Of a stretch of 64,000 nt of DNA, positions 1 to 64,000 are shown one piece after another (within the stretch, counting starts at the first letter, position 1; every line of letters starts with the position of its first letter). This stretch comes from Acidobacteriota bacterium. Lineage in GTDB: Bacteria; Acidobacteriota; Blastocatellia; RBC074. The translations under genes and the position numbers were made by a program. The notes beneath the pieces were generated by a model. The model was not told the origin of the DNA and searched no databases. It saw nothing but the letters and a program-made list of their open reading frames with translations. Location: contig JBDTUN010000921.1 of NCBI GenBank assembly GCA_040007715.1, positions 4,761-68,760 on the forward strand, in the 5' to 3' direction.

Positions 1-374
1 AGCCGAACTGGGACGCTTTCCAGTCCGACTTCCTTGGCAGCCAGCAATCTGCGCTGACCGGCCACACAAATAATCTGCCAATGGCCGTTTGGGTCAACCC
101 TTAAATCGCCAATCAAGTTTTGTTTCACGCCCTGCTTTCTAATAGACTCGACTAATTGTTTGAATTCGGGCGCTGAAACATCGAGTATTTGGCGAATATT
201 GTCCTGAATAGTGAGAAAGTTTGTCGGCAGAATTACCGTCTTGCCGACATTGCTCAGGAGTTTCTGTAATCTGTCATTTTCGGTATGAGGTTTTTGCTGC
301 TCAATTTCGCTTGTGTCAGCTTTGGCTTCGGCCGCGAACTTGTCCAAATCTACTGTCTTTTTCTGCTTATTCAT
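1..374 (-). CDS. parB: ParB-like partition protein (N-terminal part, gene runs off window start)
   Basis: Manual translation of minus strand from ATG at 374 gives MNKQKKTVDLDKF...GDLRVDPNGHWQIICVAGQRRLLAAKEVGLESVPV. This is the ParB N-terminal nuclease-like motif (GxRRxxAAxxxG). It lies directly downstream of parA on the same strand. Confidence 0.6.
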   Translation of the reverse strand, partial: MNKQKKTVDLDKFAAEAKADTSEIEQQKPHTENDRLQKLLSNVGKTVILPTNFLTIQDNIRQILDVSAPEFKQLVESIRKQGVKQNLIGDLRVDPNGHWQIICVAGQRRLLAAKEVGLESVPVR

Positions 375-455
375 CTTTAGACTCTTTCAAAAGAGAATTC
401 GTGAAGGTAATCAATTACCTCCATAAGTTCCGGGCAAGGTAATTGATTACCTTGC

Positions 456-1325
456 TTAGTCGATCACTTCGTCCATCGCTTCAAACGCATCTTTCGAATC
501 AGTGATCTTATCAAGTCTAGGGGGAGAGACACGGCCAACTCTGCGCCCTTTGAGTAACGGAAGAATCTCACCGGCGAGCGACTGATAGGCCATGGTGATT
601 GGCGCATCCTCACGCAAACTGGCGAGTAACATTTGCTGCTCCGCGGCGGTTTTGACACGCGAGGAAAAAGGAATCACTGTGCTAAAAACCCGTATGTTCC
701 CCTTCTCGCCATACTCTCTGAGTGATTCAGTAACTCGTGGGTGGACCGAAACTCGCCGGTCGTAGCCTGTGATCATTAAACCGAGCAACGTCAATGTACG
801 ATTGGCAGCATTCCTTACACGCTCAGCATATTCAATGACATCGAAGACCCCGCGCGCGGCATCCGGCTCTGGGAATAGCGGGATCAAATAATAGTGAGCA
901 ATGGCAAGGGAGGAGGTGAGCAGGCAATTTTGTGCGCCATGTGTATCGATGATAACGATGTCGTATTCGTCCATTTTTGGCGTGTCAAAGGGAAAGTTAA
1001 GAAGCTTGTCCTGCTCAAAAGATGCCCCGAACTGCCTTTCGATTTCACGGAGCTTTGGAGTTGCCGGAATTAAATCAACTCCTTCTGTCTTTGTTTGAAA
1101 AATAAAGGAATCGATTACCTTCCTTTCAAGGATCAAGTCTGCAATTGAGCGGGATCGAGCGGCTTCCTGGCTAATTCCCATCAAATCAGTCAGATTCCGC
1201 TGAGGATCCATATCAACAGCTAGGACCCTTTTTCCCATGGTAGCGTAGGCGGCGGCTAGATTTCCGGCAGTTGTTGTTTTTCCCACCCCGCCTTTCTCAT
1301 TTGTGATTACGATAATGCTTCCCAT
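456..1325 (-). CDS. parA: ParA/Soj-family partition ATPase
   Basis: N-terminal deviant Walker A (ITNEKGGVGKTTTAGNLAAA), VDMDPQ motif, 289 aa. Classic ParA. Confidence 0.9.
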   Translation of the reverse strand: MGSIIVITNEKGGVGKTTTAGNLAAAYATMGKRVLAVDMDPQRNLTDLMGISQEAARSRSIADLILERKVIDSFIFQTKTEGVDLIPATPKLREIERQFGASFEQDKLLNFPFDTPKMDEYDIVIIDTHGAQNCLLTSSLAIAHYYLIPLFPEPDAARGVFDVIEYAERVRNAANRTLTLLGLMITGYDRRVSVHPRVTESLREYGEKGNIRVFSTVIPFSSRVKTAAEQQMLLASLREDAPITMAYQSLAGEILPLLKGRRVGRVSPPRLDKITDSKDAFEAMDEVID

Positions 1326-1446
1326 AAACTCCGCCTTTCCTTGATATGATCATTTAGCTATCTGTGGTGTTTGCTGAAACTCTGAATTTATCTCAACTCA
1401 GTATATATTAACGTCAGAGCTATTTTCAATTTGCGAAGTAATTAGT

Positions 1447-1740
1447 GCGGAGTTTCAAGAGAAGATTCGCATGTGGAAAAGGAAACGGTCTGGTCTGTCT
1501 ACTTGGGAAAGTAGAGGCGAATGATTGAAGATAAAGAGTTTAGCCGACAACGAATAGTTTCAAGGACAGTATAAAGTTCAATTTTGGAGCAAAGAGAGCT
1601 AATATATTGATTCGATGGCACTTACAAAGGTATCCGGCATTTGAAGAAATATTTTTAGGGGTGAGCGGCGGGGGTGAGGAGTTTCGAGAGAAGATTTCAG
1701 CCCTAAATTGAGGGTACATGAGGAGTTTCGAGCGAAGCAG
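1447..1740. repeat. Three ~21-bp direct repeats (G[C/A]GGAGTTTC[A/G]AGAGAAGATT at 1447-1470, 1676-1698 and 1720-1740) in the AT-rich parA-rep intergenic region. Candidate iterons / partition sites.
   Basis: Repeats read directly from the sequence. Their position between the divergent parA and a candidate rep gene is typical of iteron or parS arrays. Confidence 0.5.
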
Positions 1741-1808
1741 GAAAATATTTTAAAGTTTCTCACCGCAATTATCTCCTGTCTTTACAGGTACTTATACGGC
1801 AAGTACCG

Positions 1809-3080
1809 GTGCATCTAAAAAATGGATATAGACAGCCAAGAACGACTGAAACTATTTTCATGGCTTCAATGAGCGATCAAAACGGAACAATAGGGATGCT
1901 TGATCTGGAAAGCTTGGCGGCGGAGTTCTCTGCCGTGCGGGTTGAGAGCGTAATGTCCAAGTTGCCTTTGCATACGCTGTCAACGCAAGGACAGATGCAG
2001 GTGCGGATTGAAAGGCGCGATGACAAAGGGGAACTTTCGTTGCTGTGGCAAGTCTCGCCATCAAGCCAATTTGGCGAACCGAGACAGTTGGCTTACAGAC
2101 TCGACACGCTAATTATCAACAGGCGGCTGGACGAAGCAGGAACGCCAACCCCCAAAGTTATTCGTCTGGGCAGCCTCCGCAACATTTGCCGCGAGCTGGG
2201 TTTGACCGAGAGTGGTCACAACCTCAATGACATAAAACAATCGCTATCACAAAACGCTGGCGCAACGATCCGTGCCAAACTGTTCTACTGCGATAAGGAA
2301 GGGAGTCAACGTAAGTTCGAAGCGGTCTTCAACAGGTATTCCGTAGTCTTCACAGGTGACACTTTGCCTAACGGGTCCGAGGCGGACGGCGTTTTCGTAG
2401 TGATGAACGATATCTATCAGGGCTTTCTGAATCAGGTGCCGTTGCGCCCTCTGGATTACAACTACCTGCGACAGCTCTCGCCATCAGCAAGCCGGTTTTA
2501 CGAGATCGTGAGTTTTCGAATTTATGCGGCCCTGAAATATGGCTGGCCAAAAATCTCTTTGAGCTATTCAGAATATTGCGAGGCGTCAGGGCAGAGAAGA
2601 TTGACGACCGGTACTGAAGTGAGCAAGCAGATGTACAAGCTTCACAAGCCTCACCTGGAGAACGGCTATTTGGCAAAGGTTGAGTTTGAAAAGACGCTGG
2701 ATAAAGAAGGGCTATTGAATTGGAACATCTGGTACGTTCCGGGACCACGGGCAAAAGATGAATATATCCAATTCAGTTCAGGCAAAAATAGCTCGGAATC
2801 TGCCGCTGAGGTGCCAAACCACCTATTGCCGCATAGTCAAGCACCGGCTGAGGAACTGGTGACCCATTTCCTGACAATCAGATTTGGCGGAACGAAAAGG
2901 CGAATTTCGCCCAAGGAGATCAAGATGGCGGAAGCGATATTGCATTCTCACAGCCCAGATGAATCGAAGAGAGTTTTGTCAGAGGCTCTCAAGTTAGCAA
3001 CTGAGTCTGGAATCAAGCCACTTTGGATGACTGAACTAAAGAGCCATATCGGGACAACTGTAAAGTGTCGTGAAAAATAG
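1809..3080 (+). CDS. Hypothetical protein, possible plasmid replication initiator
   Basis: 423-aa ORF immediately downstream of the iteron-like repeats and divergent from parA. I recognise no catalytic motif, so the call is positional only. The true start may be the internal Met (MASMSDQNG, ~1860). Confidence 0.3.
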   Translation: MHLKNGYRQPRTTETIFMASMSDQNGTIGMLDLESLAAEFSAVRVESVMSKLPLHTLSTQGQMQVRIERRDDKGELSLLWQVSPSSQFGEPRQLAYRLDTLIINRRLDEAGTPTPKVIRLGSLRNICRELGLTESGHNLNDIKQSLSQNAGATIRAKLFYCDKEGSQRKFEAVFNRYSVVFTGDTLPNGSEADGVFVVMNDIYQGFLNQVPLRPLDYNYLRQLSPSASRFYEIVSFRIYAALKYGWPKISLSYSEYCEASGQRRLTTGTEVSKQMYKLHKPHLENGYLAKVEFEKTLDKEGLLNWNIWYVPGPRAKDEYIQFSSGKNSSESAAEVPNHLLPHSQAPAEELVTHFLTIRFGGTKRRISPKEIKMAEAILHSHSPDESKRVLSEALKLATESGIKPLWMTELKSHIGTTVKCREK

Positions 3081-3303
3081 GAGGGTTGCAGAAGATAAAA
3101 ATCTTTAGCAGGGAAGTAGTCCATCGGGCGACGAGGTAACCGCCCAAAAGAAATTTGGCCTGAAGCGCATTTGTTTGGCGACTCATCGCTTCAGGCCAAT
3201 TCATTAACTCGCTTGATTGCGAGGTGGGTATTTGTGTGTCTACCCAACGTAGAGCATTCTGAATATCTGCCCATGCACTGTCAAGCCCTTTCTCAAAAAG
3301 GTA

Positions 3304-4623
3304 TTGATTATGTTTGCTACGGCTGCACAGCCTGCGCCTAAATTCGTCAGGCGAACGATCCTCAACGAGGACGAATACCGCGTCAATTTCAAACAGATAG
3401 ACAATGAAGTGATCAAATCTTTGGTTTCAGCCGAAGCGAGAGAAGTCACGCCGATGATGTCGAGTATTTACCTAAGCCTGCTCTCGGCGCCGCAGCATTG
3501 TTGGGAGCGGGAGGGGGTTTTACATTTCATCGGTGAAGATTGCGCGGACGGCCATCTGACCGCTTGGGAACAGATGCGTAAAATTGTGGGCGTCGCAAAT
3601 TCTACGCTTTCGAAGTCTCTTGATTGGATGCATAAGACCGGCGTTATAGGCTATGACGCCCGCGCCAACGGTGTGGGAATCCGAGTCTTTTTCAACCGAG
3701 CTTTGGCTTCAATCCGCTCCAAACCGGGACAAAAAAATTTGCGTCTGGTTCCCACTCCATTTGCCGACGTTCCCACTCCATCTAATGGAGTGCGCTTTAA
3801 GGAATATAGTTCTGAGATAGATTTAGAACAATTAGATCCCCGCGCATCCGCGCGGGAAGAAAATCAATCGAGTAATCAAATCTTCGCCGAAGCGGCTTCG
3901 ATCACTGAACCACCCGCGACAAGTCCGAATCTAAAAATAGTTCCTGCACGGCCCACAGCAGTTGATAGGGAAATTATTGCGGCACTAACGCGGCAAATCA
4001 CCAATGATCTACGACCGGAAATCAATGCAGCGGTCAAACGCGAAACCGACAACACCAAAGATTGGTTTTTGAAATTTGGATTGCCTAAAGCCACGCGTGT
4101 CGCGCAGCGCGAAACATACGATCTCCTACGCTCCCACGGTGTGATTCCGAAAAAGCCAAGCAATTCAGGCGAGGTTGGCCGGTACAATGCGAATTCAGGA
4201 CAGGGTAAGGAAGGGAAAAGCGAGAACGAACGAATTGCTGCCTTCCTTGCGGAAACCAGCGTTGCAATCGAACAGGTCATCGCATCTCGCGATGTTTCAG
4301 GAAAAGCAGAGTTGCTCACCGCTGTCACAGCAGTTGATAGGCAACTGATCGAAATCCGCGACCGGTTAATCAGCGGCGAACCGATGGCGATAGAGGAAAT
4401 TGATAATAGCTTGTTGGCGATTGAGAATGAGCTCAGCGAAGCGTTATGGGATGCGACTGACTTTGATCAACGAGAGGCGATGCTGAAATTGGCGAGATTG
4501 GAGATGCAAAAATACGCTCTGCGAATGGAGAAGAAAACCTTCGAAGACACTGTACGTCGGCGAGTGTTGGCGCAGCTCCGCGAACAATATGCAATCCCTC
4601 GCATTGGCCTTTTCTATATCTGA
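3304..4623 (+). CDS. Hypothetical protein with winged-helix/HTH-like segment (possible replication or regulatory protein)
   Basis: 439-aa ORF with an HTH-like stretch (STLSKSLDWMHKTGVIGY) and a coiled-coil C-terminus. Coding-like composition. Confidence 0.3.
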   Translation: MIMFATAAQPAPKFVRRTILNEDEYRVNFKQIDNEVIKSLVSAEAREVTPMMSSIYLSLLSAPQHCWEREGVLHFIGEDCADGHLTAWEQMRKIVGVANSTLSKSLDWMHKTGVIGYDARANGVGIRVFFNRALASIRSKPGQKNLRLVPTPFADVPTPSNGVRFKEYSSEIDLEQLDPRASAREENQSSNQIFAEAASITEPPATSPNLKIVPARPTAVDREIIAALTRQITNDLRPEINAAVKRETDNTKDWFLKFGLPKATRVAQRETYDLLRSHGVIPKKPSNSGEVGRYNANSGQGKEGKSENERIAAFLAETSVAIEQVIASRDVSGKAELLTAVTAVDRQLIEIRDRLISGEPMAIEEIDNSLLAIENELSEALWDATDFDQREAMLKLARLEMQKYALRMEKKTFEDTVRRRVLAQLREQYAIPRIGLFYI

Positions 4624-4842
4624 CTGAGATGCTCAATGAAGTTTGCCCGCTGAAATGCTTCGTGAAAGCGCTATGTCTAATTGGTCATCTGAACAACTTG
4701 AGATGTTAAACGAAGCGTATCAATCTCAAGACCAAGATTCGTATGAATGGGTTAAAGGCTTGTGACGAAAACTTCCGCAATAGATGAGTTATATACTCTG
4801 ATTAATGTCATGGTCGCCCAAGTTACAAGTCGCTTGAATAAT

Positions 4843-5161
4843 TGAATGATGCACAGTAGTGTCCGGTCATAAGTCGAATAGATATAACTCTTTAGAAAAC
4901 TGGTCTGACGGTTTCTGTAACTGACACTCGAAAAGTAGTTGTTTTAATGGATTTTATCAAAATAGAAAACGAAATTATTTGTAGAATTTCGTAGAGGTTA
5001 CGCCTTAAATTCAGTTCTTTCCTAGCAATTGCCACCATAGAGATTGAGAGTCTCTGGCTTTCTGCTGAAATCGAAAAATCGTAAAATCGCTGTAATCAGC
5101 TATAACCCAATACCTTATAGCTCTGATATTTTTTTTAACCGGACACTACTGAATGATGCAC
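4843..5161. repeat. 12-bp direct repeat TGAATGATGCAC (4843-4854 and 5150-5161) plus 12-bp perfect inverted repeat AGTAGTGTCCGG (4855-4866) / CCGGACACTACT (5139-5150), bracketing ~270 bp of AT-rich DNA
   Basis: Read directly. Lies in a ~590-bp low-GC non-coding gap between gene 3304-4623 and the primase-like gene. Confidence 0.5.
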
Positions 5162-5210
5162 TATGATCATTTTTCCATCCACAAGTCGCGGGAATTGCCG
5201 AAAACATCTT

Positions 5211-6347
5211 TCAACACCTGAGGCGGGCAGTTAGATCAGGCCAGAGGGTATCAATCCGCCTCTGCAGATCACGACTAAGCGCATGAAACCATCGTTCGAT
5301 GCTGATTGGCCACACTGCATGATTAAGAGCTACTGCGTCGTCAATTCCTTTAGCATCTCGAGGCCAGGCGGCGATCTGAGTAGTCTTAAGAGTTTTTTCG
5401 GCTTTGATTCGGCAGGAGAGTAGAGCGGCGAGTCGCAAGCAAACAGCCTCATTCGTATAGTAATCCTGGTCGAAGGCAATTAACACACATCGTCCCCGCG
5501 TGATCTTAATCAACATTTCGTGATTGGAAGCAACGCCAGCGGTAGCGACAGCACAAGTTTGCGGGCGCAAGGCGGCGAGAACATCCGCCTTGAGTAAACC
5601 TTCAACAATAACAATTGTGGCGTCACGAGACATCTCCTCCGGGCGGAATGTGAAGTGCAATGGGTTGCCGGAACTGGTGCCATCAGGCAAATCATTCGAC
5701 GAAAGCCAGCAATAGCGCATCCTATGCTTGTAAAGGCCGAAGCAGCGCATTTGGCAAGCTTGGATCAATCCCTGCCGGTCGCGACAAGGGATTAACAGTC
5801 GCGGGTATTGGAAATCCCTGCGTGTCCACAGATGCCAGCCATCGCTATCTCTCCAAAACCCAGGCACACCTCGTAGCGAAGTAATCTCAGGAAATTGCGC
5901 TTTTACCACCTCAAGAGTTTGGCCGGCGAGCAAGTCGCGCTGTCGGGATTGGGTGGGCAACGCTCCGTAACTGTGAATCTGATGCTCGGCAAGACCACGC
6001 GTTAGAAGCCCCTTCTGTCCTTCCACTAACAGCTTACGCTGGCTGGTTGCTGGTGAAAGTCGGATCAAGGTGCGATAGGCGAAGTCTCTAACACAAATGG
6101 GTGCTAAGGAACTTTGCGGCTTATCATGTTTCGGAGGTGAGTAAACGAAAGGGACATCGGCATTGGATATATGGACAAAGATAGCACCGCCTTGCCGATT
6201 GATGCGCCGCGCTCCCTGGCTCACGCGCATGCAGATGGTCACCTGTTCGTCGCGTGTGTATATGCACCAGTCAGGCTTTCCGCACACGCGGCAAGGCCTG
6301 CGCTTACTGACGCGAGCATAGCCAGAAGAAACGCGCCACTTGATCAT
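5211..6347 (-). CDS. Primase-like protein: N-terminal Zn-finger (CRVCGKPDWC) plus TOPRIM domain (DUF3854-like architecture)
   Basis: Cys cluster at the N-terminus. TOPRIM-like segment IVIVEGLLKADVLAAL...VLIAFDQDYYTNEA (conserved E and DxD). This architecture is common in conjugative elements. Confidence 0.5.
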   Translation of the reverse strand: MIKWRVSSGYARVSKRRPCRVCGKPDWCIYTRDEQVTICMRVSQGARRINRQGGAIFVHISNADVPFVYSPPKHDKPQSSLAPICVRDFAYRTLIRLSPATSQRKLLVEGQKGLLTRGLAEHQIHSYGALPTQSRQRDLLAGQTLEVVKAQFPEITSLRGVPGFWRDSDGWHLWTRRDFQYPRLLIPCRDRQGLIQACQMRCFGLYKHRMRYCWLSSNDLPDGTSSGNPLHFTFRPEEMSRDATIVIVEGLLKADVLAALRPQTCAVATAGVASNHEMLIKITRGRCVLIAFDQDYYTNEAVCLRLAALLSCRIKAEKTLKTTQIAAWPRDAKGIDDAVALNHAVWPISIERWFHALSRDLQRRIDTLWPDLTARLRC

Positions 6348-6393
6348 TTTTATTACCTCCGTGAATACCCACCACTGCCAGCCGCAATAATCT

Positions 6394-8442
6394 TCAGTAC
6401 CGCAGCGTCAGTGCTTGCTCGGCGCGGCGAGCGAGGTCGCGGCTCAAGGTCGTGACGATCTGTGACATCTGTTCGAGCTTGACGGCCTTCATCCCGGAGA
6501 CTTTCATCACCTCAGCAGCCTTGAGCGCCCCGGCGAAGTTGAGTTGGTTGGCTTCGAGGTTGAGCTTGTAGGCCGAGTTGATTCCACCAACCTGCTGGCG
6601 GTAGCCGCGCTCGACTCCGCCGGCGGAGAAGTCGCGTTGCGCACGTGCCGCGCCGACGTTCGCAGCGGCCTGAGAGTCGGCAATTTTGCCTGCCTCCTTC
6701 GCGTAGTCGTCAGCCGCATCAATCCGCTTCTGGCCCGTGTACTCGTAATTCTCGATGTGGGAGCCCCGCGCATCGCGCAGGATATTGGCTCTGGCGTCGG
6801 AGGTCGTGTTGTTAATGCTGATTTCGCTCGCACCACGCGCCGGCGTGGTCAGCACCTTCGCGGCGTCGCCTACGACGATCCCGGCGCCGTGATCCACCGT
6901 GTCAAGTGAACGACCGGTTAAGGTCGTGACGTTGCGCTCGGCTTGTGAAAGGCGAAGGTCATATTCTTCTCGCCGCATTGAGATATTGGTTTGCTGCTCG
7001 CCGAAACTGCGGTCGGCCAGATACCCGCGCGTCTGCTGCTGGCGGTTCTGCTCGACCAGGCCGCGCGTTGCGCTGCGTTGCGCTTCAGTCATCTGCACCG
7101 ACATGGCGTAGCCGCCCGCGATTGCACCGAGCGATTGTGACCTCGTTGCCGCAGCAGATTGCAGACCGAGGATCTGTTGCGCACGGCTGGTCAGACTGCC
7201 AGCGTCTCTGCTCGCAGTCGCCCGCGCCTGCTCAGCCTGATATTGCCCTTCAAGGCGCGTTTCACCGGCTTGCCGCTGCAAGGCCGTGCCGTACTTTACG
7301 CCGGCGACCTCCATCCCGGTCGCGGCGAACGCGCCGAGCCACCCGGAAGCAGTCGTTGAGACGGCTTCAAAGATTTGCCCGAAGGCGAGCTTGTAGCTGA
7401 TGTAGGGCGAGGCGAGCAGGAGCAGGGAACTGAGAGCCATCAGTACCATCAAGATCAGGCAGGCATAAACAGCCTGCGTAATCTTTGCCGGATCGCCAGT
7501 GATCTGACCATTCGGGTCGAGACTGAAGATACCAGTCTCCGGGCTGATGATCTTGAAAGCCAGATTACCTGCCGTGTAGACGGCAAGTCCCAGGATGTGA
7601 CTGACAAGCGGCGTAACGAGCGTGAAGACCGACGCGCTCCAGGCAAATGGATAAGAGATGCGCTGCGCTAAGTTGCGGTCAATCGCGAGCGCAATGGCGA
7701 ATGGCACAAATAGCCGCAGCCCGATGGTGAGTAGCGCGCTGAGCAGAGCCAGGAAGAGACCTGCGAACTCAAGTAGGAAGCGCCCAACAGTCATGCCGAT
7801 AAAGACGTTCGAGAGGTTCCAGGACGAAGCATCAAGCAGCTTCGTAATGTTGCGGAAATTGGCGTTCTCGCTCGTCAGCGCGCCGATGGCTTCTTCGGGA
7901 TTGTTGACGACGGGCTTAACGAGGAACATCCCTTCGGTGAACTTCTCGTAGTTCGCGTTAAATTCAATTTCAGCATCCCAGAAAACCTTCCTGAACTCAG
8001 TCACGTTGACGATGTCATAACCGATTTGGCTGCCGGTATTGATGATGGTGCGGCCCGTGCCGAACAGCATAAAGATGACGGCGAGGCGGAAGCACCACCA
8101 AAAGAGTTCTTTTCCCGCGCCATCGTTTTCGCGAAACATTCGCGCGAAGGAAATCAGCATGACGATGACCGCAATCCAAAAGGCGAGATTTTCGAGACCT
8201 TGCACCAGCGGACTTTCAATCGCGTTCTGCAATTTCGGGATCAGGTTTTCGGCGATGAGCACCAAGTCTATCAGCGGATCGCCGGTTGTGCCGGTGGAAT
8301 TGGCATTGCTCGCTGGCGTCGGGGTAGGTTGTCCGCTTGGACTTTGGGCGAGCGCCTGCGGTCCGGCTCCGCAAAGGATCGTGAGCAGAAGTGCGCAGGC
8401 GCTCATCCACGGGGCATACTTGCACCATTGGTTATTGGCCAT
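6394..8442 (-). CDS. VirB6/TrbL-like conjugal transfer inner-membrane protein
   Basis: 682 aa with a signal-like N-terminus, multiple long hydrophobic helices and a Q/A/R-rich repetitive C-terminal tail. It sits between the VirB5-like and primase genes in a T4SS block. Confidence 0.5.
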   Translation of the reverse strand: MANNQWCKYAPWMSACALLLTILCGAGPQALAQSPSGQPTPTPASNANSTGTTGDPLIDLVLIAENLIPKLQNAIESPLVQGLENLAFWIAVIVMLISFARMFRENDGAGKELFWWCFRLAVIFMLFGTGRTIINTGSQIGYDIVNVTEFRKVFWDAEIEFNANYEKFTEGMFLVKPVVNNPEEAIGALTSENANFRNITKLLDASSWNLSNVFIGMTVGRFLLEFAGLFLALLSALLTIGLRLFVPFAIALAIDRNLAQRISYPFAWSASVFTLVTPLVSHILGLAVYTAGNLAFKIISPETGIFSLDPNGQITGDPAKITQAVYACLILMVLMALSSLLLLASPYISYKLAFGQIFEAVSTTASGWLGAFAATGMEVAGVKYGTALQRQAGETRLEGQYQAEQARATASRDAGSLTSRAQQILGLQSAAATRSQSLGAIAGGYAMSVQMTEAQRSATRGLVEQNRQQQTRGYLADRSFGEQQTNISMRREEYDLRLSQAERNVTTLTGRSLDTVDHGAGIVVGDAAKVLTTPARGASEISINNTTSDARANILRDARGSHIENYEYTGQKRIDAADDYAKEAGKIADSQAAANVGAARAQRDFSAGGVERGYRQQVGGINSAYKLNLEANQLNFAGALKAAEVMKVSGMKAVKLEQMSQIVTTLSRDLARRAEQALTLRY

Positions 8443-9301
8443 TTTGCAAATTCTCCCTGAGACGGATCGTGGCGTCGGTGATGCCGCGCCAGGCTTTGTT
8501 CATGTTTCGGATGTTGCGTCCAAAGTGAGTGCGTTCTTCTTCGATCTTGTAAATCTCTTCGACGCGCTTGGCCTTGAGATCGAACAGGCGGCTGACTTCG
8601 GCCTCTGCCTTGGCGGACTTCTCTTCGAGCTTGGCGATTTCGAAAGATAACTGCTCTATGTCGCGATCCTTGTCGGTGCAGTCATCGCAAGCCCTCAACC
8701 GCTCCAGTTCCTCCTTCTTGCCCGTAATGTAGTCGTTGAGTTGTGCCAGTTGTTCGGCCTCGCGCTGCTGGTCATAGACGATGCGTTCGAGTTGGTTGTC
8801 CATCTTCTTCAACCGCTCGAACTCTGCTTCGGTGTCCTGCGCGGTTTTGCCAATGCCGTAGCGTAGGTACTCTGCGAAGTCGCGCTTGTCGGCTTCAGGA
8901 TCAAAGATGCCGTTACGCAGCCGTTGCTCGATGTTCATGATCGCGCGCGCCGAGCCAGTGACTAGATTGACGAGTTGGTTCTTGAGCTTGAAGGAGAGAC
9001 GAACGGCCTGTCCCCAATTGCTCACCAGCGTCCGCATACGACGTTCATTGGCCAGCGCCTCATCCACGGTCTGCAAGATGCCTTTCAAGTTTGTGAGCTG
9101 GCCGACGGCGTTCTCATACATTCGGGTGTACTGGTTAACAGTCTCAATCCAGCGATTGATCTCCTCAATCCGCTTTTTGATTTGGAGCGCGTAAGCTGTC
9201 GGATCAAAGACCGTCCATTGTGCTTGAGCGGTTGCTGGCATCAAGACGGCGGCTAGAACGACGCCGAGCAGCATTTGTCGGGGAAGGGAATTGCGACGCA
9301 T
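8432..9301 (-). CDS. TrbJ/VirB5-like conjugal transfer protein
   Basis: Start chosen at ATG 9301, preceded by GGAGGTAAAAATA (strong SD). Signal peptide, then WTVFDP...INRWIETVNQY and a long coiled coil, typical of TrbJ. Confidence 0.5.
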   Translation of the reverse strand: MRRNSLPRQMLLGVVLAAVLMPATAQAQWTVFDPTAYALQIKKRIEEINRWIETVNQYTRMYENAVGQLTNLKGILQTVDEALANERRMRTLVSNWGQAVRLSFKLKNQLVNLVTGSARAIMNIEQRLRNGIFDPEADKRDFAEYLRYGIGKTAQDTEAEFERLKKMDNQLERIVYDQQREAEQLAQLNDYITGKKEELERLRACDDCTDKDRDIEQLSFEIAKLEEKSAKAEAEVSRLFDLKAKRVEEIYKIEEERTHFGRNIRNMNKAWRGITDATIRLRENLQNGQ

Positions 9302-9336
9302 ATTTTTACCTCCAGAGATGTGATGATCAGGAATCG

Positions 9337-12132
9337 CTAGACCAGCCACGACTCATCAATGGTAACGAGACCCGCGCCGGTGAGTCCTGACGGGTAATGC
9401 TCGGCGAGCCAGGCGATCACCCGCACAAGCGGCCAGCCGGGCTGGAGCGCCTGCACGCGGGCGCGGGCGTTGCGCTCGTCGGGATTGGTGGTAAATGTCC
9501 ACAACTCGACTGGCGACAGATCGCACTGGATCGTCTGCACAACCTTGTCTTCACCAGAACCGAGCACGAGCAGGAACTGGGCGTGCGAGCCGGCGACATT
9601 ATTAATGACGCTGACGGCGGCGGCGGCCTGCGGGGCGAGGCCGGAGTCTTCCGCAAGCTTCGTGTAGTCGCCAACCTGCTTGCCAATGAATTTGACGACG
9701 GCGGTCTTCGCGATGTCGGGCAGGTGCGACAAATCCTCGTAGGCCTGGGTGGCGAGAATGGTGACGACGTTCTCTTTGCCGCCGGTGCGCGCGCCACGCC
9801 GGATCACGTCAAGGATTCGCGGGTATTTGTCCCGAATCTTCCAGACCTCATCAAAGACCAGAAGCGTTGGTGATCGCGTGCCGTCAGCATTCAACCTGCC
9901 GATGGCGCGCAGCACGCGGGCAGCGGCGCGGTAGGCGAGCGATTCACGCACACGTTCAGGGAAGGCTTCCAAGCTGTCGAGTTCGTAAACATCAAGAGAT
10001 GAATTGCCCGTGAAGTCGGGATGCGTTGGGGCGTCGAGAAAGCTGTGGCCGACGAACTGTCCGAGCGCCAGCTTGAGCGCCTCGGCGCGCTCGGCGGCGG
10101 CTCCTTTGAATGGCCAGGTGCTTAGATAATCAACCAGGTGCGAAAGAAGTGGCTCGTGTTTGGGCAGCCCTGGGCGGTTGCGCGGAACTTCGTTCCGGTA
10201 GACTTCACCCACCAACGTAGTTAACACGTCTTCCGCAAGCGTATCGTGCGCCGGGACGCGTGCGAGTTGCATCAGGTCACCGACGACGAAGGCAATCTGC
10301 ACTTCGTCGGGCAGTTCACCGCTCTCCAAACCTTCGTAATCCCACACGTTAATCGTTCGGTCGCTGCCAGCTTCAAAGCGAAGATGCCGTCCGTGGAGCA
10401 CATCCACAAGCGGCCCAAACGACTCGCCGAAATCCACCGCACGCACGCAGGAGTGCGCTTTGGTGGCGAGCACGTCGTTGATAACCCGCCCAATCAAAAC
10501 GCTCTTGCCGCCGCGCGGAGCAGCAAGCGCAAGCGCAAGCGGAGAACTGACGAGTTGCCGGTCAAAGAGGTCAAGGCCGATGAGCTTGCCGGTTGGTAAC
10601 GAAAACAGCGTGTGCGGTCGCGGCGCGCCTTTCCATTCTGATTCGGTGGGGATAAGCGGAGCGAGCGATGAGGCGGTTTCAGTGATCTCACGGGCGGTTG
10701 ATCTGGCGTCGGCTTCGCCGACGAGCGCCTTTGGATAAAGCACACTGAGCGCGGAAGGTTCTTCGCGCTCAGCATCAGCGCCATTGATCTTCCTCACCTC
10801 AGCGACGACCTGCTCACAGTAGCGGTCAAGATTCTTGAGCGATTGCGACAGTTCCGCGCGGGTGCGGGCAGGTTCACCATAAACGACGACGTAGAATCGT
10901 ACCTGAGCGAGAGCTTCACGCCCGCCAGCAAGGTCCTGCCGGATCGCGCTCAAATCCTGCAACGCAACGGCTGCTTCCGGCGTGAGCCGCTGCCTGCCCG
11001 TAAGACTTTGCGCCGAGCGTCCGACCTGGCGGATGCGGCGGTCGAGCCGCTTGATACCTTTATTCTGATCCGGGTAGATAAATTCGCTGACGACTGTGTG
11101 TCGGAAATTGAGCGCCGCGTTGACCGAGAGCAGGCGCAAAGCGTCTGCGGTGACGAACGGCTGCGGCGGGGTGAAGAGCGAGACGATGGCTGCGGGGTGA
11201 GCGCCGTGCATCACGTAATGGCCGGAAGCTTCAATGGTTTCGCCGCAGAGATACTCACGCACGTCAGCGCCATCGCGGGGCAGGGAGGGGAAGCTCGTTG
11301 CATTCTGCCGGTGTCCCAGGTAGACGGCAGCCCATAATTCATCTTGTGTGAAGCGCGTAAACTCAAGCGCGCTTTCGCGCTCAATCAGCCGGAACGCCTT
11401 TTCAGCCTGAAGGAGCGCCGCCTCTTCTTCGTCGAGTGTGCGCCGCACGATTGTCTGTGCGGAGGAAGCTTTCCAACCGGCCGCGAGCGCCTGCGGGAAG
11501 CCGGCCACGCCGCGACCACTCAACTCGCGTTTGACGGTCGGCAGGAATTGATCTTCAGAGCGGCGCTGCCCCTGATTGGGCACACGCACCCAGCAGGTGA
11601 GCGCGTTGCGGCGAAAGCCGCCTCCTGCCGCCAGCGCCGCATAAGTTTTCAGTCCGCCGTCGTGCAGCAGCGCGGCGAGTTGATGAACGCTAGTGTAGTC
11701 GCGCGCCCGCGCGTGACGCAGGAGCGCTTCGCCCGGATCAATATCCGTAGCGAGCCGGAACTGGATCACCGTGCCAACAGGCTTGCGCGCCGCGAGCAGG
11801 CGGGCGAGCGCGTTACAACGATTCTCAAGCACGAGATCGTCGCCGAAGATCGAAGGCTCCATCTCGACGTGGTAGGCGCGCGTGAAAGACCCATCAGCGT
11901 GCCTGAGTGCGTCACCATAAAGGCCGATGATCGAACTCTCGCGCGGGTGTCCGAGAGGTTTGATCGCGGCGGCGTTATTGGATGTATGTCCAGAGAGGCT
12001 GCCCGTCGCGCGCAACGCCACCAGTTCGCCTTTGGCACGTAGCCAAACGGGCGCAAGTTTGAAAGCCATCCCAGCGCCCATTCCAAGCGCGGCGGCGGCG
12101 CTCGCGGTAATCGCAATCGCATTTCCATCCAT
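9337..12132 (-). CDS. virB4: VirB4/TrbE/CagE-family T4SS ATPase
   Basis: ~930 aa with Walker A LAAPRGGKSVL and Walker B LLVFDEVWK. Start taken at the second ATG (MDGN), which has AAGGAG 5 nt upstream. Confidence 0.85.
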   Translation of the reverse strand: MDGNAIAITASAAAALGMGAGMAFKLAPVWLRAKGELVALRATGSLSGHTSNNAAAIKPLGHPRESSIIGLYGDALRHADGSFTRAYHVEMEPSIFGDDLVLENRCNALARLLAARKPVGTVIQFRLATDIDPGEALLRHARARDYTSVHQLAALLHDGGLKTYAALAAGGGFRRNALTCWVRVPNQGQRRSEDQFLPTVKRELSGRGVAGFPQALAAGWKASSAQTIVRRTLDEEEAALLQAEKAFRLIERESALEFTRFTQDELWAAVYLGHRQNATSFPSLPRDGADVREYLCGETIEASGHYVMHGAHPAAIVSLFTPPQPFVTADALRLLSVNAALNFRHTVVSEFIYPDQNKGIKRLDRRIRQVGRSAQSLTGRQRLTPEAAVALQDLSAIRQDLAGGREALAQVRFYVVVYGEPARTRAELSQSLKNLDRYCEQVVAEVRKINGADAEREEPSALSVLYPKALVGEADARSTAREITETASSLAPLIPTESEWKGAPRPHTLFSLPTGKLIGLDLFDRQLVSSPLALALAAPRGGKSVLIGRVINDVLATKAHSCVRAVDFGESFGPLVDVLHGRHLRFEAGSDRTINVWDYEGLESGELPDEVQIAFVVGDLMQLARVPAHDTLAEDVLTTLVGEVYRNEVPRNRPGLPKHEPLLSHLVDYLSTWPFKGAAAERAEALKLALGQFVGHSFLDAPTHPDFTGNSSLDVYELDSLEAFPERVRESLAYRAAARVLRAIGRLNADGTRSPTLLVFDEVWKIRDKYPRILDVIRRGARTGGKENVVTILATQAYEDLSHLPDIAKTAVVKFIGKQVGDYTKLAEDSGLAPQAAAAVSVINNVAGSHAQFLLVLGSGEDKVVQTIQCDLSPVELWTFTTNPDERNARARVQALQPGWPLVRVIAWLAEHYPSGLTGAGLVTIDESWLV

Positions 12133-12189
12133 TTTTACTCCTTTCAATTGATCGTTAAGTTTGGGAAAGGTTAGCAGGTAACGCGGCGG

Positions 12190-12540
12190 CTACTCATCCT
12201 CAATGAAGCTGCGCGGCGCGAATTCGCCAGGCAAGAGGTGACGGATGATTTTGCCCTGCAATCGCGCCTGAATTGAGTGCTTCAACCAGCCAGGACGGCT
12301 CTGCTTGCGGATGACGTTCAGCGCCAGGATCGAGAGTCCCATTGTTGCAACCCAGCCGACGAGTTCCGCCGGGATGCGGTAAAAGCTCCAGCCCATCACG
12401 AAGGGCAGGGCGTAGCCCGCGACGCTGGCGAGAATGACGAATCCCCAATCTTCGTCGGTAATGCCGAAGCGCAGCACAGGCAGGTAGATTTGCGAACGAA
12501 TAGGACGCTGTTGCATGGCGTAATGAAGCTCAGTTGCCAA
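12190..12540 (-). CDS. VirB3/TrbD-like small membrane protein
   Basis: 116 aa with two hydrophobic helices, located immediately downstream of the pilin gene and upstream of virB4 (canonical B2-B3-B4 order). Confidence 0.45.
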   Translation of the reverse strand: MATELHYAMQQRPIRSQIYLPVLRFGITDEDWGFVILASVAGYALPFVMGWSFYRIPAELVGWVATMGLSILALNVIRKQSRPGWLKHSIQARLQGKIIRHLLPGEFAPRSFIEDE

Positions 12541-13021
12541 AGCCGGTGTCGAAGTTGACGGCGTTGCCCTGCGAGATCGAGTAGACGAGTGCGACGATTC
12601 CGCCGAAGGCGAAACAGCCGATGGCGGCGATGATCTGTTTGCCGGCAGGTTTCTCGGTGCCGTAATTCACCACGCCCCAGCCAACGAAGACCACGCCCAT
12701 GATAAAGAGCAGGTTGCGCCCCCACTTGATTGCCTCGCGGATGGCGTTGCCGACCTGTTGGTCGCTGCCGAAGATATTGCCGCCCGGCGTTTGCGCGAGC
12801 GCCTGTCCTGTTGGCAGCAGACATAACAGACAGGCGAGTGCGAGTGTGGCAAACGGTTCTACCGCAACTGACAATTGTGCGATGTTGATTAAGCGGACTC
12901 CGAAGCGAGCGGCTTTGGATTGTGCAAGCAGTTCGTCTTCAGGCTCGACCAAGCTCATTGCCGAGCTTGCGTCCCAGCCTTTGATCTTTTGCCTTGTGAT
13001 GTTTCGGATAGATGACTTCAT
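12530..13021 (-). CDS. VirB2/TrbC-like pilin precursor
   Basis: Long leader ending in an AxA-Q signal-peptidase-like site (ALAQT), then two hydrophobic segments (LLFIMGVVFVGWGVV, IIAAIGCFAFGGIVALVY). Position upstream of virB3. Confidence 0.5.
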   Translation of the reverse strand: MKSSIRNITRQKIKGWDASSAMSLVEPEDELLAQSKAARFGVRLINIAQLSVAVEPFATLALACLLCLLPTGQALAQTPGGNIFGSDQQVGNAIREAIKWGRNLLFIMGVVFVGWGVVNYGTEKPAGKQIIAAIGCFAFGGIVALVYSISQGNAVNFDTGFGN

Positions 13022-13261
13022 TTCTTAGCTCCTGTTTGACGTTGATCGTCCAGCAGTCCACCAGAATGCCGGCAGACTTGTGAGTCCCGCGAAGGCTGCG
13101 AACAGCGGCCACGCGAGAGGAAAGGTGTGTCAGCGTGTGGCTTGGCAAAATCCGAGCCACAAACGAAGGCACTGTTGTTGCCAGTGTGACAAACGCAAAA
13201 CGCCGGTGGCGCGATGTGTTGTCACGTCGCGAGCTATCAACTCACAGACAACGGAGTAAGA

Positions 13262-13984
13262 ATGAAGTCAAAGCTGACCTGCTGCCTCCTGCTGTTTCTC
13301 TTCTGCACCAATGCAACTGCGAAAGCACAGGGGGCGGGGAAGGGAAGGGAAGTGGCCGAACGAACGAGAAGGTACGAGCCTTACCTGGCCGAGTCCGCCA
13401 CGAAACATGGTGTCGACGCGCGGCTGCTCTGGGTAATCGCCTGGCTGGAGACGCGCTTCAACCCTGCGGCTGTGAGCCGCAAAGGCGCGCGGGGCCTGAT
13501 GCAGATGATGCCCTCGACGGCGCGGCGATTTGATTTGAAGAACCCACACGAGCCTGCCGCCGCGATTGATGCCGCTGCGAGATACGTTCGGCTGCTGACG
13601 ACACGTTACGGCGGGCGGACAGATTTGGTGCTGGCGGCCTATAACGCAGGCGAAGCTGCGGTTGACGCTTATCTGACGGGGCGGACGATTCAAGCAGGAA
13701 ATAAGGTAATCAATCCGGGGCGACTAATCACCGGCGGAATCCCGCCCTACCGCGAAACGCGGGAGTACGTGGCGAACGGCCTCCGGCTACTTGATGGCTC
13801 TCTCTTGTCTTTCTCTTCAGTCATTCCACGTAAGCACCGTCCTGCGGGAGACAGCGCAGGCCAGTCCGACCGCGAAAAGGAAACCGGGCGAGCTTCAGTA
13901 CGCAGCAGCGTTTCTTATGCTGTGGCGCCAGAGCAGAACGAGGCTGCCTCTTCATCAAAGGTGCGTCGTTCAATCTCCTGGTAA
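13262..13984 (+). CDS. Lytic transglycosylase (SLT domain), VirB1-like
   Basis: Signal peptide, then the SLT motifs WLETRFNPAAVSRKGARGLMQMMPSTA and AAYNAGEAAVD. Start taken at MKSKL (13262). Confidence 0.85.
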   Translation: MKSKLTCCLLLFLFCTNATAKAQGAGKGREVAERTRRYEPYLAESATKHGVDARLLWVIAWLETRFNPAAVSRKGARGLMQMMPSTARRFDLKNPHEPAAAIDAAARYVRLLTTRYGGRTDLVLAAYNAGEAAVDAYLTGRTIQAGNKVINPGRLITGGIPPYRETREYVANGLRLLDGSLLSFSSVIPRKHRPAGDSAGQSDREKETGRASVRSSVSYAVAPEQNEAASSSKVRRSISW

Positions 13985-14413
13985 GGGCGTTTGACTCTTC
14001 GTTCTTCTTTCATCCCACCGTCGGATTACGTTGAGAGGCCAAATGCCACAGTTGAATTACGGTGAGTGAATGGCAGGTCATCATCCTTTTGATTCTCGGC
14101 GTGACTTCTCAACCCGAAGGCTATGGCCGCTGATTCGATTTCACCGTAATCCAACGGTGAAGTCTAAAAGCAGCGGCGTTGGATTACTGCCCGCAACTGA
14201 TCAGCAGCGTATGCGTCGTAGCGCAAAGACCGCCAAAGATGCCGCCAGCCTTTATTCATAGCTCATCCTCTGAGAGTTCCTGCATTCATACGTCTGTCTC
14301 CCCGTTCTCTCTTGCGTGGCACTACAGTTGATAAGGTCAAATTGCCCGGCGCGCAAAAGAATAGATGCTCCCCCGCCGCGCCGGGCGCGAAGTTAAATTG
14401 AAGGAGACCGAGC

Positions 14414-15151
14414 ATGAGTGCGAGAGAAGAGTTGATCTATCCAGCGGCAAGCACGGAGAGTTTTCCTGAAAGAACAAGCACACGCGATGCAGCAGAAGCC
14501 CGGTCGCCAAACCTGGTCGTTTACCGCGACCCCGACGACGTCCGCACCATCTTTCAGTTGCTCTCGTCGCTAATTGTCATCCTCGCACTCTTCTGCCTGA
14601 GTGCCTTCGGCAACGCCGTGCAGTACTGGCGGCGGCCGGATCGCATCGTTGTGGACAAATCAAACGGGCGCGTGCTGATGATCAACGACCGCCAGTATGG
14701 CGAGACTGACTCGGTTAAGCTCATGTCTGACCGCCCGATGGAGAACGACAAGAAGTACCTCGTCGGCGAGTACGTGCGCGCTCTCTACGCGATTAACCCG
14801 GCGACGCGCGCCGGCGACATCAAAGCGGCGCTCGAAATGATGGTGCCAAACTCAGCCACAAAGTTTGCGACTTACTTGAAAGAACAACATGTCCTGGAGC
14901 AGCAGCGCGCCGAAAGCTGGCAGGCTGTTTGGTCACCACAGGACATGACGATTGACCGGGTTGACCCTTACACCGTGCGAGTGCTCGGCAAGCAAGAGGT
15001 CACGAAAGTCGTCAATAACCAAGTGATGCAAGAAACCAAGCAGTTGCAGTTGACGGTCAAGCTCGTGGCCGATCCGGCAGGTCGCACTGACCAGAACAAG
15101 CGCATGGGCTTTCTGGTCGCGGCGATTGATTACAAGGAGATTGGCTCCTGA
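14414..15151 (+). CDS. VirB8/TrbF-like protein
   Basis: Bitopic layout: ~45-aa cytoplasmic N-terminus, one TM (LLSSLIVILALFCLSAFG), then a ~190-aa periplasmic domain. Placed before VirB9/VirB10 homologues. Confidence 0.4.
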   Translation: MSAREELIYPAASTESFPERTSTRDAAEARSPNLVVYRDPDDVRTIFQLLSSLIVILALFCLSAFGNAVQYWRRPDRIVVDKSNGRVLMINDRQYGETDSVKLMSDRPMENDKKYLVGEYVRALYAINPATRAGDIKAALEMMVPNSATKFATYLKEQHVLEQQRAESWQAVWSPQDMTIDRVDPYTVRVLGKQEVTKVVNNQVMQETKQLQLTVKLVADPAGRTDQNKRMGFLVAAIDYKEIGS

Positions 15152-15189
15152 GTTGTAAGGCCTGTTATCAAGATTGAGAAAGGAACGTA

Positions 15190-16425
15190 ATGAAGCAGAA
15201 GATCATAACCATCATCGCCCTGTCGCTCGGACTGTCGCTGCTTGCCGGTTCGCCCAGTCTGGTGGAAGCGAAGCAGAAGAAGAACTGCCGCAGACAAGCA
15301 AAACCGGCAGTGGTCACAAAACCAGCGCTCGCCGTCATCAACAATCCGACGCTGGCTTTTCAATCGGGCGAGGTAAATGTCGCCGTGCGCGGCGACGAGA
15401 ATCCGATCATCCGCCTGCAAATGATGGCGAGCGGACAGGCGCTGGTCGAGTTCCCAGCGAAGGATCGCATCTTCAAGGTGAATCCGGCTGACCCTGACCT
15501 GGTGACCATCGAAGACTCGCCAACAAAGGAGTATGACCGCTATATCCTGCTGCGTTCGAGCAAACAGTTTTTGCCCCCTGCCCCCGGCCCACAAAGCGCG
15601 TCGCCGGCGACTTCAATGCTGGTGCAGATGTCTTCAGGGATGGTGATCACGTTGCTCGTCTACCCGGTGCGCGATTTGGCGCAGGTAGTGCATCGCTGCG
15701 TGGTGAGGTACGACCGCGACGCGATTGTGGGCGCGCGCCAAGCCGCCGGACTGGCCGTCAACCTTGACCATCACGATCCGGCCCCCCAGAAAAATGTTAT
15801 CACTTCCTTCCAGTACACCCCCCCGCTGAAACTGAATCTCGCATCCTCAACTCCCCAACAATCATTAGGTGAGAATGCCGTATTCCCACTGCCAGAACTT
15901 GCGATGAAGCGAATAGATGAGGGAGAAAACGGAAAGACCAAAGCGCCGCCGCCAACGTCTGCCGCTCCGCAAGCCCGCGCGACCGAAATCAAAGTCAAGA
16001 AAGAGGCCAAAGAGCGCACAGGGCCGTGGGATGGATGGGATAGCGGGAAGCTGCGCTGGAGCAAGCCACTGCACGGACTAAAAGCGGCGGCGCAGACGCG
16101 CGCGCTGAGCGCCGCCGAGCGCCAGGTTCTTGTCACGGTACGCAACGATTTATCAACTCCACTCAAAATCGCCCCCGGTCAGCCGGAACTGACAGTGCAG
16201 ACGCTTGATGATAAAGGGCGCATGCTGCAAGTCGAGCCGGTCAAAATTTCCAAGGTCGAGTTGGATCAGCCTGACGGCTTAATCGCGCCGGGAGAAAAGC
16301 GGCGCTACCTTATCTCCTACGAAGCTCCAGTGCTGGGGGCGAAGCAGAGGCTTTGTGTGTCGGTGTCGCAAAGCAACGCCGCTGACGAGCCGGTTGTGGT
16401 CGAACTTACGACGGGGACAAGATAG
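15190..16425 (+). CDS. VirB9/TrbG-like protein
   Basis: Signal peptide (IIALSLGLSLLAGSPSLVEA), a beta-rich N-domain and a Pro/Ala-rich linker. Synteny between VirB8-like and VirB10-like genes. I did not confirm a family-specific motif. Confidence 0.4.
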   Translation: MKQKIITIIALSLGLSLLAGSPSLVEAKQKKNCRRQAKPAVVTKPALAVINNPTLAFQSGEVNVAVRGDENPIIRLQMMASGQALVEFPAKDRIFKVNPADPDLVTIEDSPTKEYDRYILLRSSKQFLPPAPGPQSASPATSMLVQMSSGMVITLLVYPVRDLAQVVHRCVVRYDRDAIVGARQAAGLAVNLDHHDPAPQKNVITSFQYTPPLKLNLASSTPQQSLGENAVFPLPELAMKRIDEGENGKTKAPPPTSAAPQARATEIKVKKEAKERTGPWDGWDSGKLRWSKPLHGLKAAAQTRALSAAERQVLVTVRNDLSTPLKIAPGQPELTVQTLDDKGRMLQVEPVKISKVELDQPDGLIAPGEKRRYLISYEAPVLGAKQRLCVSVSQSNAADEPVVVELTTGTR

Positions 16426-16435
16426 AGGGGGCACG

Positions 16436-17920
16436 ATGCAGAAAATACTTGATGAAGCTGAAGAGAAAGAACTGAGCCTGAAAGACGTGACCGAGGAAGG
16501 AACCCTGCCCGGCGAAAAGGCCAAGCGGAGCGGGGCAAAGAAAAAGTTCCTGATGGTTGCGGCGCTCTGTGCTCTGCTTGTTATCACGGCAGTCGGCGCA
16601 TACTTCCTGCTTGGCGGGAAGCATGTTCAGGTCAAAGCGGGCCGGAAGGTAACCGAGAGAATAACGAATGGAGCGGATCTGCAGAGGGCGGCCTACGACT
16701 CTCTGCGTGGTTCGCTCAGCGGGCTGGCGGCCGAGGCGACATCCGCCAGCCCAGCCATTAATGTTGGATCGGGACAACCCGCGATCATCGCCATGCCCGG
16801 CGTATCACCGTCCCCTTCACCCATCGCAGCTAGCAGTGGGGTTCCGAAAGCTTCCACGCCTGCGCAGTCGGGCATTGCGCTGACGCTTGCCCCTCCGGTT
16901 GAGGCTGCGACGCCGAAGCTATCTGAACGCAGCCGACAACAGGGCGAGGCGAACACGGAAACATCCACGCCTGAGAGAAAGACCGGCAATGCGGCTGCGC
17001 CTTCGGCATCTGGCGCAAGGCCGAATGTCGGGGCGTCAATTACTTTCGCGTCCCCGCGTGACGACAAATCGGCGAAAACAAAAGAAGAGGCAAAGACCAA
17101 CCCTGCTGAATCGGCCAAGTCACTGCTTGCCGGTGAACCCCTGCATAAACTTGATGCAAACCAACCGGCTTTGAAGAGAGCGCAAAGGTCATCCGATCAA
17201 GGATCGGGGCCGAGCTTCGGCGCCATGCTTCCCGTTCGCTCAATGGGCGTGCTTTACACGCTGCGTCCGGGCAATCTTGCGCGGTTCGAGCTGGCGCGAG
17301 ACATCCGGGCAGGGAATTGGGCGCTCAAGCGCGGAACGGTCTTCGTCGGTTCGGTGCTCGGCTCGGACGTGGATCGCGCTTATGTGCAGATCAAAGGATT
17401 CATTGATCCTGAAACGAGCAGCTTCACGCGGCTGGAAGGAGAAACCTTGGGGAGCGACGGCGGCGCGGGCTTGCGCGGAAAACGGCGGCGCGTCTCATCG
17501 GTCTGGGTTAAGGTGTTGGATCGAGCCGCGCAGTCGGGAACGCAAATACTGACAGGCGTGCTGGGGAGGCGCGACTCTTCAGTCATCGTCGCGACTGATC
17601 CATACGGAACCTACCGTTCGGGCGCTGGCTACGATCAATCTCAATTGCAAAACAATCGCACTTTCGTCGAGGTGGCAGCCGGAACGGTCGGGTTCGTATT
17701 GGTGACAACCTTACCTGAGCCGAGCAAGCCCGACGCGCATCTGGTCGGCGCGAGTATGCAAGACGAGCTTTCATCGGGTGCGGTGCCGGACGTCGAGTTG
17801 GCTGAGTTATTGGTTGAGGCAGACCCGGAAAGAATTCGTGAAGCATTGCCGCGCATGAATCCCGAACTACGCCGCGTCGCCGAAGGAGTCCTTGCGGAGA
17901 TCGAGGCGAAGAAGAAGTAA
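16436..17920 (+). CDS. VirB10/TrbI-like protein
   Basis: Cytoplasmic N-terminus, single TM (FLMVAALCALLVITAVGAYFLL), a long Pro/Ala/Ser-rich region and a conserved-looking C-terminal barrel-like domain (RAGNWALKRGTVFVGSVLG...). Start at MQKILDE (16436). Confidence 0.55.
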   Translation: MQKILDEAEEKELSLKDVTEEGTLPGEKAKRSGAKKKFLMVAALCALLVITAVGAYFLLGGKHVQVKAGRKVTERITNGADLQRAAYDSLRGSLSGLAAEATSASPAINVGSGQPAIIAMPGVSPSPSPIAASSGVPKASTPAQSGIALTLAPPVEAATPKLSERSRQQGEANTETSTPERKTGNAAAPSASGARPNVGASITFASPRDDKSAKTKEEAKTNPAESAKSLLAGEPLHKLDANQPALKRAQRSSDQGSGPSFGAMLPVRSMGVLYTLRPGNLARFELARDIRAGNWALKRGTVFVGSVLGSDVDRAYVQIKGFIDPETSSFTRLEGETLGSDGGAGLRGKRRRVSSVWVKVLDRAAQSGTQILTGVLGRRDSSVIVATDPYGTYRSGAGYDQSQLQNNRTFVEVAAGTVGFVLVTTLPEPSKPDAHLVGASMQDELSSGAVPDVELAELLVEADPERIREALPRMNPELRRVAEGVLAEIEAKKK

Positions 17921-17930
17921 CGGAAAGCCG

Positions 17931-18935
17931 ATGCAGCCAAACGACTCGCATCGCGCGGTCATCAACCCTCGCGCATTATTGATGGAAAGCGGAGAAGAGG
18001 TTCTGGCCGATTTGCTGCGCGGCACGGGCTACGTGATCCAACCCGGCATGCTGCGCGACTTGGCGCATGTGCTGCGTAGCTGCCTGCCGTGGCTGATTGA
18101 GGGGCCGCGCGGAGGAGGGAAGACGGCGCTCGCCGAAGCATTGGCGCAAGGCTGTAACCTGCCGGTCTATTACCTGCAAGGGATGGAAGGCCTCACGCTC
18201 GCCGACGTGCTCTACGACTGGGACCACGAAGGGCAGACGCAGTGGGTGCGGCAGGCGGTGGCCACGGGCGGGAGTTTTGAAGAGGGCAGGGCAGGGCAGT
18301 GGACGCGCGAGTTTCTCAAACTCGGCGAGGCGCTCGCTGCTTATGAGCGAGCCGCGCAGGATGAAGTCGTGCCGATTCTGATTTGCGACGAGTTCGACAA
18401 GGTCAGCGAGAAACTGGAAGACATGCTGTTGCAACTCTTTGCGCGCGGCTACGCGCATGTGCCGCGCTACGGCGAGATCGGCGTGCGGGATCAGGCGCGC
18501 TGGCCGGTCGTGATCCTGCTCTCGAACGACCAGCGCCATGACCTCTCGGCGCCGATGCGCTCACGCTGTCTCTACAGTTGGCTTCCGCCGCCGCTGCCGC
18601 GCGAAGAGGTGCGAATTCTGAAGGCGCGCTGCCCGATGGCGTCGCGACCATTGCTCATCAAGTTGGTGAAGCTGATCAACGGAATTCGTGGCTTGCCTGG
18701 CATCGTTGACAAGCCGGGATTGCGCGAATCTATTGCCTTGCTGCGCGCGCTCATCGCCGAAGGCCGCGCAGACCTGAGCCCGGAATGCCTTGAGCGGCAT
18801 CTTTGTTTTCTCGCCAAGCGTCATCTCGATCTGGAGAACTTGCGCAAATCTCTCGCCCGCGTCGAGATGATTATGGAGTCACCTGATTCCACCATCGAGG
18901 CCTGGGTTGAAGAACTTGAGGAGGCGATAGTATGA
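17931..18935 (+). CDS. MoxR-family AAA+ ATPase
   Basis: Walker A GPRGGGKT, Walker B ILICDEFDK, sensor regions LLSNDQRHDLSAPMRSRC and a C-terminal ...YP..EE..IL-like PLPREEVRIL. Layout and spacing are typical of MoxR/RavA. Start ATG at 17931. Confidence 0.75.
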   Translation: MQPNDSHRAVINPRALLMESGEEVLADLLRGTGYVIQPGMLRDLAHVLRSCLPWLIEGPRGGGKTALAEALAQGCNLPVYYLQGMEGLTLADVLYDWDHEGQTQWVRQAVATGGSFEEGRAGQWTREFLKLGEALAAYERAAQDEVVPILICDEFDKVSEKLEDMLLQLFARGYAHVPRYGEIGVRDQARWPVVILLSNDQRHDLSAPMRSRCLYSWLPPPLPREEVRILKARCPMASRPLLIKLVKLINGIRGLPGIVDKPGLRESIALLRALIAEGRADLSPECLERHLCFLAKRHLDLENLRKSLARVEMIMESPDSTIEAWVEELEEAIV

Positions 18936-19651
18936 GCGTGGCAAAACAACGATGGCAACCGTCGCCGCCCCTGGTGGTGAGCGTGACGGCAGTGGGTGTT
19001 CTTGCGCTCTTCCTCGCGCTAAACTGGATTGCCGTGCGTCGTGGGCGCGTCAACGCACACGTCGAAATTGCCGATCCGGTGATTGAAAACATCGTTGCTC
19101 GGACAACGCTAGGTGTGCCAGCAAAGGATTTGCCGGACGGTGAGGTTGAACGCACCGCCGCGCGTGTTCGTGACGCGTCAGCGCTGACGATGGGGCTAAC
19201 TCTGTTCGCAGTGAATGAAGGTTTGAATCGCCGCGCCATCACGAACGTCGGGACTTTGGTTGGCCGTTTCGCCGCGCGCAGCCTGTTGCCGCCCGGAGTT
19301 AGGCAAAACACTGCGCCAGGAGTGCTCGAATCCGAGCGCGCGATGATCTACGTGCGTTACCGCCCCGAGCCGCTCGCCATCGAAATTCTCTCTGTGGGCC
19401 GCGAGCGATTAGATGGCCCCGCGCTCATCGGGCGCATCGCCGCTGGTGGCGATGAAGATGCGGGCGCATCACTCTTCATCGCGCGTGGGCTGGGCGACGT
19501 TCTATTGCCAGACCCCTTCACTCCAGCGGCGCGGATGACAGCGCTGAACTGGAGCCTTGAGCCGCTACGCGATCGCGCCTTCACGCCGCAGGAGATGGAA
19601 CAAATTAATGGCTGGTTGCAGGCACAACGCGGCGGGCTGGGTTCACCCTGA
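18932..19651 (+). CDS. Hypothetical membrane-anchored protein, translationally coupled (ATGA overlap) to the MoxR ATPase
   Basis: N-terminal TM (VVSVTAVGVLALFLALNWIAV) and a 4-nt overlap with the upstream stop. No recognisable VWA motif. Confidence 0.4.
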   Translation: MSVAKQRWQPSPPLVVSVTAVGVLALFLALNWIAVRRGRVNAHVEIADPVIENIVARTTLGVPAKDLPDGEVERTAARVRDASALTMGLTLFAVNEGLNRRAITNVGTLVGRFAARSLLPPGVRQNTAPGVLESERAMIYVRYRPEPLAIEILSVGRERLDGPALIGRIAAGGDEDAGASLFIARGLGDVLLPDPFTPAARMTALNWSLEPLRDRAFTPQEMEQINGWLQAQRGGLGSP

Positions 19652-19656
19652 GACGT

Positions 19657-21750
19657 ATGATGGCGATGAAAAGACTGTGGCGGACCTGGCGCGAGCAGCC
19701 GCGTTCATTCACGCACCTGTGCGAGCAGCTCGACGCGCGCTACGGAATCCCTCGCCCTGCGGTAGCTCAACACCTCCCCGCCTATCAAGCGACCGTCTTT
19801 TTTCTGAGCGTCTGCGTCGAAGGTGTGTTGCTCATTGTGGCGGGCATGTTCTCCGCCTGGATTTGGTGGAAGGCGGCCCGGTGGCTTGAGGTCAGCATTG
19901 AGGTCGAGTTGTTCTGCCATGTGTTGTCGCTCACCGGCGTCCTTATCTCGTGGGCCGAAGTCGCGTCGCTCACACTCCCCTATTACCACATCCATCAACG
20001 CTCGACCTATGGCACGTCGCGCTGGGCAGATGCGCTCCTGCTCAAAGACCTCCATCTGTCGCGGCGCAAAACAGAGGCGCTGAAAGCAGGCGAGCTTCCT
20101 TTGGGTGGACTGGGAACGGAGTACGATGTGGTATTGAGCGCCGCGCACGCGATGTGCCACCTGGCGCTGTTCGGTCCACCCGGTTCCGGCAAGTCCGCGA
20201 CATTCATAATGAACTGGCTCAAGGTGTGGTCGCAGACCGGCTCGGCCATCGTGCTCGACCCGAAAGGCGAACTGTATGACCAGACCGCCTTCCACTTCGA
20301 GAACGTCTTTCGCATTGACCTGCACGAACCGGCGCGGTCGGATCGTTGGAACTTCCTGCCCGCCTGTCGCGGCGACGCGGAGATGGCGCACGAAGCCGCC
20401 GCGACCATTCTCGGCGTTGACGCAAATAAGCCGACAACCGCTGACCCTTTTTGGAAAGAGGCCGAGACGGCGGCGTTGACGGCGATCCTGCTGCACCTGG
20501 CGCAGGCCGTCCCGCGCCCTACGCCGGCAATGATTCAAGAATTAGTTTCCGGTTACTCGCTCGCCGACTTGAACAAGATGATGATGAGTTCGGCTGATAA
20601 GAACGTGCCGCTCTACTGGGGGATGTTCACGAAAGTCGAGCCAAAGCTGCAGGGCGGCGTTTTGATCGGCCTCGGCGTGCGGTGCGCCTCATTCAGTATT
20701 CCGAACGCGAAGGCGATTTCTTCGCCCATCACGCCCTACTTTGCAGCACGCGGCATTCGCCCGGTGTCATTCGAGGAATTGCGCCGCCCGCGCACCGCGA
20801 TTTATGTGGTCGTGCCGGAAGGTGATGCGATGCGCTACAAGATCGTCATCGCCACGCTCTTTGGCCTCGCGGCAAGTTATTTGAGAAAGGCCGAGTTGCA
20901 GATGGACTCCGCACCCGTGCTTTTCAGCTTTGACGAGGCGGGCAGCATTCCGATTCACGGCCTCGGCGAGATGGTGAGCGTGGGACGGAGCCGCTTAATG
21001 GCGGTTGCGCTCGGCTACCAGAACATCGGCCAGGTTTATAACCAGTACGGATCGGACGGAGGCGACGCCATCCTCGGCTCGGTCGGCACGATGGTTTTCC
21101 TACCGGGACTCGACCATCGCACGGCGGAGTACGCGTCCAAGCGCATCGGACAGGCGACCGTCTGGCAATCCACGTCAGTGGATGTCAAAGAAGGAACCAA
21201 GTTTGATTCGGAGCGGACAACCGAAGTGGGCCGCGCCCTGATGGACGCCTCCGAGGTGCGGCGGATGGTCAAACACCGGCAGGCAGTGGCGATCATCGGC
21301 AACGCGCCGCCGGTGCGCTTCGCCTACCCGTCGCTGGCAAAACTCGATGATCCGCCGCTTTCTCGACGCGAGCAAACATTTTGTAATGCGGATTCTCTAC
21401 CACCGCCTGCATCGCAGTTTCAACCGGCTACAGATAGTAGTGAGGTAGTAATCAGTGGGATGACGCAGACAGCCGCGCGCACAGGACAACTCCCCGCGAT
21501 CGTGATCGAGAGGCAGGAACCGGAGCGTGTTGTAGAGGTGAAGTCGGTTGATGAAGAGCAGATTGAGCGCGCTGAGGCCGACACCGAACGGAGGATACCT
21601 CTGTTTAACGCACGCCAGTTCAAAATGATCGGCGCTGCCACAGGTGCGCAGGCTCTGGGCTTCCAGCCCGAATATGATCCGGAGAAGATCGCTCCAGCTA
21701 ACGACCCTTGCTGTTCTGACGGCGTGGAGCGGGACGAACCTGAACGCTAA
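19657..21750 (+). CDS. Type IV secretion coupling protein (VirD4/TraG/TrwB family)
   Basis: Two N-terminal TMs, Walker A LALFGPPGSGKSATFIM, Walker B LFSFDEAGS, 697 aa. Confidence 0.85.
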   Translation: MMAMKRLWRTWREQPRSFTHLCEQLDARYGIPRPAVAQHLPAYQATVFFLSVCVEGVLLIVAGMFSAWIWWKAARWLEVSIEVELFCHVLSLTGVLISWAEVASLTLPYYHIHQRSTYGTSRWADALLLKDLHLSRRKTEALKAGELPLGGLGTEYDVVLSAAHAMCHLALFGPPGSGKSATFIMNWLKVWSQTGSAIVLDPKGELYDQTAFHFENVFRIDLHEPARSDRWNFLPACRGDAEMAHEAAATILGVDANKPTTADPFWKEAETAALTAILLHLAQAVPRPTPAMIQELVSGYSLADLNKMMMSSADKNVPLYWGMFTKVEPKLQGGVLIGLGVRCASFSIPNAKAISSPITPYFAARGIRPVSFEELRRPRTAIYVVVPEGDAMRYKIVIATLFGLAASYLRKAELQMDSAPVLFSFDEAGSIPIHGLGEMVSVGRSRLMAVALGYQNIGQVYNQYGSDGGDAILGSVGTMVFLPGLDHRTAEYASKRIGQATVWQSTSVDVKEGTKFDSERTTEVGRALMDASEVRRMVKHRQAVAIIGNAPPVRFAYPSLAKLDDPPLSRREQTFCNADSLPPPASQFQPATDSSEVVISGMTQTAARTGQLPAIVIERQEPERVVEVKSVDEEQIERAEADTERRIPLFNARQFKMIGAATGAQALGFQPEYDPEKIAPANDPCCSDGVERDEPER

Positions 21751-21759
21751 AGGAGAAGC

Positions 21760-22299
21760 ATGCAAGCTACGGGTAAGCAGCCGGGATTGAGCAAACTCCG
21801 CATCACCTACCTGTTTGCGATTGTCACTGCCGTCGTTGGGATTGGTAGCTTCGGCTATTACATTTATCGCGACTACCGCGATGCTCGTCTCAACCTGCCG
21901 CAATCACAGATCGAGCGGCTCATCAAAGACCTGCGCCTTTATCAATCACAGACGCGGCATTTCCCCATCACCTTTGCCGAGATCAACGAACGTCTCTGGC
22001 ACACCACGCCGGTGCCGGACTATGGCAATGATGGCCGTCGTACCAGGACGAAGAACTACCATTACCTCTACACGAAGGTAAGTGACGAAACCTGCGCCTT
22101 CTGGGCCTTACCCGTAGGCCCACAGCGTCATTACGCCGTGTCGTTCTTCGTGGTGGTTTCGCCGGGTTGGCTGCGCACCTGGAAAGGGCGGCCGCTGAGT
22201 GATGAGCAGATCGCTACAGTCGCGGAAGTCCCCTCGCCGGAGATGCTGGCCGATCTCGGCCTGAATGAGATGCCACAACGTGCTCTCAATGCTAAGTGA
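21760..22299 (+). CDS. Hypothetical membrane protein
   Basis: AGGAG SD 5 nt upstream. N-terminal TM (ITYLFAIVTAVVGIGSFGYYIY). Confidence 0.4.
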   Translation: MQATGKQPGLSKLRITYLFAIVTAVVGIGSFGYYIYRDYRDARLNLPQSQIERLIKDLRLYQSQTRHFPITFAEINERLWHTTPVPDYGNDGRRTRTKNYHYLYTKVSDETCAFWALPVGPQRHYAVSFFVVVSPGWLRTWKGRPLSDEQIATVAEVPSPEMLADLGLNEMPQRALNAK

Positions 22300-22365
22300 G
22301 CAGGCCTTCTCATCGTCGCGACACTTTCCCCGGGAGTAATATCGGCGTATTTTTGATTTCAGTAA

Positions 22366-22767
22366 TTGCGGAAGGAGGCAGCAGCAATGACTAAATCGGC
22401 GCGACACCATCAACGCCAGATCATCACGGCTTCCGAAGTCGGCGACTTTGTCTACTGCGCAAAGGCTTGGCAACTCAAGCGAGAGGGGGTCACCGCGGAC
22501 AGCCCACGCCTTGAACAGGGGCGAACCTTTCATGCAAGGCACGGCCTGCAACTCGCGCTTGCCGGACGCCTGCAACAAGCGGGGCTGATTTTCGCAATGA
22601 TTGCCGGTCTGCTGCTCATCGCCTTGTTGGTTTGGTCTTACACGAGGAGCAATGGGACAGTGGGCGGTCTGGATCGGAATTGCAGTAATTCTGGCGGCGC
22701 TGCTCCTGCTCGCCGCGCAGCGGCTTCGCGCACGGAGTGGTCTGCCGCCCGGAGAAATAGTTTATGA
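22366..22767 (+). CDS. Cas4-like nuclease, N-terminal fragment (frame 1), with Cas4 N-terminal Cys motif and one TM helix. Frame changes near 22650.
   Basis: ITASEVGDFVYCAKAWQLK matches the Cas4/RecB-like N-terminal motif. It is followed by the helix LIFAMIAGLLLIALLVWSY. After ~22655 this frame decays into Ala/Arg-rich nonsense. Confidence 0.45.
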   Translation: MRKEAAAMTKSARHHQRQIITASEVGDFVYCAKAWQLKREGVTADSPRLEQGRTFHARHGLQLALAGRLQQAGLIFAMIAGLLLIALLVWSYTRSNGTVGGLDRNCSNSGGAAPARRAAASRTEWSAARRNSL

Positions 22768-23233
22768 TGATACATCCGGGAAGGCTGGCGAGGTGCTTAC
22801 CTCCAGACGCTACGGACTGCGCGGGAAACCCGATTACCTGCTTGAAGACGATGTTGACAGCCTCATTCCAGTCGAAGTGAAATCGGGCGCGGCCCCGCCA
22901 AGCGGAGAGCCTTACGTTTCCCACCTGATGCAACTGGCCGTTTACTTTCTGTTGGTCGAAGACGCTCTTCAGCGTCCTACCCCTTATGGCTTGATACGCT
23001 ATCGTGACTGCACGGTGCGCGTGGCGAACACGGAAAAGTTGCGCGCCGATCTTCTCGACATTCTCGGACAAATGAGAGCGGCGCAGGCGGACGGCGATGC
23101 GTGCCGCAGTCATAATCAAGCGCGCCGTTGCCGCAGTTCTCAGTGGCCTACGCTTGTAATGAACGGCTGGCGTGAAGAGCGCGCGAGTTATCACAATGTT
23201 TCCATCTCCGTTGCGGAAAGTTTAGAAAGTTGA
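22601..23233 (+). CDS. Cas4-like PD-(D/E)xK nuclease core (frame 2), TM helix then nuclease motifs. Probably the C-terminal continuation of 22366-22767.
   Basis: Meaningful from ~22652 (GQWAVWIGIAVILAALLLLAA). Motifs GLRGKPDYL (motif II), PVEVKSG (ExK), QLAVYFLL (QxxxY) and C-terminal Cys residues (DACRSHNQARRC). Confidence 0.55.
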   Translation: MPVCCSSPCWFGLTRGAMGQWAVWIGIAVILAALLLLAAQRLRARSGLPPGEIVYDDTSGKAGEVLTSRRYGLRGKPDYLLEDDVDSLIPVEVKSGAAPPSGEPYVSHLMQLAVYFLLVEDALQRPTPYGLIRYRDCTVRVANTEKLRADLLDILGQMRAAQADGDACRSHNQARRCRSSQWPTLVMNGWREERASYHNVSISVAESLES

Positions 23234-23509
23234 TGTCAGAAACGGTTTTTGCATCTTGAAACAGGGCTGATTTGCGTCTCCAAGTCTACCTTCAGCCTGG
23301 AAAATCGCGTCAGCGTCAGCGTAGCCGCTTTTCTTAAACTATTAGTAGGCACATCTTGAAGCCAAATTAGCCTGTAAATTCAACAATTTCAACGAATCTA
23401 AACTTTCTGCAACGGAGGTTTCCATGCCATCTCTCGACGCGACAGTTGCTTTGTGAGAAAATGTCGGCACTTGATAGAAAGCGTTGACGGATCATCACAC
23501 GGGTAATGT

Positions 23510-24115
23510 ATGTCGAAGATCATCGAAACCAAACGGGCAGTCAAACTGATGAAGCGATCCGGGATCGTTCGTGCGGGTGATCTTGCTTCGCAGGGAGTCC
23601 ACCCGATGACGCTCAAGCGGCTGGTTGAGCGCGGCGAGGTTGAGCGGGAAGGGCGAGGGCTTTACCGTCTGGCAGGGACTGAGGTGAGTGAACACTACAG
23701 CCTGCTGCAAGCAGCGCGTAGAGTGCCGAACGGAGTAATCTGTCTGCTCTCGGCACTGCGCTTCCACGGCCTGACGACGCAGAAGCCCTTTGAGGTTTGG
23801 ATGGCCATTGAGCGCAAGACGCGCCGGCCTGCCGTTGATGCGCCGCCGTTGCGCGTTCACTATTTTTCCGGCGAAGCCTTCACCGCCGGCGCGGAAGAGC
23901 GCTTGATCGAAGGCGTAAAGCTGCGCGTCTACAACCCGGCCAAGACAGTCGCCGACTGTTTCAAGTTCCGCTACAAGATCGGGGTGGATGTGGCGCTCGA
24001 AGCGCTACGCGACACACTGCGCAAGCGCAAAGCGACGGCAGATGAGATTTGGCATTACGCCGGCATCTGCCGCGTGGCGCGCGTGATCTATCCTTACCTG
24101 GAGGCACTCGGTTGA
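23510..24115 (+). CDS. abiEi: AbiEi-family antitoxin / transcriptional regulator (type IV TA)
   Basis: Recognised family pattern: N-terminal wHTH (GIVRAGDLASQGVHPMTLKRLVERGEV...GLYRL) and ICLLSALRFHGLT in the C-terminal domain. Confidence 0.7.
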   Translation: MSKIIETKRAVKLMKRSGIVRAGDLASQGVHPMTLKRLVERGEVEREGRGLYRLAGTEVSEHYSLLQAARRVPNGVICLLSALRFHGLTTQKPFEVWMAIERKTRRPAVDAPPLRVHYFSGEAFTAGAEERLIEGVKLRVYNPAKTVADCFKFRYKIGVDVALEALRDTLRKRKATADEIWHYAGICRVARVIYPYLEALG

Positions 24116-25032
24116 AAAAGAAGCCTCCGGCCAACCTGCCTGCTTCAGTGCATGACCGCCTTTTGAAGATTGCCAAGCATCGAGGCGGAGAATTCCAGAA
24201 TCTGCTGGTCAACTACGCGCTGGAGCGCTGGCTCTATCGGATGTCGCAGTCGCCGCATCGTGAACGGTTCGTGCTGAAGGGAGCGATGCTCTTCTCGCTC
24301 TGGACGGATGAACCGCATCGCTCGACACAGGACCTTGATCTGCTCGGTTACGGCGACAACTCCATAGCTGAAATGGAACGCGTCTTTCGGGAGATTTGCG
24401 CGGTCGAGTGTGTCGCCGATGGACTAGAACTGCTGCCGGAGAGCGTCGAGGGCGGGTTGATCCGTGAAGACCGTAAATATGAGGGCGTCAGGATCAATCT
24501 ACTGGCGATGCTGGGCAAGGCGCGCATCCCGCTGCAGATTGACGTTGGCTTCGGCGACGCTGTCGTGCCGCCGCCGGCAGAGATGGAGTATCCAACGCTG
24601 CTTGATCTCCCCGCGCCACACCTGCGCGTTTACCGGCGCGAGACCGTCGTCGCGGAGAAGTTTCATGCGATGGTCGAGCGGGGAATCGGCAACAGCAGGA
24701 TGAAGGATTACTTCGATCTTTGGGTCTTGGCCGGGACGTTTGAATTTGAAGGAAGGACACTTGGGGAATCGATCCGCGCCGCCTTTGAGCGGCGGCAGAC
24801 GCCGTTGCCGACGATTACGCCCGTCGGGTTAAGTGAGGCATTTGGGAGTCATCCGGAAAAGCTCGCACAGTGGCGGGCATTTGTGAAACGCGGCAAACTC
24901 AACGCTGGTAATGTGAATTTGCCGGAAGTGGTTGCGCGTGCGCGTGATTTCTTGATGCCTTTGATGGAAGTTCTCGCTGCCGGCGCTTCGCCGGGCGGAA
25001 GTTGGAAGCCAGGAGAGGGAAGATGGAAATAA
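24112..25032 (+). CDS. abiEii: AbiEii/AbiGii-family nucleotidyltransferase toxin (DUF1814)
   Basis: Family-typical segments ([13 protein letters not shown]...[11 protein letters not shown]...[25 protein letters not shown]). TTG start at 24112 overlaps the abiEi stop (GTTGA). The Met at 24049 would overlap abiEi by 67 nt, so it was not used. Confidence 0.7.
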
Positions 25033-25592
25033 TGAAGGAAATTTACGTCTCGACTGATGTTGAAACCGACGGGCCGATTCCAGGCGTCAACTCAATGTTG
25101 AGTTTCGGCTCGGCTGCCTACCTTGCTGATAAAACGCTGGTCAGCACCTTCACGGCCCATCTGGAGACGCTGCCCGGCGCGCAAGCCCATCCAAAGACGA
25201 TGCGGTGGTGGCAAACGCAACCTGAGGCTTGGGCGGCCTGCCGCGAGAACCCACAAGCGCCGGAAGAAGTCATGCCCCGTTACGTCGCCTGGCTGAAAGC
25301 GCTTCCGGGGCAACCTGTGTTTGTCGGTTACCCGGCGTCCTTCGATTTCATGTTCGTCTACTGGTATCTGATCCGCTTTGCGGGCGAGAGTCCATTCTCG
25401 CATTCAGCGCTGGACATCAAGACATACGCGATGGCGTTGCTCAAGAAGGGCTACCGTGAGAGTGTCAAGCGCAATATGCCTCAGCGCTGGTTTGACGCTT
25501 TGCCGCATACGCATCTGGCATTGGACGACGCGATTGAGCAGGGCGCGCTGTTTTGCAATATGCTGGCGGTCAATCTTGAAGGCGCAGGTTGA
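25023..25592 (+). CDS. DEDDh-family 3'-5' exonuclease (RNase T / DnaQ-like fold)
   Basis: Exo I motif [10 protein letters not shown] near the N-terminus and a C-terminal H-x4-D (HTHLALDDA). Its ATG overlaps the abiEii stop (ATGGAAATAATGA). Confidence 0.65.
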
Positions 25593-25670
25593 GCACATCA
25601 TCGCCGTAACCGGTAGCATCCGAGTAAGAATCCTTTCGGATCGGATCAACGATGAGATTGAGAAAGAGAG

Positions 25671-28600
25671 ATGAGCGATGCGATCAACAATGATCCGGAC
25701 TTTTTGTGGCAGACGCTGCTCATTCTACGCGCGCTCGTCAGAACAAAAGACGACTCCTCAATTCGGCTCGAAGGGGATCGGCTTTACCTGGCGAGTGAAG
25801 AATTGCGGCTGCCTGCAGATGCCCTCTCCGAACGAGAGTTGAAAGATCGGATTCGCGAACTTGCACGCCGCGCAGGGCTGCCGGATGTTTCGGTCGGCTC
25901 GCTCGCCGAAATCTGGCGGACGGAATTGACTAATCGGGCGCTCTCTCGCAGCGAACTGCTCGAGCGCGGCGAGTGGGCGATCCTCAAACGCAATCCGAAA
26001 GAGACCGACATTGTCAGGCGCTGGCGCGATGAGTTGCTGGCGCGGATGGTAAACCAGTTGGCTGACCTCAATGCCGTCGAACGCTTTGAGCCTGCGGCAA
26101 CTTCCCAAGATCGCGAGCGCAAACTTGAACTCGGCCCGCTGATTGAGGATTGGCCGCGCCGCATTCTGGAAGACGATTACTGGAAGTATGCTGAAGCCCC
26201 GCTGCCGGAGATGAAGCCGCTGGCGCTGGATGATGTCTGGGTAGACTTGTTTTTGAGCGACCCGCTGGAAGCGACGGAAGAGCATGAAGTCGCGGCTTAT
26301 CAAGATTGGCACGACGAGCGGCAACGTTGGCGGACGGAGCCGGCGGCCTTCGTGTTGGAGAGGGTTTATGGCGCGACGGCGCTGGTTGGCCCGCCCGGCT
26401 GCGGCAAAACGACGCTGCTCAAATGGTTCGCCCGCCAGTTGATTGCCCGCCCGCAAGGACGCTTCCTGCTGCCGCTTTACGTCCCGCTGCGGAAGTATGC
26501 GCAGGCGCGTTACGCCTCCGGAGCCGGAAGCCACGCTCCGGCGTCCCTGTCGCTGCTGGAATTCGCCCTGCGTCAATGCGGCATTAAGCAACCTGCGCAG
26601 TTGGCCTTGTGGATGCCGACCATTGGCTATCTGACGGGCGCGGATCGCACCAACGTGCTGCTGATGCTCGACGGTTGGGATGAAGTGCCGGCGGAGCATC
26701 GTGAGCCAATGTTGGCGGAAATTGACGACTTGGCGCACGCCTTCGCCATCATTATCACGTCGCGCCCTTCCGGGTTTCCGCGCCTGCTGCCGGTCAGCCA
26801 TATTTACGAGATCGCCAGCCTGTCGCCAGACACCAGCGAGCGGTTGGTTCGCCGCTGGTTCGAGGCTTCGGGTGCGCCCGAGCAGGCAGAAGCGGTCTTG
26901 CGCAACTTGGACGCACACCCTGATTTGCGACGGCTGGTGCGCAATCCGTTCCTGCTCTCGTTGCTGTGCGGCATTTGTCGTCATGCCGATTACCTGGCGA
27001 CATCCTCCACGATGTCTGGGGCAGTTTCGCGCACCGCGCTTTACCGCCAAGCCATCCGCCTGATCATCGCACATCACAACCGGCACTTCCCGCGCCTGAT
27101 CACGGCGTTGGAAGAACGCAAGGTGGCGCGGCTCGCGCTCTGGCTGCAAGCCGACGCGCCGAATGCTCCGCGCTACGTCTTTGACCGCGCCGATGCGCAG
27201 CAATGCCTCAATGAAACAACGACGCTGGAGAACGTCCGCTCTTCGAGACTGCTCAGCCAACTTCATCTGGATCGAGAATCCTTCCACTTCCTGCACACGA
27301 CCTTTCAAGAGTATCTGGCCGCGCGGGGGCTATTGAGCGAACCGCCCGCCACGGCGGAGTCGCGGTTGCGCGAGCGCGTTTACGATCTGGGCTGGCAGGA
27401 GATTCTGTGTTTCGCTGCTGGCGAGAGCGCGGATGAAAAGATCAAAAACATTCTCTGGCAGCAACTCTCCGCGCTGGCGCGCCAGCCGGATCGCTTTGGG
27501 CTGGTCTTTGTCCGCCTCGCGCGCTTCGTGCGCGAAGCCGGAGCCGGTGACGGCGGGAAGTCTTTACTCGGCGTGGACGTGCGCGATGAACTCTGGCGGG
27601 CGATTGAGCAGGGCATCGAAATCAACGTCTTCGTGGACGCACATGCCGAACTTGATTCGAACGATCTGCTGCGGCGTATTGAAGAGCAGCTTGGTCGTAA
27701 TTCGGATGAACGAATCAGGGTGCGTCTGATCCGCGCGATGGGACGGTTCCGCAGCCCTGAAACGGCGCGGGCGCTGGTTGACAGAGTGCTCCACGGCGAC
27801 GACAACGCGGCGGCGATTGCGGCTTATGCCAGCCACCGCGTGCTTGACGCCGACGGCTTCCGAACATTGCGCGCAGCGATAACAGATGAAGAGTTAAGCG
27901 AGCAGCAACGCATCCGCGCACTGCGAACTTTGGGCAATGCGCGTGATTCGCTCATCGTGCCGGCACTGGCAGAGACAGCATGGCGACCGCTTGACGCCTT
28001 GAGCATTGAAGCGATCAAAGCCTTGGGCCGCATTGGTGACGCCGCCGCTTCCGCAAACTTAACTGAATTGCTTTCTGAAACTAACGACGTCGCCCGGCAG
28101 GAATTCATCATCACGGCGCTCGGCCAAGCGCGCGATCCTATTGCCAGGGATCGTTTGATTGAAGAAATCACTTTCCGTTGGCCGGACGACCCATTGTTGC
28201 CCGGCGCGCTTGAGGCGCTGATCGAGAAACCTTTCTATCACGGCGCGGAGACAGTGGCCGGATTGCTGCGCTGCGAGCGCCCGGAAGTGCGTGCCGCTGC
28301 AGCGCAGGCGCTCGCCGACTCGGCCCGCACGACCTACGGCCATGAACTGGCGCGCGTAGCTCAAGAAGACGGAGTGAAGGCCGTGCGCATGGCGGCGCTG
28401 CAATCGCTGATTAAACAGGGCGGCCCGCAGGACATCCTGAAGCTCTCCCGGCTGGCTGGCGACGAAGCGAGGGATATGGAAGAACGCGCCGAAGCGCTCG
28501 CAACCGCGCTGCAAATCTGCGCGCGGTTAACGCCGGATGCCTTGATGCTCAGAATGTTGAACCACTCGGCGCTTGATGCTTTGCAAGCGCCGAGTGGCTT

Positions 28601-31600
28601 GCTGGCGATGAGCGCCGCGTCACACGCACATGTGTTGGGTGACCAGATTGCCGAGCGGTTGCTTGAAATTTGTGGTGATGACCAGGCGTCGGATTCTGTC
28701 AGGGAAGAGGCTTGCCGTTCCATCGCGCGAATCCTGCGGAATCACGAGCACGTTTTGAAGGATCGAGCCGCAGACCTGTTACTTGATCTTGTGCGGCGCG
28801 AACCGGCGACCACTGCGGACGAAGAGGAGCCGAACCTGGATTCGCGCCAGCGTCTGGCGCAGGCCGCAGCCGTGGCGTTGACCGAGATCAACGTCGCACG
28901 CTTGCTCGGCGAGCCGGGCACGACATGCGCAAATGCGCTGGCCGCATTCGCTGTTCGAACGGGCTGTTTGGTGTTTCCTGATCGGATCATCAACGCCGGC
29001 GGTCAGACGATCGCCATCCAGCCACAACGTGCAGCCTCAACTGAACAAACATTGAATAGCGAGGCCGACCCGACTAACCGCGCCGATCACACCAGCCAGG
29101 CCAACCATGAATGCCTGCGGCGGGTCAGGCGATGGAGCCGCATCGCGGCAGACGACGCCCAGCAAGTTATTCAAGCAGCCGGTTCGGATCATCACGCCGA
29201 GGTGGTATTGGGACCGGAGTTGTACGTCGAGCGCGACATTGAGCAAGAGATTTGCGACCGTCTGGAAAAGTCAGGCCGTCGCGGGCAGTCCGCTTCCGTC
29301 CTTGTAACGGGTGATGCCGGACACGGAAAGACCAGCCTGCTGTGGCGGCTGCATCACACGTATGGGGCGCATCAGGCGCTCGAAGGGGCAGGGAACTGGG
29401 AGCCGTGGTTCATCAAATCAACATTGCTGGTGATGACTCCGCGTGCCGGAGAAGCGACAGGCGGACTATACCTTGATGATCTGCTCGCGGCTGCGCGGCT
29501 GGTGCTGGCTGAAGGGCGTAAGCCGCTGGTGCTGCTGGATACGGTGGACGCGTTGTTGCATGGCGAAGAGGCGGAGCGGGAGAGGGTGGTCGAGGCACTA
29601 CTCACCCTGTTGGAAGAAGGTTGCTCACTGATCGCGGCCTGCCGCCCGCAAGAGGCGGTGTTGCTGGGGCCGCTCAGGCGAGGCTCGCTGAGACTCGACG
29701 AATACCGAGGGCGCGAACTGACAGAGGCCATTGATAAACACGTCGCCCACTTCTACGCCTACGCCGACCTGCATACGCGCGAAGAGCACCGCGCGCACAT
29801 CAACTCCGTCGTGGCGCGCGGCCTGCCGCTGCGCGAAGTCTGCGTCAATCCGCTGACGCTGCGAATGCTGTTCGTGCTTTACGCGCCCGACGCTGTGCCG
29901 GCGGAAGTCAACGTCTTTGACCTTTATGACAAGTTCTGGCGGGATCGTGTGGTCACCGACAGGCGCGCCGGCAGTCCGTTGCCACCATCGGGTGCCGCCA
30001 ATCTTGAAAAGGCCGCAGCACTCGTCGCGCTGGTGATGTTGGCCGAAGGGCAGCCGGAATTGCCCGCGCAGCGCGTGCGTGATGGCGTGACCAACTTTGG
30101 AGGGGACGCAGCGGAAATCGAGCAGCTTATCAGCCGGGGCGTGCTGCACGGGCAAGGTGGCGCAACGCTGCACTTCTTCCATCAAACCTTTTTCGAGCAC
30201 AGCGCCGCGCGCGCCATCTTGGATCATTTCGGTGGCGGCGGTTTGACGATGCTGCAGCGCAGGCTGGCGAGCAGGCCCCACGATATGTTTCTCAGCCCGG
30301 TTTATGAACAAGCCCTGTTGCTAGCGGAGAATATGCCAGCCGCCGTCCGCCTCTGCGCGGATGATTTGCTGGGTAACCTCTTCCGCGCCGATTCGGCGAT
30401 TGAACGCAGCTCCGCCGCCTACATTTACGCCCATCGAAAAAGCGTTCCAACCGCAATTGCGCGGCAGTTTCATGCTTTACTGAAAGCCGCCGACACCGCG
30501 CTGGTCAGGCGCTTTCTTGCCGTCGCCCCGAACCTGCCGATCCAAAGATGGGCCGATCTGTTTCACGAACTTGACCTGATCTGGGAGCGCGGGAAGTGGG
30601 AAGAGCACGCGCACGTTCTCGATTTGCTCGAACGCCTGGCCGTGCGCGACGATCAGCGCGTGTTGGACTACCTGAGCAGGCACGAAGTCCTCGACTACAT
30701 TCTCAAACTACCATTCCATTTTCAGGGGGCGACACGGTTGCTGAGAGTTTATGCGGCGCTGGCCATTCATCAGCCGGTGCGGAGTTGGGAACTGGTTGGC
30801 AGGCTCTATCGCTTCGGTCTCAAAGAGCAGAGCCAGGATTTACAGATCAGCGCGATCAATGCGCTCGCGGAATACGCCACTCTCTACGGACCGGAAACCA
30901 TAGCGAGCCGGTTCGAGGAGATGGCGCGCAGCACCGCTGGTACGCCGCCGCGCTTTAACGAAGTCTTCCCGCAGGCCATCGGACGGTTGTGGGCGATTGA
31001 GTGGCGCGCTCGGAATGTCGCACTCAAAACCATTGTTGAGCAAGCGAGCGGCCCGCAGGCCGATCAGGTGCAAACGCGCGCGCGGCTTTACGGACTTGCC
31101 GCATTGCTGGTTGATTCCGGCAACGTCGCGGACGCAGCTTACCTATTCGAGAGCTTCAGGCGCGAAGCGGACGTTCACCGGCAGTGGCTGTGGGCGAGGA
31201 TGTGTTTGCCGGGCTTGCTTGGCAGTGAGGTGGAAGACAATGAACTCTCGCCTGCTGTGCGGCATATCAGAAGCGAGATCATCGCGATCTTTGGCGACCG
31301 GATCAGACAACCAAAAAGTTCTGCCGAAGCCGAGGCTGAAGCCGCGCCAGACTCGCAACGCATTTTCCTGATGGCGTGCGAAGCAGTGGAAAAGGCGAAC
31401 TTCTCGCCGGCGCGGCTGGCTGCATTGCTGGACTTCCCTGAAGCCGAAGCGCCGGAGGTCTGGTTGGATAAAGAGCTTTTTGCCGAGTTGTTGCCGGACG
31501 CCTATGTGGGTGGTCACTATGGAGCGGTGGAGGCCATGCGACTGCTGACGAATGCGCCGGAACGATTCCCGGAAGCGCCGGTCGTTCCCATCGCGCTGCG

Positions 31601-33560
31601 CCTTTCGGCGCTGGCCGCCGAACACCGCGAAGCCGTTTGGCAGTACCTCGCGCTCACCGCCCGGGCAGGGAGCGTGGAGGGCGCAGCGGCGCTCGTGCGG
31701 ACGCTGGAATTGTTGCAGCCGCCGGTCGCGGAAATCACGGATGATCTGAAGGTCTCACTAAACGCTTTCCGGCAATCGCTGGCGGCCTCGCGCTCCGTCC
31801 CCGCGCAACGGATTGGGTGCGCGTTGTGGTGGCATTTGGTGCGGTTGGGCGTTTGCGACGCGCCTTCACTCGATGAGATCAAGCGGCAACTGAAGGAGAA
31901 GTCCGATGTCACCACCCGGGCGGAACTCGTCAATCTGCTCGCTCAGGCCTCGGTCAGAAGCCGCTTTGATGCCGATCAGGTCGCCGCGATTCTGTTGCCG
32001 CTCGCCGGGTTGAAAGACCAAAAACTCGGCAAAACGGCGTTGACGGCGCTGGTCAACTTGATCGTCGAACTGCCTGTCGAAGCGCCTGAATTTATTCTTG
32101 ATGCGCTCGATGTGGCTTTGGCCGCGCCGACAGACTCCGGCCGCCCGACGCTTTTTGGCCGAGTGATAGAGTTTTTGTCGTTGCGTAACGTCGCCCTGGC
32201 CACGGAAATACTGAAGCGGATTCTGCTCGCGCCAGCCATCACCGAGTTGGGCAAGCAAGCGCAGAAGGACATCGCTAACCGGCTGCGCTCACCGGCCCGC
32301 CAACTCGTTCGTGTGATGACGCAGGAACAGCGCAATCAACTGCTCGCTTTGACGACGGCCATTGATCCGCTGCTTCAGCGCGTGATTGTGGAGGCTGTTT
32401 GCCACGAGGCGTTTATACCATCCATTGAGGTGCTCGATCAGTTATTGGCATCTACTTCTGGCGCCTCTGGCGCTGATGGTCAGGGGCTTGCTGATCGCAC
32501 GGTTGAATTGATCAGGCGACAGAAATACGCCAGGGAGCGTTCTGCCGGCGGCGAAACATGGGGGGAGTTGCCAAAGTTGTATGATCTGGTGAAGCAGGGA
32601 ACGAACTTTTCTGAACAGGAGACCGAACGAGTGAACATAAAACAAATTGATAGCGTGAGCGCCAGCAGCCAGGCTCAGTTGGCCAGACCGAGGCTCGGCA
32701 TCGTCATCGCTTTGGGTGAGGAGTTTGCTGAACTGTTTCGCGAAATCGAAGGATCATTCTTTCGCGACCGCGACCCTGACACGGGCCGGAATTACTACTT
32801 CTTTGATCGCGCTTCGTCAGCAACAGGGAAGACGTACCGCAATGTCGCCACCTTTGTAGGCGGCATGGGGCCTACGTCAGCGGCCCTAGTCTCACAGGCG
32901 ATGATGATTCGATACGCCCCACAGACAATGGTCATGCTGGGCATTGCGGGCGGCATAGATAGCGACGTGCGCATCGGCGACATCATCATTCCAACAGTCG
33001 TGGACGCTTACCTGGAAAATTCCAAAGCCGAGAAGTCGGCGGGCGGCGACGGATTTGAATTCATCCTCGGCGGCGAACCATTCCGCCCTAGCAATACCTG
33101 GATTCGGCTGGTTGAGCATTTGCCGTTTGCGCACAGAGATATTTTTGCCCGCTGGCAGGAAGAGTGCGCGGACGATTGGCTGACGTTGATGCCTGACGCG
33201 ACCGTGCGCGAGGAGTTGGTCGCTAAGTCTTGCGTGCGCGAAAAAGCCGGGTTGGTGACTGGCCATCTAGCCTCCGGGCCAACCGTCGGCGCGACTGAAA
33301 AATTCTCCGAGTGGCTCAAGACTCATCGAGACCGCAAGTATTTGGGCCTGGAAATGGAAGCGGCTGGATTGATGGCGGCGGCGAACGAGTATTTGCACGC
33401 CAAAGACACTTTGGTCGTCCGCGCGGTGTCCGACTTCGGCGACGAACGAAAGAAAGAAATGGAGCAAAAGTCGAAAGGGGTGCTCCGCCGCTATGCGGTT
33501 CGCAACGCCATCAGGCTGCTCTGGCTACTGGTCGAGGCAAACGACGCTATAAACGAGTGA
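25671..33560 (+). CDS. Giant (2629 aa) STAND NTPase: NACHT module 1, HEAT-like repeats, NACHT-like module 2, long helical repeat region, C-terminal PNP/MTAN-family nucleoside phosphorylase-like domain
   Basis: Module 1: GPPGCGKTT (aa ~241), LLMLDGWDEV, IIITSRP, NPFLLSLLC, FHFLHTTFQEYLAA. Module 2: VTGDAGHGKTSLL (aa ~1212), LVLLDTVDAL, LIAACRPQE, VNPLTLRMLF, LHFFHQTFFEHSAA. C-terminus (aa ~2341-2629): GIVIALGEEF..., MVMLGIAGGID and LGLEMEAAGL, matching the PNP_UDP_1 / MTA nucleosidase family. Confidence 0.8.
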   Translation: MSDAINNDPDFLWQTLLILRALVRTKDDSSIRLEGDRLYLASEELRLPADALSERELKDRIRELARRAGLPDVSVGSLAEIWRTELTNRALSRSELLERGEWAILKRNPKETDIVRRWRDELLARMVNQLADLNAVERFEPAATSQDRERKLELGPLIEDWPRRILEDDYWKYAEAPLPEMKPLALDDVWVDLFLSDPLEATEEHEVAAYQDWHDERQRWRTEPAAFVLERVYGATALVGPPGCGKTTLLKWFARQLIARPQGRFLLPLYVPLRKYAQARYASGAGSHAPASLSLLEFALRQCGIKQPAQLALWMPTIGYLTGADRTNVLLMLDGWDEVPAEHREPMLAEIDDLAHAFAIIITSRPSGFPRLLPVSHIYEIASLSPDTSERLVRRWFEASGAPEQAEAVLRNLDAHPDLRRLVRNPFLLSLLCGICRHADYLATSSTMSGAVSRTALYRQAIRLIIAHHNRHFPRLITALEERKVARLALWLQADAPNAPRYVFDRADAQQCLNETTTLENVRSSRLLSQLHLDRESFHFLHTTFQEYLAARGLLSEPPATAESRLRERVYDLGWQEILCFAAGESADEKIKNILWQQLSALARQPDRFGLVFVRLARFVREAGAGDGGKSLLGVDVRDELWRAIEQGIEINVFVDAHAELDSNDLLRRIEEQLGRNSDERIRVRLIRAMGRFRSPETARALVDRVLHGDDNAAAIAAYASHRVLDADGFRTLRAAITDEELSEQQRIRALRTLGNARDSLIVPALAETAWRPLDALSIEAIKALGRIGDAAASANLTELLSETNDVARQEFIITALGQARDPIARDRLIEEITFRWPDDPLLPGALEALIEKPFYHGAETVAGLLRCERPEVRAAAAQALADSARTTYGHELARVAQEDGVKAVRMAALQSLIKQGGPQDILKLSRLAGDEARDMEERAEALATALQICARLTPDALMLRMLNHSALDALQAPSGLLAMSAASHAHVLGDQIAERLLEICGDDQASDSVREEACRSIARILRNHEHVLKDRAADLLLDLVRREPATTADEEEPNLDSRQRLAQAAAVALTEINVARLLGEPGTTCANALAAFAVRTGCLVFPDRIINAGGQTIAIQPQRAASTEQTLNSEADPTNRADHTSQANHECLRRVRRWSRIAADDAQQVIQAAGSDHHAEVVLGPELYVERDIEQEICDRLEKSGRRGQSASVLVTGDAGHGKTSLLWRLHHTYGAHQALEGAGNWEPWFIKSTLLVMTPRAGEATGGLYLDDLLAAARLVLAEGRKPLVLLDTVDALLHGEEAERERVVEALLTLLEEGCSLIAACRPQEAVLLGPLRRGSLRLDEYRGRELTEAIDKHVAHFYAYADLHTREEHRAHINSVVARGLPLREVCVNPLTLRMLFVLYAPDAVPAEVNVFDLYDKFWRDRVVTDRRAGSPLPPSGAANLEKAAALVALVMLAEGQPELPAQRVRDGVTNFGGDAAEIEQLISRGVLHGQGGATLHFFHQTFFEHSAARAILDHFGGGGLTMLQRRLASRPHDMFLSPVYEQALLLAENMPAAVRLCADDLLGNLFRADSAIERSSAAYIYAHRKSVPTAIARQFHALLKAADTALVRRFLAVAPNLPIQRWADLFHELDLIWERGKWEEHAHVLDLLERLAVRDDQRVLDYLSRHEVLDYILKLPFHFQGATRLLRVYAALAIHQPVRSWELVGRLYRFGLKEQSQDLQISAINALAEYATLYGPETIASRFEEMARSTAGTPPRFNEVFPQAIGRLWAIEWRARNVALKTIVEQASGPQADQVQTRARLYGLAALLVDSGNVADAAYLFESFRREADVHRQWLWARMCLPGLLGSEVEDNELSPAVRHIRSEIIAIFGDRIRQPKSSAEAEAEAAPDSQRIFLMACEAVEKANFSPARLAALLDFPEAEAPEVWLDKELFAELLPDAYVGGHYGAVEAMRLLTNAPERFPEAPVVPIALRLSALAAEHREAVWQYLALTARAGSVEGAAALVRTLELLQPPVAEITDDLKVSLNAFRQSLAASRSVPAQRIGCALWWHLVRLGVCDAPSLDEIKRQLKEKSDVTTRAELVNLLAQASVRSRFDADQVAAILLPLAGLKDQKLGKTALTALVNLIVELPVEAPEFILDALDVALAAPTDSGRPTLFGRVIEFLSLRNVALATEILKRILLAPAITELGKQAQKDIANRLRSPARQLVRVMTQEQRNQLLALTTAIDPLLQRVIVEAVCHEAFIPSIEVLDQLLASTSGASGADGQGLADRTVELIRRQKYARERSAGGETWGELPKLYDLVKQGTNFSEQETERVNIKQIDSVSASSQAQLARPRLGIVIALGEEFAELFREIEGSFFRDRDPDTGRNYYFFDRASSATGKTYRNVATFVGGMGPTSAALVSQAMMIRYAPQTMVMLGIAGGIDSDVRIGDIIIPTVVDAYLENSKAEKSAGGDGFEFILGGEPFRPSNTWIRLVEHLPFAHRDIFARWQEECADDWLTLMPDATVREELVAKSCVREKAGLVTGHLASGPTVGATEKFSEWLKTHRDRKYLGLEMEAAGLMAAANEYLHAKDTLVVRAVSDFGDERKKEMEQKSKGVLRRYAVRNAIRLLWLLVEANDAINE

Positions 33561-33783
33561 CACGGCAGCAGCTCTCTGCGGAAAGAACCTATGCCTTACA
33601 TATTTGTCCGAAGCTCTGGTCAGCGTTGAGTGCTACAAAGGACAGGAACAGAAAGTTGCGCGGCAGGGAAACCACCTAGGCTAGCGATGCTTTGCCTGCC
33701 TGCAATCTGATGTGGCGCACGAAAGCCAGCCAGTGAAGTCGTTGATCTCAGGGCACACGCTTATTTCGGGAAGGGAGATAGCT

Positions 33784-35073
33784 ATGATACCAATTCAAAT
33801 TCTGCTTGCCACCGACGAAGTCAGCATCATTCCCGATTACGCAAAACAGCTTTTTGAGAGTCCAGACTGGTTCGGCGATGACCCTGCGCCGGTTACCCGG
33901 GGGCTGACTGGCGAATTGTCCGCGCATGGTTTTCAAGTTGGCTTCACCAAACTGGATGAGCTAGCCGAATCGCTCGAACTGCGGGCGACTCTCGGCTGCG
34001 TCTACCATGTGCTATGCATCCTGACCATCCGGGTCTGGAAGGTTGGTCGCACGCTTCGCACAGCCATCGAATCAGTGCGCGCCTTGCCTGATGAAGTGCT
34101 ACTTACGAATGGTCTGCGTCTCAAAACGCTGCCGGTTGTCATCGCCAACCCTGCCAATCTGCTGGGCAACGCTAAAAAATATGACGATGATTTAGAATGG
34201 GTCGCCAATGCCCGCTGGGTTGGTGCCCAGCAAGGTGATGAAGTGGTGGCCGAGACGCTGATCCGCAGCCTGGCGGATTGGCAATCAGAAATGGTGGCGG
34301 AACTCGAATACGTGGGTTGTGGCGTCAGCATGAGCGAGACGGGAAGTCTCGAAGTCTTTCCCTATTTCGAGCGGAATTCCCTGGAGAGTCTGTTCTTCGG
34401 CCCGCGCGCTACCATCGCTGGGCTGCGTGAAACAGGTTTTATTCGGCTTCCAAAAGAGGCGGTCGTCATTGCTGATTCGCTCTATGCATTGGAGCAAGCG
34501 TTGAATGAGGTCAGAACTCTGCCACCCAAGGAGCAGGAACCGCGGCTACAAAAGTGCCTTGAAGAAAATCCGGTTTTGATCACGCAGGGAATGTTTGGAA
34601 CTCCCTGGTCACGACGCACACTCAAGCATCCAGACCCGCTTCAGCAGGCAATTCAGCCGGATTTCGTCATGACGCCTCATGCAGATTGGGATCAAGTCCT
34701 GCGCCCTCGCGTGCTTGAAATCAAGACTTCTGAAAAAATAGCCGTTCGCCGAAAGCAGCTAACGAAGGATTTGCTTGATGCTTTGGAACAACTCATGGGG
34801 CGTTATGCGCGTTTCTTTGCGGATGAAAGGACACGTGAGGTACAGACCAAAATTTATGGCCGCCCGCTCGAACGGCCAAACTACGCACTGCTCATTGACA
34901 GACATATCTCGCCGGAAGACAAACAGATTTGGGAAGAGAAACGAGGGCAGAGCGTATGGAAGGACGTGTCGCTGGTTACCTACAATGATCTCCTGGATTT
35001 CGCCGCACAGCGCGTGAGTTTGGTCAACCAAGTGAATTATCGCCTACATCAGAAACTAGCCGGTAAGGATTAG
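33784..35073 (+). CDS. PD-(D/E)xK nuclease-like protein (possibly Shedu/DUF4263-like)
   Basis: Start ATG 33784 with GGAGAT SD. C-terminal half carries PDFVMT...(15 aa)...LEIKT (PD...ExK). The Shedu family assignment is a guess from size and layout. Confidence 0.4.
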   Translation: MIPIQILLATDEVSIIPDYAKQLFESPDWFGDDPAPVTRGLTGELSAHGFQVGFTKLDELAESLELRATLGCVYHVLCILTIRVWKVGRTLRTAIESVRALPDEVLLTNGLRLKTLPVVIANPANLLGNAKKYDDDLEWVANARWVGAQQGDEVVAETLIRSLADWQSEMVAELEYVGCGVSMSETGSLEVFPYFERNSLESLFFGPRATIAGLRETGFIRLPKEAVVIADSLYALEQALNEVRTLPPKEQEPRLQKCLEENPVLITQGMFGTPWSRRTLKHPDPLQQAIQPDFVMTPHADWDQVLRPRVLEIKTSEKIAVRRKQLTKDLLDALEQLMGRYARFFADERTREVQTKIYGRPLERPNYALLIDRHISPEDKQIWEEKRGQSVWKDVSLVTYNDLLDFAAQRVSLVNQVNYRLHQKLAGKD

Positions 35074-35140
35074 CGCAAAGATCATTAGTTTTTGGCGAGC
35101 CTGTCGGTTATTCGAGGGGCGGCATTGTCGTAAGACCGCT

Positions 35141-37750
35141 TCAAGTGGACTGTATTGGAGACAGATCAACCGCTGTCACATAACTGCTTTTGAACTTCTT
35201 CGTCACATCACAAGCGAGTGTCAATTTGTCGCCCTCGACGTTGAGAACGACGGTGAGGAAAGGCGCCGCGACTTTCGACAGAAAAACCAGATCACCGCGC
35301 ACCGGTTCACGCGGCAAGGTGGGAGCGTTGCGCAAATCGCCGCTGAGGAGAGCGAGATGCGCGCCCCATTGCAATTGCGCCTTGAGCCACTCTTCCGATT
35401 TCCGGTTTGATATTGACGATAAAAGCGCTGTGCGCGTTCTGCTCACAGCCTCTTCATCACTCGAAGTGTCTGCGGTCAGGTACATCAGTTGTTCGAGGCC
35501 ATAGAGGTTTTCCCATAAGACATCCGGTTCGTCGTCGTCCAACACTGTTCTTACATCCAATTGACAATCCCAAGCCAACCACAACAGCAACCCGCGCACA
35601 GCCGATGCTTCAATGCAGTGTTCGTCACCAGCCTCCTGCAACGCTGCCTTCATCACTCCGCAATCTCGTGCATACAAATAACGACAGGCATTCAGAAAGA
35701 ACTCCCATTGAGCGTCGAGCGGCACGATGCGTTCCCCACGGGGAACCCATGCGGTGTAGTTAACACGGTTAGTAAGATGCTGGGTGAGACCGAGCACTGC
35801 GGCGAGATGCAGTAGCGCGCGCAGCGGATTGCTCTGGCCTTCAGCCGCAAGCGCGAGTTGGCCTGTCATACGCCTAAACAGGCTTCTAAACCGGCGGTGG
35901 CAAGTCTTCAAGAGCGCCGCGCCATCAATTTCGACGGACAGATCAGGCTCTTCACTTTCATCTTCCTTCAATTCCTCTTCACTACGTTTGATAATCAGGT
36001 ACCCCACCAAAGGGGAGGCAAGTCCCTGTCCGAGGCGGTGGATCAGAACGCTGAGGATGAGCGCAAGGTCGCCTGTTGCAAGCGGCCGCCATCTACGTGT
36101 GCCCGTTTTGGCCTGCCCCAGTCTTATGCTGTCTGCCGCCAGAGATGTTATTTCCGAGTCTCCATCGTTCTGGTTATTGCCGGAAGTAAATGAAGCTGAC
36201 CGCTCAAATAAGCCATCTACAGTATCGTCGGCGATCACTTTCTCAATCAGCTTCAGCAATTCAATGGGAGCTTCGCTGTCGGGCGAAGCAAGCGCGCGTT
36301 TGAACTCTCGCTGCAAATCGGTTTGTGCGGCATCGGCCAGATCCGCCGTGTGATGCACGATGGCGTAGGCTAAATCGCAGCCGTCAGTTTGCAGTTCGAG
36401 CAGCCGGGTAAATGACAGCGCGGCAGGATCGTGGACTTTAAGGCGGAGGATTTCACCATCGAAACTAAATGCTGAACTATCACCCAAATTCGTGCCGTCG
36501 GCATCAAGCAGAGTAGCGCGGCTAAAGCCCATCGGCCCATTGCTGAAACCGTAAATCTCAAAACCGTCTTCTACTTTGCAGGCAATCAATAGCGAACAAG
36601 CGATACGCTCCTCGTCGGTTGAAAGAGGTTTGTTCTGACTTACCTTCTCCCAGTCTGGCGCGGTGAGAGGCGGTTGTGTGGCCAGAGCCGACAGCCCCAA
36701 CGCCCGTCCGAGCGAGTCCTTTCTTCCGGCGCGGCGCAGAATGACTGCCTCGGCATTTCGTTTTGTAGGCCCTGCGAGCCAAGCCGGCGGCGTCGGGTTC
36801 GCGCTGCCGGTGATGAGCAGTTCTTCGCCCTGCTCGGTTTCAAAGAGGATCGCTTTAGCGTGCAGATAACCACTCCCATCGTGTAGCAAGCTTGCATCCA
36901 CAAACTTTGCTTGCGGGACGATCTGGCAGGCATCGGCTGGGATGATGACTTTTTCAGGCTCGATACCGACGACCAGATTCTTGGGTGAGAAATCTTCGCC
37001 GAGCCGCTTGATGAACATTAGGCTCTGATCGAAGAAGGGGCCGACCGCAACAATCCGCTTTACTCTGGCGGGCACACGTTCGCGCACCAACTCCCACAAA
37101 GGAGGCCCGGTTGGCTCTGACCCGAAGAAGTGGCTTTCCTTGCCATCTACAATTGGCTCCTGCGGCTCTTGTAACCAGGGTGCGAAGCGCGCCATTGCGT
37201 TGACCGTTTCCTGCAAAGGCTCCGGCAAAGTGGCGGCCCAGGCTTTGATGAAGTTTAGAGCAGCATGAAAAGTTGGCAGGAGCGCCCGGTCTTTGTTGCC
37301 CGAATACTCAAAGCAGTTGGTCAATTCCCGGTTGAAACTGAAGCCTGAGAGCGTGAGGTTGTGGCTGCCGACTAGCAGCAAACCATGCTGGCGACCGGCA
37401 AGCAGGACAAGCTTGGGGTGAAAGGCTCCGCCGCATTTGATTGGCAGCAGGGCGTAGCTTTTCCCAGCCAATCGCGGGCGTAAGTCTGTTCGCGCCAGCG
37501 CCTGCCCGCATTGCCCGGCATCCATCAGCACAACATTGTGCTGGCAGCCAGCCGCAGTCAGGTGGCGGAGTACCACCTCTTCGTAAAAAGGGAAATACGC
37601 ATTGAAGGTGGTGACGAGCGAGGCCGCATACTCGCGCCGCCGGATAGCTTCAAAAATCGAAAGCTCTTCAGGCACGGCAGTACTCCAGTAACTCATGCCC
37701 GGTCTGAGTGAGTCGTCTGCGGCCAGTGGTTTCATCAAACGCCAGTGCAT
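35141..37750 (-). CDS. Phospholipase D (PLD/HKD) superfamily protein, two HKD-like motifs in the N-terminal ~350 aa plus a ~500-aa uncharacterised C-terminal region
   Basis: HPKLVLLAG...LLLVGSHNLT and HAKAILFETEQGEELLITGSANPT (HxK...GSxN twice). The first motif lacks the canonical Asp. 869 aa; the 5' end overlaps the upstream gene. Confidence 0.6.
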   Translation of the reverse strand: MHWRLMKPLAADDSLRPGMSYWSTAVPEELSIFEAIRRREYAASLVTTFNAYFPFYEEVVLRHLTAAGCQHNVVLMDAGQCGQALARTDLRPRLAGKSYALLPIKCGGAFHPKLVLLAGRQHGLLLVGSHNLTLSGFSFNRELTNCFEYSGNKDRALLPTFHAALNFIKAWAATLPEPLQETVNAMARFAPWLQEPQEPIVDGKESHFFGSEPTGPPLWELVRERVPARVKRIVAVGPFFDQSLMFIKRLGEDFSPKNLVVGIEPEKVIIPADACQIVPQAKFVDASLLHDGSGYLHAKAILFETEQGEELLITGSANPTPPAWLAGPTKRNAEAVILRRAGRKDSLGRALGLSALATQPPLTAPDWEKVSQNKPLSTDEERIACSLLIACKVEDGFEIYGFSNGPMGFSRATLLDADGTNLGDSSAFSFDGEILRLKVHDPAALSFTRLLELQTDGCDLAYAIVHHTADLADAAQTDLQREFKRALASPDSEAPIELLKLIEKVIADDTVDGLFERSASFTSGNNQNDGDSEITSLAADSIRLGQAKTGTRRWRPLATGDLALILSVLIHRLGQGLASPLVGYLIIKRSEEELKEDESEEPDLSVEIDGAALLKTCHRRFRSLFRRMTGQLALAAEGQSNPLRALLHLAAVLGLTQHLTNRVNYTAWVPRGERIVPLDAQWEFFLNACRYLYARDCGVMKAALQEAGDEHCIEASAVRGLLLWLAWDCQLDVRTVLDDDEPDVLWENLYGLEQLMYLTADTSSDEEAVSRTRTALLSSISNRKSEEWLKAQLQWGAHLALLSGDLRNAPTLPREPVRGDLVFLSKVAAPFLTVVLNVEGDKLTLACDVTKKFKSSYVTAVDLSPIQST

Positions 37751-39317
37751 CCAGGTCGTGCAGGATTTGGAGTGCTTGCGTAATGCGTGGGCTGGTGAAG
37801 GCCGGTTGGATATGGCCGACCAAACGCAATCCCTCGTCTGTCGGCTTGATGCGGAAGGTGTCTCGTCCCTCAGCTTGCAATTTGCGAAGTGCGACTCGCA
37901 GATGTACGTCCAGTCCCCAGTGCGTTACGAGCCAGCCGAGCAGTTCGCGCAGCGGCAGCTCGTTCCACTTCTGTCGAGCGTTTGCACGCAGGGAAGTGAG
38001 GTTAATCGGGTAGCTATCAAGCTGCGCGACATTGGAGAAGAGGTCGTACTCTGCGCGCTCGTCACGCGCGGCCAGCGCCAGCAGAATGTCCAGCGCCACT
38101 CGCAGCGCTCCCGCCGCAGAAGCATCTTCAAGCGGACGATAGATGATCTTCTCCAGCTTCCAGCCCAGCATCAGTTCGTGTGCTTCATTCTCCCAGTCGC
38201 CAATTTCAGGCAGCGATGAGCGTACGCGGTTGACGGCTGCGGAAAAGGTTGCGTGTCCCTCACCTTTGAGTATCTGCTCGGCGAATGAAGAGATAAACCA
38301 CTGCCGTAGAGCCTCGCGATCACGCAGCAACCCACCGTTCTTCTCAAGCTCAATCAAGGCTGCCCAGAAGATTCCCTGAACGGCGATTGAAAGCAGTTCG
38401 TTGCATTGGTACACGGCCCAGCGTTGCCGCGCCGCTTCTAGCGTGGGCGTCAACTCCCAAGGCTGTTTGCCGGGTAGATGTCCTGAGTAGACGCAGGCTC
38501 TGAAGTCGCCCACATGCCAATTTTGATACTCTGGTTCTTCATTCTCAAAGTGCGCAGCCAGATCAAGCAACAATCCCAACGTCGCGCGCCTGTGCGTTCC
38601 TTCAACTTCGTAGAAGATGTCCCCGCGATTGAAGAACAGGTTGAGCAGCAAGGCGTGCTCTGCGGGATTGGCGGGCAAGTGGCAAGGGCAGAAGCGCTGC
38701 AAACGTTCGAGCGTCTCGTTGCTGATCTCATCCGCTTCAAGCGCGTCAAAAAAGTCATCGCGCTCGACGCCCGCATCAAAAGCTTCTGCCAACGGTACTC
38801 CGCGTTGTGGCGTGTATCTGACGACGGCGCGCGGGCTGCCAGCGAGGATGCCCAGTTGATAGAACGTTCCCAGATAATACTGACCCAGTCCGCCGAGCCT
38901 GTGCTTGAAGTAACGCTGTGGTGTGTCGTCGGTTGAGGTATACGTAGAAAGCTTTTGCGGTTTCCCATCCTGAATCAGGCCGAGCACGTTTAGCAGCGTG
39001 TTGCGCCCGACCAGCGCGGCACCGTGTCCTCTTTCATCTTCATCGGTATGGCTGCCGTGCCAGGCACCAATAAGTGTGAACAGGCAGTCGGCTCGCCGCA
39101 CCAGTTGCACGAAGTTCTCCATCGTCAATGGCGCGCATCGCTGTTCAATCGCCCATACCAGCCACGGGTAGAAAGAATAACACCGCGCCCGCTCAGTCAC
39201 ATTGGTGATGCCGGGCAGCAACTGCGCGTAGATATTTTCGCATGGCGCGCGGGCGGCGAGATGGTCTCGGCCAGCGATCTCTTGAGCGGGTTTGACCCAG
39301 GCGGTGATGACAGACAT
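37668..39317 (-). CDS. Hypothetical protein (549 aa), upstream partner of the PLD-family gene (overlapping ORFs)
   Basis: Long ORF with coding-like composition and no NTPase or nuclease motif that I can see. Its stop overlaps the PLD gene start region. Confidence 0.45.
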   Translation of the reverse strand: MSVITAWVKPAQEIAGRDHLAARAPCENIYAQLLPGITNVTERARCYSFYPWLVWAIEQRCAPLTMENFVQLVRRADCLFTLIGAWHGSHTDEDERGHGAALVGRNTLLNVLGLIQDGKPQKLSTYTSTDDTPQRYFKHRLGGLGQYYLGTFYQLGILAGSPRAVVRYTPQRGVPLAEAFDAGVERDDFFDALEADEISNETLERLQRFCPCHLPANPAEHALLLNLFFNRGDIFYEVEGTHRRATLGLLLDLAAHFENEEPEYQNWHVGDFRACVYSGHLPGKQPWELTPTLEAARQRWAVYQCNELLSIAVQGIFWAALIELEKNGGLLRDREALRQWFISSFAEQILKGEGHATFSAAVNRVRSSLPEIGDWENEAHELMLGWKLEKIIYRPLEDASAAGALRVALDILLALAARDERAEYDLFSNVAQLDSYPINLTSLRANARQKWNELPLRELLGWLVTHWGLDVHLRVALRKLQAEGRDTFRIKPTDEGLRLVGHIQPAFTSPRITQALQILHDLDALAFDETTGRRRLTQTGHELLEYCRA

Positions 39318-39663
39318 TGCTTCGGCTCTGAAGTAAGGTTAGCGGGGCAGCAAATTTTAGGTCGGCTTATCACGACTGACCAGCTACAGGATGAGCGCAG
39401 TTTTCTCAGTTCTGTACAAGTCCCGGAATACTCTCTCGCAAAACTTCGGGGGCACCGTAGTTTGGAAGCTCGGGGAAAGGAAACGCGTAGAGTAACCAGT
39501 CTCAAATTCCTTCGAATTCGGCGTGCCTGAATTTTAGTGTCCGGCAAATTTCCGTGACTGTCCGCAAAGTTTGATCGGATACGCCTTCTGGGATTTTTAC
39601 CTCAATTTCCAGCGTGACTTTGACCCTTGTGCCGCGCCAACTCTTCTAGGCGAACCTGATTAT

Positions 39664-40090
39664 TCATCCTTTCGTATCATTCGGGAGTCGGTAGGCGTGA
39701 ACGCCGGAGCTTTGAACTGATACTAACAATTTGGCATCGTATAAAACCTTGGTGTCGGCACTTTCACAGTCAATCCAGAAGCCCTGCCCAGAATATAAGC
39801 TGATCCGCTTCGCGGGCGAAAGTCCATCTTTTATGCCTTTCGTCTGGGCGAAGGGGAGCAATACTTTGCGTCCGATAACATTGATTACGTAATTTGTCCT
39901 TCAGTTTTACCGGTTGTGGCAGCCTACTTTGGTTGAAACGCTCGTATTTGAAGTTCAGCACAGTCTCACCACATCCGCACGATGAGCCGCTCTCATTGTC
40001 GAAGAAACAGAAGAGGGTTTCACCAGGGATAGTCCCGTAATTTTCAAGGGCCTTGCCAGCAATTCGAGCATGAAAGGATATTCTCACCAT
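39664..40090 (-). pseudogene. Frameshifted hypothetical gene in a low-GC patch (two overlapping minus-strand ORFs 39770-40090 and 39664-39861 in different frames)
   Basis: Each ORF has a plausible protein-like half (…GTIPGETLFCFFDNESGSSCGCGETVLNFKYERF… and …[37 protein letters not shown]…). Each runs on into the other frame as nonsense. Local GC is visibly lower than the flanks. Confidence 0.3.
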
Positions 40091-40100
40091 CAGGGGTTAG

Positions 40101-40610
40101 CTACGAAAAGGCAAATACTAGAATGTGCTGAAGGCTTTTGTCGGCAAGAAGCTTTTCCAGAGATCCAATGCGGCTTTCGGGCGTGTCAATTAGAACAATC
40201 CAGGTTACCCACTCCCGCGAGTACGCGGCTGTCTGGCCTATCAGCCTATCCCTCTCGACCTTTATGAGATTGACCTTGACTTCAATGGCAAGCAAATCAT
40301 CAATTAGAATATCGGGCTTGCCCTCTCTCGTACTTGGAAACATCTCAATCCCCAAATCGGTTTCTTTGGCAAGATATTCGAAGAGATCGTTAACGTACTC
40401 ATCTTCGGCTTCAAAGTGATCCGGCTCCCAGTCATCCAGGATGGGCGCGACCTCGGTGCAAACTTCTTCCACGCCGTCAGGGTCATCCCGTTCCGCCCGG
40501 CTCTTCTTCGCCTCGTCGTGCTGATTTTTTACCCACCACGCGCCGGTGAACAACCCGCTGGCGGCCCACAAAAGATGATCAAGTTTTATCTTTGAGTCGT
40601 TCATTCGCAA
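40101..40610 (-). CDS. Small PD-(D/E)xK (restriction-endonuclease-like) protein
   Basis: EDEYVNDLFEYL...GKPDILIDDLLAIEVKVNL...QTAAY, i.e. the E / PD / ExK / QxxxY motifs. 169 aa with an N-terminal hydrophobic segment. Confidence 0.45.
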   Translation of the reverse strand: MRMNDSKIKLDHLLWAASGLFTGAWWVKNQHDEAKKSRAERDDPDGVEEVCTEVAPILDDWEPDHFEAEDEYVNDLFEYLAKETDLGIEMFPSTREGKPDILIDDLLAIEVKVNLIKVERDRLIGQTAAYSREWVTWIVLIDTPESRIGSLEKLLADKSLQHILVFAFS

Positions 40611-40803
40611 AAGCTGGTTCCACCGCCAATCGCCATTCGAATAGCTGCCTCACTCAAGGTTGACGAATACGCACACCACTCGGCGGCGATTTCATGAAAC
40701 ATCCCCCCTGACTTGTGGTCAGATGTTCTTTGGGAAGCAACTCGGCAATTTTCGGGACTGGCATGTTGGCGAGTTTCTTAACTCGGCATCCAGTAGTCGG
40801 CCC

Positions 40804-41712
40804 TCACCTCACGCCTAAACCACCGATGACCTTACGGAGTTCGGTACAGACGGGGGCGATGGCTGCGGACAGATTGCTGTCCCCGCTGTAAACATATGTC
40901 AGGGGCGTCACTCCAAGTATGTCGGTAGGGATTTTTACATCGGTATTCTGCTCCTTCACGATGAAAGTGCGACTCCGTTCAAGTCTGCCCATAAATAATC
41001 CAAGTTCAAACACCGTATTGTCGCGCGGGGCGTTGTATTCATTCTCTCGGCTAAAGACCTTATCGTCCGGGCTAAACACGAACACTGCGAAATCCGCTTC
41101 GTTTACCATATTCAAAAGCGTTTCGACGGGGATGCTTGACGGGCCAAACACGCCGTCCGTCCAGACGACGGCTTCGACGTTGTCGTATTTGAGTCCGAGT
41201 TGGATCTCCTGAGCTATCGCCCGGCTCTCGACGGAACATCCAAGGAATAGAAGAGGCTTCGTGTTCGGGTAGTTCAAGAGGGTGGATCTTTGGCGCAACC
41301 GCTCGGCGACAATCTGGGCAATAACGCGCCAGACTTGCGGATAATCTTGCGCCACCTGATGAAAGTCAGGCTCAGATACTTTCAGCGCCACTACCGGTGA
41401 GCGGGCGGTCAGACTAGCCGATCTGGGTTCAGTGGGGCTGAGGAGCGACATCTCCCCGATTGACTCGCACGCAACACGAACTGCGACCTGGCGGCCGTTG
41501 ACAAGCACATTAACTTCGCCGACCAGAATAAAGTAGACGTCGTTATCTTCCGCGCCTTGGGCCATGATCGCGTCGCCGGTCTCGAATGAAACTAATTGCC
41601 CCACTTCAGCGAGTCGGCTTGCAAGCGCCTCGTTGTGTTCTACAAGCGGGCAATTCTGTAGTGCGGTGATCAGACGCCGCTGTCCATCGGTTCCTTCAAA
41701 TCGTTTCTTCAT
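40804..41712 (-). CDS. cNMP-binding domain fused to a TIR-like (CAP12/Pycsar-effector-type, PF10137-like) domain: Pycsar effector-like protein
   Basis: N-terminal CAP/cNMP-binding fold (FETGDAIMAQGAEDNDVYFILVGEV...IGEMSLL...RSASLTA). The C-terminal ~150 aa read LLFLGCSVES...DFAVFVFSPDD...RDNTVFELGLFMGRL, the pattern of the predicted nucleotide-binding TIR-like family. Confidence 0.6.
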   Translation of the reverse strand: MKKRFEGTDGQRRLITALQNCPLVEHNEALASRLAEVGQLVSFETGDAIMAQGAEDNDVYFILVGEVNVLVNGRQVAVRVACESIGEMSLLSPTEPRSASLTARSPVVALKVSEPDFHQVAQDYPQVWRVIAQIVAERLRQRSTLLNYPNTKPLLFLGCSVESRAIAQEIQLGLKYDNVEAVVWTDGVFGPSSIPVETLLNMVNEADFAVFVFSPDDKVFSRENEYNAPRDNTVFELGLFMGRLERSRTFIVKEQNTDVKIPTDILGVTPLTYVYSGDSNLSAAIAPVCTELRKVIGGLGVR

Positions 41713-41789
41713 AGTTTGTCAGGCATTCTCCTTCCTACTTTTGGAGAGGGGAATGGCCACTGTGCCTATTGTAGTGTTTTTCAATTAAA

Positions 41790-42509
41790 TTAAGTGGGTA
41801 AACGGCGGCTGGAAACAAACGGGTTGTGTTTCCCGAGGTGCTTAATGAGTCTGACCAGACGCTTTGCGTGGCAATGCTTGAACTTCTTGCCACTCTTACA
41901 CGGGCAGCCCGCAGCCGGTTCTATCTCCTCTCTGCCGCTCAGCAGACCCACGAAGTTGCTGACGAGCGCGGCATCTCCCCCAAGCGCGTCCTGGACGAAC
42001 TCGATATACCCGACAATACCATGCCCCCGCTCCCCCCACGCCCAGCGCTGGTCAGGAGACGCTTCATAGATCAGTTGGCGCTCATAGAATGTTGAAACAT
42101 GGTCTAAAAAACCATGAAGGGCCATCGCTTCGCGAGCCTTCCACTGGGATTCGACCGGCAGCCACAGGCAACACCCGCCGTCCGAAAAAAAATGCCGGTC
42201 AGCGATGTGCGGAAATAGATTGCCGGTTTCGAAAGCCATCGGCTCCATCTCAGGGTAGCTATCCGGAAATACAACGCGAGTTCTCACCCGCGTCGGTATT
42301 CCGCATTCCGCACGCAGGGTGATGGTGCCGTCTAGAAAGACTTTCCTATCCGCATAATTCAGTCCGTACTTCAAGCCCGGATAGTCGCGGCGAATAAGAG
42401 CACGGTCTTGAGCGAGGCGCTCATCGCCGTCGTCTTGCTCAAACCAGCGTCGCTTCCCATCATCCTTCGGCGTATGACCGACCAGGTATAATAGTTCTCG
42501 CACTCTCAC
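41790..42509 (-). CDS. E2 (UBC)-like fold protein with C-terminal SEC-C zinc motif
   Basis: FPDSYPEMEPMAF...FPHIADRHFFSDGGCCLWLPVESQW resembles the E2 core (YPxxPP...HPN...GxICL...W). C-terminal CPCKSGKKFKHCH is a SEC-C motif. It sits between the cyclase and the effector. Confidence 0.45.
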   Translation of the reverse strand: MRVRELLYLVGHTPKDDGKRRWFEQDDGDERLAQDRALIRRDYPGLKYGLNYADRKVFLDGTITLRAECGIPTRVRTRVVFPDSYPEMEPMAFETGNLFPHIADRHFFSDGGCCLWLPVESQWKAREAMALHGFLDHVSTFYERQLIYEASPDQRWAWGERGHGIVGYIEFVQDALGGDAALVSNFVGLLSGREEIEPAAGCPCKSGKKFKHCHAKRLVRLIKHLGKHNPFVSSRRLPT

Positions 42510-44001
42510 GCTCTCTTTCGGTAATAGTCACACCAGAATTGCTGGAAGTGATAAATGCCGGTGCCCCCGCTGCGGCCGTAGCTTTCTCCGCCCGCTCTAC
42601 CTTGTCCGCAGTAAGGTCGTTTGCGACGTAACACCCGGTGCCGTTGTCATACTTGAAGTGTTTGCTCAGGCGCTCCGGCAGCGCATCGTAAATGCGCTTT
42701 GAAATGCCGATCTGACCGCCCGAGCAATTCTCTTCAAATTTCGCGGCGCTTTCTACGGGAGCGCCGAGGCAGATGCGGTCGCGGTGGGCGCGGGTGCCGA
42801 GCTTCGAGACAAGCGTCGTATCAATGTCAACGCCGACGGCCAAGCGCAGTTCTTCGGCTTCGGGAAGCTTCTCCTTGATCGTCTTCTCCATGGAGGATTG
42901 CAGCCCGACTGCGGCGTTCACCGCCTCGGTTGCAATGTCGGCCTCCTCGTTTTTCGGCAGGTGATACAGCCCCTGTACGCGGTCACCCTGAAACTGAACG
43001 CGCAGGCCGTTATAGTCGCTGGCCACCACCCTCGCCATCTCCTTGCGCACGGCGTGGAGTACGCGCAATGCGTTACGCTTGTCCTCCTCCGTCTCGGCGC
43101 GATCAATGTATGCAGTGAAGCCGGTGATATCGCCAAAGATTGAGGCTGCCAACACTCGTTTGTTATTCCAGATGCTGAGCAAGTCAAGGTCAATCAACTC
43201 ATTGGCCGAACTGTAATCAATATCTTTGAGTGGATGGTCGCGCTTATCTTGATCAACGCGCGCGCAGCTCTTTCCCCGGTCCCAGCCGATGCCGTATTCC
43301 TCAAGCAACTCATCCAACCGCTTCTGCGGCACCGCATTGATCTGGTAGACGTCTCCTTCGTCGGTCTCCGCGCAGAGTTCACGGAGATCGTCTGGGAGTG
43401 CATCGTAAACGGCCTTTGCGAGGCGCAGTCGGCCTGCCGAACTTATAATCTTGGCGGCGTAGTTGGCACAGGCACCTAGGAATAACAACTCGCGGTCATT
43501 ACGTGTGCCATTGCGGGTGCCGATTGAATCGCCAACGTCTGCGCCGCCAGCAACTGAGAAATTGTCCAAGAGCGGATACGCAGGATTGAATACCGAGGCG
43601 ACAAAATCCTTTAGCACTAACTGGAGTAGAAGAGCTTTCGTCGCCAGCTTCTTGGTTTTGTCGATCGGGCGGTAAAAGATAGCGTGCAACTTTGGTCCCT
43701 GGAAATGAATTCGAAGGCCGTCGAAGATGTCTTCGACGATGCGCGAAACCTCTCGCTGGTAAACATGGACTGCCTGGATGAATCGCTTGTAATCAGTCGC
43801 ATCGGCGATGCTTTCGCTCGCGATAGGGCTAAAGTTTGTAACATAGACATAGACGTGCGCAGCGTGAATCTCGCGGCAGCATGTCTCCGTCAACAGATTA
43901 TTGAGATCGGCCTCGCGAACGAGTTTTTCAACTTCAATCTCACCCATATTGTCGAGATGTTTGCCAATACGTTCCAGGCTGTCATTATAATTCCAGCTCA
44001 T
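42460..44001 (-). CDS. Class III nucleotidyl cyclase with tandem cyclase-homology domains (degenerate N-terminal plus catalytic C-terminal): PycC-like
   Basis: C-terminal domain: AASIFGDITGFT (metal-binding Asp motif), VQFQGDRVQGLY, LAVGVDIDTTLVSKLG, DRICLGAPVESAAKFE. N-terminal domain is degenerate (HVYVYVTNFSPI...ELLFLGACANYAAKI). Confidence 0.7.
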   Translation of the reverse strand: MSWNYNDSLERIGKHLDNMGEIEVEKLVREADLNNLLTETCCREIHAAHVYVYVTNFSPIASESIADATDYKRFIQAVHVYQREVSRIVEDIFDGLRIHFQGPKLHAIFYRPIDKTKKLATKALLLQLVLKDFVASVFNPAYPLLDNFSVAGGADVGDSIGTRNGTRNDRELLFLGACANYAAKIISSAGRLRLAKAVYDALPDDLRELCAETDEGDVYQINAVPQKRLDELLEEYGIGWDRGKSCARVDQDKRDHPLKDIDYSSANELIDLDLLSIWNNKRVLAASIFGDITGFTAYIDRAETEEDKRNALRVLHAVRKEMARVVASDYNGLRVQFQGDRVQGLYHLPKNEEADIATEAVNAAVGLQSSMEKTIKEKLPEAEELRLAVGVDIDTTLVSKLGTRAHRDRICLGAPVESAAKFEENCSGGQIGISKRIYDALPERLSKHFKYDNGTGCYVANDLTADKVERAEKATAAAGAPAFITSSNSGVTITERERESARTIIPGRSYAEG

Positions 44002-44123
44002 CTATTCCTCCCTCCCTCGTTCATCTTTGGATCGAACGGGTAAAGCGTTTGCGGGCTGTCGCCCGGTGATTTCCTGCTCAGAACGGGGATGAGCAGGACT
44101 TGGATTTCATCGCCACATTGGCC

Positions 44124-45572
44124 TTAAGCAGCCAAAGAATAATCACTAAACCTGCCGCGTCCGCCGCGCGACTGCCATAACTGGGATTGTGATACCGCGC
44201 AGCCACGACAGTGGCGGAGGGCTGCCCGCTTATTGGCGATCACGGCAAGCAAACCATAGCGTAAATCTGTGCCGACCTCATTTGGCAGCGCGGCTAATGA
44301 GCTTCCCTCAAGCTTGAGATACTCAGCCAGCAATAAGGAAGCTGCGCCGGCGGAAAGGAATGGCAGCGCGCCCTGGACAGGCGGCTTCGATTCTTCAACC
44401 GCGATATTGCCTTCCGCGCAAGGGCCGCGAAATTGGGCTGCTGGGCGAGGCAGACGGCAGAGCGTGCAGTCTTCGCGACGTGGAATATGACGCCCAGCCC
44501 CCATTCCCCAGCCGCTGGTCGTGGTCGCTTGTAAAACGATGGGCGGAAGCAGAAAAGGCACTTCTGCCCAGGCCGCATCTTCGTTCGTTAAACTGATCCA
44601 TACATCGAAGGGGTGTTCCGCCATTCGCCCCGAATGCTCGCGCCACGCGCCGACGATGGCTTGTGTATAGATGTTTTGATGAGCCAGATAGCTGTGCGCG
44701 ATGGCGGTTTTATCAGAAGCCGCAAGCGCGTCCTTGAATGTAAACATCGGTGACCTGTTCAGGTTGGAAGTCTCAACCTTGTCTCGATCAAGCAGGGTCA
44801 ACGAACCGCGTAGCGGCATTAGATCAGCCAAGTAGAGAAATGCCGAGCCGACTGCCCCAACGCCGGCCAGCAATGTTTCTCCGAGATCGAGGTGCGGCGG
44901 TGGCGGCGGCGCCTCGGCTTCTACGAATGGTTCAGTCAACAACCGATGCGACCACGTAGACCAGGAAAACTCCGGCAGCCATTGTGCGCCAGGATGTCCA
45001 ATTGCTCTCTTGAAGAGATCAGCCGCACCGAGCGAAGCTGCCAACCCGGCAGCCGCCATTGTTGCCGGTAAATCGAACTCGCCGTGGAAGCCTTGCCCCC
45101 TGCGACCCAATGCCGACCAGCCGGCAGCGTTGATGACGAAATCTTCGGGCTGTAAACCATGAGCTTGCTGGAAAGCGCCGATCAAAAGTCTCAGTCTCGG
45201 CCTTCCGTTACTGTGCGCGATCTCTTTGACCTGGAAATCTCCGAAAGGATCAGCCGTTTGCATTTCATCTTTGATTCTTTCGGCGAGAAGGTGGTAACGC
45301 CCGCGCCGGAATTGCGGGCAGAGCGCGACTTCAGGCACGATCAAACGCACATTGCGCGCCCATCGCGCCGTTAGGTTCGCGGCCAACAGAGCCATCGCTT
45401 GAACCGTCGGTTGCCCGGCACTGGAAGGATCAATCCGAATCTCGATTTCGCGTTGTGCGTAATCGGCCAGATTGGCAACTTCGAGTAGCGTGCGGTTATC
45501 ACGCTCCCTATAGAATGCCTCGGCCGAGGGCCACCGCTGTAAGGCTGCTTGCTTCATTTCTTTATTTCTCAT
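44124..45572 (-). CDS. E1-like (ThiF/MoeB-family) ubiquitin-like activating enzyme (BilD-like)
   Basis: LLAGVGAVGSAFLYLADL...LTLLDRDKVETSNLNRS is the Rossmann/ThiF signature. A CTLC pair lies downstream. 482 aa. Confidence 0.75.
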   Translation of the reverse strand: MRNKEMKQAALQRWPSAEAFYRERDNRTLLEVANLADYAQREIEIRIDPSSAGQPTVQAMALLAANLTARWARNVRLIVPEVALCPQFRRGRYHLLAERIKDEMQTADPFGDFQVKEIAHSNGRPRLRLLIGAFQQAHGLQPEDFVINAAGWSALGRRGQGFHGEFDLPATMAAAGLAASLGAADLFKRAIGHPGAQWLPEFSWSTWSHRLLTEPFVEAEAPPPPPHLDLGETLLAGVGAVGSAFLYLADLMPLRGSLTLLDRDKVETSNLNRSPMFTFKDALAASDKTAIAHSYLAHQNIYTQAIVGAWREHSGRMAEHPFDVWISLTNEDAAWAEVPFLLPPIVLQATTTSGWGMGAGRHIPRREDCTLCRLPRPAAQFRGPCAEGNIAVEESKPPVQGALPFLSAGAASLLLAEYLKLEGSSLAALPNEVGTDLRYGLLAVIANKRAALRHCRGCAVSQSQLWQSRGGRGRFSDYSLAA

Positions 45573-45579
45573 CCAGCTT

Positions 45580-46080
45580 TCATTCCCTAAAATCTTTTTC
45601 GCCGGGAATCACGACGATGTGCCGGGGCAACTCCGCCAATCCGACCACATGGAACTGGCCGTTGATATAACGGTGGATGCCGCAGCGATTGATATTGATG
45701 CCGCGCCGCCCGAAGTACGGCACGACCACCGACAGCGCGCCCTCGTGCCTGGCAAAGTTATGCTCGTCATCGAAGCGCGAATGTCTGACTTTGTGGCGCG
45801 GGTGCGAATGGGCCTGCCCGATCAAAACCAGCGGTGTGCCGACCATTGCCGCCAGCACCTGCGCATTCGCTTCCGGTGTGGTCAGGACGCAGCCGTAGCG
45901 AGTATCCGCATCCGGCACGGCCAGCGTGGTGATGATTGCTTTCGTTCCCGCTTCTATGCCGAGCCAATAAACGACACCTTCAGCTTCGCGTTCGGCTGCG
46001 AAGCTTGCTAATAGGTCAGCAGTCCGGATTAACAGCGAATCGCTGATCATCACTACCGGAAATTGATCATCCGACCGCAT
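45580..46080 (-). CDS. JAB/MPN (JAMM) metalloprotease (BilC/Cap3-like deconjugating peptidase)
   Basis: HSHPRHKVRHSRFD fits the JAMM motif HxH-x7-S-x2-D exactly. 166 aa. Confidence 0.75.
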   Translation of the reverse strand: MRSDDQFPVVMISDSLLIRTADLLASFAAEREAEGVVYWLGIEAGTKAIITTLAVPDADTRYGCVLTTPEANAQVLAAMVGTPLVLIGQAHSHPRHKVRHSRFDDEHNFARHEGALSVVVPYFGRRGININRCGIHRYINGQFHVVGLAELPRHIVVIPGEKDFRE

Positions 46081-46538
46081 CAGCTCATCCTCCCCGTTGC
46101 GTCCAGGGTCTTGGTGTGCATATCGCTGATCATCATCGCCAGTGTGGTGATCGGGCCACCATTGGGTGTAGGCAGATGCCAGTCAACTAGACGCCAATCC
46201 CCATGCGGCCCGCCGAGTTCGCCGTAGGCCCTGCGGTTGTAACGCATACACACGCAGGGTGCCGTGTGAAAGACGTTCGGGTAGAGCTGCTTCAAGCCGC
46301 GCGCTTGCCCGGCTTCATCCGTGAATTCGATAGTCGGCGGAAAAAGTGGGTATTCGCGGCAGTCGAACTCGGCGTGGAAATTCTCGCCGGCGCGATTGCG
46401 GAAAGTGACTGAGAACTTCAAATGTTCCGCACTCAGACCGCTGGCCTCGAGCACCAAATTGGCGGCGGAAACATAAGGCATCGCCTCCGCCAAGTCCTTT
46501 TGTACGGCTTCGAGCGAGATTTCTGCCGGAACACTCAT
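46080..46538 (-). CDS. E2 (UBC)-like ubiquitin-like conjugating enzyme (BilB-like)
   Basis: EYPLFPPTIEF...LYPNVFHTAPCVCMRY...W.LP resembles the E2 core (YPFKPPKVKF...YHPN...GxICL). 152 aa. Shares a stop/start junction with the JAB gene. Confidence 0.6.
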   Translation of the reverse strand: MSVPAEISLEAVQKDLAEAMPYVSAANLVLEASGLSAEHLKFSVTFRNRAGENFHAEFDCREYPLFPPTIEFTDEAGQARGLKQLYPNVFHTAPCVCMRYNRRAYGELGGPHGDWRLVDWHLPTPNGGPITTLAMMISDMHTKTLDATGRMS

Positions 46539-46855
46539 GCCGCGTTGCCCCCTTGCACCGACAGGATGAGTAGCGCGCCATCCTTCAGGTGATAGCTGGC
46601 GACGGTGCGCTCCGGTTCTAACTGCTTGTCATTGTGCAGGAGTACATACTTGTTGCCATCTTCGACGAAGCCGAAGACTTCGCGCACATCATTGATGATC
46701 TGCTGAATTTTGCTATTGAGCGCGTAGACCGGACGGCGTTGCGCATCGGGCGGTTGATCAATGCTCCATAGACCGCGCGTTGTTTGCACGCGCAAGCTCA
46801 GGCATTGGTGCTGGGGGTGCTTCTCTTCAAACTGTAACGTTTTCTCTTCGGTCAT
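46535..46855 (-). CDS. Ubiquitin-like (beta-grasp) protein ending ...ILSVQGG-NAA (BilA-like)
   Basis: 106 aa with a C-terminal GG followed by a 3-residue extension, which implies processing by the JAB protease. First gene of the Ubl-E2-JAB-E1 array; it overlaps the E2 start by 4 nt. Confidence 0.6.
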   Translation of the reverse strand: MTEEKTLQFEEKHPQHQCLSLRVQTTRGLWSIDQPPDAQRRPVYALNSKIQQIINDVREVFGFVEDGNKYVLLHNDKQLEPERTVASYHLKDGALLILSVQGGNAA

Positions 46856-46864
46856 GCTTTTACC

Positions 46865-46909
46865 TCATCAAACAAAAATGGTGAGAGCTTTTGATTTGCT
46901 CTCACCATT
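46865..46909 (-). terminator. Rho-independent terminator (minus strand): 12-bp perfect stem AATGGTGAGAGC / GCTCTCACCATT with 9-nt loop, followed on the minus strand by TTTGTTTGATG
   Basis: Read directly. Located between the stop of the helicase gene (46945) and the start of the Ubl gene (46855). Confidence 0.6.
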
Positions 46910-46944
46910 AGTGACGGACTGAAATTCTGCCGTGTGCGAAATTT

Positions 46945-49900
46945 TTATTGCGGGACGATTGCTCCTAACCAGTGCGGACACGAAACCCTGACTGGACACC
47001 CGCCACACTTGTAATCATCAACCAGAGCGACGAACTTGCCGCCGGTTAAGGCGCGCAAGCTCTCAATGGCCTTCGTTGCCTCAGCGTCCATTTTTTTAGG
47101 GTCACGATTCGGTTTAATGCGGTAGAGTCTGGCGTCCGCGCCGGAGAAGGCCCAGAACTGATTTGTTTGTTGAAACTGGCGCAAGACAACAAAAGAGACT
47201 CGCTTGTATGTCGCTTTAATGTCGCTCCAGTTCAGTTCATCGACAGCAAATTCTGAAAGGGAGTCGTGCCGGTAGATGAGCATGTGTTGCGCCCCTTGTG
47301 CATCCCGAAAGCAAGCCACGAGATCGAGGCGTAAGGGCAATAAGCCTTCTTCGTAGTTGAAAACTAAATCGTCAGCTTCTGATGCGTGCAGAAACTCCAC
47401 CGCCCCAGCATGCGGCCGGAATGCCGTGGCGAATCTTTTACTGAATGCCAAGCCGATGCGTTCGTAAAGCGCCTTGTGCGGGTGGTTCTGCCATTCCGGC
47501 TTCTGTTCGTGAAACTCGGCAAAAAAATGCTCTTCGGCCTCCGCCTCTGTAATTCGCCGCTTTTCAAGCTGAGCGCTTATGATGATCCTGCGCATTGCGC
47601 GTCTGACGGCGACAGTGAAGCGTGGGTAGTAGGCCGGTAGAGCTTCCGGGAACCGACCTCTGAGGAACTGCTCCAAGTAGGTTGCAACTCCACAAAAGCT
47701 CTTGTCGAGGTAGCGTATTGACAGATGTGCGCGTGGCTGCCGTCCCCAGAGATCATTCGTCGAGACTGATGTCTTGACGACTTCTTGCTCCGGCAGAGGA
47801 TTCTGTGGAATCGAGTAAACCGATTGCCACCGGCCTAGCAAGCCTGGTAGCTCTCGCTTATCGCCTTTGCTGGTTCGGGCTTCGGCATAGGTGATAGTGA
47901 CGGCGCGCTGGGCGCGTGTGAGGCCGACGAACAGAAGCGAGTCTGCTTGTTTACGATCCTCCTCGCTCGCTGGCATCAATGTGGGTGGCAACCACCAATT
48001 GCGCTCTTTGGTCTTATTCTTGTTGAGTGTTTGCCCGGCCACCACCACGCAGGGAAACTCCAGGCCCTTAGATGCATGACATGTCAGGACACGCACAGCG
48101 TCACTGCCTGAGCGAGGCGCGGCAGTCACTGGCTTGTTGCTGGATAGGCTATCGCGGAAGCACTGTGCAAAGCCGAGCCGCGATTCTCGGGGTCGAAGTT
48201 TTTGGTGGGTAAAACGATAACCGGCGGCGCGCGTAAGAGAAGTAATGATCTCACTCAACGCCAGCGCCTTAAGAGTTTTATCTTCTCCGCTCAAGAGGCG
48301 TCGCAGGTATACGCCGCCGTCGAACAGGAATAAGCACAATATTGCGAACGCATCGCTGCTGTGCTTCTGGCCGTGCAAGCTGGCAAACAATCGCTTGTAC
48401 TCGACGATCAAATCTGCTCCGGCGAGACGATCAGCTTCATCTTGCTCAGTGTTATCAACCTCACCCTCCGTCTCCGCCGCAGTGACCAGAAACCGGATCA
48501 CTTCGTTGAGCAATTCCGGTGCGTAGTTGCCCCTGCCGAGCGCATACACGACTCGCGGTATCGAAGCCACTCGGGCATCAGGCAGTGTCAACACTGCCGC
48601 CAAGTCACCCGCCGCGCCTTCGGGCGTGACCAGGCCGCTGATCATCGCTTTGATCTTGCGCTTACCCAAAGCCAGCACAATGTTGCGTACGTCAATGTTG
48701 CGCCGCGCGAGAACCGCGATTTCGCCAGGCTTGATCCCTTCATCGAGCCATTGCCTGATCAGTTCGGCGATGCCCTCCTGTTCCGCCGCGTCGGAGTTGG
48801 CGGCGAGGATTTGAACAGGGATCTCGCCAAACGGCTGATGATCTGATCCCGCTTCCCAGAAAGTTTGAAAGTCGCTGCTCGATTGTTCAGGCGCGGCCAT
48901 TAACGTTGCCATCTGATTCGCGGCTCGGACGACCTGCGGGCACGAACGATAATTGGAGCGCAGGTCGAAAGATTGCGCGGCTGGAAAGAGTTGCTTGAAC
49001 AGTGCGACGTTCCTGGCCGGATCGGCGCCGCGGAAACGGTAGATCGCCTGCCTGATGTCGCCGACTACCCAAGGCTGATTCCCCTCGCCGCAGATTTGCC
49101 CAAGAAGCTCGACCATTGCCAAACTGACATCTTGAAATTCATCAACTAGGACGTGCTGATATTGCTTGCGCAGTTCGGCGATGAACGTGGGGCTTTTACG
49201 TAGTGTGTTTAGCGTAAGCAGAATCAGATCGGCAAAGTCAACAGCGCTCTCATGCTTTACATCCTCGTACTTGCGGAAGAGTGCAAGGAACTGTTGCGCT
49301 TTTTGATGTACCAGCTTTTCTCGCGGTTCAGCCACTGGCATGGCGGCGACCGCTTGCTCAAGGTCGACCGGGCCATACATTCTATCCTTGAGAAAATTGA
49401 TCTGCTCGACAGCGTGCCGCGCCGTCTCTCCCGGATCGCGCAATGTGACGATTGCCTCGCATTCGACTTGGCCGAGGAGTGTTGTGAGAAGCTCTTCCTG
49501 GGCGATCTCGTCAAGAATCGAGAAGTCAGACGCCAACTTCATCGCGTGCGACAACAATCGCGCGTGGCCGAAGCTGTGGAACGTGTGAATTTCGATGCTA
49601 TTGGCGATCTCTTCATCGAACCGTTTCCCGATACGTTCACGAAGTTCGTCCGCTGCTTCGTTGCTGAAGGTGAGAATGAGAATGTGACTTGGGTCAACCT
49701 TTTCCTCTCTCAAAAGGAAGTCAACGCGCATCACCAGTGTAGCGGTCTTTCCCGTACCCGGCCCGGCATCAACGATGGTAGCGCCTTGCAGATATTCTGC
49801 CGCCCGCTGTTGCTGTTTATTCAGAGATATATCGCCAGACTTATCGATAGCCTCTGTTGCATCACCTTTGAGGAAGAGGTCGAAGAGTGCTTCAGCAAGT

Positions 49901-50421
49901 TGAACCTGAATGATCTCTACAGAGACGCCCCATTTTTCCGTGAGGCCGGTAACGATTTTGTCAGAGCCTTGCATCCAATCGGCGAAGACTAGGTCGGCTG
50001 GGCAAACGAACTCTTTAGCGAAGGCGTTGGCCTCAACCTCTTCGGCATCTTTCGGGTTATAACGGGCGATCGCGCCCGCGCCGTCGCTGGTCGTGAATCT
50101 GGAATCGCGTAGCGGATTAGGAATCGCGTGTGGCCCGATCAACCGTTGGTGAAGTTTGAGGTGGCCGAGTTCGTGGGCGAAGACAAACAGTTTTTCGGCT
50201 GGGTCGTTATCAAGCGCCTTGTCATATCTGAGCTGGCCTTTTTGTGGCAATAGCTCGGCCTTGCCGTGTTGCATTGCGTCGGCGCTAAGTGCTCGCGGTC
50301 TGATTTTGTGCTCTGTCAGCAAGTACTGTTCGAGCCTTGCTTGTAAATCTTCCGGGTGAGCGCCGATGACCTCTCTTAGTTCCCTACCCCGTCTGCGCGC
50401 AAGTTCAAGTCTTTTCATCAA
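46945..50421 (-). CDS. Fusion protein: N-terminal ImmA/IrrE-type Zn-metallopeptidase, UvrD/PcrA-like SF1 helicase, C-terminal Cas4/AddB-type nuclease with Cys cluster
   Basis: HELGHLKLHQ...EEVEANAFAKEFVCP (HExxH peptidase, DUF955/M78-like). DAGPGTGKTATLV (helicase Walker A) and further SF1 motifs. C-terminus VALVDDYKCGGCPVRVSCPHW (CxxCx5C). 1158 aa. Confidence 0.7.
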   Translation of the reverse strand: MMKRLELARRRGRELREVIGAHPEDLQARLEQYLLTEHKIRPRALSADAMQHGKAELLPQKGQLRYDKALDNDPAEKLFVFAHELGHLKLHQRLIGPHAIPNPLRDSRFTTSDGAGAIARYNPKDAEEVEANAFAKEFVCPADLVFADWMQGSDKIVTGLTEKWGVSVEIIQVQLAEALFDLFLKGDATEAIDKSGDISLNKQQQRAAEYLQGATIVDAGPGTGKTATLVMRVDFLLREEKVDPSHILILTFSNEAADELRERIGKRFDEEIANSIEIHTFHSFGHARLLSHAMKLASDFSILDEIAQEELLTTLLGQVECEAIVTLRDPGETARHAVEQINFLKDRMYGPVDLEQAVAAMPVAEPREKLVHQKAQQFLALFRKYEDVKHESAVDFADLILLTLNTLRKSPTFIAELRKQYQHVLVDEFQDVSLAMVELLGQICGEGNQPWVVGDIRQAIYRFRGADPARNVALFKQLFPAAQSFDLRSNYRSCPQVVRAANQMATLMAAPEQSSSDFQTFWEAGSDHQPFGEIPVQILAANSDAAEQEGIAELIRQWLDEGIKPGEIAVLARRNIDVRNIVLALGKRKIKAMISGLVTPEGAAGDLAAVLTLPDARVASIPRVVYALGRGNYAPELLNEVIRFLVTAAETEGEVDNTEQDEADRLAGADLIVEYKRLFASLHGQKHSSDAFAILCLFLFDGGVYLRRLLSGEDKTLKALALSEIITSLTRAAGYRFTHQKLRPRESRLGFAQCFRDSLSSNKPVTAAPRSGSDAVRVLTCHASKGLEFPCVVVAGQTLNKNKTKERNWWLPPTLMPASEEDRKQADSLLFVGLTRAQRAVTITYAEARTSKGDKRELPGLLGRWQSVYSIPQNPLPEQEVVKTSVSTNDLWGRQPRAHLSIRYLDKSFCGVATYLEQFLRGRFPEALPAYYPRFTVAVRRAMRRIIISAQLEKRRITEAEAEEHFFAEFHEQKPEWQNHPHKALYERIGLAFSKRFATAFRPHAGAVEFLHASEADDLVFNYEEGLLPLRLDLVACFRDAQGAQHMLIYRHDSLSEFAVDELNWSDIKATYKRVSFVVLRQFQQTNQFWAFSGADARLYRIKPNRDPKKMDAEATKAIESLRALTGGKFVALVDDYKCGGCPVRVSCPHWLGAIVPQ

Positions 50422-51391
50422 GGTTTCCTTTTTTCGCCAAGTCCAACCAGTATTCCTTTACCTTCTTCGGCAAATTGGACCGTTCGATCCTATCAATGAA
50501 GCTTGAAACGCCTGGTGGATACGGCGACTTTCTGAGCGCCGCGACTTTGGCCTCTGCGCGCGAGCCACGGCTCGCGGCTCGCCTCAGCCTAGTTTTGTCG
50601 AGACTGTAACTGCGCGCGAACCGGTCAATGATCTCTTCCCGCACTGGGATGGGCGTGAGATCGTAATGATCTTCAACGTAGACCATCACTACATCGGGAA
50701 TGTCATTGTCACTAGCAATCTTCTCCTCTGCGAGACCGGTATGATCCGTCAATAGCCGCATCAGATCATCGTCGGCATCCTCATCCGACTCGTTCGCTGC
50801 CAATTTTTCGACTGGGGTTGCCGGATGATTGGATGTGCTGCCGCTCTTCTGTTTTGCCGTTTGCGCCGCGCCTTTGGCCTGCGCAAACCCCTCGCTCTCT
50901 AACCACTGCTTGGTTTGCTCGATTGACTGCGCCGCTACGCCTGATGGCAATGGCTCATCCAACTCGCTGTCAACGAGTAGGGTGAAGAAGTCATAAAGCT
51001 CGTCTTTGAATTGCGGATATTGATCGGCCAATTGATCCGCCAACTGGTGATCCTGCTGTTGTAGCCAAGCCGTCTCGATACGGGCATAGAGCTGCTCCAG
51101 CGCGATCTGTTGTAAAGCAATCACGCCAATATCCGCATCCAGTCTTTGCCAGTGTAAGCCGTCGCCCGATGGCGAGACCTCCACTTGCGTCAGTTCGTCG
51201 GTCGAGCCTTGCGCTAATTCTTCAACGGCCAACGGCGAGAAGCTAAAGCTCTCCTCGTTTTGCAGGCGCACAACGACCAAGCCGGATTCGCGGTCGTAGT
51301 GGGCGTGCCGGGCGCGCGGTTCAACGGCATGAGCGGCAGCGGCTGCGCGCTTGGCCTTCTCGTACTGCTCGTCAAACATTTTGTCATCCAT
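50405..51391 (-). CDS. DUF2442-domain protein with long acidic C-terminal extension
   Basis: N-terminal LVVVRLQNEESFSFSPLA...DGLHWQRLDADIGV resembles DUF2442. Overlaps both the upstream DUF4160 gene and the downstream helicase gene. Confidence 0.45.
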   Translation of the reverse strand: MDDKMFDEQYEKAKRAAAAAHAVEPRARHAHYDRESGLVVVRLQNEESFSFSPLAVEELAQGSTDELTQVEVSPSGDGLHWQRLDADIGVIALQQIALEQLYARIETAWLQQQDHQLADQLADQYPQFKDELYDFFTLLVDSELDEPLPSGVAAQSIEQTKQWLESEGFAQAKGAAQTAKQKSGSTSNHPATPVEKLAANESDEDADDDLMRLLTDHTGLAEEKIASDNDIPDVVMVYVEDHYDLTPIPVREEIIDRFARSYSLDKTRLRRAASRGSRAEAKVAALRKSPYPPGVSSFIDRIERSNLPKKVKEYWLDLAKKGNLDEKT

Positions 51392-51623
51392 GGATTTCTC
51401 TCCACTTTCTCAGCAGAAACAGATGGCGCTCTTCCACAATCGCCACGGCGCGGCGTGCATCGGGACGGTTCATCCACACTTCCCTGATTGCTAGCGGTTC
51501 TGTTTCGCTGCCTAGGTTGATGATGATCTGTTCGTTATCTTTGACAACGTGCACATGGGGCGGGCGGTGATCGCGCGTGTAAATCCTGACTTCAAAACCA
51601 TCTTGCATTAACACGACGGGCAT
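51384..51623 (-). CDS. DUF4160-family small protein (partner of DUF2442)
   Basis: MPVVLMQDGFEVRIYTRDHRPPHVHVVK... is the DUF4160 signature. 79 aa. Confidence 0.55.
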   Translation of the reverse strand: MPVVLMQDGFEVRIYTRDHRPPHVHVVKDNEQIIINLGSETEPLAIREVWMNRPDARRAVAIVEERHLFLLRKWREIHG

Positions 51624-51667
51624 ATGATGACTGGCTCCTCCGCTTCATCGTAATCTGCTCCGGTTGG

Positions 51668-52507
51668 TTACTTGCCTTGATAGCGGTTTCGCAACCAGTC
51701 GAGATCAAGCTCTTTCTCTTTTTGCTTAATCAGCGCCGCGAAGAGCTTGGCCCGTGCTTGTTTAAGCGTACGCGAGATGCGATAGCGGTCAATCTCCAAT
51801 TGCTCCGTCAGCGGCAGATTGCCAGTCTCCGAACGGCCTGATGAGATCGGTGAGGGATCAGGGCCGAATTGATCCTCGGCAACTCGGCGCATTAACGGGT
51901 CTTTGAATTCAGCGATGGTGCGACGAACGAAATCTTCGAGCCAGGGTACTTTGCTTTGGCGCATCGCTACGTGCCAGGGGATGGAGTCGTCGGCGACTTC
52001 CAAAGGATCACTCTCCATACCGGACCCTGGATCAATCACCATTTCCACCCGCTCGCCCCTGATCTTTTCGCCGCGCCTGCCGTTCAGATTGCGCCAGCCG
52101 TCCTCAAAACTGTGTTTGCAAAATGTTACCCAGTTGGTTTCGGCAAATGCTCCCCTCTCTGTCGGCAAAGTCCTGACAATCTCTTTAATCGCCTCCTGAA
52201 ATAAGTCCTCAGCGTCGTAGGCATATTGGCCTCGCGCGACCCGTTGCTTGGCCAGTTTTCGCACGACCAGCAAGTAGATCTCGCGGTGTCTAGTTGCTAC
52301 CAGCCGTTCCAACGTTACGCGCGCCGCCGCACCCACTCCGGCGCTGGCGAGTTGCCGAAAAGACTTTGCCAATACAGGTGCCGGTAGCTCGCTCGCTGTA
52401 GCCGTATCAAGCAGATGTAAATATTCGGGTGAATCAAGTGGCGGCAGTGCAGCGAAGATCATTTCATAGGGTTTCACTGCTGCTGCCGGCGTTTGCAATA
52501 AATCCAT
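51668..52507 (-). CDS. Sigma-70/ECF-like RNA polymerase sigma factor-like protein (tentative)
   Basis: C-terminal HTH-like region (LTEQLEIDRYRISRTLKQARAKL) resembling sigma region 4, and a region-2-like helical segment upstream. Weak call. Confidence 0.3.
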   Translation of the reverse strand: MDLLQTPAAAVKPYEMIFAALPPLDSPEYLHLLDTATASELPAPVLAKSFRQLASAGVGAAARVTLERLVATRHREIYLLVVRKLAKQRVARGQYAYDAEDLFQEAIKEIVRTLPTERGAFAETNWVTFCKHSFEDGWRNLNGRRGEKIRGERVEMVIDPGSGMESDPLEVADDSIPWHVAMRQSKVPWLEDFVRRTIAEFKDPLMRRVAEDQFGPDPSPISSGRSETGNLPLTEQLEIDRYRISRTLKQARAKLFAALIKQKEKELDLDWLRNRYQGK

Positions 52508-52887
52508 GCCTGCTCCTAATCAGTTTACATCTTGAAAGGCAGCCTCCCTTCTGATGAGCAATTAGAGTCACGGACAGAGAAAGGCTTATGTGCAAGAAAA
52601 ATATCGGGCGTTCAAGTGGTATCTTCTAATCATGATTTTGGCGTCATTCAGTGTCCTGAAGAGTGCATTCTGTAATGATCTTGCAGGGGCTTGGCCGGGA
52701 TTGGCATAAGGATGCTTCCCAAGCAAGGCAAAGCCTATGTCTGTCTTGGCGGTGGGTCAAGGTAATTGCCTAAAGAATTGGGTATGGGTGCTTGTGCTTT
52801 ATGAAGGGTAGTTGCTGTTGGCAACAGAAGGCTAAGCGTTAAAAGCGGTCAAGTGTTGCGTATCGAACCTTGCTTCGAGTGGCAATT

Positions 52888-53568
52888 CTAACTGCCCTGA
52901 TTGTGTGTAAGCGCTGCGCGGATCAGGTCAATAACTTGGGCAGGGGAAAGAATGTCTTCAATCCCGGTGCCAGCGAGCTTCGGGCCGATGTTGTAATCAA
53001 TCGCGTAGAGATCCTGTGCCGGAATGAAATCAATAGCGAACAGAGGTTCAGTGATCGTTGCGTGGTAGCCACGCGGACCTTCTTCGATAATTTCGATTTT
53101 GAAGTCACCCACATTGGAGCGCCAATTGTCGCTGCTGGCGTAACTCAGCCACCAGTGGCGGTCACCGATCTGGAGGTATTGCAGAGTCCAGCCGAGACCA
53201 CTTGGTTGGACTTTTATGTATTCGGTGCAGTAATGGTGCGGGAAGAAGCTGAGAGCGTCGTCTATGGAGACGAGATGAGTGTCGCCACCGTGTCCGCGTT
53301 CGGTGGCGTAGACGACCAGTTCAGTCATCTGCCGAACAACTTGTTCACTCACAGGCACGTTCATCTCCTGCCAATCGCGGGCAAGACGAGTCGCCATCTT
53401 CTCGACCATGCCGTTTCTGGGGACGCGATAGCCTGCCTGCTCCAGAAATGTATACATTTCGCGGCGGTACGGGCCACACTCGTAAAACCGATTGAAAAGA
53501 ACGCCTTCTTCCTTGTCGAAGCACGTGTCGTAATAATCGTTGAAGTCCGAGTAAAGCTTGATGTTCAT
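52888..53568 (-). CDS. Hypothetical protein
   Basis: 226-aa ORF with coding-like composition and no motif recognised. Confidence 0.3.
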   Translation of the reverse strand: MNIKLYSDFNDYYDTCFDKEEGVLFNRFYECGPYRREMYTFLEQAGYRVPRNGMVEKMATRLARDWQEMNVPVSEQVVRQMTELVVYATERGHGGDTHLVSIDDALSFFPHHYCTEYIKVQPSGLGWTLQYLQIGDRHWWLSYASSDNWRSNVGDFKIEIIEEGPRGYHATITEPLFAIDFIPAQDLYAIDYNIGPKLAGTGIEDILSPAQVIDLIRAALTHNQGS

Positions 53569-53696
53569 AGTGTCTATCTCGACATGGTTAATGCCTGCGT
53601 CTGATAACGACGGGGCATTGACTCCTTATTAGGTTTTATAGTGTTAATGAGGTGAGAGTGGTTTTCTGTTCGTTATCAGACGCTTATCTTTCATAT

Positions 53697-55283
53697 GTAA
53701 CCGTTCAGTTGGTTAGCCGTTTTCCCCGTGTCCGTATGGACAGTTGTTGGCTGACAAATTATTCTGCGGCTCGATGTGGCAAGCTTTGGGAATCAGTGAG
53801 AATGATTGGGCGCAGACCCCTTTGGCGGTGCGCACGGCGCTCATCTCTCAGCAACAGCAACTCTATTTGCTCCAGATTCGTTGCGCAGCCTATGAACAAG
53901 AACTTGCTGTTTTGCGCGCGCAGGTGCTGCAAATTGACGATCTCAAAGCGGAGATTGCTGAACTCAAAGAACGGCTGGGACGCAATTCCAACAACTCCTC
54001 ACAACCGCCCTCCGCTGATTCTCCGGCACAGCGAAAGAACACGACGCGCGAATCGAGCGGGCGCAAACGCGGCGCGCAGCAAGGGCATTCGGGCGCAGGC
54101 CGCCACCTCAAACCTCCGGATGAAGTAGATCAGGTCGTGATGTTACGTCCAACCAGTTGCGGCGCGTGCGGCAGCTTGCTGCTTGGCGAAGATCCGCAGC
54201 CCGCCCGCCATCAGGTCAGCGAAATCCCGCCCATCAAAGCTCTCGTCACCGAATATCAACGCCACACCTTATCCTGTCTGGCGTGCGGCGTGCGCACATC
54301 AGCCGAGTGGCCATCCGACTTGCCGACAGGCTGCTTTGGGCCGCGCGCCCAAGCCCTGGTCGGTTATCTGAGCGGACGGCTCGGCGCGAGCCAGCGCGAC
54401 CTGCGCGAAGTTTTGACGGATTTGTTCGGGCTCTCGATTAGTCTAGGCAGCATTTCGGCGCTCCAGCAACGTGTCAGTGCAGCACTGAGTATACCGGTCA
54501 CCGCTGCTGGTCAGTTCACGAAGGCGCAGCGTGTGCAATACGTAGACGAAACTGGTTGGAGAGAAAACCTTCAGGCAAAATGGCTCTGGATCAATGCGAC
54601 GGCAGAGGTGACAGCCTTTCACTTGTTAGACCGTCGCAATACGGCCTGCGCTCAAAGGGTGATTGATGCGCAAGCCAAAGGGATCCTCACGACGGATCGT
54701 TATAGCGGCTATCAATGGTTAGCCAACCGCCGCCGCCAGATTTGTTGGGCGCATCTCAAACGGGATTTCCAAGCCATCGCCGAACGCGCCGGAGAGGCCG
54801 GGCAACTGGGGGCGCAATTGCTCGCTCAAGTCAAAGCCTTATTCACGCAATGGCACGCCTATCGTCAGCCGGAGGGACCCACACGATTGGCGCAGCGTAT
54901 GGCCCCGATCAAAAGCAAGATCAAAGAATTGCTCCAATCTGGCGCTCAATTGAGCCACAGCAAGACCCGCCATACGTGTCAGCAGATCCTGAAAGTATGG
55001 GATGCGTTGTGGACGTTCGTGCGAGTGGAAGGGGTCGAACCGACGAACAACAATGCCGAACGTCCCTTGCGGCGTGCGGTGCTGTGGCGACGCAAATCCT
55101 TCGGCACGCAAAGCTCGCAAGGGAGTGAATTCGTGGCGCGCATCCTGACGACGATCACGACGTTGCGGCAGCAAAAGCGAAATGTCTTGGAATACCTGAC
55201 ACAGACTTGTACCGCGGCGCTCACTCAAACCTCACCGGCCAGCTTACTGCCGCCTTAACTTTCTTACCCAACTGAACGGTTAC
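53697..55283 (+). mobile_element. Intact IS66-family insertion sequence (single-ORF type, ~1.59 kb) with 16-bp perfect terminal inverted repeats GTAACCGTTCAGTTGG and 8-bp target-site duplication TTTCATAT (53689-53696 and 55284-55291)
   Basis: IRs and TSD read directly from the sequence. The internal ORF has IS66 TnpC hallmarks. Confidence 0.85.
53744..55258 (+). CDS. IS66-family transposase (TnpC-like)
   Basis: Leucine-zipper N-terminus, zf-IS66 Cys pairs (CGACGS...CLACG), DDE region (YVDETGW, TDRYSGY, CWAHLKRDF) and the IS66 C-terminal motif TNNNAERPLRRAVLWRRKSFG. Confidence 0.85.
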   Translation: MLADKLFCGSMWQALGISENDWAQTPLAVRTALISQQQQLYLLQIRCAAYEQELAVLRAQVLQIDDLKAEIAELKERLGRNSNNSSQPPSADSPAQRKNTTRESSGRKRGAQQGHSGAGRHLKPPDEVDQVVMLRPTSCGACGSLLLGEDPQPARHQVSEIPPIKALVTEYQRHTLSCLACGVRTSAEWPSDLPTGCFGPRAQALVGYLSGRLGASQRDLREVLTDLFGLSISLGSISALQQRVSAALSIPVTAAGQFTKAQRVQYVDETGWRENLQAKWLWINATAEVTAFHLLDRRNTACAQRVIDAQAKGILTTDRYSGYQWLANRRRQICWAHLKRDFQAIAERAGEAGQLGAQLLAQVKALFTQWHAYRQPEGPTRLAQRMAPIKSKIKELLQSGAQLSHSKTRHTCQQILKVWDALWTFVRVEGVEPTNNNAERPLRRAVLWRRKSFGTQSSQGSEFVARILTTITTLRQQKRNVLEYLTQTCTAALTQTSPASLLPP

Positions 55284-58200
55284 TTTCATATTCAATTTCC
55301 GCCCGGTCGTGATTCAAGTTAGTGACGTGCTGAGCCTCGTTACTTCTTTCTGATTGCAAAATCTCGCGGAGACTCTCAAATTGCCACTCCTGATCTGAAT
55401 CCACATAACCCGAATAATGCTCAGTCAGTTTTTGTGCCTCAAAATCTTGACGTGCTGCCTGCTCCCGCACCTCACCAGCCAGGCTTTTTGCTTCCGTCTT
55501 CAAGTGAGTAGTCTCTGTCAGGCGCAGATTCGCCACCGTCGCCCAGTCTAATTCGTGCGCTGGCAGCACCGCAGGCTGCTCGCGCTCAGACACTGGTTGC
55601 TGGCGTGACAGTTCAAGGTTTCGCCGCAGTAAGTCAATATTCTCAAAGCCGCGATATAGCTCTTCACGCGTCTTCGCTGCGTAGGCATCCAACTCGGCCA
55701 GCTTACGGGCGTCAGCAGGAGCGAGTTTCCCAAGCACGCCTCGCGTGAACCGCTCTTGCTCTTCGGAGCTTCCGAAAAGCGGTCTCTGTCTGGTTTCAGA
55801 CAAGGCATCGGACCCGGCTCGGTGGGCATGCTCGGCTAGGTATGCACTCCGCTTGGCATACGTGTCTCCCACCTTCAAGCTTTCTATATGATCACCATCG
55901 CTTTCAAGCCTTTGCTGTCCGGCCGGATCACGCTGAATGCCAAAAGTATCTGTTTGTCTTTGAGCAATAGTCTGCTCCAGGTTCGTGACCGTTCCGACTC
56001 CTGACGGATTGTCCTGCTCAACCGCTCCGCGTTGGAGCTCGCGCAGCTTGGCGCTGAAAGCCTCAAGATAAGCAGATCGTTCTCGATCTTCACGCAGCCG
56101 CTTTTCCTCCGGCACCGTTTGCTCGTAAATGAACTGCTCGCGCGCGGCGTGGGCGATCCGTGCTCGCTCCTGCAAATGCTCGTGTGTGCGCGCAATCGCA
56201 TCGCTCAGGTGCAAGGCTGCGGGGCTGGGGTTCCTTTCAAAGATTTCCGGCGGTGCAACCGACTCCCAAGCCAGGCTGCGTGCCCGGCGGCGCAGTTCCG
56301 CTTGCTCTTGTGACGGCAGCAGGGTGCGGGCTTCCGAAATCGAGAGCGACAGTATTTCAACGGTCGCCTTTTCACCGCGCACGGTAATTCCACGCCGCCG
56401 GTTCACGGCATCATTCAGCATCTGGCGCTCGACCGCCCCCATCGTCGCCATGTAATCCCGGTAAGCACCACTCGCTGCGGGAAGCTGGCCGAATCCCCGC
56501 CCAGTAGATGCAGGAGTAATATTCGTTTCGCGCCCAACTTCTCCCTCTCCGACACTGCGATCAGATGCGGACGATCGCGCCAATGCTTGCGTTCTCTCTT
56601 GCACGCGCTCAAACAGGTAATTGCGTTCATGGGGAGCGAGGCTTTCGTGCAGGCTGTGCAGGTCCACTTTGCCGGGGTTATCGAGCTTCTCGTTGAGGAT
56701 CGCCGCTTGATAGTGTGCAACGGCTTTGACGCTGTGCCGATCCCCCAACTCTCGTAGCATGAGCTTCAGTGCCGGTGACGATTCTAGCTGACCTTCGCGC
56801 AACAACTGCGCCCGTGCTTCCCGCTCTTCTCGCGACATTCCCCAATTGAACTTCAACTCTCGCATCTCCGGACTGAAACGTTCCGGCGATCGTCCGTAGA
56901 AGAGTAGCTGTCGCTGCCGCGCGTCGAGCGGGAGCGGCTCCGGTAACGGATATTGATCCGGCTCTTCGCGATGAAGTCGCAGCAATCGGCTACGTTCAGT
57001 GTTCTCGCGGAGGAAGTTTTCTGCTGTCCGGCTCAACTCCTTCGGCGTGCGAGCCGCGCCGATCTTCGTCTGTGCCTCACGAAATTCGGGGGAGCGGTTG
57101 AGCTCCCGCGTCTCAGGATCACGCAGTCGCTCGTCAACATATGCTTTGATGAAGCCGCCGATCTTGAACCACTCGTCACCCTCTTCCGGCCCACCCTGCT
57201 GGGCTTCATTCAGCTTCCGCTGATGCCCGTCAATCGCGGCAAAAATGATCTCACGACTGGTTCCACTCTCAAGCTTGCGATCAATCGCCGGGAGCGTTTG
57301 CGCGACCAGCCGTTCCTTCGCCTCGAAGCTCAGCCCGGCCGGCAAGCGCAACGATTCTGCGTCGAGTCTAACCTTGCGTGCGCTGGTGTTCATGCCAAAG
57401 GCGACGGCTTCATTCTCCCGCCCGTCATCAAGATTTACTTGCCCCTCCGGGCTGTAGCCGCCGCCTTCGGCCACATGCTGTATCTCGCTTGTTTCTTGGC
57501 CATCGCGGGCAAATCGGTCATCCGTCGTGACACCGCGCCCTTCGTCGGAGCTGGACCCGCCCCACATACTTCCAGCCTCCCTTACCTGTTCCAGAGAAAC
57601 AACTGGCTGTGCAATCTCGAGACTGTGTTGCGTTTCAAGTTGCCGCATGACGGCGGCCATCGTGCGCATCTCAGCGAGTGTGCGCCCCATCGCCGCTTCA
57701 CGCTCCGTCGTCTGATCCTGCCTCAGTCGCCGTCCTCTCTGATCCCGATTCAGCCGGTCGTAGTAGAATCGGAAGGTCTCGATCTCACCGCGCGCGTCGG
57801 CCATCTCGCCGGCGATGGCGCGACCGAGCGCATGAAATTCGGCGGCGCTCTCAGGGTGCGGAATGCGTTCGTAAGCATAAGAAAGAGAGGTGATGAAAGG
57901 CTGATCGTTCTCTTCACGCAGTTCGTGACCTTCCGCCGGAATGACGAGCGTTTCGCCTTTGATCATCGCGCCCCGTTCGTAGAGGTCGCGCATTTCCTGG
58001 CTCTCTTTTCCCAGCCAATCGGCCTGCTCAGCCGACGTTCGGTAATCGGGATCATCCAGACTCCGGCTCTGCAATGCGGCGCGCACGTCAGTGGCGCGCG
58101 GACGCTCGGTCTCCTCCGGTTCCGGGCCGCGCGCCAGAATCTCAGTGAGCAGTTCACGCCCGGCGAGTGAGGGGTTGCGGCTGGCGGCTGACAGCAACCG

Positions 58201-58329
58201 CTCATCCGAACTCGCACCGCGGTATTCCTGCGCTGTTTCCGCCGGTTGATCACGTCGTGATTGTTTTCCTGAGTCAGGCATAAATGATCCCGTGGGGTGG
58301 GAAGTGCGAAAGCACTGAAGCTCTTCCAA
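55264..58329 (-). CDS. Large (1021 aa) highly charged hypothetical protein downstream of the relaxase. Its last 6 codons and stop are supplied by the IS66 right end.
   Basis: Long ORF rich in E/R/Q with coiled-coil character and no catalytic motif seen. Reading across a reconstructed empty site (IS plus one TSD copy removed) gives ...EIEYER-stop, so the IS inserted 2 codons before the native stop. Confidence 0.45.
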   Translation of the reverse strand: MEELQCFRTSHPTGSFMPDSGKQSRRDQPAETAQEYRGASSDERLLSAASRNPSLAGRELLTEILARGPEPEETERPRATDVRAALQSRSLDDPDYRTSAEQADWLGKESQEMRDLYERGAMIKGETLVIPAEGHELREENDQPFITSLSYAYERIPHPESAAEFHALGRAIAGEMADARGEIETFRFYYDRLNRDQRGRRLRQDQTTEREAAMGRTLAEMRTMAAVMRQLETQHSLEIAQPVVSLEQVREAGSMWGGSSSDEGRGVTTDDRFARDGQETSEIQHVAEGGGYSPEGQVNLDDGRENEAVAFGMNTSARKVRLDAESLRLPAGLSFEAKERLVAQTLPAIDRKLESGTSREIIFAAIDGHQRKLNEAQQGGPEEGDEWFKIGGFIKAYVDERLRDPETRELNRSPEFREAQTKIGAARTPKELSRTAENFLRENTERSRLLRLHREEPDQYPLPEPLPLDARQRQLLFYGRSPERFSPEMRELKFNWGMSREEREARAQLLREGQLESSPALKLMLRELGDRHSVKAVAHYQAAILNEKLDNPGKVDLHSLHESLAPHERNYLFERVQERTQALARSSASDRSVGEGEVGRETNITPASTGRGFGQLPAASGAYRDYMATMGAVERQMLNDAVNRRRGITVRGEKATVEILSLSISEARTLLPSQEQAELRRRARSLAWESVAPPEIFERNPSPAALHLSDAIARTHEHLQERARIAHAAREQFIYEQTVPEEKRLREDRERSAYLEAFSAKLRELQRGAVEQDNPSGVGTVTNLEQTIAQRQTDTFGIQRDPAGQQRLESDGDHIESLKVGDTYAKRSAYLAEHAHRAGSDALSETRQRPLFGSSEEQERFTRGVLGKLAPADARKLAELDAYAAKTREELYRGFENIDLLRRNLELSRQQPVSEREQPAVLPAHELDWATVANLRLTETTHLKTEAKSLAGEVREQAARQDFEAQKLTEHYSGYVDSDQEWQFESLREILQSERSNEAQHVTNLNHDRAEIEYESNRSVG

Positions 58330-58380
58330 CTCCGCTTCGACGGCTCTGCATTCAAATATACGTTGGCAATCATCGTGCCC

Positions 58381-60699
58381 TCAGCGAGAGAAGAATTCAT
58401 CGCGGGAATGGTCATCACGCACTCGCTCCAATCTATCTGTATCGGTCGCCGTGCTCCGCTGCTGACCGAGCGCCTCCTCGTAAAGCCGCTCATAATGCTC
58501 CCGCCGTTCCGGGTCATGCTCGCGCGCCGCGTGAACTTCCAGCGTGGTTAATTCTCCTGGCGTGAACTGTGGCGTTGGAATGTCACTATTGGGATGTTCA
58601 CGCCGGAAGCCCTGTTCAGATTGCCGCGCCAGATTTGTCAGCACAGCTTGGCTCTGATTCGCCCGCTCATACTCGCTGGCCAGCCGCCGCCCGTGGGCAT
58701 CTACTGCAGCGACAACCTCGCGAAACTCCGCATGCCGGAACAGAAAGAAAAGCTTCTCCAACTCGCTCTTCGGCTCAACATCGGACAGGCGTTTGATCGT
58801 CAGATCACGTGTCCCGTCGTCCTTTACAACGACGTCGAGTCTGCCGCGTCTCTCGGCAAAACCTTCCAGGCGGGAGTGCGCAGAACGAACGTCAATTTCG
58901 GCGATAATCTCGCGCGCTCGCGCCCGTCCCACTCGCTCAGCCAAAGGCACATCGGTGTCGCGTTCGAGTTCTGCGACGAGTTCATGAAGAGCCGGATCGC
59001 GCTGCTCGCAGGCATGTGCATCCAGCAAACCCAGTTCGTACCGATTTGGAAGCGGAGCGGGCATTTCCTTCCCTTGAGCTTGATACTTTTCTCGCTCTGC
59101 TTGCTCAATGCTGGAGAGCGTCGCCGCCATCTCTGTCTTCTCTAGCACATCCGCTTTCAGACTCTCTTGCTTCTCCTCGATCTGATCGAGGATTGATTGC
59201 CGGTAGGCGGTTAATTCACCCGCGCGCCGCCTCGCCTGCTCACGTTTCTCCGAGTCCCAGTGGATGCGCGTGCGCCCGATGAATTGCGCCTGATCCGTCT
59301 CCCACGCGATGGCGCGTTCGACCTCAGCGAGTGAATACTTGCGTGAATGCTGATCGCTCACTGACCACCGCCATTGATGTTTCGATTCGTCAAATCTGGC
59401 CGCGCGTTCCTCGGCCAGCGCCAATTCGGATCGGGTCAGTAGCGACCGCGCGCCAAGCCTTCCGGCCTCCTGCGACGTGCGCGTCGGCGCGTTATTTTCG
59501 GCGGCCAGGATGCGCCTGACGGCCTCCAGTTCTCTGACCTTTTTCACCTCACCTGCGGCGATGGCGCGCTCTTGCATCCGGCTCAAATCAACGCGCGAGA
59601 TGATCGGCGTGGGCGGTTCCATTCCCGCAGCGCGATACTTGGCTTTGATCTCTGTGGCAGCGGGAATCAGGGTGCCGGCGAGCCTCTCGGCTTTGCGGAG
59701 GCGCACTTCTGTTTGGCTCAATGCTAATGAGCGTGCCTGCTCGATCTTTTCAATGATCCCGGCGTACCGTGTGGTCTCACGCTCGATGAGGATCTGTCGC
59801 GTCTGCCGCCGCTCCTCCGGGTTAAACTTCGCCCGCCCCTTGTCGTCCTGGCTCTGCCGGAGAACTTCATCGGCCTTCGCCTCGGCCCGTCGGCGGATGT
59901 CGGCAATGGAGAGCGTTCGTCGTCGGCCCTGCTCGTCGGTGATTTCATATCGCCGCAGTTCCCCATACCTGAGATGACCGTCGCGCCGTCCGGTAAGCTC
60001 CGCAACCTTGTCGGCGGTGACCATCGCCCGGCCCAGCATTAATCGCTCTCTGCGGTCTTCAACTCCGCCCCGTCGCAGCTCCGGCGCGACCTGTTTCTGC
60101 TCGCTTTCTCTCCTCACCGGCGACTCTTGTCGCGCCCGTTCAATCGCCCGGTCGAGTGATCTTTCAAAACCTTGACCGATCTTGCCCGGCTTGATCCGCT
60201 CCTGCCCGTTTTCCTCCTTCTCTCTGCCAGGTAAAAACTCTTTTGGCAGACGGTCGAGATGTTTCAGTCGGTCCGTCTCACGGTCAAGGTAGTCGCGGTG
60301 AATGATCAGGTGCAGGTGTGGATGGGACGTATTTCGGTGAATACCCGCGACCCAGATCAATTTCCGCGCACCGAGCGCCTCAGTCATCTCCGCCATCGCC
60401 TCGCGGGCGACTTCTTTGAGTTGCTGTTGGCGGCTACTTTCATCCTTGCCGAGCGCGTTGAAATCTCCCTCGTGAAAACTGATCGCCAGATGCATCAACT
60501 CGTCTTTGGCCGGAGTCCACGCGCCCGTCAGCGCCTGATCCGCCTTCCGATAGGACAGGCGATCCTCCCGTTCCGAGAAGAGCGCGCGCGGCTGCTTCCC
60601 TTCCCGCTCTTCGTGGCGATCGCGCTCGGCGACGTAGCGCGTGACACGGCTCGTCGCGCTCCCGCCGGGCTGCCCTTTGACTGCCACGATCACTCTCAT
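58381..60699 (-). CDS. Conjugative relaxase (MOB P/Q-type, VirD2/MobA-like)
   Basis: HRNTSHPHLHLIIH is the relaxase 3-His motif III. N-terminal relaxase domain, then long helical C-terminal region. 772 aa. Confidence 0.7.
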   Translation of the reverse strand: MRVIVAVKGQPGGSATSRVTRYVAERDRHEEREGKQPRALFSEREDRLSYRKADQALTGAWTPAKDELMHLAISFHEGDFNALGKDESSRQQQLKEVAREAMAEMTEALGARKLIWVAGIHRNTSHPHLHLIIHRDYLDRETDRLKHLDRLPKEFLPGREKEENGQERIKPGKIGQGFERSLDRAIERARQESPVRRESEQKQVAPELRRGGVEDRRERLMLGRAMVTADKVAELTGRRDGHLRYGELRRYEITDEQGRRRTLSIADIRRRAEAKADEVLRQSQDDKGRAKFNPEERRQTRQILIERETTRYAGIIEKIEQARSLALSQTEVRLRKAERLAGTLIPAATEIKAKYRAAGMEPPTPIISRVDLSRMQERAIAAGEVKKVRELEAVRRILAAENNAPTRTSQEAGRLGARSLLTRSELALAEERAARFDESKHQWRWSVSDQHSRKYSLAEVERAIAWETDQAQFIGRTRIHWDSEKREQARRRAGELTAYRQSILDQIEEKQESLKADVLEKTEMAATLSSIEQAEREKYQAQGKEMPAPLPNRYELGLLDAHACEQRDPALHELVAELERDTDVPLAERVGRARAREIIAEIDVRSAHSRLEGFAERRGRLDVVVKDDGTRDLTIKRLSDVEPKSELEKLFFLFRHAEFREVVAAVDAHGRRLASEYERANQSQAVLTNLARQSEQGFRREHPNSDIPTPQFTPGELTTLEVHAAREHDPERREHYERLYEEALGQQRSTATDTDRLERVRDDHSRDEFFSR

Positions 60700-60744
60700 T
60701 TCGACTCGTCTTGCCCTCCACGTCCGTCACAACTTTTCCCATCA

Positions 60745-61359
60745 TCACTCGGCCAGATGATGTTCACGAAGAATTTTGAAGACGGCTTGGTCGGTCTCTT
60801 CGTGGCTCTTCTCTTCCAGATTCGCGAGCAGACTTTTGACCTGTTCGGGAGTTTTTCGCTGCGCCGCCAGCTCGCCCTCCAGCAGCAGCCGGGTCTCCCG
60901 CTCCGTCATCATTGAGTAACCAAGCGCCTGCACGATCAGCGTGTAGAGCGCCTGCATAACCCGCCCCTCTTGTCCCTGTTGTTCCTGCCATCCGGCGAGC
61001 GAGTTCTGCATCTTTTGGATCACATCAAGCAGAACTGCATTCGACTGAAATTCGGAAACAATCCTTCGCACTTCACTCAGATTTTCGCGCAACGGATTGA
61101 GCGCATCGGTGAAGAATTGCCGTCCAGGATTTTGCACGTCGGATGCGCCTTCGCCATCGCTAACTGCGCGGAGGCGGCGAGTGCGCAACGCCTCGTGAAT
61201 GAGCGTGCGCGCCAATTCCGTCACCGTCTCTTTGCCGGGGGGATCGCAGAGCCTGGACATCTCCCGCAGGTCATCCAGGAACGGCCTGACGCCTATGCTC
61301 CTGGAAGAGATCAACCGGCGATTCTGCTTCGTCTTCGGCTTTATGGTTACTTTGCTCAT
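60745..61359 (-). CDS. Relaxosome accessory protein (MobC-like, tentative)
   Basis: Start ATG 61359 with GGAG 9 nt upstream. Small basic/helical protein immediately upstream of the relaxase in the same orientation. The ORF-track N-terminal extension (to 61536) covers the repeat region and was rejected. Confidence 0.35.
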   Translation of the reverse strand: MSKVTIKPKTKQNRRLISSRSIGVRPFLDDLREMSRLCDPPGKETVTELARTLIHEALRTRRLRAVSDGEGASDVQNPGRQFFTDALNPLRENLSEVRRIVSEFQSNAVLLDVIQKMQNSLAGWQEQQGQEGRVMQALYTLIVQALGYSMMTERETRLLLEGELAAQRKTPEQVKSLLANLEEKSHEETDQAVFKILREHHLAE

Positions 61360-61389
61360 TGAGGTTGCTCCCATAGCGGATCGCGCTCC

Positions 61390-61600
61390 GGCGGCTAGCG
61401 AGCAAGCGTTATGCCCGCACGTCTTGCCCATATTTTTCACGGGAGGGAATGATAATTGGTGAGTGAATGGCGGAGAGTTCGCCACCGTTCGGCAGTTGAC
61501 GCTAGCGAGTAAATGATTGTCCGCCGCCGAGTTCATCCGCTTCGCTCGCGCCGCTAGCAGGTTTCGCTAGCAGCCGCTAGCGAGCAACCCTGTCTAACAT
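61390..61600. promoter_or_regulatory. Candidate oriT / relaxosome binding region: repeated GCTAGCGAG(C/T)AA and GCTAGCAG motifs (61392-61407, 61500-61515 and three tandem copies in 61551-61600)
   Basis: Repeats read directly. Located immediately upstream of the mobC-like/relaxase operon, where oriT normally lies. Confidence 0.4.
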
Positions 61601-61802
61601 AAGCGTTTGACGACTCCGCAGGCGCTAAAATGGCGGCCCTATCCTGCCTGCTCAACTAATCGTCCTTCTTACCGTTTCTTTATTCTCTTAAACAGCCTGT
61701 CTTCGCTGAGGTCATCCAATTGCCTGAAGGTCGGCAGTTCTTTTGTCAGTGACCGGGCGACGAAACCTTTTTCCCGCTCGCACAACAGGGAATCCGAAGC
61801 GC

Positions 61803-61850
61803 GCACCGTAATTCAACGGTGTGGACAGTTTTCACCACCGTAATTCAACG
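61803..61850. promoter_or_regulatory. Two 16-bp direct repeats CACCGTAATTCAACGG (61803-61818, 61835-61850) with symmetric GCGCGC flanks, ~45 bp upstream of ORF 61894. Candidate operator.
   Basis: Read directly from the sequence. Confidence 0.4.
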
Positions 61851-61893
61851 GCGCGCTGAATAAATCATTTTTCCAATTTGAAGGAGAATTGTT

Positions 61894-62223
61894 ATGCCGA
61901 GAAAGAAAACTCTGACGGAAACTGAATCGCACAAACCGCTGATCAGCATTGAGCGGATTATCTACGAGAAGACCGCTTTCAAAGTGAGTAAGGGCGTGCT
62001 TGTGAACCTTGAACAGTACGTCTCTTACATCAAAGACGCGACAGGCGATGAACCCACGCCCGATGAGATCGTGGACAAGGGGATGCAGCGCCTGTTTGAC
62101 GCCGATCGGGGATTCAAGCAGTGGCTGCAAAAGAATATCGTGAACGGCGGGAATGAACGGCGCACTGAATCGTTGAATGGCAGCGCGAAAAGCGTGGGAG
62201 CAGTCGCCGCACCGCAGCCGTAG
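61894..62223 (+). CDS. Hypothetical protein
   Basis: 109-aa ORF. GAAGGAG SD is present 7 nt upstream of the ATG. Confidence 0.4.
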   Translation: MPRKKTLTETESHKPLISIERIIYEKTAFKVSKGVLVNLEQYVSYIKDATGDEPTPDEIVDKGMQRLFDADRGFKQWLQKNIVNGGNERRTESLNGSAKSVGAVAAPQP

Positions 62224-62358
62224 AAGCGGCCACGCTGGCCCCTTGCGCTGACAACGGCAGTCGGAATCATTCACCGACTGCCGCTCGCGCATTGCTACCG
62301 TGCCGACGGCGATTCCAGATGTACTCGTTGAGAGTTCATCCATTCGAGCGCTGCGCGA

Positions 62359-62655
62359 TTACAATTCGAGCGCTGCGCGAACGACATCCCCGTGACAGGC
62401 CACTTGGCGAGACCGTTCCTTGCACCAGCAGATCAAAGTCAGATCGCCCTTCCGGGCTTCACCGACCATGCGGCACAGTTCGCGGTACACCCCACCACGT
62501 TCTTTAATTTGTTGCCATAGCCACTCCCGGTACTTGGCAATCACTTGCTCGCGCGTGCCGTGCGCCCCAATTCTGAACGGATTCCCGATCAGTGACGGCC
62601 TGCCGATATAAACTCCCTCGCCGCGGTACGTCTTCTTATTCTCAATGCGGATCAT
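62359..62655 (-). CDS. DUF4326-like small protein
   Basis: YIGRPSLIGNPF... motif near the N-terminus recalls the DUF4326 family. 98 aa. Confidence 0.4.
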   Translation of the reverse strand: MIRIENKKTYRGEGVYIGRPSLIGNPFRIGAHGTREQVIAKYREWLWQQIKERGGVYRELCRMVGEARKGDLTLICWCKERSRQVACHGDVVRAALEL

Positions 62656-62880
62656 CTTTGTTCTCCTTCACACCTTAACCCACAGCTAAAACCTGTACGG
62701 CGAAGTTGAAGAAGAAAGGGCGCAGCAAAGCTGTATTGGGTTCGCAAGCGGGCACTCCACCAGGTTAGGGATCAGAGAAGAAATGAGGAGCGGCGGCAGG
62801 CTGCATTTGTGGTCGTCATCCGATCGCCCGAACAACTCACCACAATGCCCCACCGCCCTGATCAATAGTTGGGCATCGCA

Positions 62881-63294
62881 TCAAAACGGTATCTCTTCAA
62901 GTTCGTCCGCCGAAACCTTCTCGTGTCGCGTGTCGGCTTTCGGACGCGCCCCGCCACCTTCGTCGCGTTTGGCGCGCGACATAAACTCGAACGAGTCCGC
63001 GATCAGAAACGTCGTGGCTCGCTCAACGCCTTCGCGGTCGAGGTACGAATCGGTTTGCAGCCGACCGTTGAATGCGAGGCCGCTCCCTTTCTTTGCATAT
63101 TGTGCGAGCACTTCGGCATTGCGTCCGAAGACCGTAACGCGAAACCAATCTGCAATGCTGACTTTCTCGCCGCCGGCATCCTTCTTGAACCGGTTGCTGG
63201 CCAGCGAAACGTTGGCGACCGGTGTACCGCTGTTGGTAAACCGCAATTCAACATCCTGGCCTAAATGACCTGAAATTTGAGCGTAGGCAGGCAT
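62881..63294 (-). CDS. ssb: Single-stranded DNA-binding protein
   Basis: OB-fold motifs (WFRVTVFGRNAEVLAQYAKKGSGLAFNGRLQTDSY) and an acidic C-terminal tail ending EEIPF (the SSB D-I-P-F tip). Confidence 0.8.
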   Translation of the reverse strand: MPAYAQISGHLGQDVELRFTNSGTPVANVSLASNRFKKDAGGEKVSIADWFRVTVFGRNAEVLAQYAKKGSGLAFNGRLQTDSYLDREGVERATTFLIADSFEFMSRAKRDEGGGARPKADTRHEKVSADELEEIPF

Positions 63295-63412
63295 CGTGTA
63301 TCTCCTTATATTGTTTGTGCTGTTGTTCGGTAAGTGTGGGGATCAAGCTTTTGATCCCCCTGAGCGTGTCTTACTAACCGCAAGCAATTTTCTTCCTGAC
63401 CTCTCTGGCGAG

Positions 63413-63994
63413 TCAGTGAATCGAGTTGGCGACTTGAGAGTGAGAGATCGGGGGGCGCAAGTTGGAATGCTGATGTTGCGTGAACTGGTTCCGGTCTCGC
63501 GCGGCATCACCCGTCGCAGCGGTTCCTTTTCGGGATTTGAGCGCCTCCCAAACGCGAGTTTGCTCCTGATTTGAGAGCGTATGAACTGCGTGATTCGGCT
63601 GGTTATTTCCGTAAAGCGCCCACGACAAAAACCGCAGCTTCGCGTTCGACGCGGAAGTGATTTCCTGAATCATGCGGTGCGCGGTTTGGGAAAGCCGTGC
63701 TGTTTGCAGCCGCACGCGCTGCAAGTCAGCCGCTGTCTTCAACGCTGTGAAGTGTTTGAGCGGCAGCGCGCCCGACTGCCTCGCCTCGTAAGCCTGCTTC
63801 ATCAGTTCTCCGACGATCTTCGTATCATCGGTGCCGCGAACGGCTTTATGAAACCGTCGGTACGTGTCATTCGTGCGCAAAGCCGTCAGATGGAAATCCT
63901 GCGCACAATCGGCCAGCAATGCTTCCAGCACCTGGACGGTCAACTGTTGCAACTCGCGGTTGGCGTGCGAATAAAAACGCCCGCCGTTTTCCAT
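63413..63994 (-). CDS. Hypothetical protein
   Basis: 193-aa ORF with coding-like composition and no motif recognised. Confidence 0.3.
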   Translation of the reverse strand: MENGGRFYSHANRELQQLTVQVLEALLADCAQDFHLTALRTNDTYRRFHKAVRGTDDTKIVGELMKQAYEARQSGALPLKHFTALKTAADLQRVRLQTARLSQTAHRMIQEITSASNAKLRFLSWALYGNNQPNHAVHTLSNQEQTRVWEALKSRKGTAATGDAARDRNQFTQHQHSNLRPPISHSQVANSIH

Positions 63995-64000
63995 CCGGTA

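What the first reader, a model, noticed from the sequence alone, without database searches (positions are those of the whole stretch)
25671..33560. 2629-aa single-polypeptide STAND protein with two tandem NACHT modules, HEAT repeats and a C-terminal PNP/MTAN nucleosidase-like effector domain
Both NTPase modules show the full NACHT motif set (P-loop, hhhhD[GT]hDE, TSRP/ACRP-like, GxP-like NPhhLxhL, and the FxHxTFxEYLAA winged-helix motif). The C-terminal ~290 aa carry GIAGG and LEMEAAG motifs of the PNP/MTA-nucleosidase family. Domains of that family act as nucleotide-depleting effectors in other defence systems. A double-NACHT architecture with a C-terminal rather than N-terminal effector and ~900 aa of helical repeats is unusual for bacterial NLR-like / Avs-type proteins. 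It may be a new antiviral STAND variant.
Basis: partly seen in the sequence, partly recalled or inferred. Interest (0 to 1): 0.8.

Follow-up and report, generated by a model that had tools for sequence, protein, structure and literature searches.

The report
Two-in-one bacterial NLR with nucleosidase
A single 2629-residue bacterial immune-receptor-like protein is an end-to-end fusion of two complete NLR-type switch-and-sensor units ending in one nucleotide-cleaving killer domain; every part is of a known kind, and only the tandem arrangement is unusual.

Summary
The ORF (25671-33560, +, 2629 aa) is real and is a maintained gene. Five independently assembled orthologues (83-100% identity) are colinear, and dN/dS is 0.05-0.18 in every domain.

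It consists of two units and an effector.
- Unit A (aa 1-~1120) has a conserved N-domain, a canonical NACHT and HEAT repeats.
- Unit B (aa ~1147-2300) has a NACHT-like STAND NOD and a ~770-aa HEAT-like solenoid. It lacks the D[GAS]hDE signature.
- The effector (aa 2339-2629) is an MTAN-fold PNP domain with its catalytic Glu/Glu/Asp intact.

A and B each belong to a widespread stand-alone single-gene STAND family with swappable effectors. C-terminal effectors, PNP included, are normal in family A, and PNP is a known STAND effector. What is unusual is the tandem fusion. It recurs independently in relatives (A-CHAT-B, A-A).

The gene sits in a defence island (AbiE, Pycsar, Bil-like, Shedu-like) on a conjugative element in an Acidobacteriota MAG.

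Most likely it is a single-gene abortive-infection receptor with two sensors and one ATP-nucleosidase-type effector. I rate it a new variant of a known kind, of moderate interest.

The parts
25671..33560 (+). Whole gene: 2629-aa tandem STAND protein (unit A + unit B + PNP)
   Evidence: ORF list and translation. Identical protein in NCBI as 'MAG: NACHT domain-containing protein [Acidobacteriota bacterium]', plus four colinear orthologue clusters. dN/dS is 0.05-0.18 per domain.
25671..26240 (+). Unit A N-terminal domain (aa 1-190), function unknown, conserved across family A
   Evidence: Alignments to family A start at aa ~15 at 42-63% identity. Invariant Trp residues W161, W171 and W190. No Pfam or PDB-profile hit.
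26241..27350 (+). NOD 1: canonical NACHT (aa ~191-560). K246, D334-G-W-D-E338, R365, H542
   Evidence: Pfam NACHT 1.2e-18. Motifs invariant in family A. Family profile hits NLRC4 at 5e-6.
27351..28970 (+). Unit A helical/HEAT repeat region (aa ~561-1100), presumed sensor 1
   Evidence: Pfam HEAT_2, three stretches. Family profile matches alphaRep/HEAT proteins at 1e-37.
28971..29180 (+). Junction between the two units. It contains a polar, low-complexity tether of about 30 aa (aa ~1119-1146)
   Evidence: Family A alignments end at aa ~1115-1136 and family B alignments begin at aa ~1145-1150. Sequence. Lower conservation among orthologues, yet dN/dS is about 0.11.
29181..30275 (+). NOD 2: NACHT-like STAND NTPase (aa ~1171-1535). 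K1220, D1290-T-V-D1293, R1325, H1504
   Evidence: AAA_16 3e-8 and nSTAND5 sub-threshold. hhalign against NOD 1 gives 98.6% probability, E 7.6e-16. Motif residues are invariant in 84 family B sequences. In the model this part resembles NOD2, NLRC4 and NLRP7.
30276..32570 (+). Unit B all-helical HEAT/ARM-like solenoid (aa ~1536-2300), presumed sensor 2
   Evidence: AF2 model pLDDT 90.9, all helices. Foldseek matches SF3B1, CAND1 and importin-beta. Family profile matches AP-1/2 beta-adaptin and importin-4.
32571..32684 (+). Variable tether to the effector (aa ~2301-2338)
   Evidence: 52% conservation among orthologues. P0003-5 carry an insertion of about 85-95 aa here. dN/dS is about 0.5.
32685..33557 (+). 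C-terminal PNP/MTAN-fold nucleosidase effector (aa 2339-2629). E2350/E2351, E2561-M-E2563, S2587-D2588
   Evidence: PNP_UDP_1 5.4e-16. PADLOC CBASS 'Effector PN-superfamily' 1.6e-13 and PDC-M60C 2.7e-18. Model pLDDT 95.4. MTAN structures at E 1e-18. Catalytic columns (nearly) invariant in 66 sequences. dN/dS 0.05.

Best explanation
This is a single-gene, NLR-like anti-phage (or anti-mobile-element) abortive-infection receptor. It was made by end-to-end fusion of two autonomous STAND receptors.

**Architecture (shown).** Unit A is an N-domain, a NACHT and HEAT repeats. Unit B is a NACHT-like NOD, a HEAT-like solenoid and a C-terminal PNP domain. They are joined by a disordered tether of about 30 aa.

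**Proposed operation (inferred).**
1. At rest each NOD holds ADP, read by the winged-helix His (H542, H1504), and the protein is autoinhibited.
2. A phage protein binds one solenoid or the other. This gives two sensors with, most simply, OR logic.
3. Binding releases that NOD, which exchanges nucleotide and oligomerises.
4. Because both units are on one chain, either oligomerisation event clusters the tethered PNP domains.
5. PNP-fold enzymes form their active sites in oligomers (established knowledge for MTAN dimers and PNP trimers/hexamers). The clustered domains then hydrolyse the N-glycosidic bond of an adenine nucleotide, most likely ATP/dATP as shown for the Cap17/DtcC immune PNP clade.
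6. This drains the cell's energy and aborts infection.

**Status of each step.**
- Shown: the domain architecture, the intact switch and catalytic residues, purifying selection on all parts, the autonomy of both parent families, and the defence-island context.
- Inferred: the trigger, the logic linking the two sensors, oligomerisation, and the substrate.
For: **Architecture and motifs:**

**All domains under purifying selection, PNP most strongly:**

**Unit A is an autonomous family.** It has 154 representatives at E<=1e-30. Its C-terminal slot carries CHAT, TIR+CHAT, trypsin or PNP.

**Unit B is an autonomous family.** It has more than 120 members at 25-41% identity over 97% of its length. 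Its members carry PNP, TIR, CHAT, trypsin, Mrr, SIR2, SMEK or EAD adaptors at the N- or C-terminus. P0083 and P0088 are stand-alone B-PNP proteins, and P0083 sits alone among Tn7-like and defence genes.

**PNP domain.**
- Pfam, PADLOC and the fold all agree, and the MTAN catalytic triad equivalents are conserved.
- It is not a housekeeping MtnN or DeoD.
- Its nearest relatives are small effector proteins carrying EAD1, GAAD, bDLD1 or TIR.
- Immune PNP domains cleave ATP/dATP and occur on Avs/NLR-like proteins (Rousset et al.).

**Context.** The neighbours are AbiE, a CBASS-type exonuclease, a Shedu-like gene, a PLD, Pycsar, a Bil-like set and a GajB-like helicase, all on a conjugative element. 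The orthologues sit in the same island but with reshuffled neighbours, so no partner gene is obligatory.
Against: - No experiment exists. The trigger, the oligomeric state and the substrate are all unknown.
- Cap17-clade membership of the PNP domain was not tested by phylogeny. Its scores against the Cap17-type PADLOC model (48 bits), the generic Pfam model (59 bits) and the MTAN model (52 bits) are similar.
- Nothing computed here separates OR logic from a cascade or an AND gate.
- The full A-B-PNP architecture is confined to one narrow clade (>=83% identity) on related elements. Its selective value could therefore be marginal.
- A DEDDh exonuclease gene lies directly upstream in 3 of 5 orthologous loci and might contribute.
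Confidence: 0.55

Rival explanations
1. Covalent sensor-helper cascade. Only unit A senses the invader. Its oligomer nucleates unit B, which no longer senses anything itself and acts as a built-in helper or amplifier that assembles the PNP effector. This would resemble NAIP-NLRC4 or plant sensor/helper NLR pairs, but on one chain.
For: - Unit A occupies the N-terminal position in every A+B fusion found, and it has lost its own effector.
- A+B fusions arose at least twice from different B sub-clades. P0234's B half is 51% identical to the stand-alone CHAT-B protein P0119 but only 30% identical to the window's B. This suggests a functional fit between the two families.
- Plants have tandem-NB-ARC NLRs that act as helpers: WTN1 (bioRxiv 10.1101/2024.08.30.610185).
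Against: - Unit B keeps its full solenoid of about 770 aa under the same purifying selection as in unit A. A pure helper would be expected to relax or lose its sensor.
- A and B family genes were never found as neighbours in the loci inspected.
Confidence: 0.2
2. The PNP domain is not an ATP-depleting killer. Instead it acts on another nucleotide, such as NAD+-derived or signalling nucleotides, or it releases a base or ribose-phosphate as a second messenger. Aravind and colleagues predicted this for PNPase domains in conflict systems.
For: - Kaur et al. (eLife 2020) and Kibby et al. list PNPase among signal-generating or NAD+-targeting domains.
- The domain has a helical insert of about 45 aa relative to MTAN.
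- Its placement in the Cap17 clade is untested.
Against: - All biochemically tested immune PNP domains (Cap17, DtcC, eukaryotic NLRN/DDAN) cleave ATP/dATP.
- No obvious downstream receptor gene is conserved next to the orthologues.
Confidence: 0.15
3. The function is not anti-phage. The protein would be an addiction, exclusion or competition module of the conjugative element, or a regulatory STAND.
For: - The gene rides on a conjugative element carrying ParA, a relaxase, a T4CP and a VirB4/TraC-like gene.
- STAND clades switch between defence and non-defence roles (Lee et al., Nature 2026, PMC13581612).
Against: - The gene is flanked on both sides by recognised defence genes.
- Both parent families carry typical suicide effectors: TIR, CHAT, SIR2, Mrr and PNP.
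- There is no DNA-binding output domain.
Confidence: 0.07
4. Assembly artefact, or a decaying fusion of two genes in which one half is a relic.
For: - The full architecture is rare. It forms one cluster among 1.84 billion representatives.
- It was absent from a scan of GTDB species genomes with the junction region as query.
Against: - Five orthologue clusters from independent assemblies are colinear, with no stop codon or frameshift.
- Both NOD motif sets are intact in all of them.
- dN/dS is 0.10-0.18 in both units and across the junction.
Confidence: 0.02

Closest known systems
Bacterial NACHT (bNACHT) NLR-related anti-phage proteins (Kibby et al., bioRxiv 10.1101/2022.07.19.500537)
   Same: Unit A has a canonical NACHT with D-G-W-D-E, a winged-helix His, and HEAT repeats as a receptor-type region. 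[quoted passage not shown]
   Different: The described architectures have one NOD per polypeptide. Here a second complete NOD plus solenoid unit lies between the first unit and the effector. No PADLOC STAND, Avs or bNACHT model matches beyond the P-loop.
Avs / NLR-like proteins with a PNP effector, and the Cap17/DtcC ATP nucleosidase clade (Rousset et al., bioRxiv 10.1101/2023.01.24.525353)
   Same: A PNP_UDP_1-fold domain serves as the output of a STAND sensor within a defence island. The catalytic Asp position mutated in DtcC/Cap17-type enzymes is conserved here (D2588). The domain hits the PADLOC CBASS 'PN-superfamily' effector model.
   Different: In that paper the PNP domain sits at the N-terminus of Avs proteins, whereas here it is at the extreme C-terminus of a tandem STAND. 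Clade membership and the ATP substrate were not tested here.
NTP-dependent conflict systems of 'multicellular' bacteria, with EAD/bDLD/GAAD adaptors and nSTAND NTPases (Kaur et al., eLife 2020 PMC7159879; eLife 2021 PMC8195603)
   Same: The closest PNP relatives are small effectors fused to EAD1, GAAD or bDLD1. Family B members carry EAD2 or EAD5 in the effector slot. The phyla and the effector repertoire (CHAT, TIR, trypsin, PNPase) are the same.
   Different: Here the effector is fused directly rather than recruited through an adaptor. I found no description of two STAND modules on one chain in these papers.
Relatives with A-CHAT-B, A-CHAT-NB-ARC or A-A tandem architecture (P0009-11, P0234, P0275, P0025, P0279)
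   Same: They have the same unit A at the N-terminus and a second STAND NOD downstream, at about 2100-2650 aa. They sit in a defence context; P0009 lies next to BREX.
   Different: Their effector is a CHAT protease placed between the two units, not a PNP domain at the C-terminus. Their B halves come from other B sub-clades, so the fusions are independent. None is characterised.
Plant tandem-NB-ARC NLRs (wheat WTN1, the Sr62 partner NLR) and sensor/helper NLR pairs (NAIP-NLRC4; plant paired NLRs)
   Same: The tandem-NB-ARC NLRs have two NODs in one immune receptor. The pairs divide labour between a sensing unit and an executing unit.
   Different: They belong to a different STAND clade (NB-ARC) and produce a different output (a Ca2+ channel). 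The plant duplication lies within one family, whereas here two distinct families are fused. The resemblance is an analogy only.

Membership tests
NACHT (module 1) | Pfam PF05729 above the gathering score | tested here: met
   67.9 bits against a cut-off of 26.7, aa 237-399.
NACHT (module 1) | Walker B signature D[GAS]hDE (Kibby et al.) | tested here: met
   D334-G-W-D-E338, invariant in family A.
NACHT (module 1) | Winged-helix extension with a conserved His; homology to animal NLR NODs | tested here: met
   FLHTTFQEYLAAR with H542 invariant. The family profile hits NLRC4 at 5e-6 and NLRP3 weakly.
NACHT (module 2) | Walker B signature D[GAS]hDE | tested here: not met
   D1290-T-V-D-A. D-T-x-D is invariant in 84 family B sequences and is not followed by an acidic doublet.
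NACHT (module 2) | Pfam PF05729 above the gathering score on this module | tested here: inconclusive
   The whole-protein hit reports a second stretch. Stand-alone family B members score about 21 bits, below the 26.7 cut-off, and hit nSTAND5 and AAA_16 about equally.
STAND NTPase (module 2) | P-loop NTPase with sensor-1 Arg and a winged-helix His, homologous to a bona fide STAND NOD, followed by repeats | tested here: met
   hhalign against the module 1 NOD gives 98.6% probability, E 7.6e-16, over 304 columns. K1220, D1290, R1325 and H1504 are invariant. The model resembles NOD2, NLRC4, NLRP7 and Cdc6/Orc1.
HEAT/ARM repeat solenoids (both units) | Profile or fold match to HEAT-type repeats | tested here: met
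   Unit A: HEAT_2 1.5e-17 and alphaRep 1e-37. Unit B: beta-adaptin and importin at 4e-7; SF3B1, CAND1 and importin-beta by Foldseek.
PNP_UDP_1 / MTAN-fold nucleosidase superfamily | Pfam PF01048 above the cut-off, and the fold | tested here: met
   59.1 bits against a cut-off of 25.1. Model pLDDT 95.4. MTANs at E 1e-18 with TMt about 0.8.
PNP_UDP_1 / MTAN-fold nucleosidase superfamily | Catalytic residues equivalent to E. coli MTAN Glu12, Glu174 and Asp197 | tested here: met
   E2350/E2351, E2563 (in the LEMEAAG motif) and D2588 (in the VSD motif) align to MTAN VEMEA and AISD. They are (nearly) invariant in 66 relatives.
Housekeeping MtnN / DeoD / AMP nucleosidase (NCBIfam equivalogs) | Score above the curated equivalog cut-off | tested here: not met
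   The best score is 52 bits against a cut-off of 169 (MtnN). All others are far below their cut-offs.
Cap17-clade immune ATP nucleosidase | Match to a defence-effector PNP model and association with defence architectures | tested here: met
   PADLOC PDLC00759 (CBASS PN-superfamily effector) 1.6e-13 and PDC-M60C 2.7e-18. The relatives are fused to EAD1, GAAD, bDLD1, TIR or STAND modules.
Cap17-clade immune ATP nucleosidase | Phylogenetic placement inside the Cap17 clade rather than with the housekeeping clades | not tested
Cap17-clade immune ATP nucleosidase | Cleaves ATP/dATP to adenine plus (deoxy)ribose-5'-triphosphate | not testable with these tools
   This needs a biochemical assay.
Known PADLOC STAND defence families (Avs and the like) | Hit of either NOD/sensor unit to a curated defence STAND model | tested here: not met
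   Only P-loop-length matches at E>=8e-4 (mad8, MkoA and others). The PDB profile hit to Avs4 is E 0.009 and covers the NTPase only.
Defence-island gene | Neighbourhood enriched in recognised defence genes, also in the orthologues | tested here: met
   The neighbours are AbiEi/AbiEii, an exonuclease effector, an SduA-like gene, a ZacB-like PLD, PycC plus PycTIR, BilD plus JAB, and a GajB-like helicase. The same gene set recurs around the orthologues.

The most novel reading that the evidence does not exclude
Tandem STANDs would be a distinct, so far undescribed class of bacterial immune receptor. In this class two autonomous NLR-like units from different families are covalently coupled to drive one effector. 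The coupling would act either as a dual-specificity (OR) receptor or as a cis sensor-helper cascade. The repeated independent A+B fusions (A-B-PNP, A-CHAT-B) would then reflect a genuine functional interaction between the two families. That would make this a prokaryotic counterpart of paired or helper NLR networks and of the plant tandem-NB-ARC NLRs.
Probability: 0.3. Interest if true: 0.7.

Novelty: new variant of a known kind. Interest (0 to 1): 0.5.

Why it matters
Bacterial NLR-like proteins are currently understood as one switch, one sensor and one effector.

A maintained protein with two complete switch-sensor units feeding one nucleosidase effector, together with independently evolved relatives of the same layout, offers a natural test case. 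It bears on how NLR units communicate: cooperative nucleation, OR/AND logic, or sensor-helper relationships. These questions are otherwise studied in plant and animal NLR pairs.

The finding also adds a C-terminal, tandem-STAND context to the ATP-nucleosidase effector family. It defines two large STAND families (A and B) that PADLOC does not recognise and that have swappable effectors. They could be mined for new phage-sensing specificities.

If the tandem arrangement turns out to be merely additive, the finding is an ordinary if very large member of the known STAND defence repertoire.

Tried and rejected
1. **Mis-assembly or fused pseudogene.** Rejected. Five colinear orthologue clusters exist and dN/dS is low everywhere.

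2. **Internal tandem duplication of one unit.** Rejected. The two NODs share only about 20% identity. Each unit has much closer stand-alone relatives, 42-63% for A and about 40% for B.

3. **Multi-gene system with a conserved partner.** The upstream DEDDh exonuclease is present in 3 of 5 orthologous loci and absent in 2. All other neighbours are reshuffled. No obligatory partner was found.

4. **Rosetta-stone test: are A-family and B-family genes neighbours elsewhere?** Not in the six loci inspected.

5. **Origin of the PNP from an A-PNP or a B-PNP ancestor.** Unresolved. The domain is closest to adaptor-linked stand-alone effectors (48-51%), then to B-PNP (39-41%), then to A-PNP (30-36%).

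6. **Sequence search of unit B against the PDB.** The single sequence found nothing. The family profile found only HEAT proteins and weak NTPase hits.

7. **GTDB genome scan with the junction region as query.** No relative found.

8. **Literature searches for tandem or double NACHT or STAND modules in bacteria.** Nothing relevant was found. Two of these searches were swamped by unrelated word matches. Absence from this open-access library does not prove absence from the literature.

10. **tRNA genes and tandem repeats in or near the gene.** None found. Promoter and terminator scans were uninformative.
Full report
**1.

The + strand carries one uninterrupted ORF from ATG 25671 to the stop at 33558-33560, 2629 aa. 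A purine-rich stretch lies just upstream of the ATG.

Pfam finds four features:
- NACHT at aa 237-399 (1.2e-18);
- three HEAT_2 stretches;
- a second P-loop module at aa 1183-1314 (AAA_16 3e-8; nSTAND5 below threshold);
- PNP_UDP_1 at aa 2342-2616 (5.4e-16).

The identical protein is in NCBI as 'MAG: NACHT domain-containing protein [Acidobacteriota bacterium]'. Four further clusters (83-92% identity, 2616-2704 aa) come from independent JGI and Logan assemblies. They are colinear end to end, apart from an insertion of about 85-95 aa in the tether before the PNP domain.

Nei-Gojobori dN/dS against two orthologous loci is 0.10-0.18 in every structured domain. It is about 0.11 across the junction between the units and 0.05 in the PNP domain. 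The gene is therefore real and maintained, and no part of it is decaying.

**2. Anatomy: two complete receptor units plus an effector.**

*Unit A (aa 1-~1120).*
- It has a conserved N-domain of about 190 aa with unknown fold and function.
- Its NACHT is canonical: K246, D334-G-W-D-E338, R365 and H542 are all invariant in the family.
- Its HEAT region is about 540 aa.
- The family profile hits NLRC4 (5e-6) and HEAT/alphaRep proteins (1e-37) in the PDB.

*Unit B (aa ~1147-2300).*
- It starts after a polar tether of about 30 aa.
- Its NOD aligns to the unit A NOD by profile-profile comparison at 98.6% probability, E 7.6e-16, over 304 columns. The alignment runs from Walker A through the winged-helix His.
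- K1220, D1290, R1325 and H1504 are invariant in 84 relatives.
- An AlphaFold2 model of aa 1141-2335 is confident (pLDDT 90.9, pTM 0.88). It shows an alpha/beta NOD followed by an all-helical solenoid.
- Foldseek matches the NOD to NOD2, NLRC4, NLRP7 and Cdc6/Orc1. It matches the solenoid to SF3B1, CAND1 and importin-beta. This agrees with the profile hits to beta-adaptin and importin.
- Unit B's Walker B reads D-T-V-D-A. It therefore fails the D[GAS]hDE signature that defines the NACHT clade (Kibby et al.). Family members score below Pfam's NACHT threshold and hit nSTAND5 about equally often.
- I therefore call it a NACHT-like STAND NOD, not a second NACHT.

*The PNP domain (aa 2339-2629).*
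- It follows a variable tether.
- The model has pLDDT 95.4. The best structural matches are MTA/SAH nucleosidases (E 1e-18, TM about 0.8 on the target).
- It carries an extra helical insert of about 45 aa.
- The residues equivalent to MTAN Glu12, Glu174 and Asp197 are E2350/E2351, E2563 and D2588. They are conserved here and in 66 relatives.
- The domain is far below the NCBIfam cut-offs for MtnN, DeoD and AMP nucleosidase.
- It does hit the PADLOC CBASS 'PN-superfamily' effector model (1.6e-13) and PDC-M60C (2.7e-18).

**3. Where the parts come from.**

Searching the whole protein and each part separately shows that the protein is a fusion of two otherwise autonomous families.

*Family A.*
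- It has 154 representatives at E<=1e-30 among 1.84 billion cluster representatives.
- Members are typically 1100-1500 aa.
- The variable effector is at the C-terminus, after the HEAT repeats. Examples are CHAT, TIR+CHAT (P0006, 63% identical over aa 1-1130) and trypsin.
- Nine representatives carry a C-terminal PNP (A-PNP, about 1400 aa).

*Family B.*
- More than 120 members share 25-41% identity over 97% of the unit.
- Most carry an N-terminal effector or adaptor: PNP, TIR, CHAT, trypsin, Mrr, SMEK, EAD5 or HTH.
- Some have a C-terminal one. P0083 and P0088 carry PNP, P0028 carries a CAP12-type TIR, P0096 carries SIR2 and P0094 carries EAD2.
- Some are bare cores with a small CHAT-like gene 19 nt upstream.
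- P0083 (B-PNP) sits alone among Tn7-like and defence genes.

Both units can therefore work as single-gene systems.

The closest relatives of the PNP domain (48-51% identity) are effector proteins of 400-500 aa that carry EAD1, GAAD, bDLD1 or TIR. This is the effector-plus-adaptor format of the conflict systems described by Kaur et al..

**4. The tandem arrangement recurs.**

Among the family A hits, several other lineages have a second NOD:
- P0009-11, P0234 and P0275 are A-CHAT-B, at about 2600 aa;
- P0025 is A-CHAT-NB-ARC;
- P0279 has two A-type NACHTs.

P0234's B half is 51% identical to the stand-alone CHAT-B protein P0119 but only 30% identical to the window's B, where it ranks 82nd. The window's B is closest to P0029-34. 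A+B fusion therefore happened at least twice, independently.

P0076-78 show B followed by yet another P-loop.

The exact A-B-PNP layout is restricted to the one narrow clade of >=83% identity. It was not found in a scan of GTDB species genomes with the junction as query.

**5. Context.**

The window is a conjugative element. It carries ParA, a VirB4/TraC-like gene, a T4 coupling protein and a MobL-type relaxase.

Its cargo is a defence island:
- a Cas4-like nuclease;
- AbiEi/AbiEii;
- a CBASS-type DEDDh exonuclease;
- the giant gene;
- a Shedu-like gene;
- a ZacB-like PLD with a partner gene;
- Pycsar (PycC plus PycTIR);
- a Bil-like E1/JAB set;
- an M78-UvrD/GajB-like helicase.

The orthologues lie in the same island, but it is rearranged:
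- In the window, L004 and L014 the gene follows AbiE and the exonuclease.
- In L001-3 and L013 it follows the divergently oriented PLD pair, and no exonuclease is present.

No neighbour is obligatory.

**6. Mechanism.**

The shown facts are these:
- there are two NODs, each with a complete switch residue set;
- there are two repeat solenoids;
- there is one catalytically intact nucleosidase-fold domain on a flexible tether;
- all of these are under purifying selection;
- the parent families are autonomous;
- the context is a defence island.

From established STAND and NLR behaviour, I infer an ADP-locked resting state read by the winged-helix His, ligand-induced nucleotide exchange and oligomerisation, and effector activation by induced proximity. 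From Rousset et al., I take it that immune PNP domains cleave ATP/dATP.

My best explanation is therefore a two-sensor, one-effector abortive-infection receptor. Either solenoid can trigger oligomerisation, and clustering of the PNP domains then depletes ATP.

A cis sensor-helper cascade is the main rival and is not excluded. Wheat WTN1 shows that tandem-NOD NLRs can be functional helpers.

The trigger, the logic and the substrate remain untested.

**7. Comparison and novelty.**

Each element is already known:
- NACHT plus HEAT, PNPase effectors and occasional C-terminal effectors on bNACHT proteins;
- PNP on Avs/NLR-like proteins;
- huge STAND diversity, with 589 clades of which 198 are defence-associated (Lee et al.).

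PADLOC does not recognise either unit. My literature searches found no description of bacterial proteins with two STAND modules, though the library is incomplete.

I rate this a new variant of a known kind. The tandem fusion is the real point of interest.

**8. Limits.**

Noticed in passing
window 25002-25592 (+): A DEDDh 3'-5' exonuclease gene lies 79 nt upstream of the giant gene. It matches the PADLOC CBASS-type 'Effector Exonuclease' model over its full length (3.9e-31). It keeps this position in L004 and L014 but is absent from L001-3 and L013. It could be an accessory of the STAND gene, of AbiE, or an independent gene.
   Followed up: partly
window 456-21750 and 58381-60699: Backbone of a conjugative element: ParA (456-1325, -), DUF3854 (5211-6347, -), a TraC/VirB4-like gene (9337-12147, -), a MoxR-like AAA_5 gene (17892-18935), a T4 coupling protein (19657-21750) and a MobL-type relaxase (58381-60699, -). 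There is no tRNA gene in the window.
   Followed up: partly
window 40804-44001 (-): A complete Pycsar system: a PycTIR effector with cNMP-binding and TIR domains (3.5e-112) and a PycC cyclase (6.9e-121). A SEC-C-motif protein is encoded between them (41790-42509).
   Followed up: no
window 44124-46538 (-): A Bil-like ubiquitin-type conjugation defence set: an E1/ThiF gene (BilD 6e-13), a JAB peptidase and a 152-aa gene. The same block, plus a Rad60-SLD ubiquitin-like gene, occurs in L001.
   Followed up: no
window 33712-39317: A Shedu-like gene (weak SduA_C hit; 33712-35073, +) is followed by an 869-aa PLD-family protein (ZacB-like, 1.2e-13; 35141-37750, -). The PLD gene overlaps a 549-aa partner of unknown family (37668-39317, -). 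The three travel together in the orthologous islands (L001, L013) but lie on the other side of the giant gene there.
   Followed up: partly
window 46945-50421 (-): A 1158-aa fusion of an M78 (IrrE-like) peptidase with a UvrD/GajB-like helicase. It is conserved at the edge of the island in L001.
   Followed up: no
L006 8356-8982 and L007 6386-6982: Effector-less 'core' members of family B (P0042, P0044) have a separate CHAT-like gene of about 200 aa that ends 19 nt upstream. This is a split version of the CHAT-B architecture.
   Followed up: no
proteins P0029, P0032, P0033 (C-terminal ~263 aa): The closest stand-alone relatives of unit B carry a C-terminal domain of about 263 aa with no Pfam match. 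It sits in the position where the window protein has PNP and is a candidate new effector domain.
   Followed up: no
window 55264-58329 (-): A 1021-aa ORF next to the relaxase gene has no Pfam hit.
   Followed up: no
L012 (Klebsiella plasmid NZ_CP080102.1, 16507-18402): Klebsiella and Raoultella plasmids encode a PNP+TIR protein of about 630 aa, annotated only as 'TIR domain-containing protein'. Its PNP domain is 32% identical to the one in the window. IS elements flank it.
   Followed up: no

Follow-up and report, generated by a model that had tools for sequence, protein, structure and literature searches.

Azaca, the closest known system to the gene pair analysed here, consists of the DUF6361 protein ZacA, the PLD nuclease ZacB and the SF2 helicase ZacC. 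Purified ZacABC degrades T4 DNA, cleavage depends on all three proteins and on the ZacC Walker A motif, and active-site mutations of the nucleases abolish cleavage in the tested systems (bioRxiv 10.1101/2025.07.10.664194). PLD-superfamily chemistry also serves defence in BfiI, SauUSI, the END nucleases, DISARM DrmC, the Mokosh PLD proteins MkoB and MkoC, and DpdK of Dpd. Such PLD restriction and defence enzymes are modular, with an N-terminal nuclease followed by variable C-terminal regions (PMC12191111), an organization similar to that of the PLD protein described below. A PADLOC candidate system, PDC-M27, comprises component A, the PLD protein B and the SNF2-like helicase C.

Here, we report an analysis of two overlapping genes in a 64,000-nucleotide stretch of DNA from an Acidobacteriota bacterium (hereafter, the window). 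An earlier note on this DNA had proposed an uncharacterised PLD-based two-gene defence pair, a proposal that gains support from obligate pairing, mobility, and association with defence and restriction-modification (R-M) genes. The pair emerges as a widespread, unnamed, horizontally mobile candidate anti-phage module.

Gene boundaries and translational coupling

37668..39317, minus strand: partner gene, 549 aa, open reading frame read from the sequence; putative distant ZacA relative
35141..37675, minus strand: PLD-family gene, 844 aa from GTG 37675
35141..37750, minus strand: maximal PLD open reading frame, 869 aa from ATG 37750
37668..37686, minus strand: translational-coupling junction, read directly from the sequence

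Both open reading frames listed previously, 869 aa (35141..37750, minus strand) and 549 aa (37668..39317, minus strand), are present. The PLD protein, however, most likely starts at GTG 37675 and has 844 rather than 869 residues, because a GGAG (37683-37686) lies upstream with a 7-nt spacer, gene call P0001 is 844 aa long and 100% identical, and homologue alignments start at the same point. Given this GTG (37673-37675) and the partner TGA stop (37668-37670), the real overlap is 8 nt (GTGCCTGA); the overlap noted earlier thus stands, but its extent is not the 83 nt of the annotated frames. Homologous loci again show overlaps of 8 or 11 nt. Hundreds of homologues with conserved length are available for both genes, which are therefore true genes and not chance open reading frames.

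A two-lobed PLD protein with aspartate-less half-sites

36626..37675, minus strand: two-lobed PLD catalytic domain, residues 1-350, from AF2, invariant residues and Foldseek
37325-37420, minus strand: half-site 1, H86-K88...G103-S104-x-N106, then N115-x-E117
36749-36862, minus strand: half-site 2, H272-K274...G290-S291-x-N293, then N307-x-E309
36353..36598, minus strand: all-beta domain, residues ~360-441, C-terminal of the PLD domain
35933..36226, minus strand: acidic, low-confidence linker, residues ~484-581
35168..35923, minus strand: C-terminal helical domain (residues 585-778) and small beta domain (residues 796-836)

The two HxK...GSxN motifs recognized earlier, HPKLVLLAGRQHGLLLVGSHN (residues 86-106 in the 844-aa numbering) and HAKAILFETEQGEELLITGSAN (residues 272-293), are present; their H, K, G, S and N, as well as the N-x-E after each, are invariant among 60 homologues, and the H-to-N spacing is 20 and 21 residues in the two half-sites. 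Motif 1 had been said to lack the canonical Asp, which holds throughout the family: the position is Ala in the window protein and V, L, A or I, never Asp, in the 60 homologues. In motif 2, the equivalent position is Glu in 53 of the 60 and Asp in three. That motif 2 of the window protein also lacks Asp had escaped the earlier note. By these motifs, both halves of the protein belong to the Asp-less HKN/Tdp1 type.

The sole Pfam match is PLDc_2 (E = 4.5e-7), and the Pfam Tdp1 family (Tyr-DNA_phospho) is not matched at E <= 1. Among PADLOC models, the best match is ZacB (E = 1.2e-13), followed by PDC-M27B (6.5e-9) and PbeA (5.6e-5), with weaker matches to DpdK (0.0023) and DrmC (0.0077); every significant HMM match is to a PLD of a defence system. 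The AF2 model has an overall pLDDT of 82.9, mostly >90 in residues 1-350, and its predicted fold is Tdp1-like: in a Foldseek search of the PDB, Tdp1 structures occupy every rank from 1 to 49 (best E = 1.9e-9, prob 1.00, target-normalised TM ~0.5), and rank 50 is polyphosphate kinase.

Downstream of the catalytic domain, AF2 predicts strands at residues 361-441 (pLDDT 85-95), and homology to a Myroides plasmid protein spans this all-beta domain (hhalign to residue ~495, prob 99.6). The linker falls below pLDDT 50 at residues 484-533 and 553-581, residues 481-585 having a pI of 4.35 with 20 D+E versus 10 K+R, and the C-terminal helical and small beta domains are modelled at pLDDT ~90. Pfam yielded no match in the C-terminal ~500 aa, in agreement with the earlier description of ~500 residues free of recognisable domains, and PADLOC and PDB sequence searches yielded none in the C-terminal helical and small beta domains. 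Mean pairwise identity after residue ~355 is 29%, whereas the PLD domain averages 43% and the partner 45%; the C-terminal region is the fastest-evolving part of the system.

The partner protein and its relationship to ZacA

39081..39230, minus strand: conserved N-terminal signature of the partner, YAQLLPGITNVTERARCYSFYPW..., residues ~30-79
37671..37865, minus strand: small C-terminal alpha/beta domain of the partner, residues ~485-549

The partner belongs to a family of 2181 representatives (50% clustering, E <= 1e-3), and the window sequence itself has no match in Pfam, NCBIfam, PADLOC or PHROGs. Its AF2 model (pLDDT 91.1, pTM 0.90) consists of helices apart from a small alpha/beta domain at the C-terminus (E490-499, H512-521, E525-536, H538-548); a structure search found no match in the PDB (best E = 0.13) or among the viral structures of BFVD (0.046), with TM ~0.1. 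A faint resemblance of the C-terminal domain to a winged helix is suggested by Pfam HA2_N matches in 20 of 57 family members (best E = 0.0011) and HTH_45 matches in three of the 57, the corresponding match in the window partner being E = 0.17 at residues 515-545. The N-terminal signature contains the invariant residues Y30, G36, R43, Y50, W52 and R74, and further invariant polar or aromatic positions include H87, H98, C210, C212, H380 and E381; given the many such residues, the partner could be an enzyme and not a sensor. A reading as a known metabolic enzyme was rejected. As reported before, it carries no NTPase motif, and a search for Walker A motifs found none conserved in either protein.

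In HMM searches, residues 107-349 of the PLD protein align to positions 107-343 of the 586-position ZacB profile, and 43 of the 57 partner-family members match the PADLOC ZacA model, always through the same N-terminal motif. Residues ~31-79 align to ZacA profile positions 45-92 of 396 in all 10 family members tested, and hhalign recovers the motif in Streptomyces, Rhizobium and Haloferax plasmid partners. This signature is the only stretch of the partner that matches ZacA/DUF6361; the link is weak, covering ~45 residues with a best E of 4.9e-6, and the window partner itself does not match ZacA or DUF6361 at E <= 1. By these profile matches, the pair would be distantly related to the ZacA-ZacB core of the Azaca system, devoid of the helicase. 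The earlier statement that the partner matches neither DISARM nor Mokosh is borne out, there being no helicase or methylase signature. The nearest known system is Azaca and not DISARM or Mokosh, a relationship that the earlier note had missed.

Linkage, co-evolution and genomic context

Co-occurrence of the homologues is nearly complete: of 55 species-representative loci spanning about ten phyla, 54 have the partner as the immediate upstream neighbour of the PLD gene, co-directional and overlapping, and the remaining locus is a truncated contig. Pairwise identities for one protein track those for the other at r = 0.98 (Mantel 0/999; the mirror-tree analysis was computed between the two pair proteins only). 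The gene pair is obligate and co-evolving. Plasmid copies, distant relatives among them, in Betaproteobacteria, Bacteroidota, Alphaproteobacteria, Actinomycetota and a haloarchaeon keep the pair, with the gene order reversed on a Rhizobium plasmid. Beyond the two genes, no family is common to more than 11 of the 55 loci, and the loci share no conserved NTPase.

The context is of defence type. In the window, the pair lies in a dense defence island, as had been noted, between a Shedu-like gene and Pycsar (PycC/PycTIR), with a NACHT/STAND-PNP giant, E2, Bil-like E1/JAB and a GajB/UvrD-like helicase as further neighbours; it has its own 452-nt intergenic region upstream, and no R-M or helicase partner was found for it in the window locus. 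Elsewhere, the flanks vary among defence islands, type I R-M operons, DISARM-like methylase/helicase operons and housekeeping genes. The pair directly follows hsdR-hsdM-hsdS in seven loci (gap ~20 nt), is flanked by hsdS and hsdR on a Myroides plasmid, is found downstream of SNF2 (DrmD/DpdE-like) and DrmMI-like genes in eight loci, and in one (L068) forms an overlapping operon with the gene for a 1792-aa DEAD/Helicase_C/MZB protein; other copies adjoin Zorya, Qat, Mrr, HNH_2 or DISARM-like DrmD/DrmMI genes, and in Steroidobacter genes for sugar utilisation surround a pair that is inserted on its own. Unrelated defence genes (HNH_2, Mrr, Fic, HEPN/RES, YhcG) separate the system from the pair in the DISARM-like loci and one type I R-M locus (L044). 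R-M- or DISARM-like genes are upstream in 15 of 55 loci and a co-directional gene occurs within 200 nt upstream in 28 of 54 (none in the other 26), which makes dependence on neighbours possible.

Proposed function and alternative explanations

Context and remote homology suggest a defence function. We consider it moderately likely that the pair is a self-contained PLD-nuclease defence module, a distant ZacA-ZacB relative that works without a ZacC-type helicase and is probably ATP-independent. The 844-aa protein would be the effector, a two-lobed, Asp-less HKN phosphodiesterase that, by analogy with the superfamily, may cleave the phosphodiester bonds of nucleic acids by way of a covalent phospho-histidine intermediate, with no need of metal or ATP; DNA is its presumed substrate, and phages or other invading DNA the presumed target. 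Translational coupling would produce the partner in fixed proportion to the PLD protein, which it most likely binds in a putative complex as a sensor or regulator, and the fast-evolving C-terminal half probably provides target recognition or autoinhibition. Working without a helicase, the pair would act alone or, in some genomes, add a layer of nuclease activity to R-M or DISARM-like modules with which it is co-transcribed.

As a special case, possible if somewhat doubtful, the pair could be a two-subunit modification-dependent (type IV-like) restriction enzyme, in which modified phage bases are recognized by the partner or by the C-terminal domains of the PLD protein, and the PLD cuts. The divergence of the C-terminal region is what a specificity module would show, the pair often stands beside Mrr_cat/HNH_2 type IV-like genes or inside type I R-M operons, BmAzaca prefers glucosyl-hmC T4 DNA for degradation (bioRxiv 10.1101/2025.07.10.664194), and PLD nucleases fused to variable sensors, SauUSI and END, are modification-dependent (PMC12191111); however, Pfam and PADLOC sequence searches revealed no SRA, EVE/PUA, iEndoIII or other known reader, and SauUSI, BfiI and END dimerise, with one HKD per chain, whereas the PLD here is single-chain and two-lobed. 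We regard it as unlikely that the pair is instead a plug-in nuclease needing a nearby or distant translocase/methylase system (type I R-M, DISARM-like DrmD/DrmMI, or a DEAD-DUF1998 or ZacC-like helicase), in the role of DrmC in DISARM or ZacAB in Azaca. The hsd, SNF2-DrmMI and L068 arrangements would fit such dependence, as would the requirement for ZacC ATPase activity in Azaca (bioRxiv 10.1101/2025.07.10.664194), by which a helicase-less pair may be inactive alone or work differently. Yet the 26 loci with no close co-directional upstream gene, the window copy with its own upstream region, the solitary Steroidobacter copy and the co-evolution measured between the two pair proteins argue against it, and the heterogeneous associated systems, partly separated by defence genes, resemble typical defence-island hitch-hiking.

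The structural matches and the HKN half-sites invite comparison with Tdp1, the H-to-N spacing of which is similar, and may hint at a role in processing ends or removing adducts instead of endonucleolytic killing. True Tdp1-like removal of covalent protein-DNA or 3'-blocking adducts, for DNA repair or for attacking invading DNA that is protein-primed or relaxase-linked, is nevertheless improbable: the Pfam Tdp1 family is unmatched, defence PLDs account for all significant HMM matches, the patchy, mobile, plasmid-borne spread is atypical of a repair gene, and the top rank of Tdp1 may reflect its having the best PDB sampling among single-chain two-lobed PLDs. Most improbable is a lipid-acting PLD, be it an abortive-infection effector that damages membranes or a housekeeping enzyme resembling cardiolipin synthase. 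PLDc_2 is a generic superfamily domain, and two hydrophobic 19-mers are borderline (maximum Kyte-Doolittle 1.65 and 1.73), but these lie within confidently folded globular domains, an N-terminal signal or transmembrane pattern is absent, as is the Asp of lipid PLDs, the top 49 structural matches are a DNA enzyme, and many taxa carry the pair on plasmids. The housekeeping version was rejected given the defence PLD and Tdp1 matches, the missing Asp and the unconserved synteny.

Comparison with known systems

Like Tdp1, the window PLD protein has a single-chain, two-lobed PLD fold with His, Lys and Asn but no Asp in both half-sites; it differs in showing only 10-15% identity in the Foldseek alignments, in its ~500 extra C-terminal residues and obligate partner gene, and in its prokaryotic, mobile spread in defence islands. 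Unlike BfiI, SauUSI, END, DrmC, MkoB/MkoC and DpdK, which have one HKD motif per chain, need dimerisation and are fused to or partnered with helicases, methylases or reader domains, it shares none of these features; with DrmC and DpdK, it has weak HMM similarity. The window pair has neither the DISARM core (DrmA/DrmB) nor a Mokosh helicase beside it. PDC-M27B is the second-best PADLOC match of the PLD protein, whereas the partner family does not match PDC-M27A and the window pair lacks a PDC-M27C-type helicase. Azaca differs in possessing ZacC, with no NTPase motif in or conserved alongside the pair, and in size (549 aa versus ~396 profile positions for the partner, 844 aa versus ~586 for the PLD), the C-terminal ~500 aa of the PLD protein and most of the partner being dissimilar to Azaca models. 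What the two have in common, besides the ZacB and ZacA profile matches, is the gene order, an uncharacterised protein followed by a PLD, and a setting in defence islands.

Gene limits and junction of the pair

The two genes of interest lie on the reverse strand of the window:

35141..37675 (-), PLD gene, 844 aa; its maximal ORF spans 35141..37750 (-), 869 aa
37668..39317 (-), partner gene, 549 aa

An earlier note had placed two overlapping ORFs here, with the PLD protein at 869 aa. Both placements and the overlap stand, but the length is that of the maximal ORF, and a start at GTG 37675 corrects it to 844 aa and the overlap to 8 nt. The junction, read on the coding strand, is GGAG, 7 nt, GTG CCT GA, with the GTG located 8 nt within the last codons and stop of the partner. 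The public 844-aa gene call (P0001) is 100% identical to the PLD protein, an alignment of 60 PLD homologues begins at the position of this GTG, and partner/PLD overlaps of 8 or 11 nt recur in homologous loci. Taken together, these four lines of evidence indicate that the PLD protein comprises 844 aa and that the two genes are translationally coupled. An exact-sequence look-up of the 869-aa form gave no match, deposited gene calls starting further in.

A PLD protein with Tdp1-like fold and motifs

The only Pfam domain detected in the PLD protein is PLDc_2 (E = 4.5e-7, 30.2 bits against a gathering cut-off of 27), so that the last ~500 residues contain no Pfam domain, as first noticed from the sequence. 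The two HxK...N half-sites, HPK...GSHN (residues 86-106) and HAK...GSAN (residues 272-293), make up one active site in a two-lobed fold, as is characteristic of the PLD superfamily. Their H, K, G, S and N, along with the N-x-E triplets that follow, are invariant among 60 homologues of 30-80% identity (H86, K88, N106 and H272, K274, N293 in the window protein). The absence of the canonical HKD aspartate from motif 1, initially seen in this one protein, extends to the whole family, in which the position is occupied by V/L/A/I and by D in 0/60 sequences; motif 2 is non-canonical as well, with E in 53/60 and D in 3/60.

The AlphaFold2 model (mean pLDDT 82.9) divides the protein as follows:

residues 1-350, two-lobed PLD domain, modeled with confidence
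residues ~360-441, all-beta domain
residues ~484-581, acidic disordered linker (pI 4.35)
residues 585-778, helical domain
residues 796-836, small beta domain

Tdp1, which acts on DNA 3' adducts and is the archetypal Asp-less "HKN" enzyme of the PLD superfamily, fills ranks 1-49 in a Foldseek search of this model against the PDB (best E = 1.9e-9, prob 1.00; TM ~0.5, normalised to Tdp1). The motifs without Asp and the top-ranking structures liken the PLD protein to Tdp1 in fold and motif type, but not in sequence-family membership: the Pfam family Tyr-DNA_phospho does not match it at E <= 1. All PADLOC matches are to defense PLDs, namely ZacB (1.2e-13), PDC-M27B (6.5e-9), PbeA (5.6e-5), DpdK (0.0023) and DrmC (0.0077). 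The best of these, ZacB (48.9 bits), is the PLD nuclease of Azaca, a three-gene system that also includes ZacA (DUF6361) and the SF2 helicase ZacC; the match covers the PLD core only, residues 107-349 against positions 107-343 of the 586 in the profile.

A partner with a predicted novel fold

The partner encoded in the window has no match at E <= 1 in Pfam, NCBIfam or PADLOC and none in PHROGs, and its profile finds no match among PDB sequences, where sequence-profile searches with either family return only noise (E >= 0.046). This agrees with the initial description of an unknown protein. That description had also excluded NTPase and nuclease motifs, and indeed neither the partner nor the PLD protein has a conserved Walker A motif in the homologue alignments or a RecA-like domain in the AlphaFold2 secondary structure. 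The partner model is of high confidence (pLDDT 91.1, pTM 0.90) and nearly all-helical, with a small C-terminal alpha/beta domain. Foldseek of the whole model against the PDB and BFVD yields only matches with TM ~0.1, to membrane transporters and other long helical proteins, which were judged meaningless and rejected as fold relatives.

When homologues were scanned singly, 43/57 matched PADLOC ZacA (best E = 4.9e-6). In all 10 members inspected, the match consists of a single ~45-residue stretch, residues ~31-79 against positions 45-92 of the 396-position profile, which coincides with the most conserved motif of the partner family, LLPGITNVTxRARYYSFYPW. Pfam DUF6361, the ZacA domain, was matched by 1/57 homologues (E = 0.015), and a weak winged-helix (HA2_N) match was found at the C-terminus of 20/57. 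A homologue search with the partner alignment recovered the close family only and did not reach any bona fide ZacA.

Obligate pairing, co-evolution and distribution

When one genome per GTDB species was scanned, 55 loci emerged, spanning Acidobacteriota, Desulfobacterota, Myxococcota, Alpha-, Beta- and Gammaproteobacteria, Planctomycetota, Spirochaetota, Fibrobacterota and Eisenbacteria. By HMM search of six-frame ORFs, the partner is directly upstream of the PLD gene, on the same strand and overlapping, in 54/55 loci; in the 55th, the contig starts within the PLD gene. Pairwise identities of the two proteins are tightly correlated (r = 0.98, Mantel 0/999, 41 intact loci). The co-occurrence of homologues, proposed at the outset as a check, thus bears out the pairing. 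Clustering of all ORFs with 100 aa or more from the 55 loci shows the two families of the pair to be the only universal ones, with the next commonest real gene family present in 11 loci, and a conserved third gene is therefore rejected. In eight MAG-derived loci (L009, L014, L043, L051, L052, L054, L056, L059), one or both genes are broken into at least 2 ORFs, which could reflect pseudogenization or assembly frameshifts.

Beyond these loci, an exhaustive profile search put the partner family at 2181 representatives (50% clusters) with E <= 1e-3, of which 552 reach E <= 1e-30. Plasmid relatives with 25-40% identity keep the layout of ~500-640 aa followed by ~730-890 aa, and such distant plasmid-borne pairs are found in Undibacterium, Polaromonas, Myroides, Roseomonas, Streptomyces and the archaeon Haloferax. 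Homology of the partner is confirmed by hhalign for the Streptomyces copy and is weak for that of Haloferax (prob 20.7), in which the PLD protein matches clearly. On a plasmid of Rhizobium sp. CB3060 (L072, 6061-10079), the order is reversed, with the PLD gene first and a second gene that is a partner homologue (hhalign prob 94, E = 1.3e-7). A Novosphingobium plasmid (L070, 5950-9800) likewise has the PLD gene first, followed by a gene annotated as an ATPase; the second gene encodes ~500-555 aa in both reversed-order relatives. Among 2.9 million viral contigs, a single relative was detected, and the idea of a phage-borne gene was rejected on this ground.

The defense island in the window

Around the pair, the window contains the following genes and systems:

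25671-33560 (+), giant NACHT/HEAT/STAND protein, 2629 aa, with a second STAND-type NTPase region (AAA_16/nSTAND5) and a C-terminal PNP_UDP_1 nucleoside-phosphorylase domain
33712-35073 (+), Shedu-like gene, 453 aa
39770-40090 (-), small ORF, 106 aa, no family match
40101-40610 (-), small ORF, 169 aa, no family match
40804-44001 (-), Pycsar system (PycC 42460-44001, PycTIR 40804-41712)
41790-42509, E2-like gene with a SEC-C motif, between the Pycsar cyclase and effector genes
44124-46855 (-), Bil-like ubiquitin-type module with E1 (BilD-like, ThiF) and JAB (BilC-like)
46945-51391 (-), UvrD/GajB-like helicase, 1158 aa (PADLOC RTasHel and GajB, ~1e-60), together with a 328-aa ORF

This array confirms the dense defense island that the earlier note had recognized. 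The Shedu-like gene and the PLD gene converge, with a gap of 67 nt between them, and the Shedu assignment is weak (Pfam SduA_C E = 5e-4, below the gathering score; PADLOC SduA 1.1e-6). The E2-like gene overlaps the end of the cyclase gene by at most 50 nt. After JAB, the Bil-like module continues with two short ORFs, of 152 and 106 aa, that lack matches and may be its E2 and Ubl components. The 328-aa ORF lies just upstream of the 1158-aa helicase and overlaps it, and the two may form a helicase-nuclease system, Gabija-like or of another type. In L067, the closest relative, the pair adjoins a 3064-aa version of the giant in the other orientation, with an additional Metallophos domain, and an acidobacterial locus (L068) carries a similar E2-CBASS/SEC-C gene near SAVED/HNH genes.

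The stretch 39318-40610 holds a 452-nt intergenic region upstream of the partner and, beyond it, the two small ORFs. One sigma-70-like site (39354-39382) lies in the intergenic region and is no better than chance; the promoter and terminator scan as a whole did no better than on shuffled sequence, and no Rfam family or tRNA was detected in the window. The ORFs at 39770-40090 and 40101-40610 were considered as members of the system and rejected, as they have no family matches and are missing from the locus of the closest relative. GC content is 0.53-0.57 around the pair versus 0.58-0.62 in most 2-kb bins upstream (~10-32 kb).

A probable mobile cassette in changing surroundings

Each locus examined has its own flanks around the pair, and a large number of copies reside on plasmids. 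In Steroidobacter, the pair stands by itself among glycoside-hydrolase and TonB-receptor genes; it follows Zorya ZorABCD in Polaromonas and QatABCD in Roseomonas. In seven loci, mostly myxobacterial (L016, L020, L022, L023, L026, L040, L054), the pair comes after hsdR-hsdM-hsdS, at ~20 nt from hsdS in most and at a larger distance in L016; on the Myroides odoratimimus plasmid pFM-G13 (L062, 7938-12055), it sits between hsdS and hsdR. The type I R-M genes of L044 are set apart from the pair by Mrr and AAA_15 genes. In another 8/55 loci, genes for an SNF2 (DrmD/DpdE-like) helicase and for a DrmMI-like methyltransferase lie upstream of the pair, with a mixed set of HNH_2, YhcG-PDDEXK, DUF2326, HEPN/RES and Fic genes in between. 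In L068 (1-8008), an operon of four overlapping genes has the pair at its 3' end. The first gene encodes a protein of 1792 aa or more, with DEAD/YjiV_N/Helicase_C/MZB (DUF1998) domains, and the second an unannotated 401-aa protein, an arrangement that recalls DISARM DrmA/DrmB or Druantia DruE.

Insertion into type I R-M operons, or at their end, suggests that the pair is co-transcribed with the R-M genes, and one could suppose that it depends on neighboring genes in some lineages. We favor this reading less than that of a mobile, self-contained cassette, since the flanks change completely between loci; 26/54 loci have no co-directional neighbor within 200 nt upstream. Nor do we regard the pair as a fixed component of one larger system. 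As a self-contained cassette, it appears to land in defense islands and at those positions of R-M operons that are well known to take up hitch-hikers. Obligate pairing, mobility and defense contexts all support the original proposal of an uncharacterized two-gene PLD defense pair, a role that we infer from these features.

Proposed mechanism and significance

With its double HKN site invariant, the PLD protein is likely to be an active phosphodiesterase, which, by superfamily precedent, would act via a covalent phospho-histidine intermediate without metal or ATP. Homology to ZacB and the Tdp1 fold match both favor nucleic acid over lipid as the substrate. Modified phage DNA is one possible substrate, as for Azaca, SauUSI and END nucleases, the latter two of which act on modified DNA (PMC12191111); alternatively, the enzyme might attack DNA ends or covalent protein-DNA adducts in a Tdp1-like manner or, once activated, DNA of any kind. 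We expect the partner to bind the PLD protein, given their translational coupling, strict co-occurrence and co-evolution. Mean identity is highest in the partner (45%), slightly lower in the PLD catalytic domain (43%) and lowest in the C-terminal half of the PLD protein (29%), a pattern that fits a conserved regulatory or sensing subunit combined with a fast-evolving specificity or autoinhibitory region.

We also consider a broader scenario, which we put forward tentatively and rate as rather unlikely, in which the pair is the minimal, ancestral version of a large nuclease module found across Bacteria and Archaea. Here, a new-fold partner of the ZacA/DUF6361 superfamily would sense infection and license a Tdp1-type PLD to degrade invading DNA with no ATPase involved, and Azaca and some R-M/DISARM-like operons would represent later additions of translocases. 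A bolder version of this scenario would have Tdp1-like chemistry aimed at covalent protein-DNA intermediates of phages or conjugative plasmids.

If the pair protects alone, it would be a widespread system without a dedicated model in Pfam, NCBIfam or PADLOC v2, with a partner family of ~2,200 representatives (50% clustering) across about ten bacterial phyla and a haloarchaeal plasmid. The partner combines a confident predicted fold with the lack of a solved or viral structural neighbor, and its structure determination or dissection would assign a function to the DUF6361-like superfamily. A single-chain, Asp-less Tdp1-type defense PLD would widen the range of designs beyond the dimeric one-HKD BfiI, SauUSI, END and DrmC.

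Comparison with known systems

A cardiolipin synthase or other housekeeping lipid PLD with conserved synteny was one alternative raised in the earlier note. It is rejected because Asp is missing from both motifs, the protein has no convincing membrane segment, the flanks vary in all loci examined and many copies occur on plasmids. Modified-base readers of the kind found in type IV restriction (SRA, EVE/PUA, iEndoIII) were not detected by Pfam or PADLOC in either protein or in the 57 partner homologues.

The pair was initially set apart from DISARM and Mokosh, and both distinctions hold. The DISARM core joins the DrmA helicase, DrmB (DUF1998) and the DrmC PLD with a methyltransferase; near the window pair there is no DrmA, DrmB or methylase, and the DrmC HMM matches the PLD protein only at E = 0.0077. 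The DISARM-like DrmD/DrmMI genes of 8/55 loci and the DEAD-MZB helicase of L068 are not universal to the pair. No Mko model is among the PADLOC matches, and no AAA_11/AAA_12 RNA helicase of the Mokosh type is adjacent in the window. Helicase and PLD genes in locus L004 lie on the strand opposite to the pair and form a separate system.

In the literature searched on Azaca, DUF6361, Tdp1 in anti-phage contexts and R-M-embedded PLDs, this two-gene family is undescribed; other papers or newer defense databases could differ. Azaca is the closest known relative, because adjacent genes each match best adjacent Azaca components in the same order. The PLD protein qualifies as a ZacB-type nuclease; similarity to ZacA is limited to the ~45-residue match in 43/57 partner homologues, whereas the window partner itself has none at E <= 1. 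The pair is not filed as Azaca, since no ZacC-like helicase flanks it in the window, the ZacA similarity is marginal and both proteins far exceed the Azaca profiles in length (396 positions for ZacA, 586 for ZacB); across the 55 loci, no helicase family is conserved beside the pair. Azaca protects against T4 by >10^6-fold, and all three proteins and the ZacC Walker A motif are needed for T4 DNA degradation in vitro (bioRxiv 10.1101/2025.07.10.664194). If the pair protects alone, it would be a naturally helicase-less counterpart to the ATPase-dependent Azaca, against which the role of ZacA-type proteins and the contribution of the helicase could be compared directly. The pair is not categorically new; we take it as an Azaca-related, helicase-less two-gene variant, a widespread and uncharacterized candidate defense pair that joins a structurally novel partner to a Tdp1-type PLD.

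What the first reader, a model, noticed from the sequence alone, without database searches (positions are those of the whole stretch)
40804..46855. Pycsar-like cyclase/effector pair directly abutting a complete Bil-like Ubl-E2-JAB-E1 operon, with an extra E2-like/SEC-C protein between the cyclase and its effector
On the minus strand, in order, lie:
- Ubl-GG (46535-46855);
- E2 (46080-46538);
- JAMM peptidase (45580-46080);
- ThiF-type E1 (44124-45572);
- a 123-bp gap;
- a tandem-domain class III cyclase (42460-44001);
- a second E2-fold protein ending in a SEC-C zinc motif (41790-42509);
- a cNMP-binding + TIR-like effector (40804-41712).

The first four genes match the Bil (bacterial ISG15-like) defence architecture. 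The cyclase and cNMP-TIR effector match Pycsar. The arrangement is reminiscent of type II CBASS, where a nucleotide cyclase is regulated by E1/E2 and JAB proteins. A cyclic-nucleotide system physically and probably transcriptionally joined to a stand-alone Ubl conjugation cassette, plus a second E2-like/SEC-C gene inside the cyclase-effector pair, is not an arrangement I recognise as described. It could be one composite system or two adjacent systems.
Basis: partly seen in the sequence, partly recalled or inferred. Interest (0 to 1): 0.85.

Follow-up and report, generated by a model that had tools for sequence, protein, structure and literature searches.

The report
Two adjacent defence systems, not one
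The seven genes are real, but they belong to two separate anti-phage systems that sit side by side in one narrow lineage: a self-contained cyclic-nucleotide (Pycsar) module with its own E2-like regulator, and a ubiquitin-like conjugation operon whose true partners are four genes upstream of the flagged region, including a peptidase-helicase fusion.

Summary
All seven ORFs and their domain calls are confirmed. The composite reading is not.

**Pycsar module.** PycC, the E2/SEC-C protein and PycTIR recur as a compact module in 10 independent contexts (37–73% E2 identity). None has a Ubl, E1 or JAB nearby. An E2 link to a Pycsar-like cyclase subclade is already described.

**Ubl operon.** Ubl–E2–JAB–E1 is a distant Bil relative.
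- M78-peptidase/UvrD-helicase fusion: 39/43 loci
- DUF2442 protein: 28/29 loci
- sigma-like protein: 27/28 loci

**Adjacency.** PycC follows E1 in only 4/48 loci, all from one shallow clade (E1 82–87% identical to the window's). The closest E1 relative (89%) carries a caspase-helicase cassette there instead. DNA homology with that relative ends at E1's stop codon. The Pycsar module therefore occupies a replaceable slot next to the operon.

**What may be new.** The helicase-linked, Bil-like eight-gene operon has no description I could find. Shared transcription of the two modules is not excluded.

The parts
51668..52507 (-). 279-aa sigma-70-like protein; first gene of the conserved block that ends with E1
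   Evidence: Weak sigma70-ECF region-2 hit, 5e-7, below the curated cutoff. A homologue is present upstream in 27/28 E1 loci with enough DNA. The distant subfamily locus L068 has a clear Sigma70_r2 protein in the same position.
51384..51623 (-). 79-aa DUF4160 / DhiT-like small protein
   Evidence: PF13711 8e-10; NCBIfam toxin_DhiT 2.7e-5, below cutoff. Overlaps the next gene by 8 bp. Present in close relatives. tblastn detects it in only 8/29 loci, but it is a short protein.
50405..51391 (-). 328-aa protein with an N-terminal DUF2442 domain
   Evidence: PF10387 3.6e-9. Found upstream of the helicase in 28/29 E1 loci. Overlaps the helicase gene by 17 bp.
46945..50421 (-). 1158-aa fusion: M78 (IrrE/CapP-type) metallopeptidase + UvrD/SF1 helicase + C-terminal 4-Cys (Cas4/AddB-like Fe-S) domain
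   Evidence: Peptidase_M78 5.5e-11 and UvrD-helicase 2.2e-60. Precedes the Ubl gene in 39/43 E1 loci at 37-86% identity. Invariant in 17 homologues: HExxH, Walker A, DEFQD, and C910/C1139/C1142/C1148. No invariant nuclease acidic or Lys residues.
46535..46855 (-). Ubl (BilA-like), single beta-grasp, ends ...LSVQGG-NAA
   Evidence: Invariant C-terminal QGGNA across the family. The profile hits ubiquitin. Natural Ubl-E2 fusions keep QGGNA at the junction.
46080..46538 (-). BilB-type E2 (YPLFPP...FH..PC95xC97...H112)
   Evidence: AF2 model pLDDT 82.7; top PDB hits are BilB chains 8tz0_D, 8tyz_C and 8tz0_C, prob 0.99-1.0. hhalign versus E. aridi BilB: 69%, E=4.5e-5. Invariant Cys and His residues.
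45580..46080 (-). JAB/JAMM peptidase (BilC-like)
   Evidence: Prok-JAB 1.1e-6 and BilC 1.5e-8. The HSH-x7-S-x2-D motif is intact.
44124..45572 (-). E1 (BilD-like ThiF adenylyltransferase with an N-terminal extra domain); last gene of the conserved block
   Evidence: ThiF 8e-9, BilD 6e-13, PDB 8tyz_A 5e-11. GVGAVG, DRDKVETSNLNR and two CxxC motifs are present. DNA homology to the Pycsar-less relative L083 ends at 44123, at the E1 stop codon.
44002..44123 (.). 122-bp junction between the two modules (cassette boundary)
   Evidence: Homology breakpoint. No consensus promoter or terminator on the minus strand. Contains a 7-bp perfect hairpin, CTGCTCA..TGAGCAG, and a GGGAGGGAGG Shine-Dalgarno sequence before PycC.
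42460..44001 (-). PycC: tandem class III cyclase (degenerate N-terminal half, catalytic C-terminal half) with a conserved C-terminal tail ...IPxRSYAEG
   Evidence: PADLOC PycC 1.2e-121. Halves homologous at 99.2%; the N-terminal half lacks both metal-binding Asp residues. The tail is conserved in 9 diverse homologues.
41790..42503 (-). E2-fold protein with a C-terminal SEC-C zinc knuckle; overlaps the PycC 3' end by 44 bp
   Evidence: PADLOC 'E2' 6e-35 and SEC-C 4e-5. UBC/UEV fold. Invariant H104, C111, C112 and CxC...CH. Always follows and overlaps PycC.
40804..41712 (-). PycTIR effector: N-terminal cNMP-binding domain + C-terminal CAP12/Pycsar TIR domain
   Evidence: PF00027 2e-14 and PF10137 8e-28; PADLOC TIR effector 9.5e-113. 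FELG motif present.
40101..40610 (-). 169-aa protein of unknown function that travels with the Pycsar cassette in this lineage (affiliation uncertain)
   Evidence: No family hits. Homology with L001, L085 and L087 runs to its end. A 51%-identical homologue directly follows E1 in L033 with no Pycsar in between.

Best explanation
The region holds two separable defence modules placed back to back in a mobile-element defence island.

**Module A (40804-44001): an E2-regulated Pycsar.**
- PycC is a pseudo-heterodimeric tandem cyclase with one active site. On infection it makes a cyclic mononucleotide.
- The nucleotide binds the CNBD of PycTIR. The TIR domains then assemble and degrade NAD+, stopping phage production. 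(Inferred from characterised Pycsar and Pucsar TIR effectors.)
- The E2/SEC-C protein controls PycC through its invariant Cys111/112. The likely route is engaging, and possibly processing and covalently attaching, the cyclase's conserved C-terminal tail. (Inferred by analogy with E2-only CBASS.)

**Module B (44124-52507): a Bil-like Ubl-conjugation operon.**
- JAB trims the NA(A) tail to expose Gly-Gly. E1 adenylates the Ubl, the BilB-type E2 carries it, and it is conjugated to a target, probably a phage protein. (Inferred from Bil.)
- This cassette is constantly coupled to a sigma-like protein, a DUF4160/DUF2442 pair and a CapP-type M78 peptidase fused to a UvrD helicase. These most likely form its DNA-sensing regulatory or targeting arm.

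**Adjacency.** The position immediately 3' of E1 is a slot where different defence cassettes are exchanged. The Pycsar module landed there once, in a recent ancestor of this lineage.

**Shown:** gene content, folds, catalytic motifs and co-occurrence statistics. **Inferred:** all the biochemistry.
For: Module A is autonomous.
- The PycC-E2-PycTIR order, with a PycC/E2 overlap, recurs in L004-L010, L088, L089 and the P0032 place at 37-73% E2 identity.
- No Ubl, E1, E2a or JAB lies in the flanks.
- The module often has its own HTH+M78 or LexA-like regulators.

Module B is a different unit.
- Upstream of the Ubl cassette: helicase in 39/43 loci, DUF2442 protein in 28/29, sigma-like protein in 27/28.
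- PycC lies downstream in only 4/48 loci.

The slot is swappable.
- The 89% E1 relative (9 contigs) has a caspase-DEAD helicase cassette 28 bp after E1. The 82% relatives carry Pycsar.
- Homology with L083 stops at the E1 stop codon.
- Genes downstream of E1 differ in nearly every locus.

Catalytic motifs are intact throughout. Folds are confirmed. Natural Ubl-E2 fusions link the Ubl to E2a, not to the SEC-C E2. The two E2s are unrelated at profile level.

Published mechanisms: E2-CBASS (PMC12948482; 10.1101/2022.05.25.493364), Bil (10.1101/2023.09.26.559546), E2-linked Pycsar-like clade (10.64898/2026.08.12.744502).
Against: - The two modules are on the same strand, 122 bp apart, with no recognisable terminator or promoter between them. 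Co-transcription is therefore possible.
- In this lineage the Pycsar module lacks the HTH+M78 regulators seen beside several stand-alone copies, so it may depend on the upstream operon for expression.
- The locus samples come from pattern-based scans and include some near-duplicates (for example L029/L030/L080 and L035/L036). The counts overstate the number of independent observations.
- No biochemical step was tested.
- The PycC C-terminal residue is not a conserved Gly: tails end AEG, AGE, ASE, GETK, ADEA or TGEA.
Confidence: 0.85

Rival explanations
1. Regulatory piggy-backing. The modules are biochemically independent. In this lineage the regulator-less Pycsar cassette is transcribed by read-through from the Bil-like operon, so it falls under that operon's sigma/M78-helicase control.
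For: - Same strand, 122-bp gap, no terminator-like site, strong Shine-Dalgarno sequence before PycC.
- Stand-alone E2-Pycsar copies frequently carry their own HTH+M78 (CapH/CapP-like) or LexA-like regulators. These are missing here.
- In the 89% relative the replacement cassette starts only 28 bp after E1, which suggests that cargo in this slot is generally expressed from upstream.
Against: - The consensus promoter and terminator scan is uninformative for Acidobacteriota.
- The gap contains a 7-bp hairpin that could be a terminator or an operator.
- Several stand-alone copies (L006, L008-L010) also show no obvious dedicated regulator.
Confidence: 0.25
2. This would be a single type II CBASS-like system in which the stand-alone E1, JAB (and Ubl) regulate the Pycsar cyclase, with the SEC-C E2 as the dedicated E2 for the cyclase.
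For: - Physical adjacency and shared orientation in the window and four close relatives.
- The PycC tail in this lineage ends in Gly.
- Type II CBASS, and a described 'Type II Pycsar', use E1-E2 plus JAB to modify their cyclase (PMC11601596).
Against: - Co-occurrence is confined to one shallow clade: 4/48 E1 loci and 0/10 independent E2-Pycsar contexts.
- The closest E1 relative lacks Pycsar.
- The homology breakpoint falls at the E1 stop codon.
- E1 co-varies with its own Ubl and BilB-type E2, including natural Ubl-E2 fusions.
- E2-only CBASS needs no E1 or JAB (PMC12948482).
Confidence: 0.06
3. The SEC-C E2 is a second, alternative E2 for the Bil-like Ubl, widening its target range, rather than a partner of the cyclase.
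For: It has a UBC fold with conserved Cys and His residues, and here it lies within 2.5 kb of an E1 and a Ubl.
Against: - It always travels with, and overlaps, PycC, and never accompanies a Ubl or E1 elsewhere.
- None of the 71 metagenome E1 loci has it.
- It matches PADLOC CBASS-type E2 models, not BilB.
Confidence: 0.03

Closest known systems
Pycsar (PycC + PycTIR), specifically the E2-associated 'Pycsar-like-4' subclade / 'Type II Pycsar'
   Same: - Full-length PycC-family tandem cyclase and a CNBD-TIR effector.
- A conserved neighbourhood with an E2-like gene, which is the defining trait of the Pycsar-like-4 subclade (10.64898/2026.08.12.744502).
   Different: [quoted passage not shown] PMC11601596 describes Type II Pycsar as using a fused E2-E1.
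- Here the E2 is a 237-aa stand-alone UBC domain with a SEC-C zinc knuckle. No E1 or JAB belongs to the module.
- I did not place this PycC in that paper's tree.
E2-CBASS (type II 'short' CBASS, e.g. Serratia marcescens CdnG-E2)
   Same: - A signalling cyclase, a single E2-only accessory and an effector, with no E1 or JAB.
- The cyclase has a conserved C-terminal tail, like the E2-binding C-terminus of CdnG (PMC12948482).
   Different: - The signalling enzyme is a class III nucleotide cyclase, not a CD-NTase.
- There is no detectable sequence similarity to SmE2 in the PDB.
- The tail does not end in a conserved Gly.
- Covalent cyclase-E2 linkage is untested.
BilABCD (Type I / Type II bacterial ISG15-like Ubl conjugation systems)
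   Same: - Gene order Ubl-E2-JAB-E1.
- The E1's only PDB sequence relative is BilD, and the E2 model's top structural hits are BilB.
- The Ubl has a conserved Gly followed by a short extension, as in Type II BilA (10.1101/2023.09.26.559546).
- M78-type (CapP) regulators are known next to 15% of Type II Bil operons.
   Different: - Sequence similarity is remote: BilB 1e-3, BilA no hit.
- The cassette is essentially always embedded in an eight-gene block with a sigma-like protein, DUF4160/DUF2442 proteins and an M78 peptidase fused to a UvrD helicase/4-Cys domain.
- I found no description of this arrangement.
CapH/CapP DNA-damage-responsive regulators of CBASS, Pycsar and Bil operons
   Same: - An M78/IrrE-type metallopeptidase with an intact HExxH motif lies just upstream of the defence operon.
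- The distant subfamily L068 has the classical separate HTH + M78 pair in the same place.
   Different: - Here the M78 domain is the N-terminus of an 1158-aa SF1 helicase.
- The HTH partner is replaced by a DUF2442-domain protein, and a sigma-like gene is added.

Membership tests
Pycsar | PycC-family class III nucleotide cyclase | tested here: met
   PADLOC PycC PDLC00765 1.2e-121 over 1-511 of 513 aa; Pfam Guanylate_cyc 1.7e-9. Tandem domains, with the C-terminal one catalytic.
Pycsar | Cyclic-nucleotide-binding effector (CNBD-TIR or TM) in the same operon | tested here: met
   cNMP_binding 2e-14 plus CAP12-PCTIR_TIR 8e-28; PADLOC TIR effector 9.5e-113. The effector follows the cyclase and E2 in 9 of 10 independent contexts.
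Pycsar | Product is a cyclic pyrimidine mononucleotide (cCMP/cUMP) and the system protects against phage | not testable with these tools
A preprint predicts ATP preference for the E2-linked subclade (10.64898/2026.08.12.744502), so the product is open.
E2-associated Pycsar ('Pycsar-like-4' / 'Type II Pycsar') | Conserved linkage of the cyclase gene to an E2-like gene | tested here: met
   The E2 gene overlaps the PycC 3' end in every locus examined.
E2-associated Pycsar ('Pycsar-like-4' / 'Type II Pycsar') | E2 fused to E1 and/or an (inactive) JAB domain, or accompanied by a JAB peptidase | tested here: not met
   The 237-aa protein is a UBC core plus helices plus a SEC-C knuckle. No ThiF or JAB lies in 62 flanking ORFs of 7 stand-alone loci, nor in L088, L089 or the P0032 place. 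This is an E2-only variant.
E2-CBASS (type II short CBASS) | CD-NTase (cGAS/DncV-like) signalling enzyme | tested here: not met
   The signalling enzyme is a class III cyclase. It is therefore not CBASS, although it probably works like one.
E2-CBASS (type II short CBASS) | Single E2 with a catalytic Cys as the only accessory; covalent link to the cyclase C-terminus | tested here: inconclusive
   The E2-only architecture and invariant H104/C111/C112 are met. A conserved cyclase tail is present but has no conserved terminal Gly. The covalent linkage is not testable here.
BilABCD | Operon order Ubl-E2-JAB(DUB)-E1 with catalytically intact enzymes | tested here: met
   Order and 4-bp, 1-bp overlaps and a 7-bp gap. 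JAMM motif, E1 adenylation motifs and E2 Cys/His conserved.
BilABCD | E1 and E2 homologous to BilD and BilB | tested here: met
   E1: BilD 6e-13 (PADLOC) and 8tyz_A 5e-11. E2: top three Foldseek PDB hits are BilB, prob 0.99-1.0; hhalign 69%. Sequence similarity is remote.
BilABCD | Ubl with a conserved C-terminal Gly (plus a removable extension in Type II) | tested here: met
   Invariant ...LSVQGG-NA(A) in 12 homologues. The motif is retained at the junction of natural Ubl-E2 fusions.
BilABCD | Placement inside the Type I or Type II clade; four-gene autonomous system with demonstrated anti-phage activity | not tested
   No phylogeny with reference Bil proteins was made. There was no BilA hit, and the BilB hit was only 1e-3. 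The cassette is almost never autonomous here: helicase upstream in 39/43 loci.
Type II CBASS-like composite (cyclase regulated by E1/E2/JAB) | Co-inheritance of the cyclase with the E1 and JAB genes across lineages | tested here: not met
   4/48 E1 loci carry PycC, all from one clade with E1 82-87% identical to the window's. 0/10 independent E2-Pycsar contexts carry E1 or JAB. The 89% E1 relative lacks Pycsar.

The most novel reading that the evidence does not exclude
The conserved eight-gene block (window 44124-52507) would be an undescribed, helicase-coupled class of Bil-like Ubl-conjugation defence system. Its genes are a sigma-like protein, a DUF4160 protein, a DUF2442 protein, an M78-UvrD-4Cys fusion, Ubl, a BilB-like E2, JAB and a BilD-like E1. 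In this reading, a CapP-type peptidase fused to a DNA helicase senses invading or damaged DNA and either switches on or directs Ubl conjugation. The 3' end of the block would be a cassette-exchange hotspot, and the regulator-less defence modules that land there (E2-Pycsar here, a caspase-helicase in the nearest relative) would come under the block's control.
Probability: 0.35. Interest if true: 0.65.

Novelty: new variant of a known kind. Interest (0 to 1): 0.42.

Why it matters
- **It removes a false lead.** There is no evidence here for a cyclic-nucleotide cyclase governed by a free-standing ubiquitin-like cascade.
- **An untested minimal system.** The E2-only Pycsar module (cyclase, E2/SEC-C, TIR effector) recurs and has a conserved cyclase tail. 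It could show whether E2-mediated control of signalling enzymes, known from CBASS, also applies to an unrelated cyclase fold.
- **A new link to test.** A Bil-like conjugation cassette is constantly joined to a peptidase-helicase fusion and a sigma-like protein in dozens of soil-bacterial loci. That suggests a direct connection between DNA sensing and ubiquitin-like conjugation in bacterial immunity.
- **A place to look for more systems.** The exchange slot after E1 could be mined for further defence cassettes.

Tried and rejected
- **Megablast of the 6-kb region** against plasmids and E. coli genomes: no match.
- **Viral-contig scans** with the E1 and E2/SEC-C profiles: nothing. Neither module looks phage-borne.
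- **Promoter/terminator consensus scan** of 39500-47200: counts are at or below shuffle expectation, and there is no minus-strand site in the E1-PycC gap. This says nothing either way about co-transcription.
- **dn169 as the ancestral last gene of the Ubl operon**, which would prove an insertion. jackhmmer and clustering of the ORFs downstream of E1 found a homologue directly after E1 only in L033. That is suggestive but too thin.
- **Sequence-only PDB searches for E2a** gave nothing significant. The fold had to be established by structure prediction.
- **A JAB-like ORF near the stand-alone triplet in L004** (phmmer E=0.005 among 62 ORFs): it has no Pfam support, so I rejected it.
- **An active PD-(D/E)xK nuclease at the helicase C-terminus:** only the four Cys residues are invariant, not the catalytic acidic or Lys residues. 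I call it a 4-Cys domain only.
- **Literature searches** for a helicase- or M78-UvrD-linked Bil operon returned nothing relevant. The library lacks most subscription-journal papers, so absence of a description is not proven.

Full report
**1.

The seven minus-strand ORFs are at the stated coordinates. Profile searches support each assignment.
- JAB: Prok-JAB 1e-6 and BilC 1.5e-8.
- E1: ThiF 8e-9 and BilD 6e-13.
- PycC: PADLOC PycC 1.2e-121 over the full length.
- E2/SEC-C: PADLOC CBASS-type 'E2' 6e-35 plus SEC-C 4e-5.
- Effector: cNMP_binding 2e-14 plus PF10137 8e-28.

The two weakly supported genes needed extra work.
- The Ubl family has an invariant C-terminal LSVQGG-NA, and its profile hits ubiquitin.
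- The first E2 has no significant sequence hit in the PDB. Its AlphaFold model (pLDDT 82.7) has the three BilB chains of the solved Type II Bil complex as its top PDB hits (prob 0.99-1.0, TM 0.57-0.68).

Further checks:
- The SEC-C protein's model (pLDDT 76.5) has a UBC/UEV fold.
- PycC really is a tandem cyclase. Its halves align at 99.2% hhalign probability, and the N-terminal half has lost both metal-binding aspartates.
- Catalytic motifs are intact in JAB, E1, both E2s and the TIR domain.

Small corrections: the E1-PycC gap is 122 bp, and the SEC-C E2 probably starts at 42503. The window is from an Acidobacteriota MAG.

**2. The Pycsar genes and the 'extra' E2 form one self-contained module**

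I scanned species-representative genomes with a profile of the SEC-C E2 and looked up contigs for individual homologues. This gave ten independent contexts at 37-73% E2 identity: L004-L010, L088, L089 and the P0032 place.
- In every one, PycC is followed by the E2 gene, which overlaps its 3' end.
- In nine of the ten, the CNBD-TIR effector comes next.
- None of 62 flanking ORFs in seven of these loci is related to the window's Ubl, E2a, JAB or E1, and none carries ThiF or JAB domains.
- The other three contexts lack them too.

These modules bring their own regulators or extras:
- HTH + M78 (CapH/CapP-like) pairs in L004, L088 and L089.
- A LexA-like repressor in L007.
- An additional cNMP-binding cyclase in L005, L088 and P0032.
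- A PycTM effector in L089.

The PycC C-terminal tail (...GAPAF...AR..IPxRSYA..) is conserved across this range, although its last residues vary.

**3.

A metagenome scan with an E1 profile returned 71 loci at 33-69% E1 identity. Mapping the window's proteins onto them gave these counts.

| Question, among E1 loci with enough flanking DNA | Result |
|---|---|
| M78-UvrD helicase upstream | 39/43 |
| 328-aa DUF2442 protein upstream | 28/29 |
| 279-aa sigma-like protein upstream | 27/28 |
| PycC downstream of E1 | 4/48 |

These counts pool the 71 scan loci with the six contig-lookup loci that carry E1 (77 in all). The four loci with PycC are L001 and L085-L087. None of the 71 metagenome loci carries PycC, the SEC-C E2 or PycTIR.

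In 17 helicase homologues at 37-86% identity, the M78 HExxH motif, Walker A, DEFQD and four C-terminal cysteines are invariant.

A distant subfamily (L068, E1 33% identical) has, in the same position, a Sigma70_r2 protein, an HTH protein and a stand-alone M78 peptidase. These precede a Ubl-E2 fusion, JAB and E1. The sigma and M78 partnership is therefore old in this family, and the helicase fusion is derived within one clade.

Natural Ubl-E2 fusions that keep QGGNA at the junction tie the Ubl to the BilB-type E2. They also imply cleavage after Gly-Gly, presumably by the JAB peptidase.

**4. The adjacency is a recent, single event at an exchange slot**
- The four loci with PycC after E1 (L001, L085-L087) share about 83% DNA identity with the window across the whole region.
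- The closest E1 relative (89%, found on nine contigs) has the identical upstream block. Twenty-eight bp after E1 it carries a caspase-DEAD helicase, a 390-aa protein and a YdjM-like protein instead.
- Its 8.5-kb homology with the window (86%) ends at window 44123, at E1's stop codon.
- Genes downstream of E1 differ in nearly every other locus.
- Beyond the Pycsar cassette the window also diverges from its Pycsar-bearing relatives. They carry SNF2/DUF1156 genes where the window has PLD-like and 549-aa genes.
- The neighbourhood contains an IS66 transposase, a relaxase, and Shedu-like and PLD/ZacB-like genes. This is a mobile defence island.

**5. How it most likely works**

*Module A* (inferred from characterised Pycsar, Pucsar and E2-CBASS):
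- PycC makes a cNMP from its single active site.
- The CNBD of PycTIR binds it, and TIR assembly depletes NAD+.
- The E2, through Cys111/112, holds or primes the cyclase via its conserved tail. In S. marcescens E2-CBASS the E2 processes the cyclase C-terminus and becomes covalently linked to it (PMC12948482; 10.1101/2022.05.25.493364).

*Module B* (inferred from Bil, 10.1101/2023.09.26.559546):
- JAB exposes Gly-Gly.
- E1 and the BilB-type E2 conjugate the Ubl to a target.
- The sigma-like protein, the DUF4160/DUF2442 proteins and the CapP-like M78-helicase provide DNA-responsive control or targeting.

None of these steps was tested here.

**6. Comparison with what is known**
- An E2 association already defines a described Pycsar-like cyclase subclade ('Pycsar-like-4', 10.64898/2026.08.12.744502). 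'Type II Pycsar', with a fused E2-E1, is named in PMC11601596. The present module is an E2-only version with a SEC-C knuckle. It parallels E2-CBASS in architecture but uses a different cyclase fold.
- The Ubl cassette is a remote Bil relative. CapH/CapP regulators are known beside 15% of Type II Bil operons.
- I found no description of the sigma/DUF2442/M78-UvrD embedding. The searchable library is incomplete, so this does not prove it is undescribed.

**7. Verdict**

The composite interpretation is not supported. What remains open is possible co-transcription of the two modules (rival 1) and the function of the helicase-linked Bil-like block, which is the more novel object in this region. I rate interest as moderate, at 0.42.

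Noticed in passing
window 44124-52615: An 8.5-kb block (279-aa sigma-like gene through E1) is conserved as a unit at 86% DNA identity in a relative that lacks the Pycsar module. At protein level it is conserved in about 30-40 metagenome loci.
   Followed up: yes
L083:9477-14235 and L084 (relatives of the window): In the closest E1 relative (89%), the slot after E1 holds a Peptidase_C14 (caspase)-DEAD helicase fusion (1033 aa), a 390-aa protein and a YdjM-like protein instead of Pycsar. This may be another defence cassette.
   Followed up: partly
window 40101-40610: The 169-aa ORF has no family hit. By eye it has an N-terminal hydrophobic helix and a D...EVK (PD-(D/E)xK-like) motif. It travels with the Pycsar cassette here, but a 51% homologue directly follows E1 in L033 with no Pycsar present.
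   Followed up: partly
P0217, P0231, P0262 (homologues of window 46080-46538): These are natural Ubl-E2 fusion proteins of 237-263 aa with ...VQGGNA retained at the junction. L068:8725-9450 looks like a fusion too.
   Followed up: partly
L068:6710-11383: A distant subfamily of the same Ubl operon has Sigma70_r2, HTH and stand-alone M78 peptidase genes upstream instead of the DUF2442 and M78-UvrD fusion genes.
   Followed up: partly
L005:7399-8490, L088:5557-6669, P0032 place: A second gene encoding a cNMP-binding domain fused to a cyclase sits directly upstream of PycC in several stand-alone E2-Pycsar loci. It may act as a signal-amplifying relay cyclase. It is absent from the window.
   Followed up: no
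window 35141-39317: An overlapping gene pair on the minus strand. The 869-aa protein has a PLD-like domain (PLDc_2 4.5e-7; PADLOC ZacB 1.2e-13). The 549-aa protein has no family hit. This may be a further two-gene defence system.
   Followed up: no
window 25671-33560: A giant 2629-aa ORF. Its C-terminus matches PADLOC PDC-M60C (2.7e-18) and a CBASS 'PN-superfamily' effector model (1.6e-13).
   Followed up: no
window 33712-35073: A 453-aa ORF with weak Shedu SduA C-terminal similarity (Pfam 5e-4, below cutoff; PADLOC SduA 1.1e-6).
   Followed up: no
window 53744-55258 and 58381-60699: An IS66-family transposase and a MobL/MobA-type relaxase flank the island, which is consistent with an integrative or mobilisable element. 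GC content drops to 0.44-0.50 in window 1-6000.
   Followed up: no
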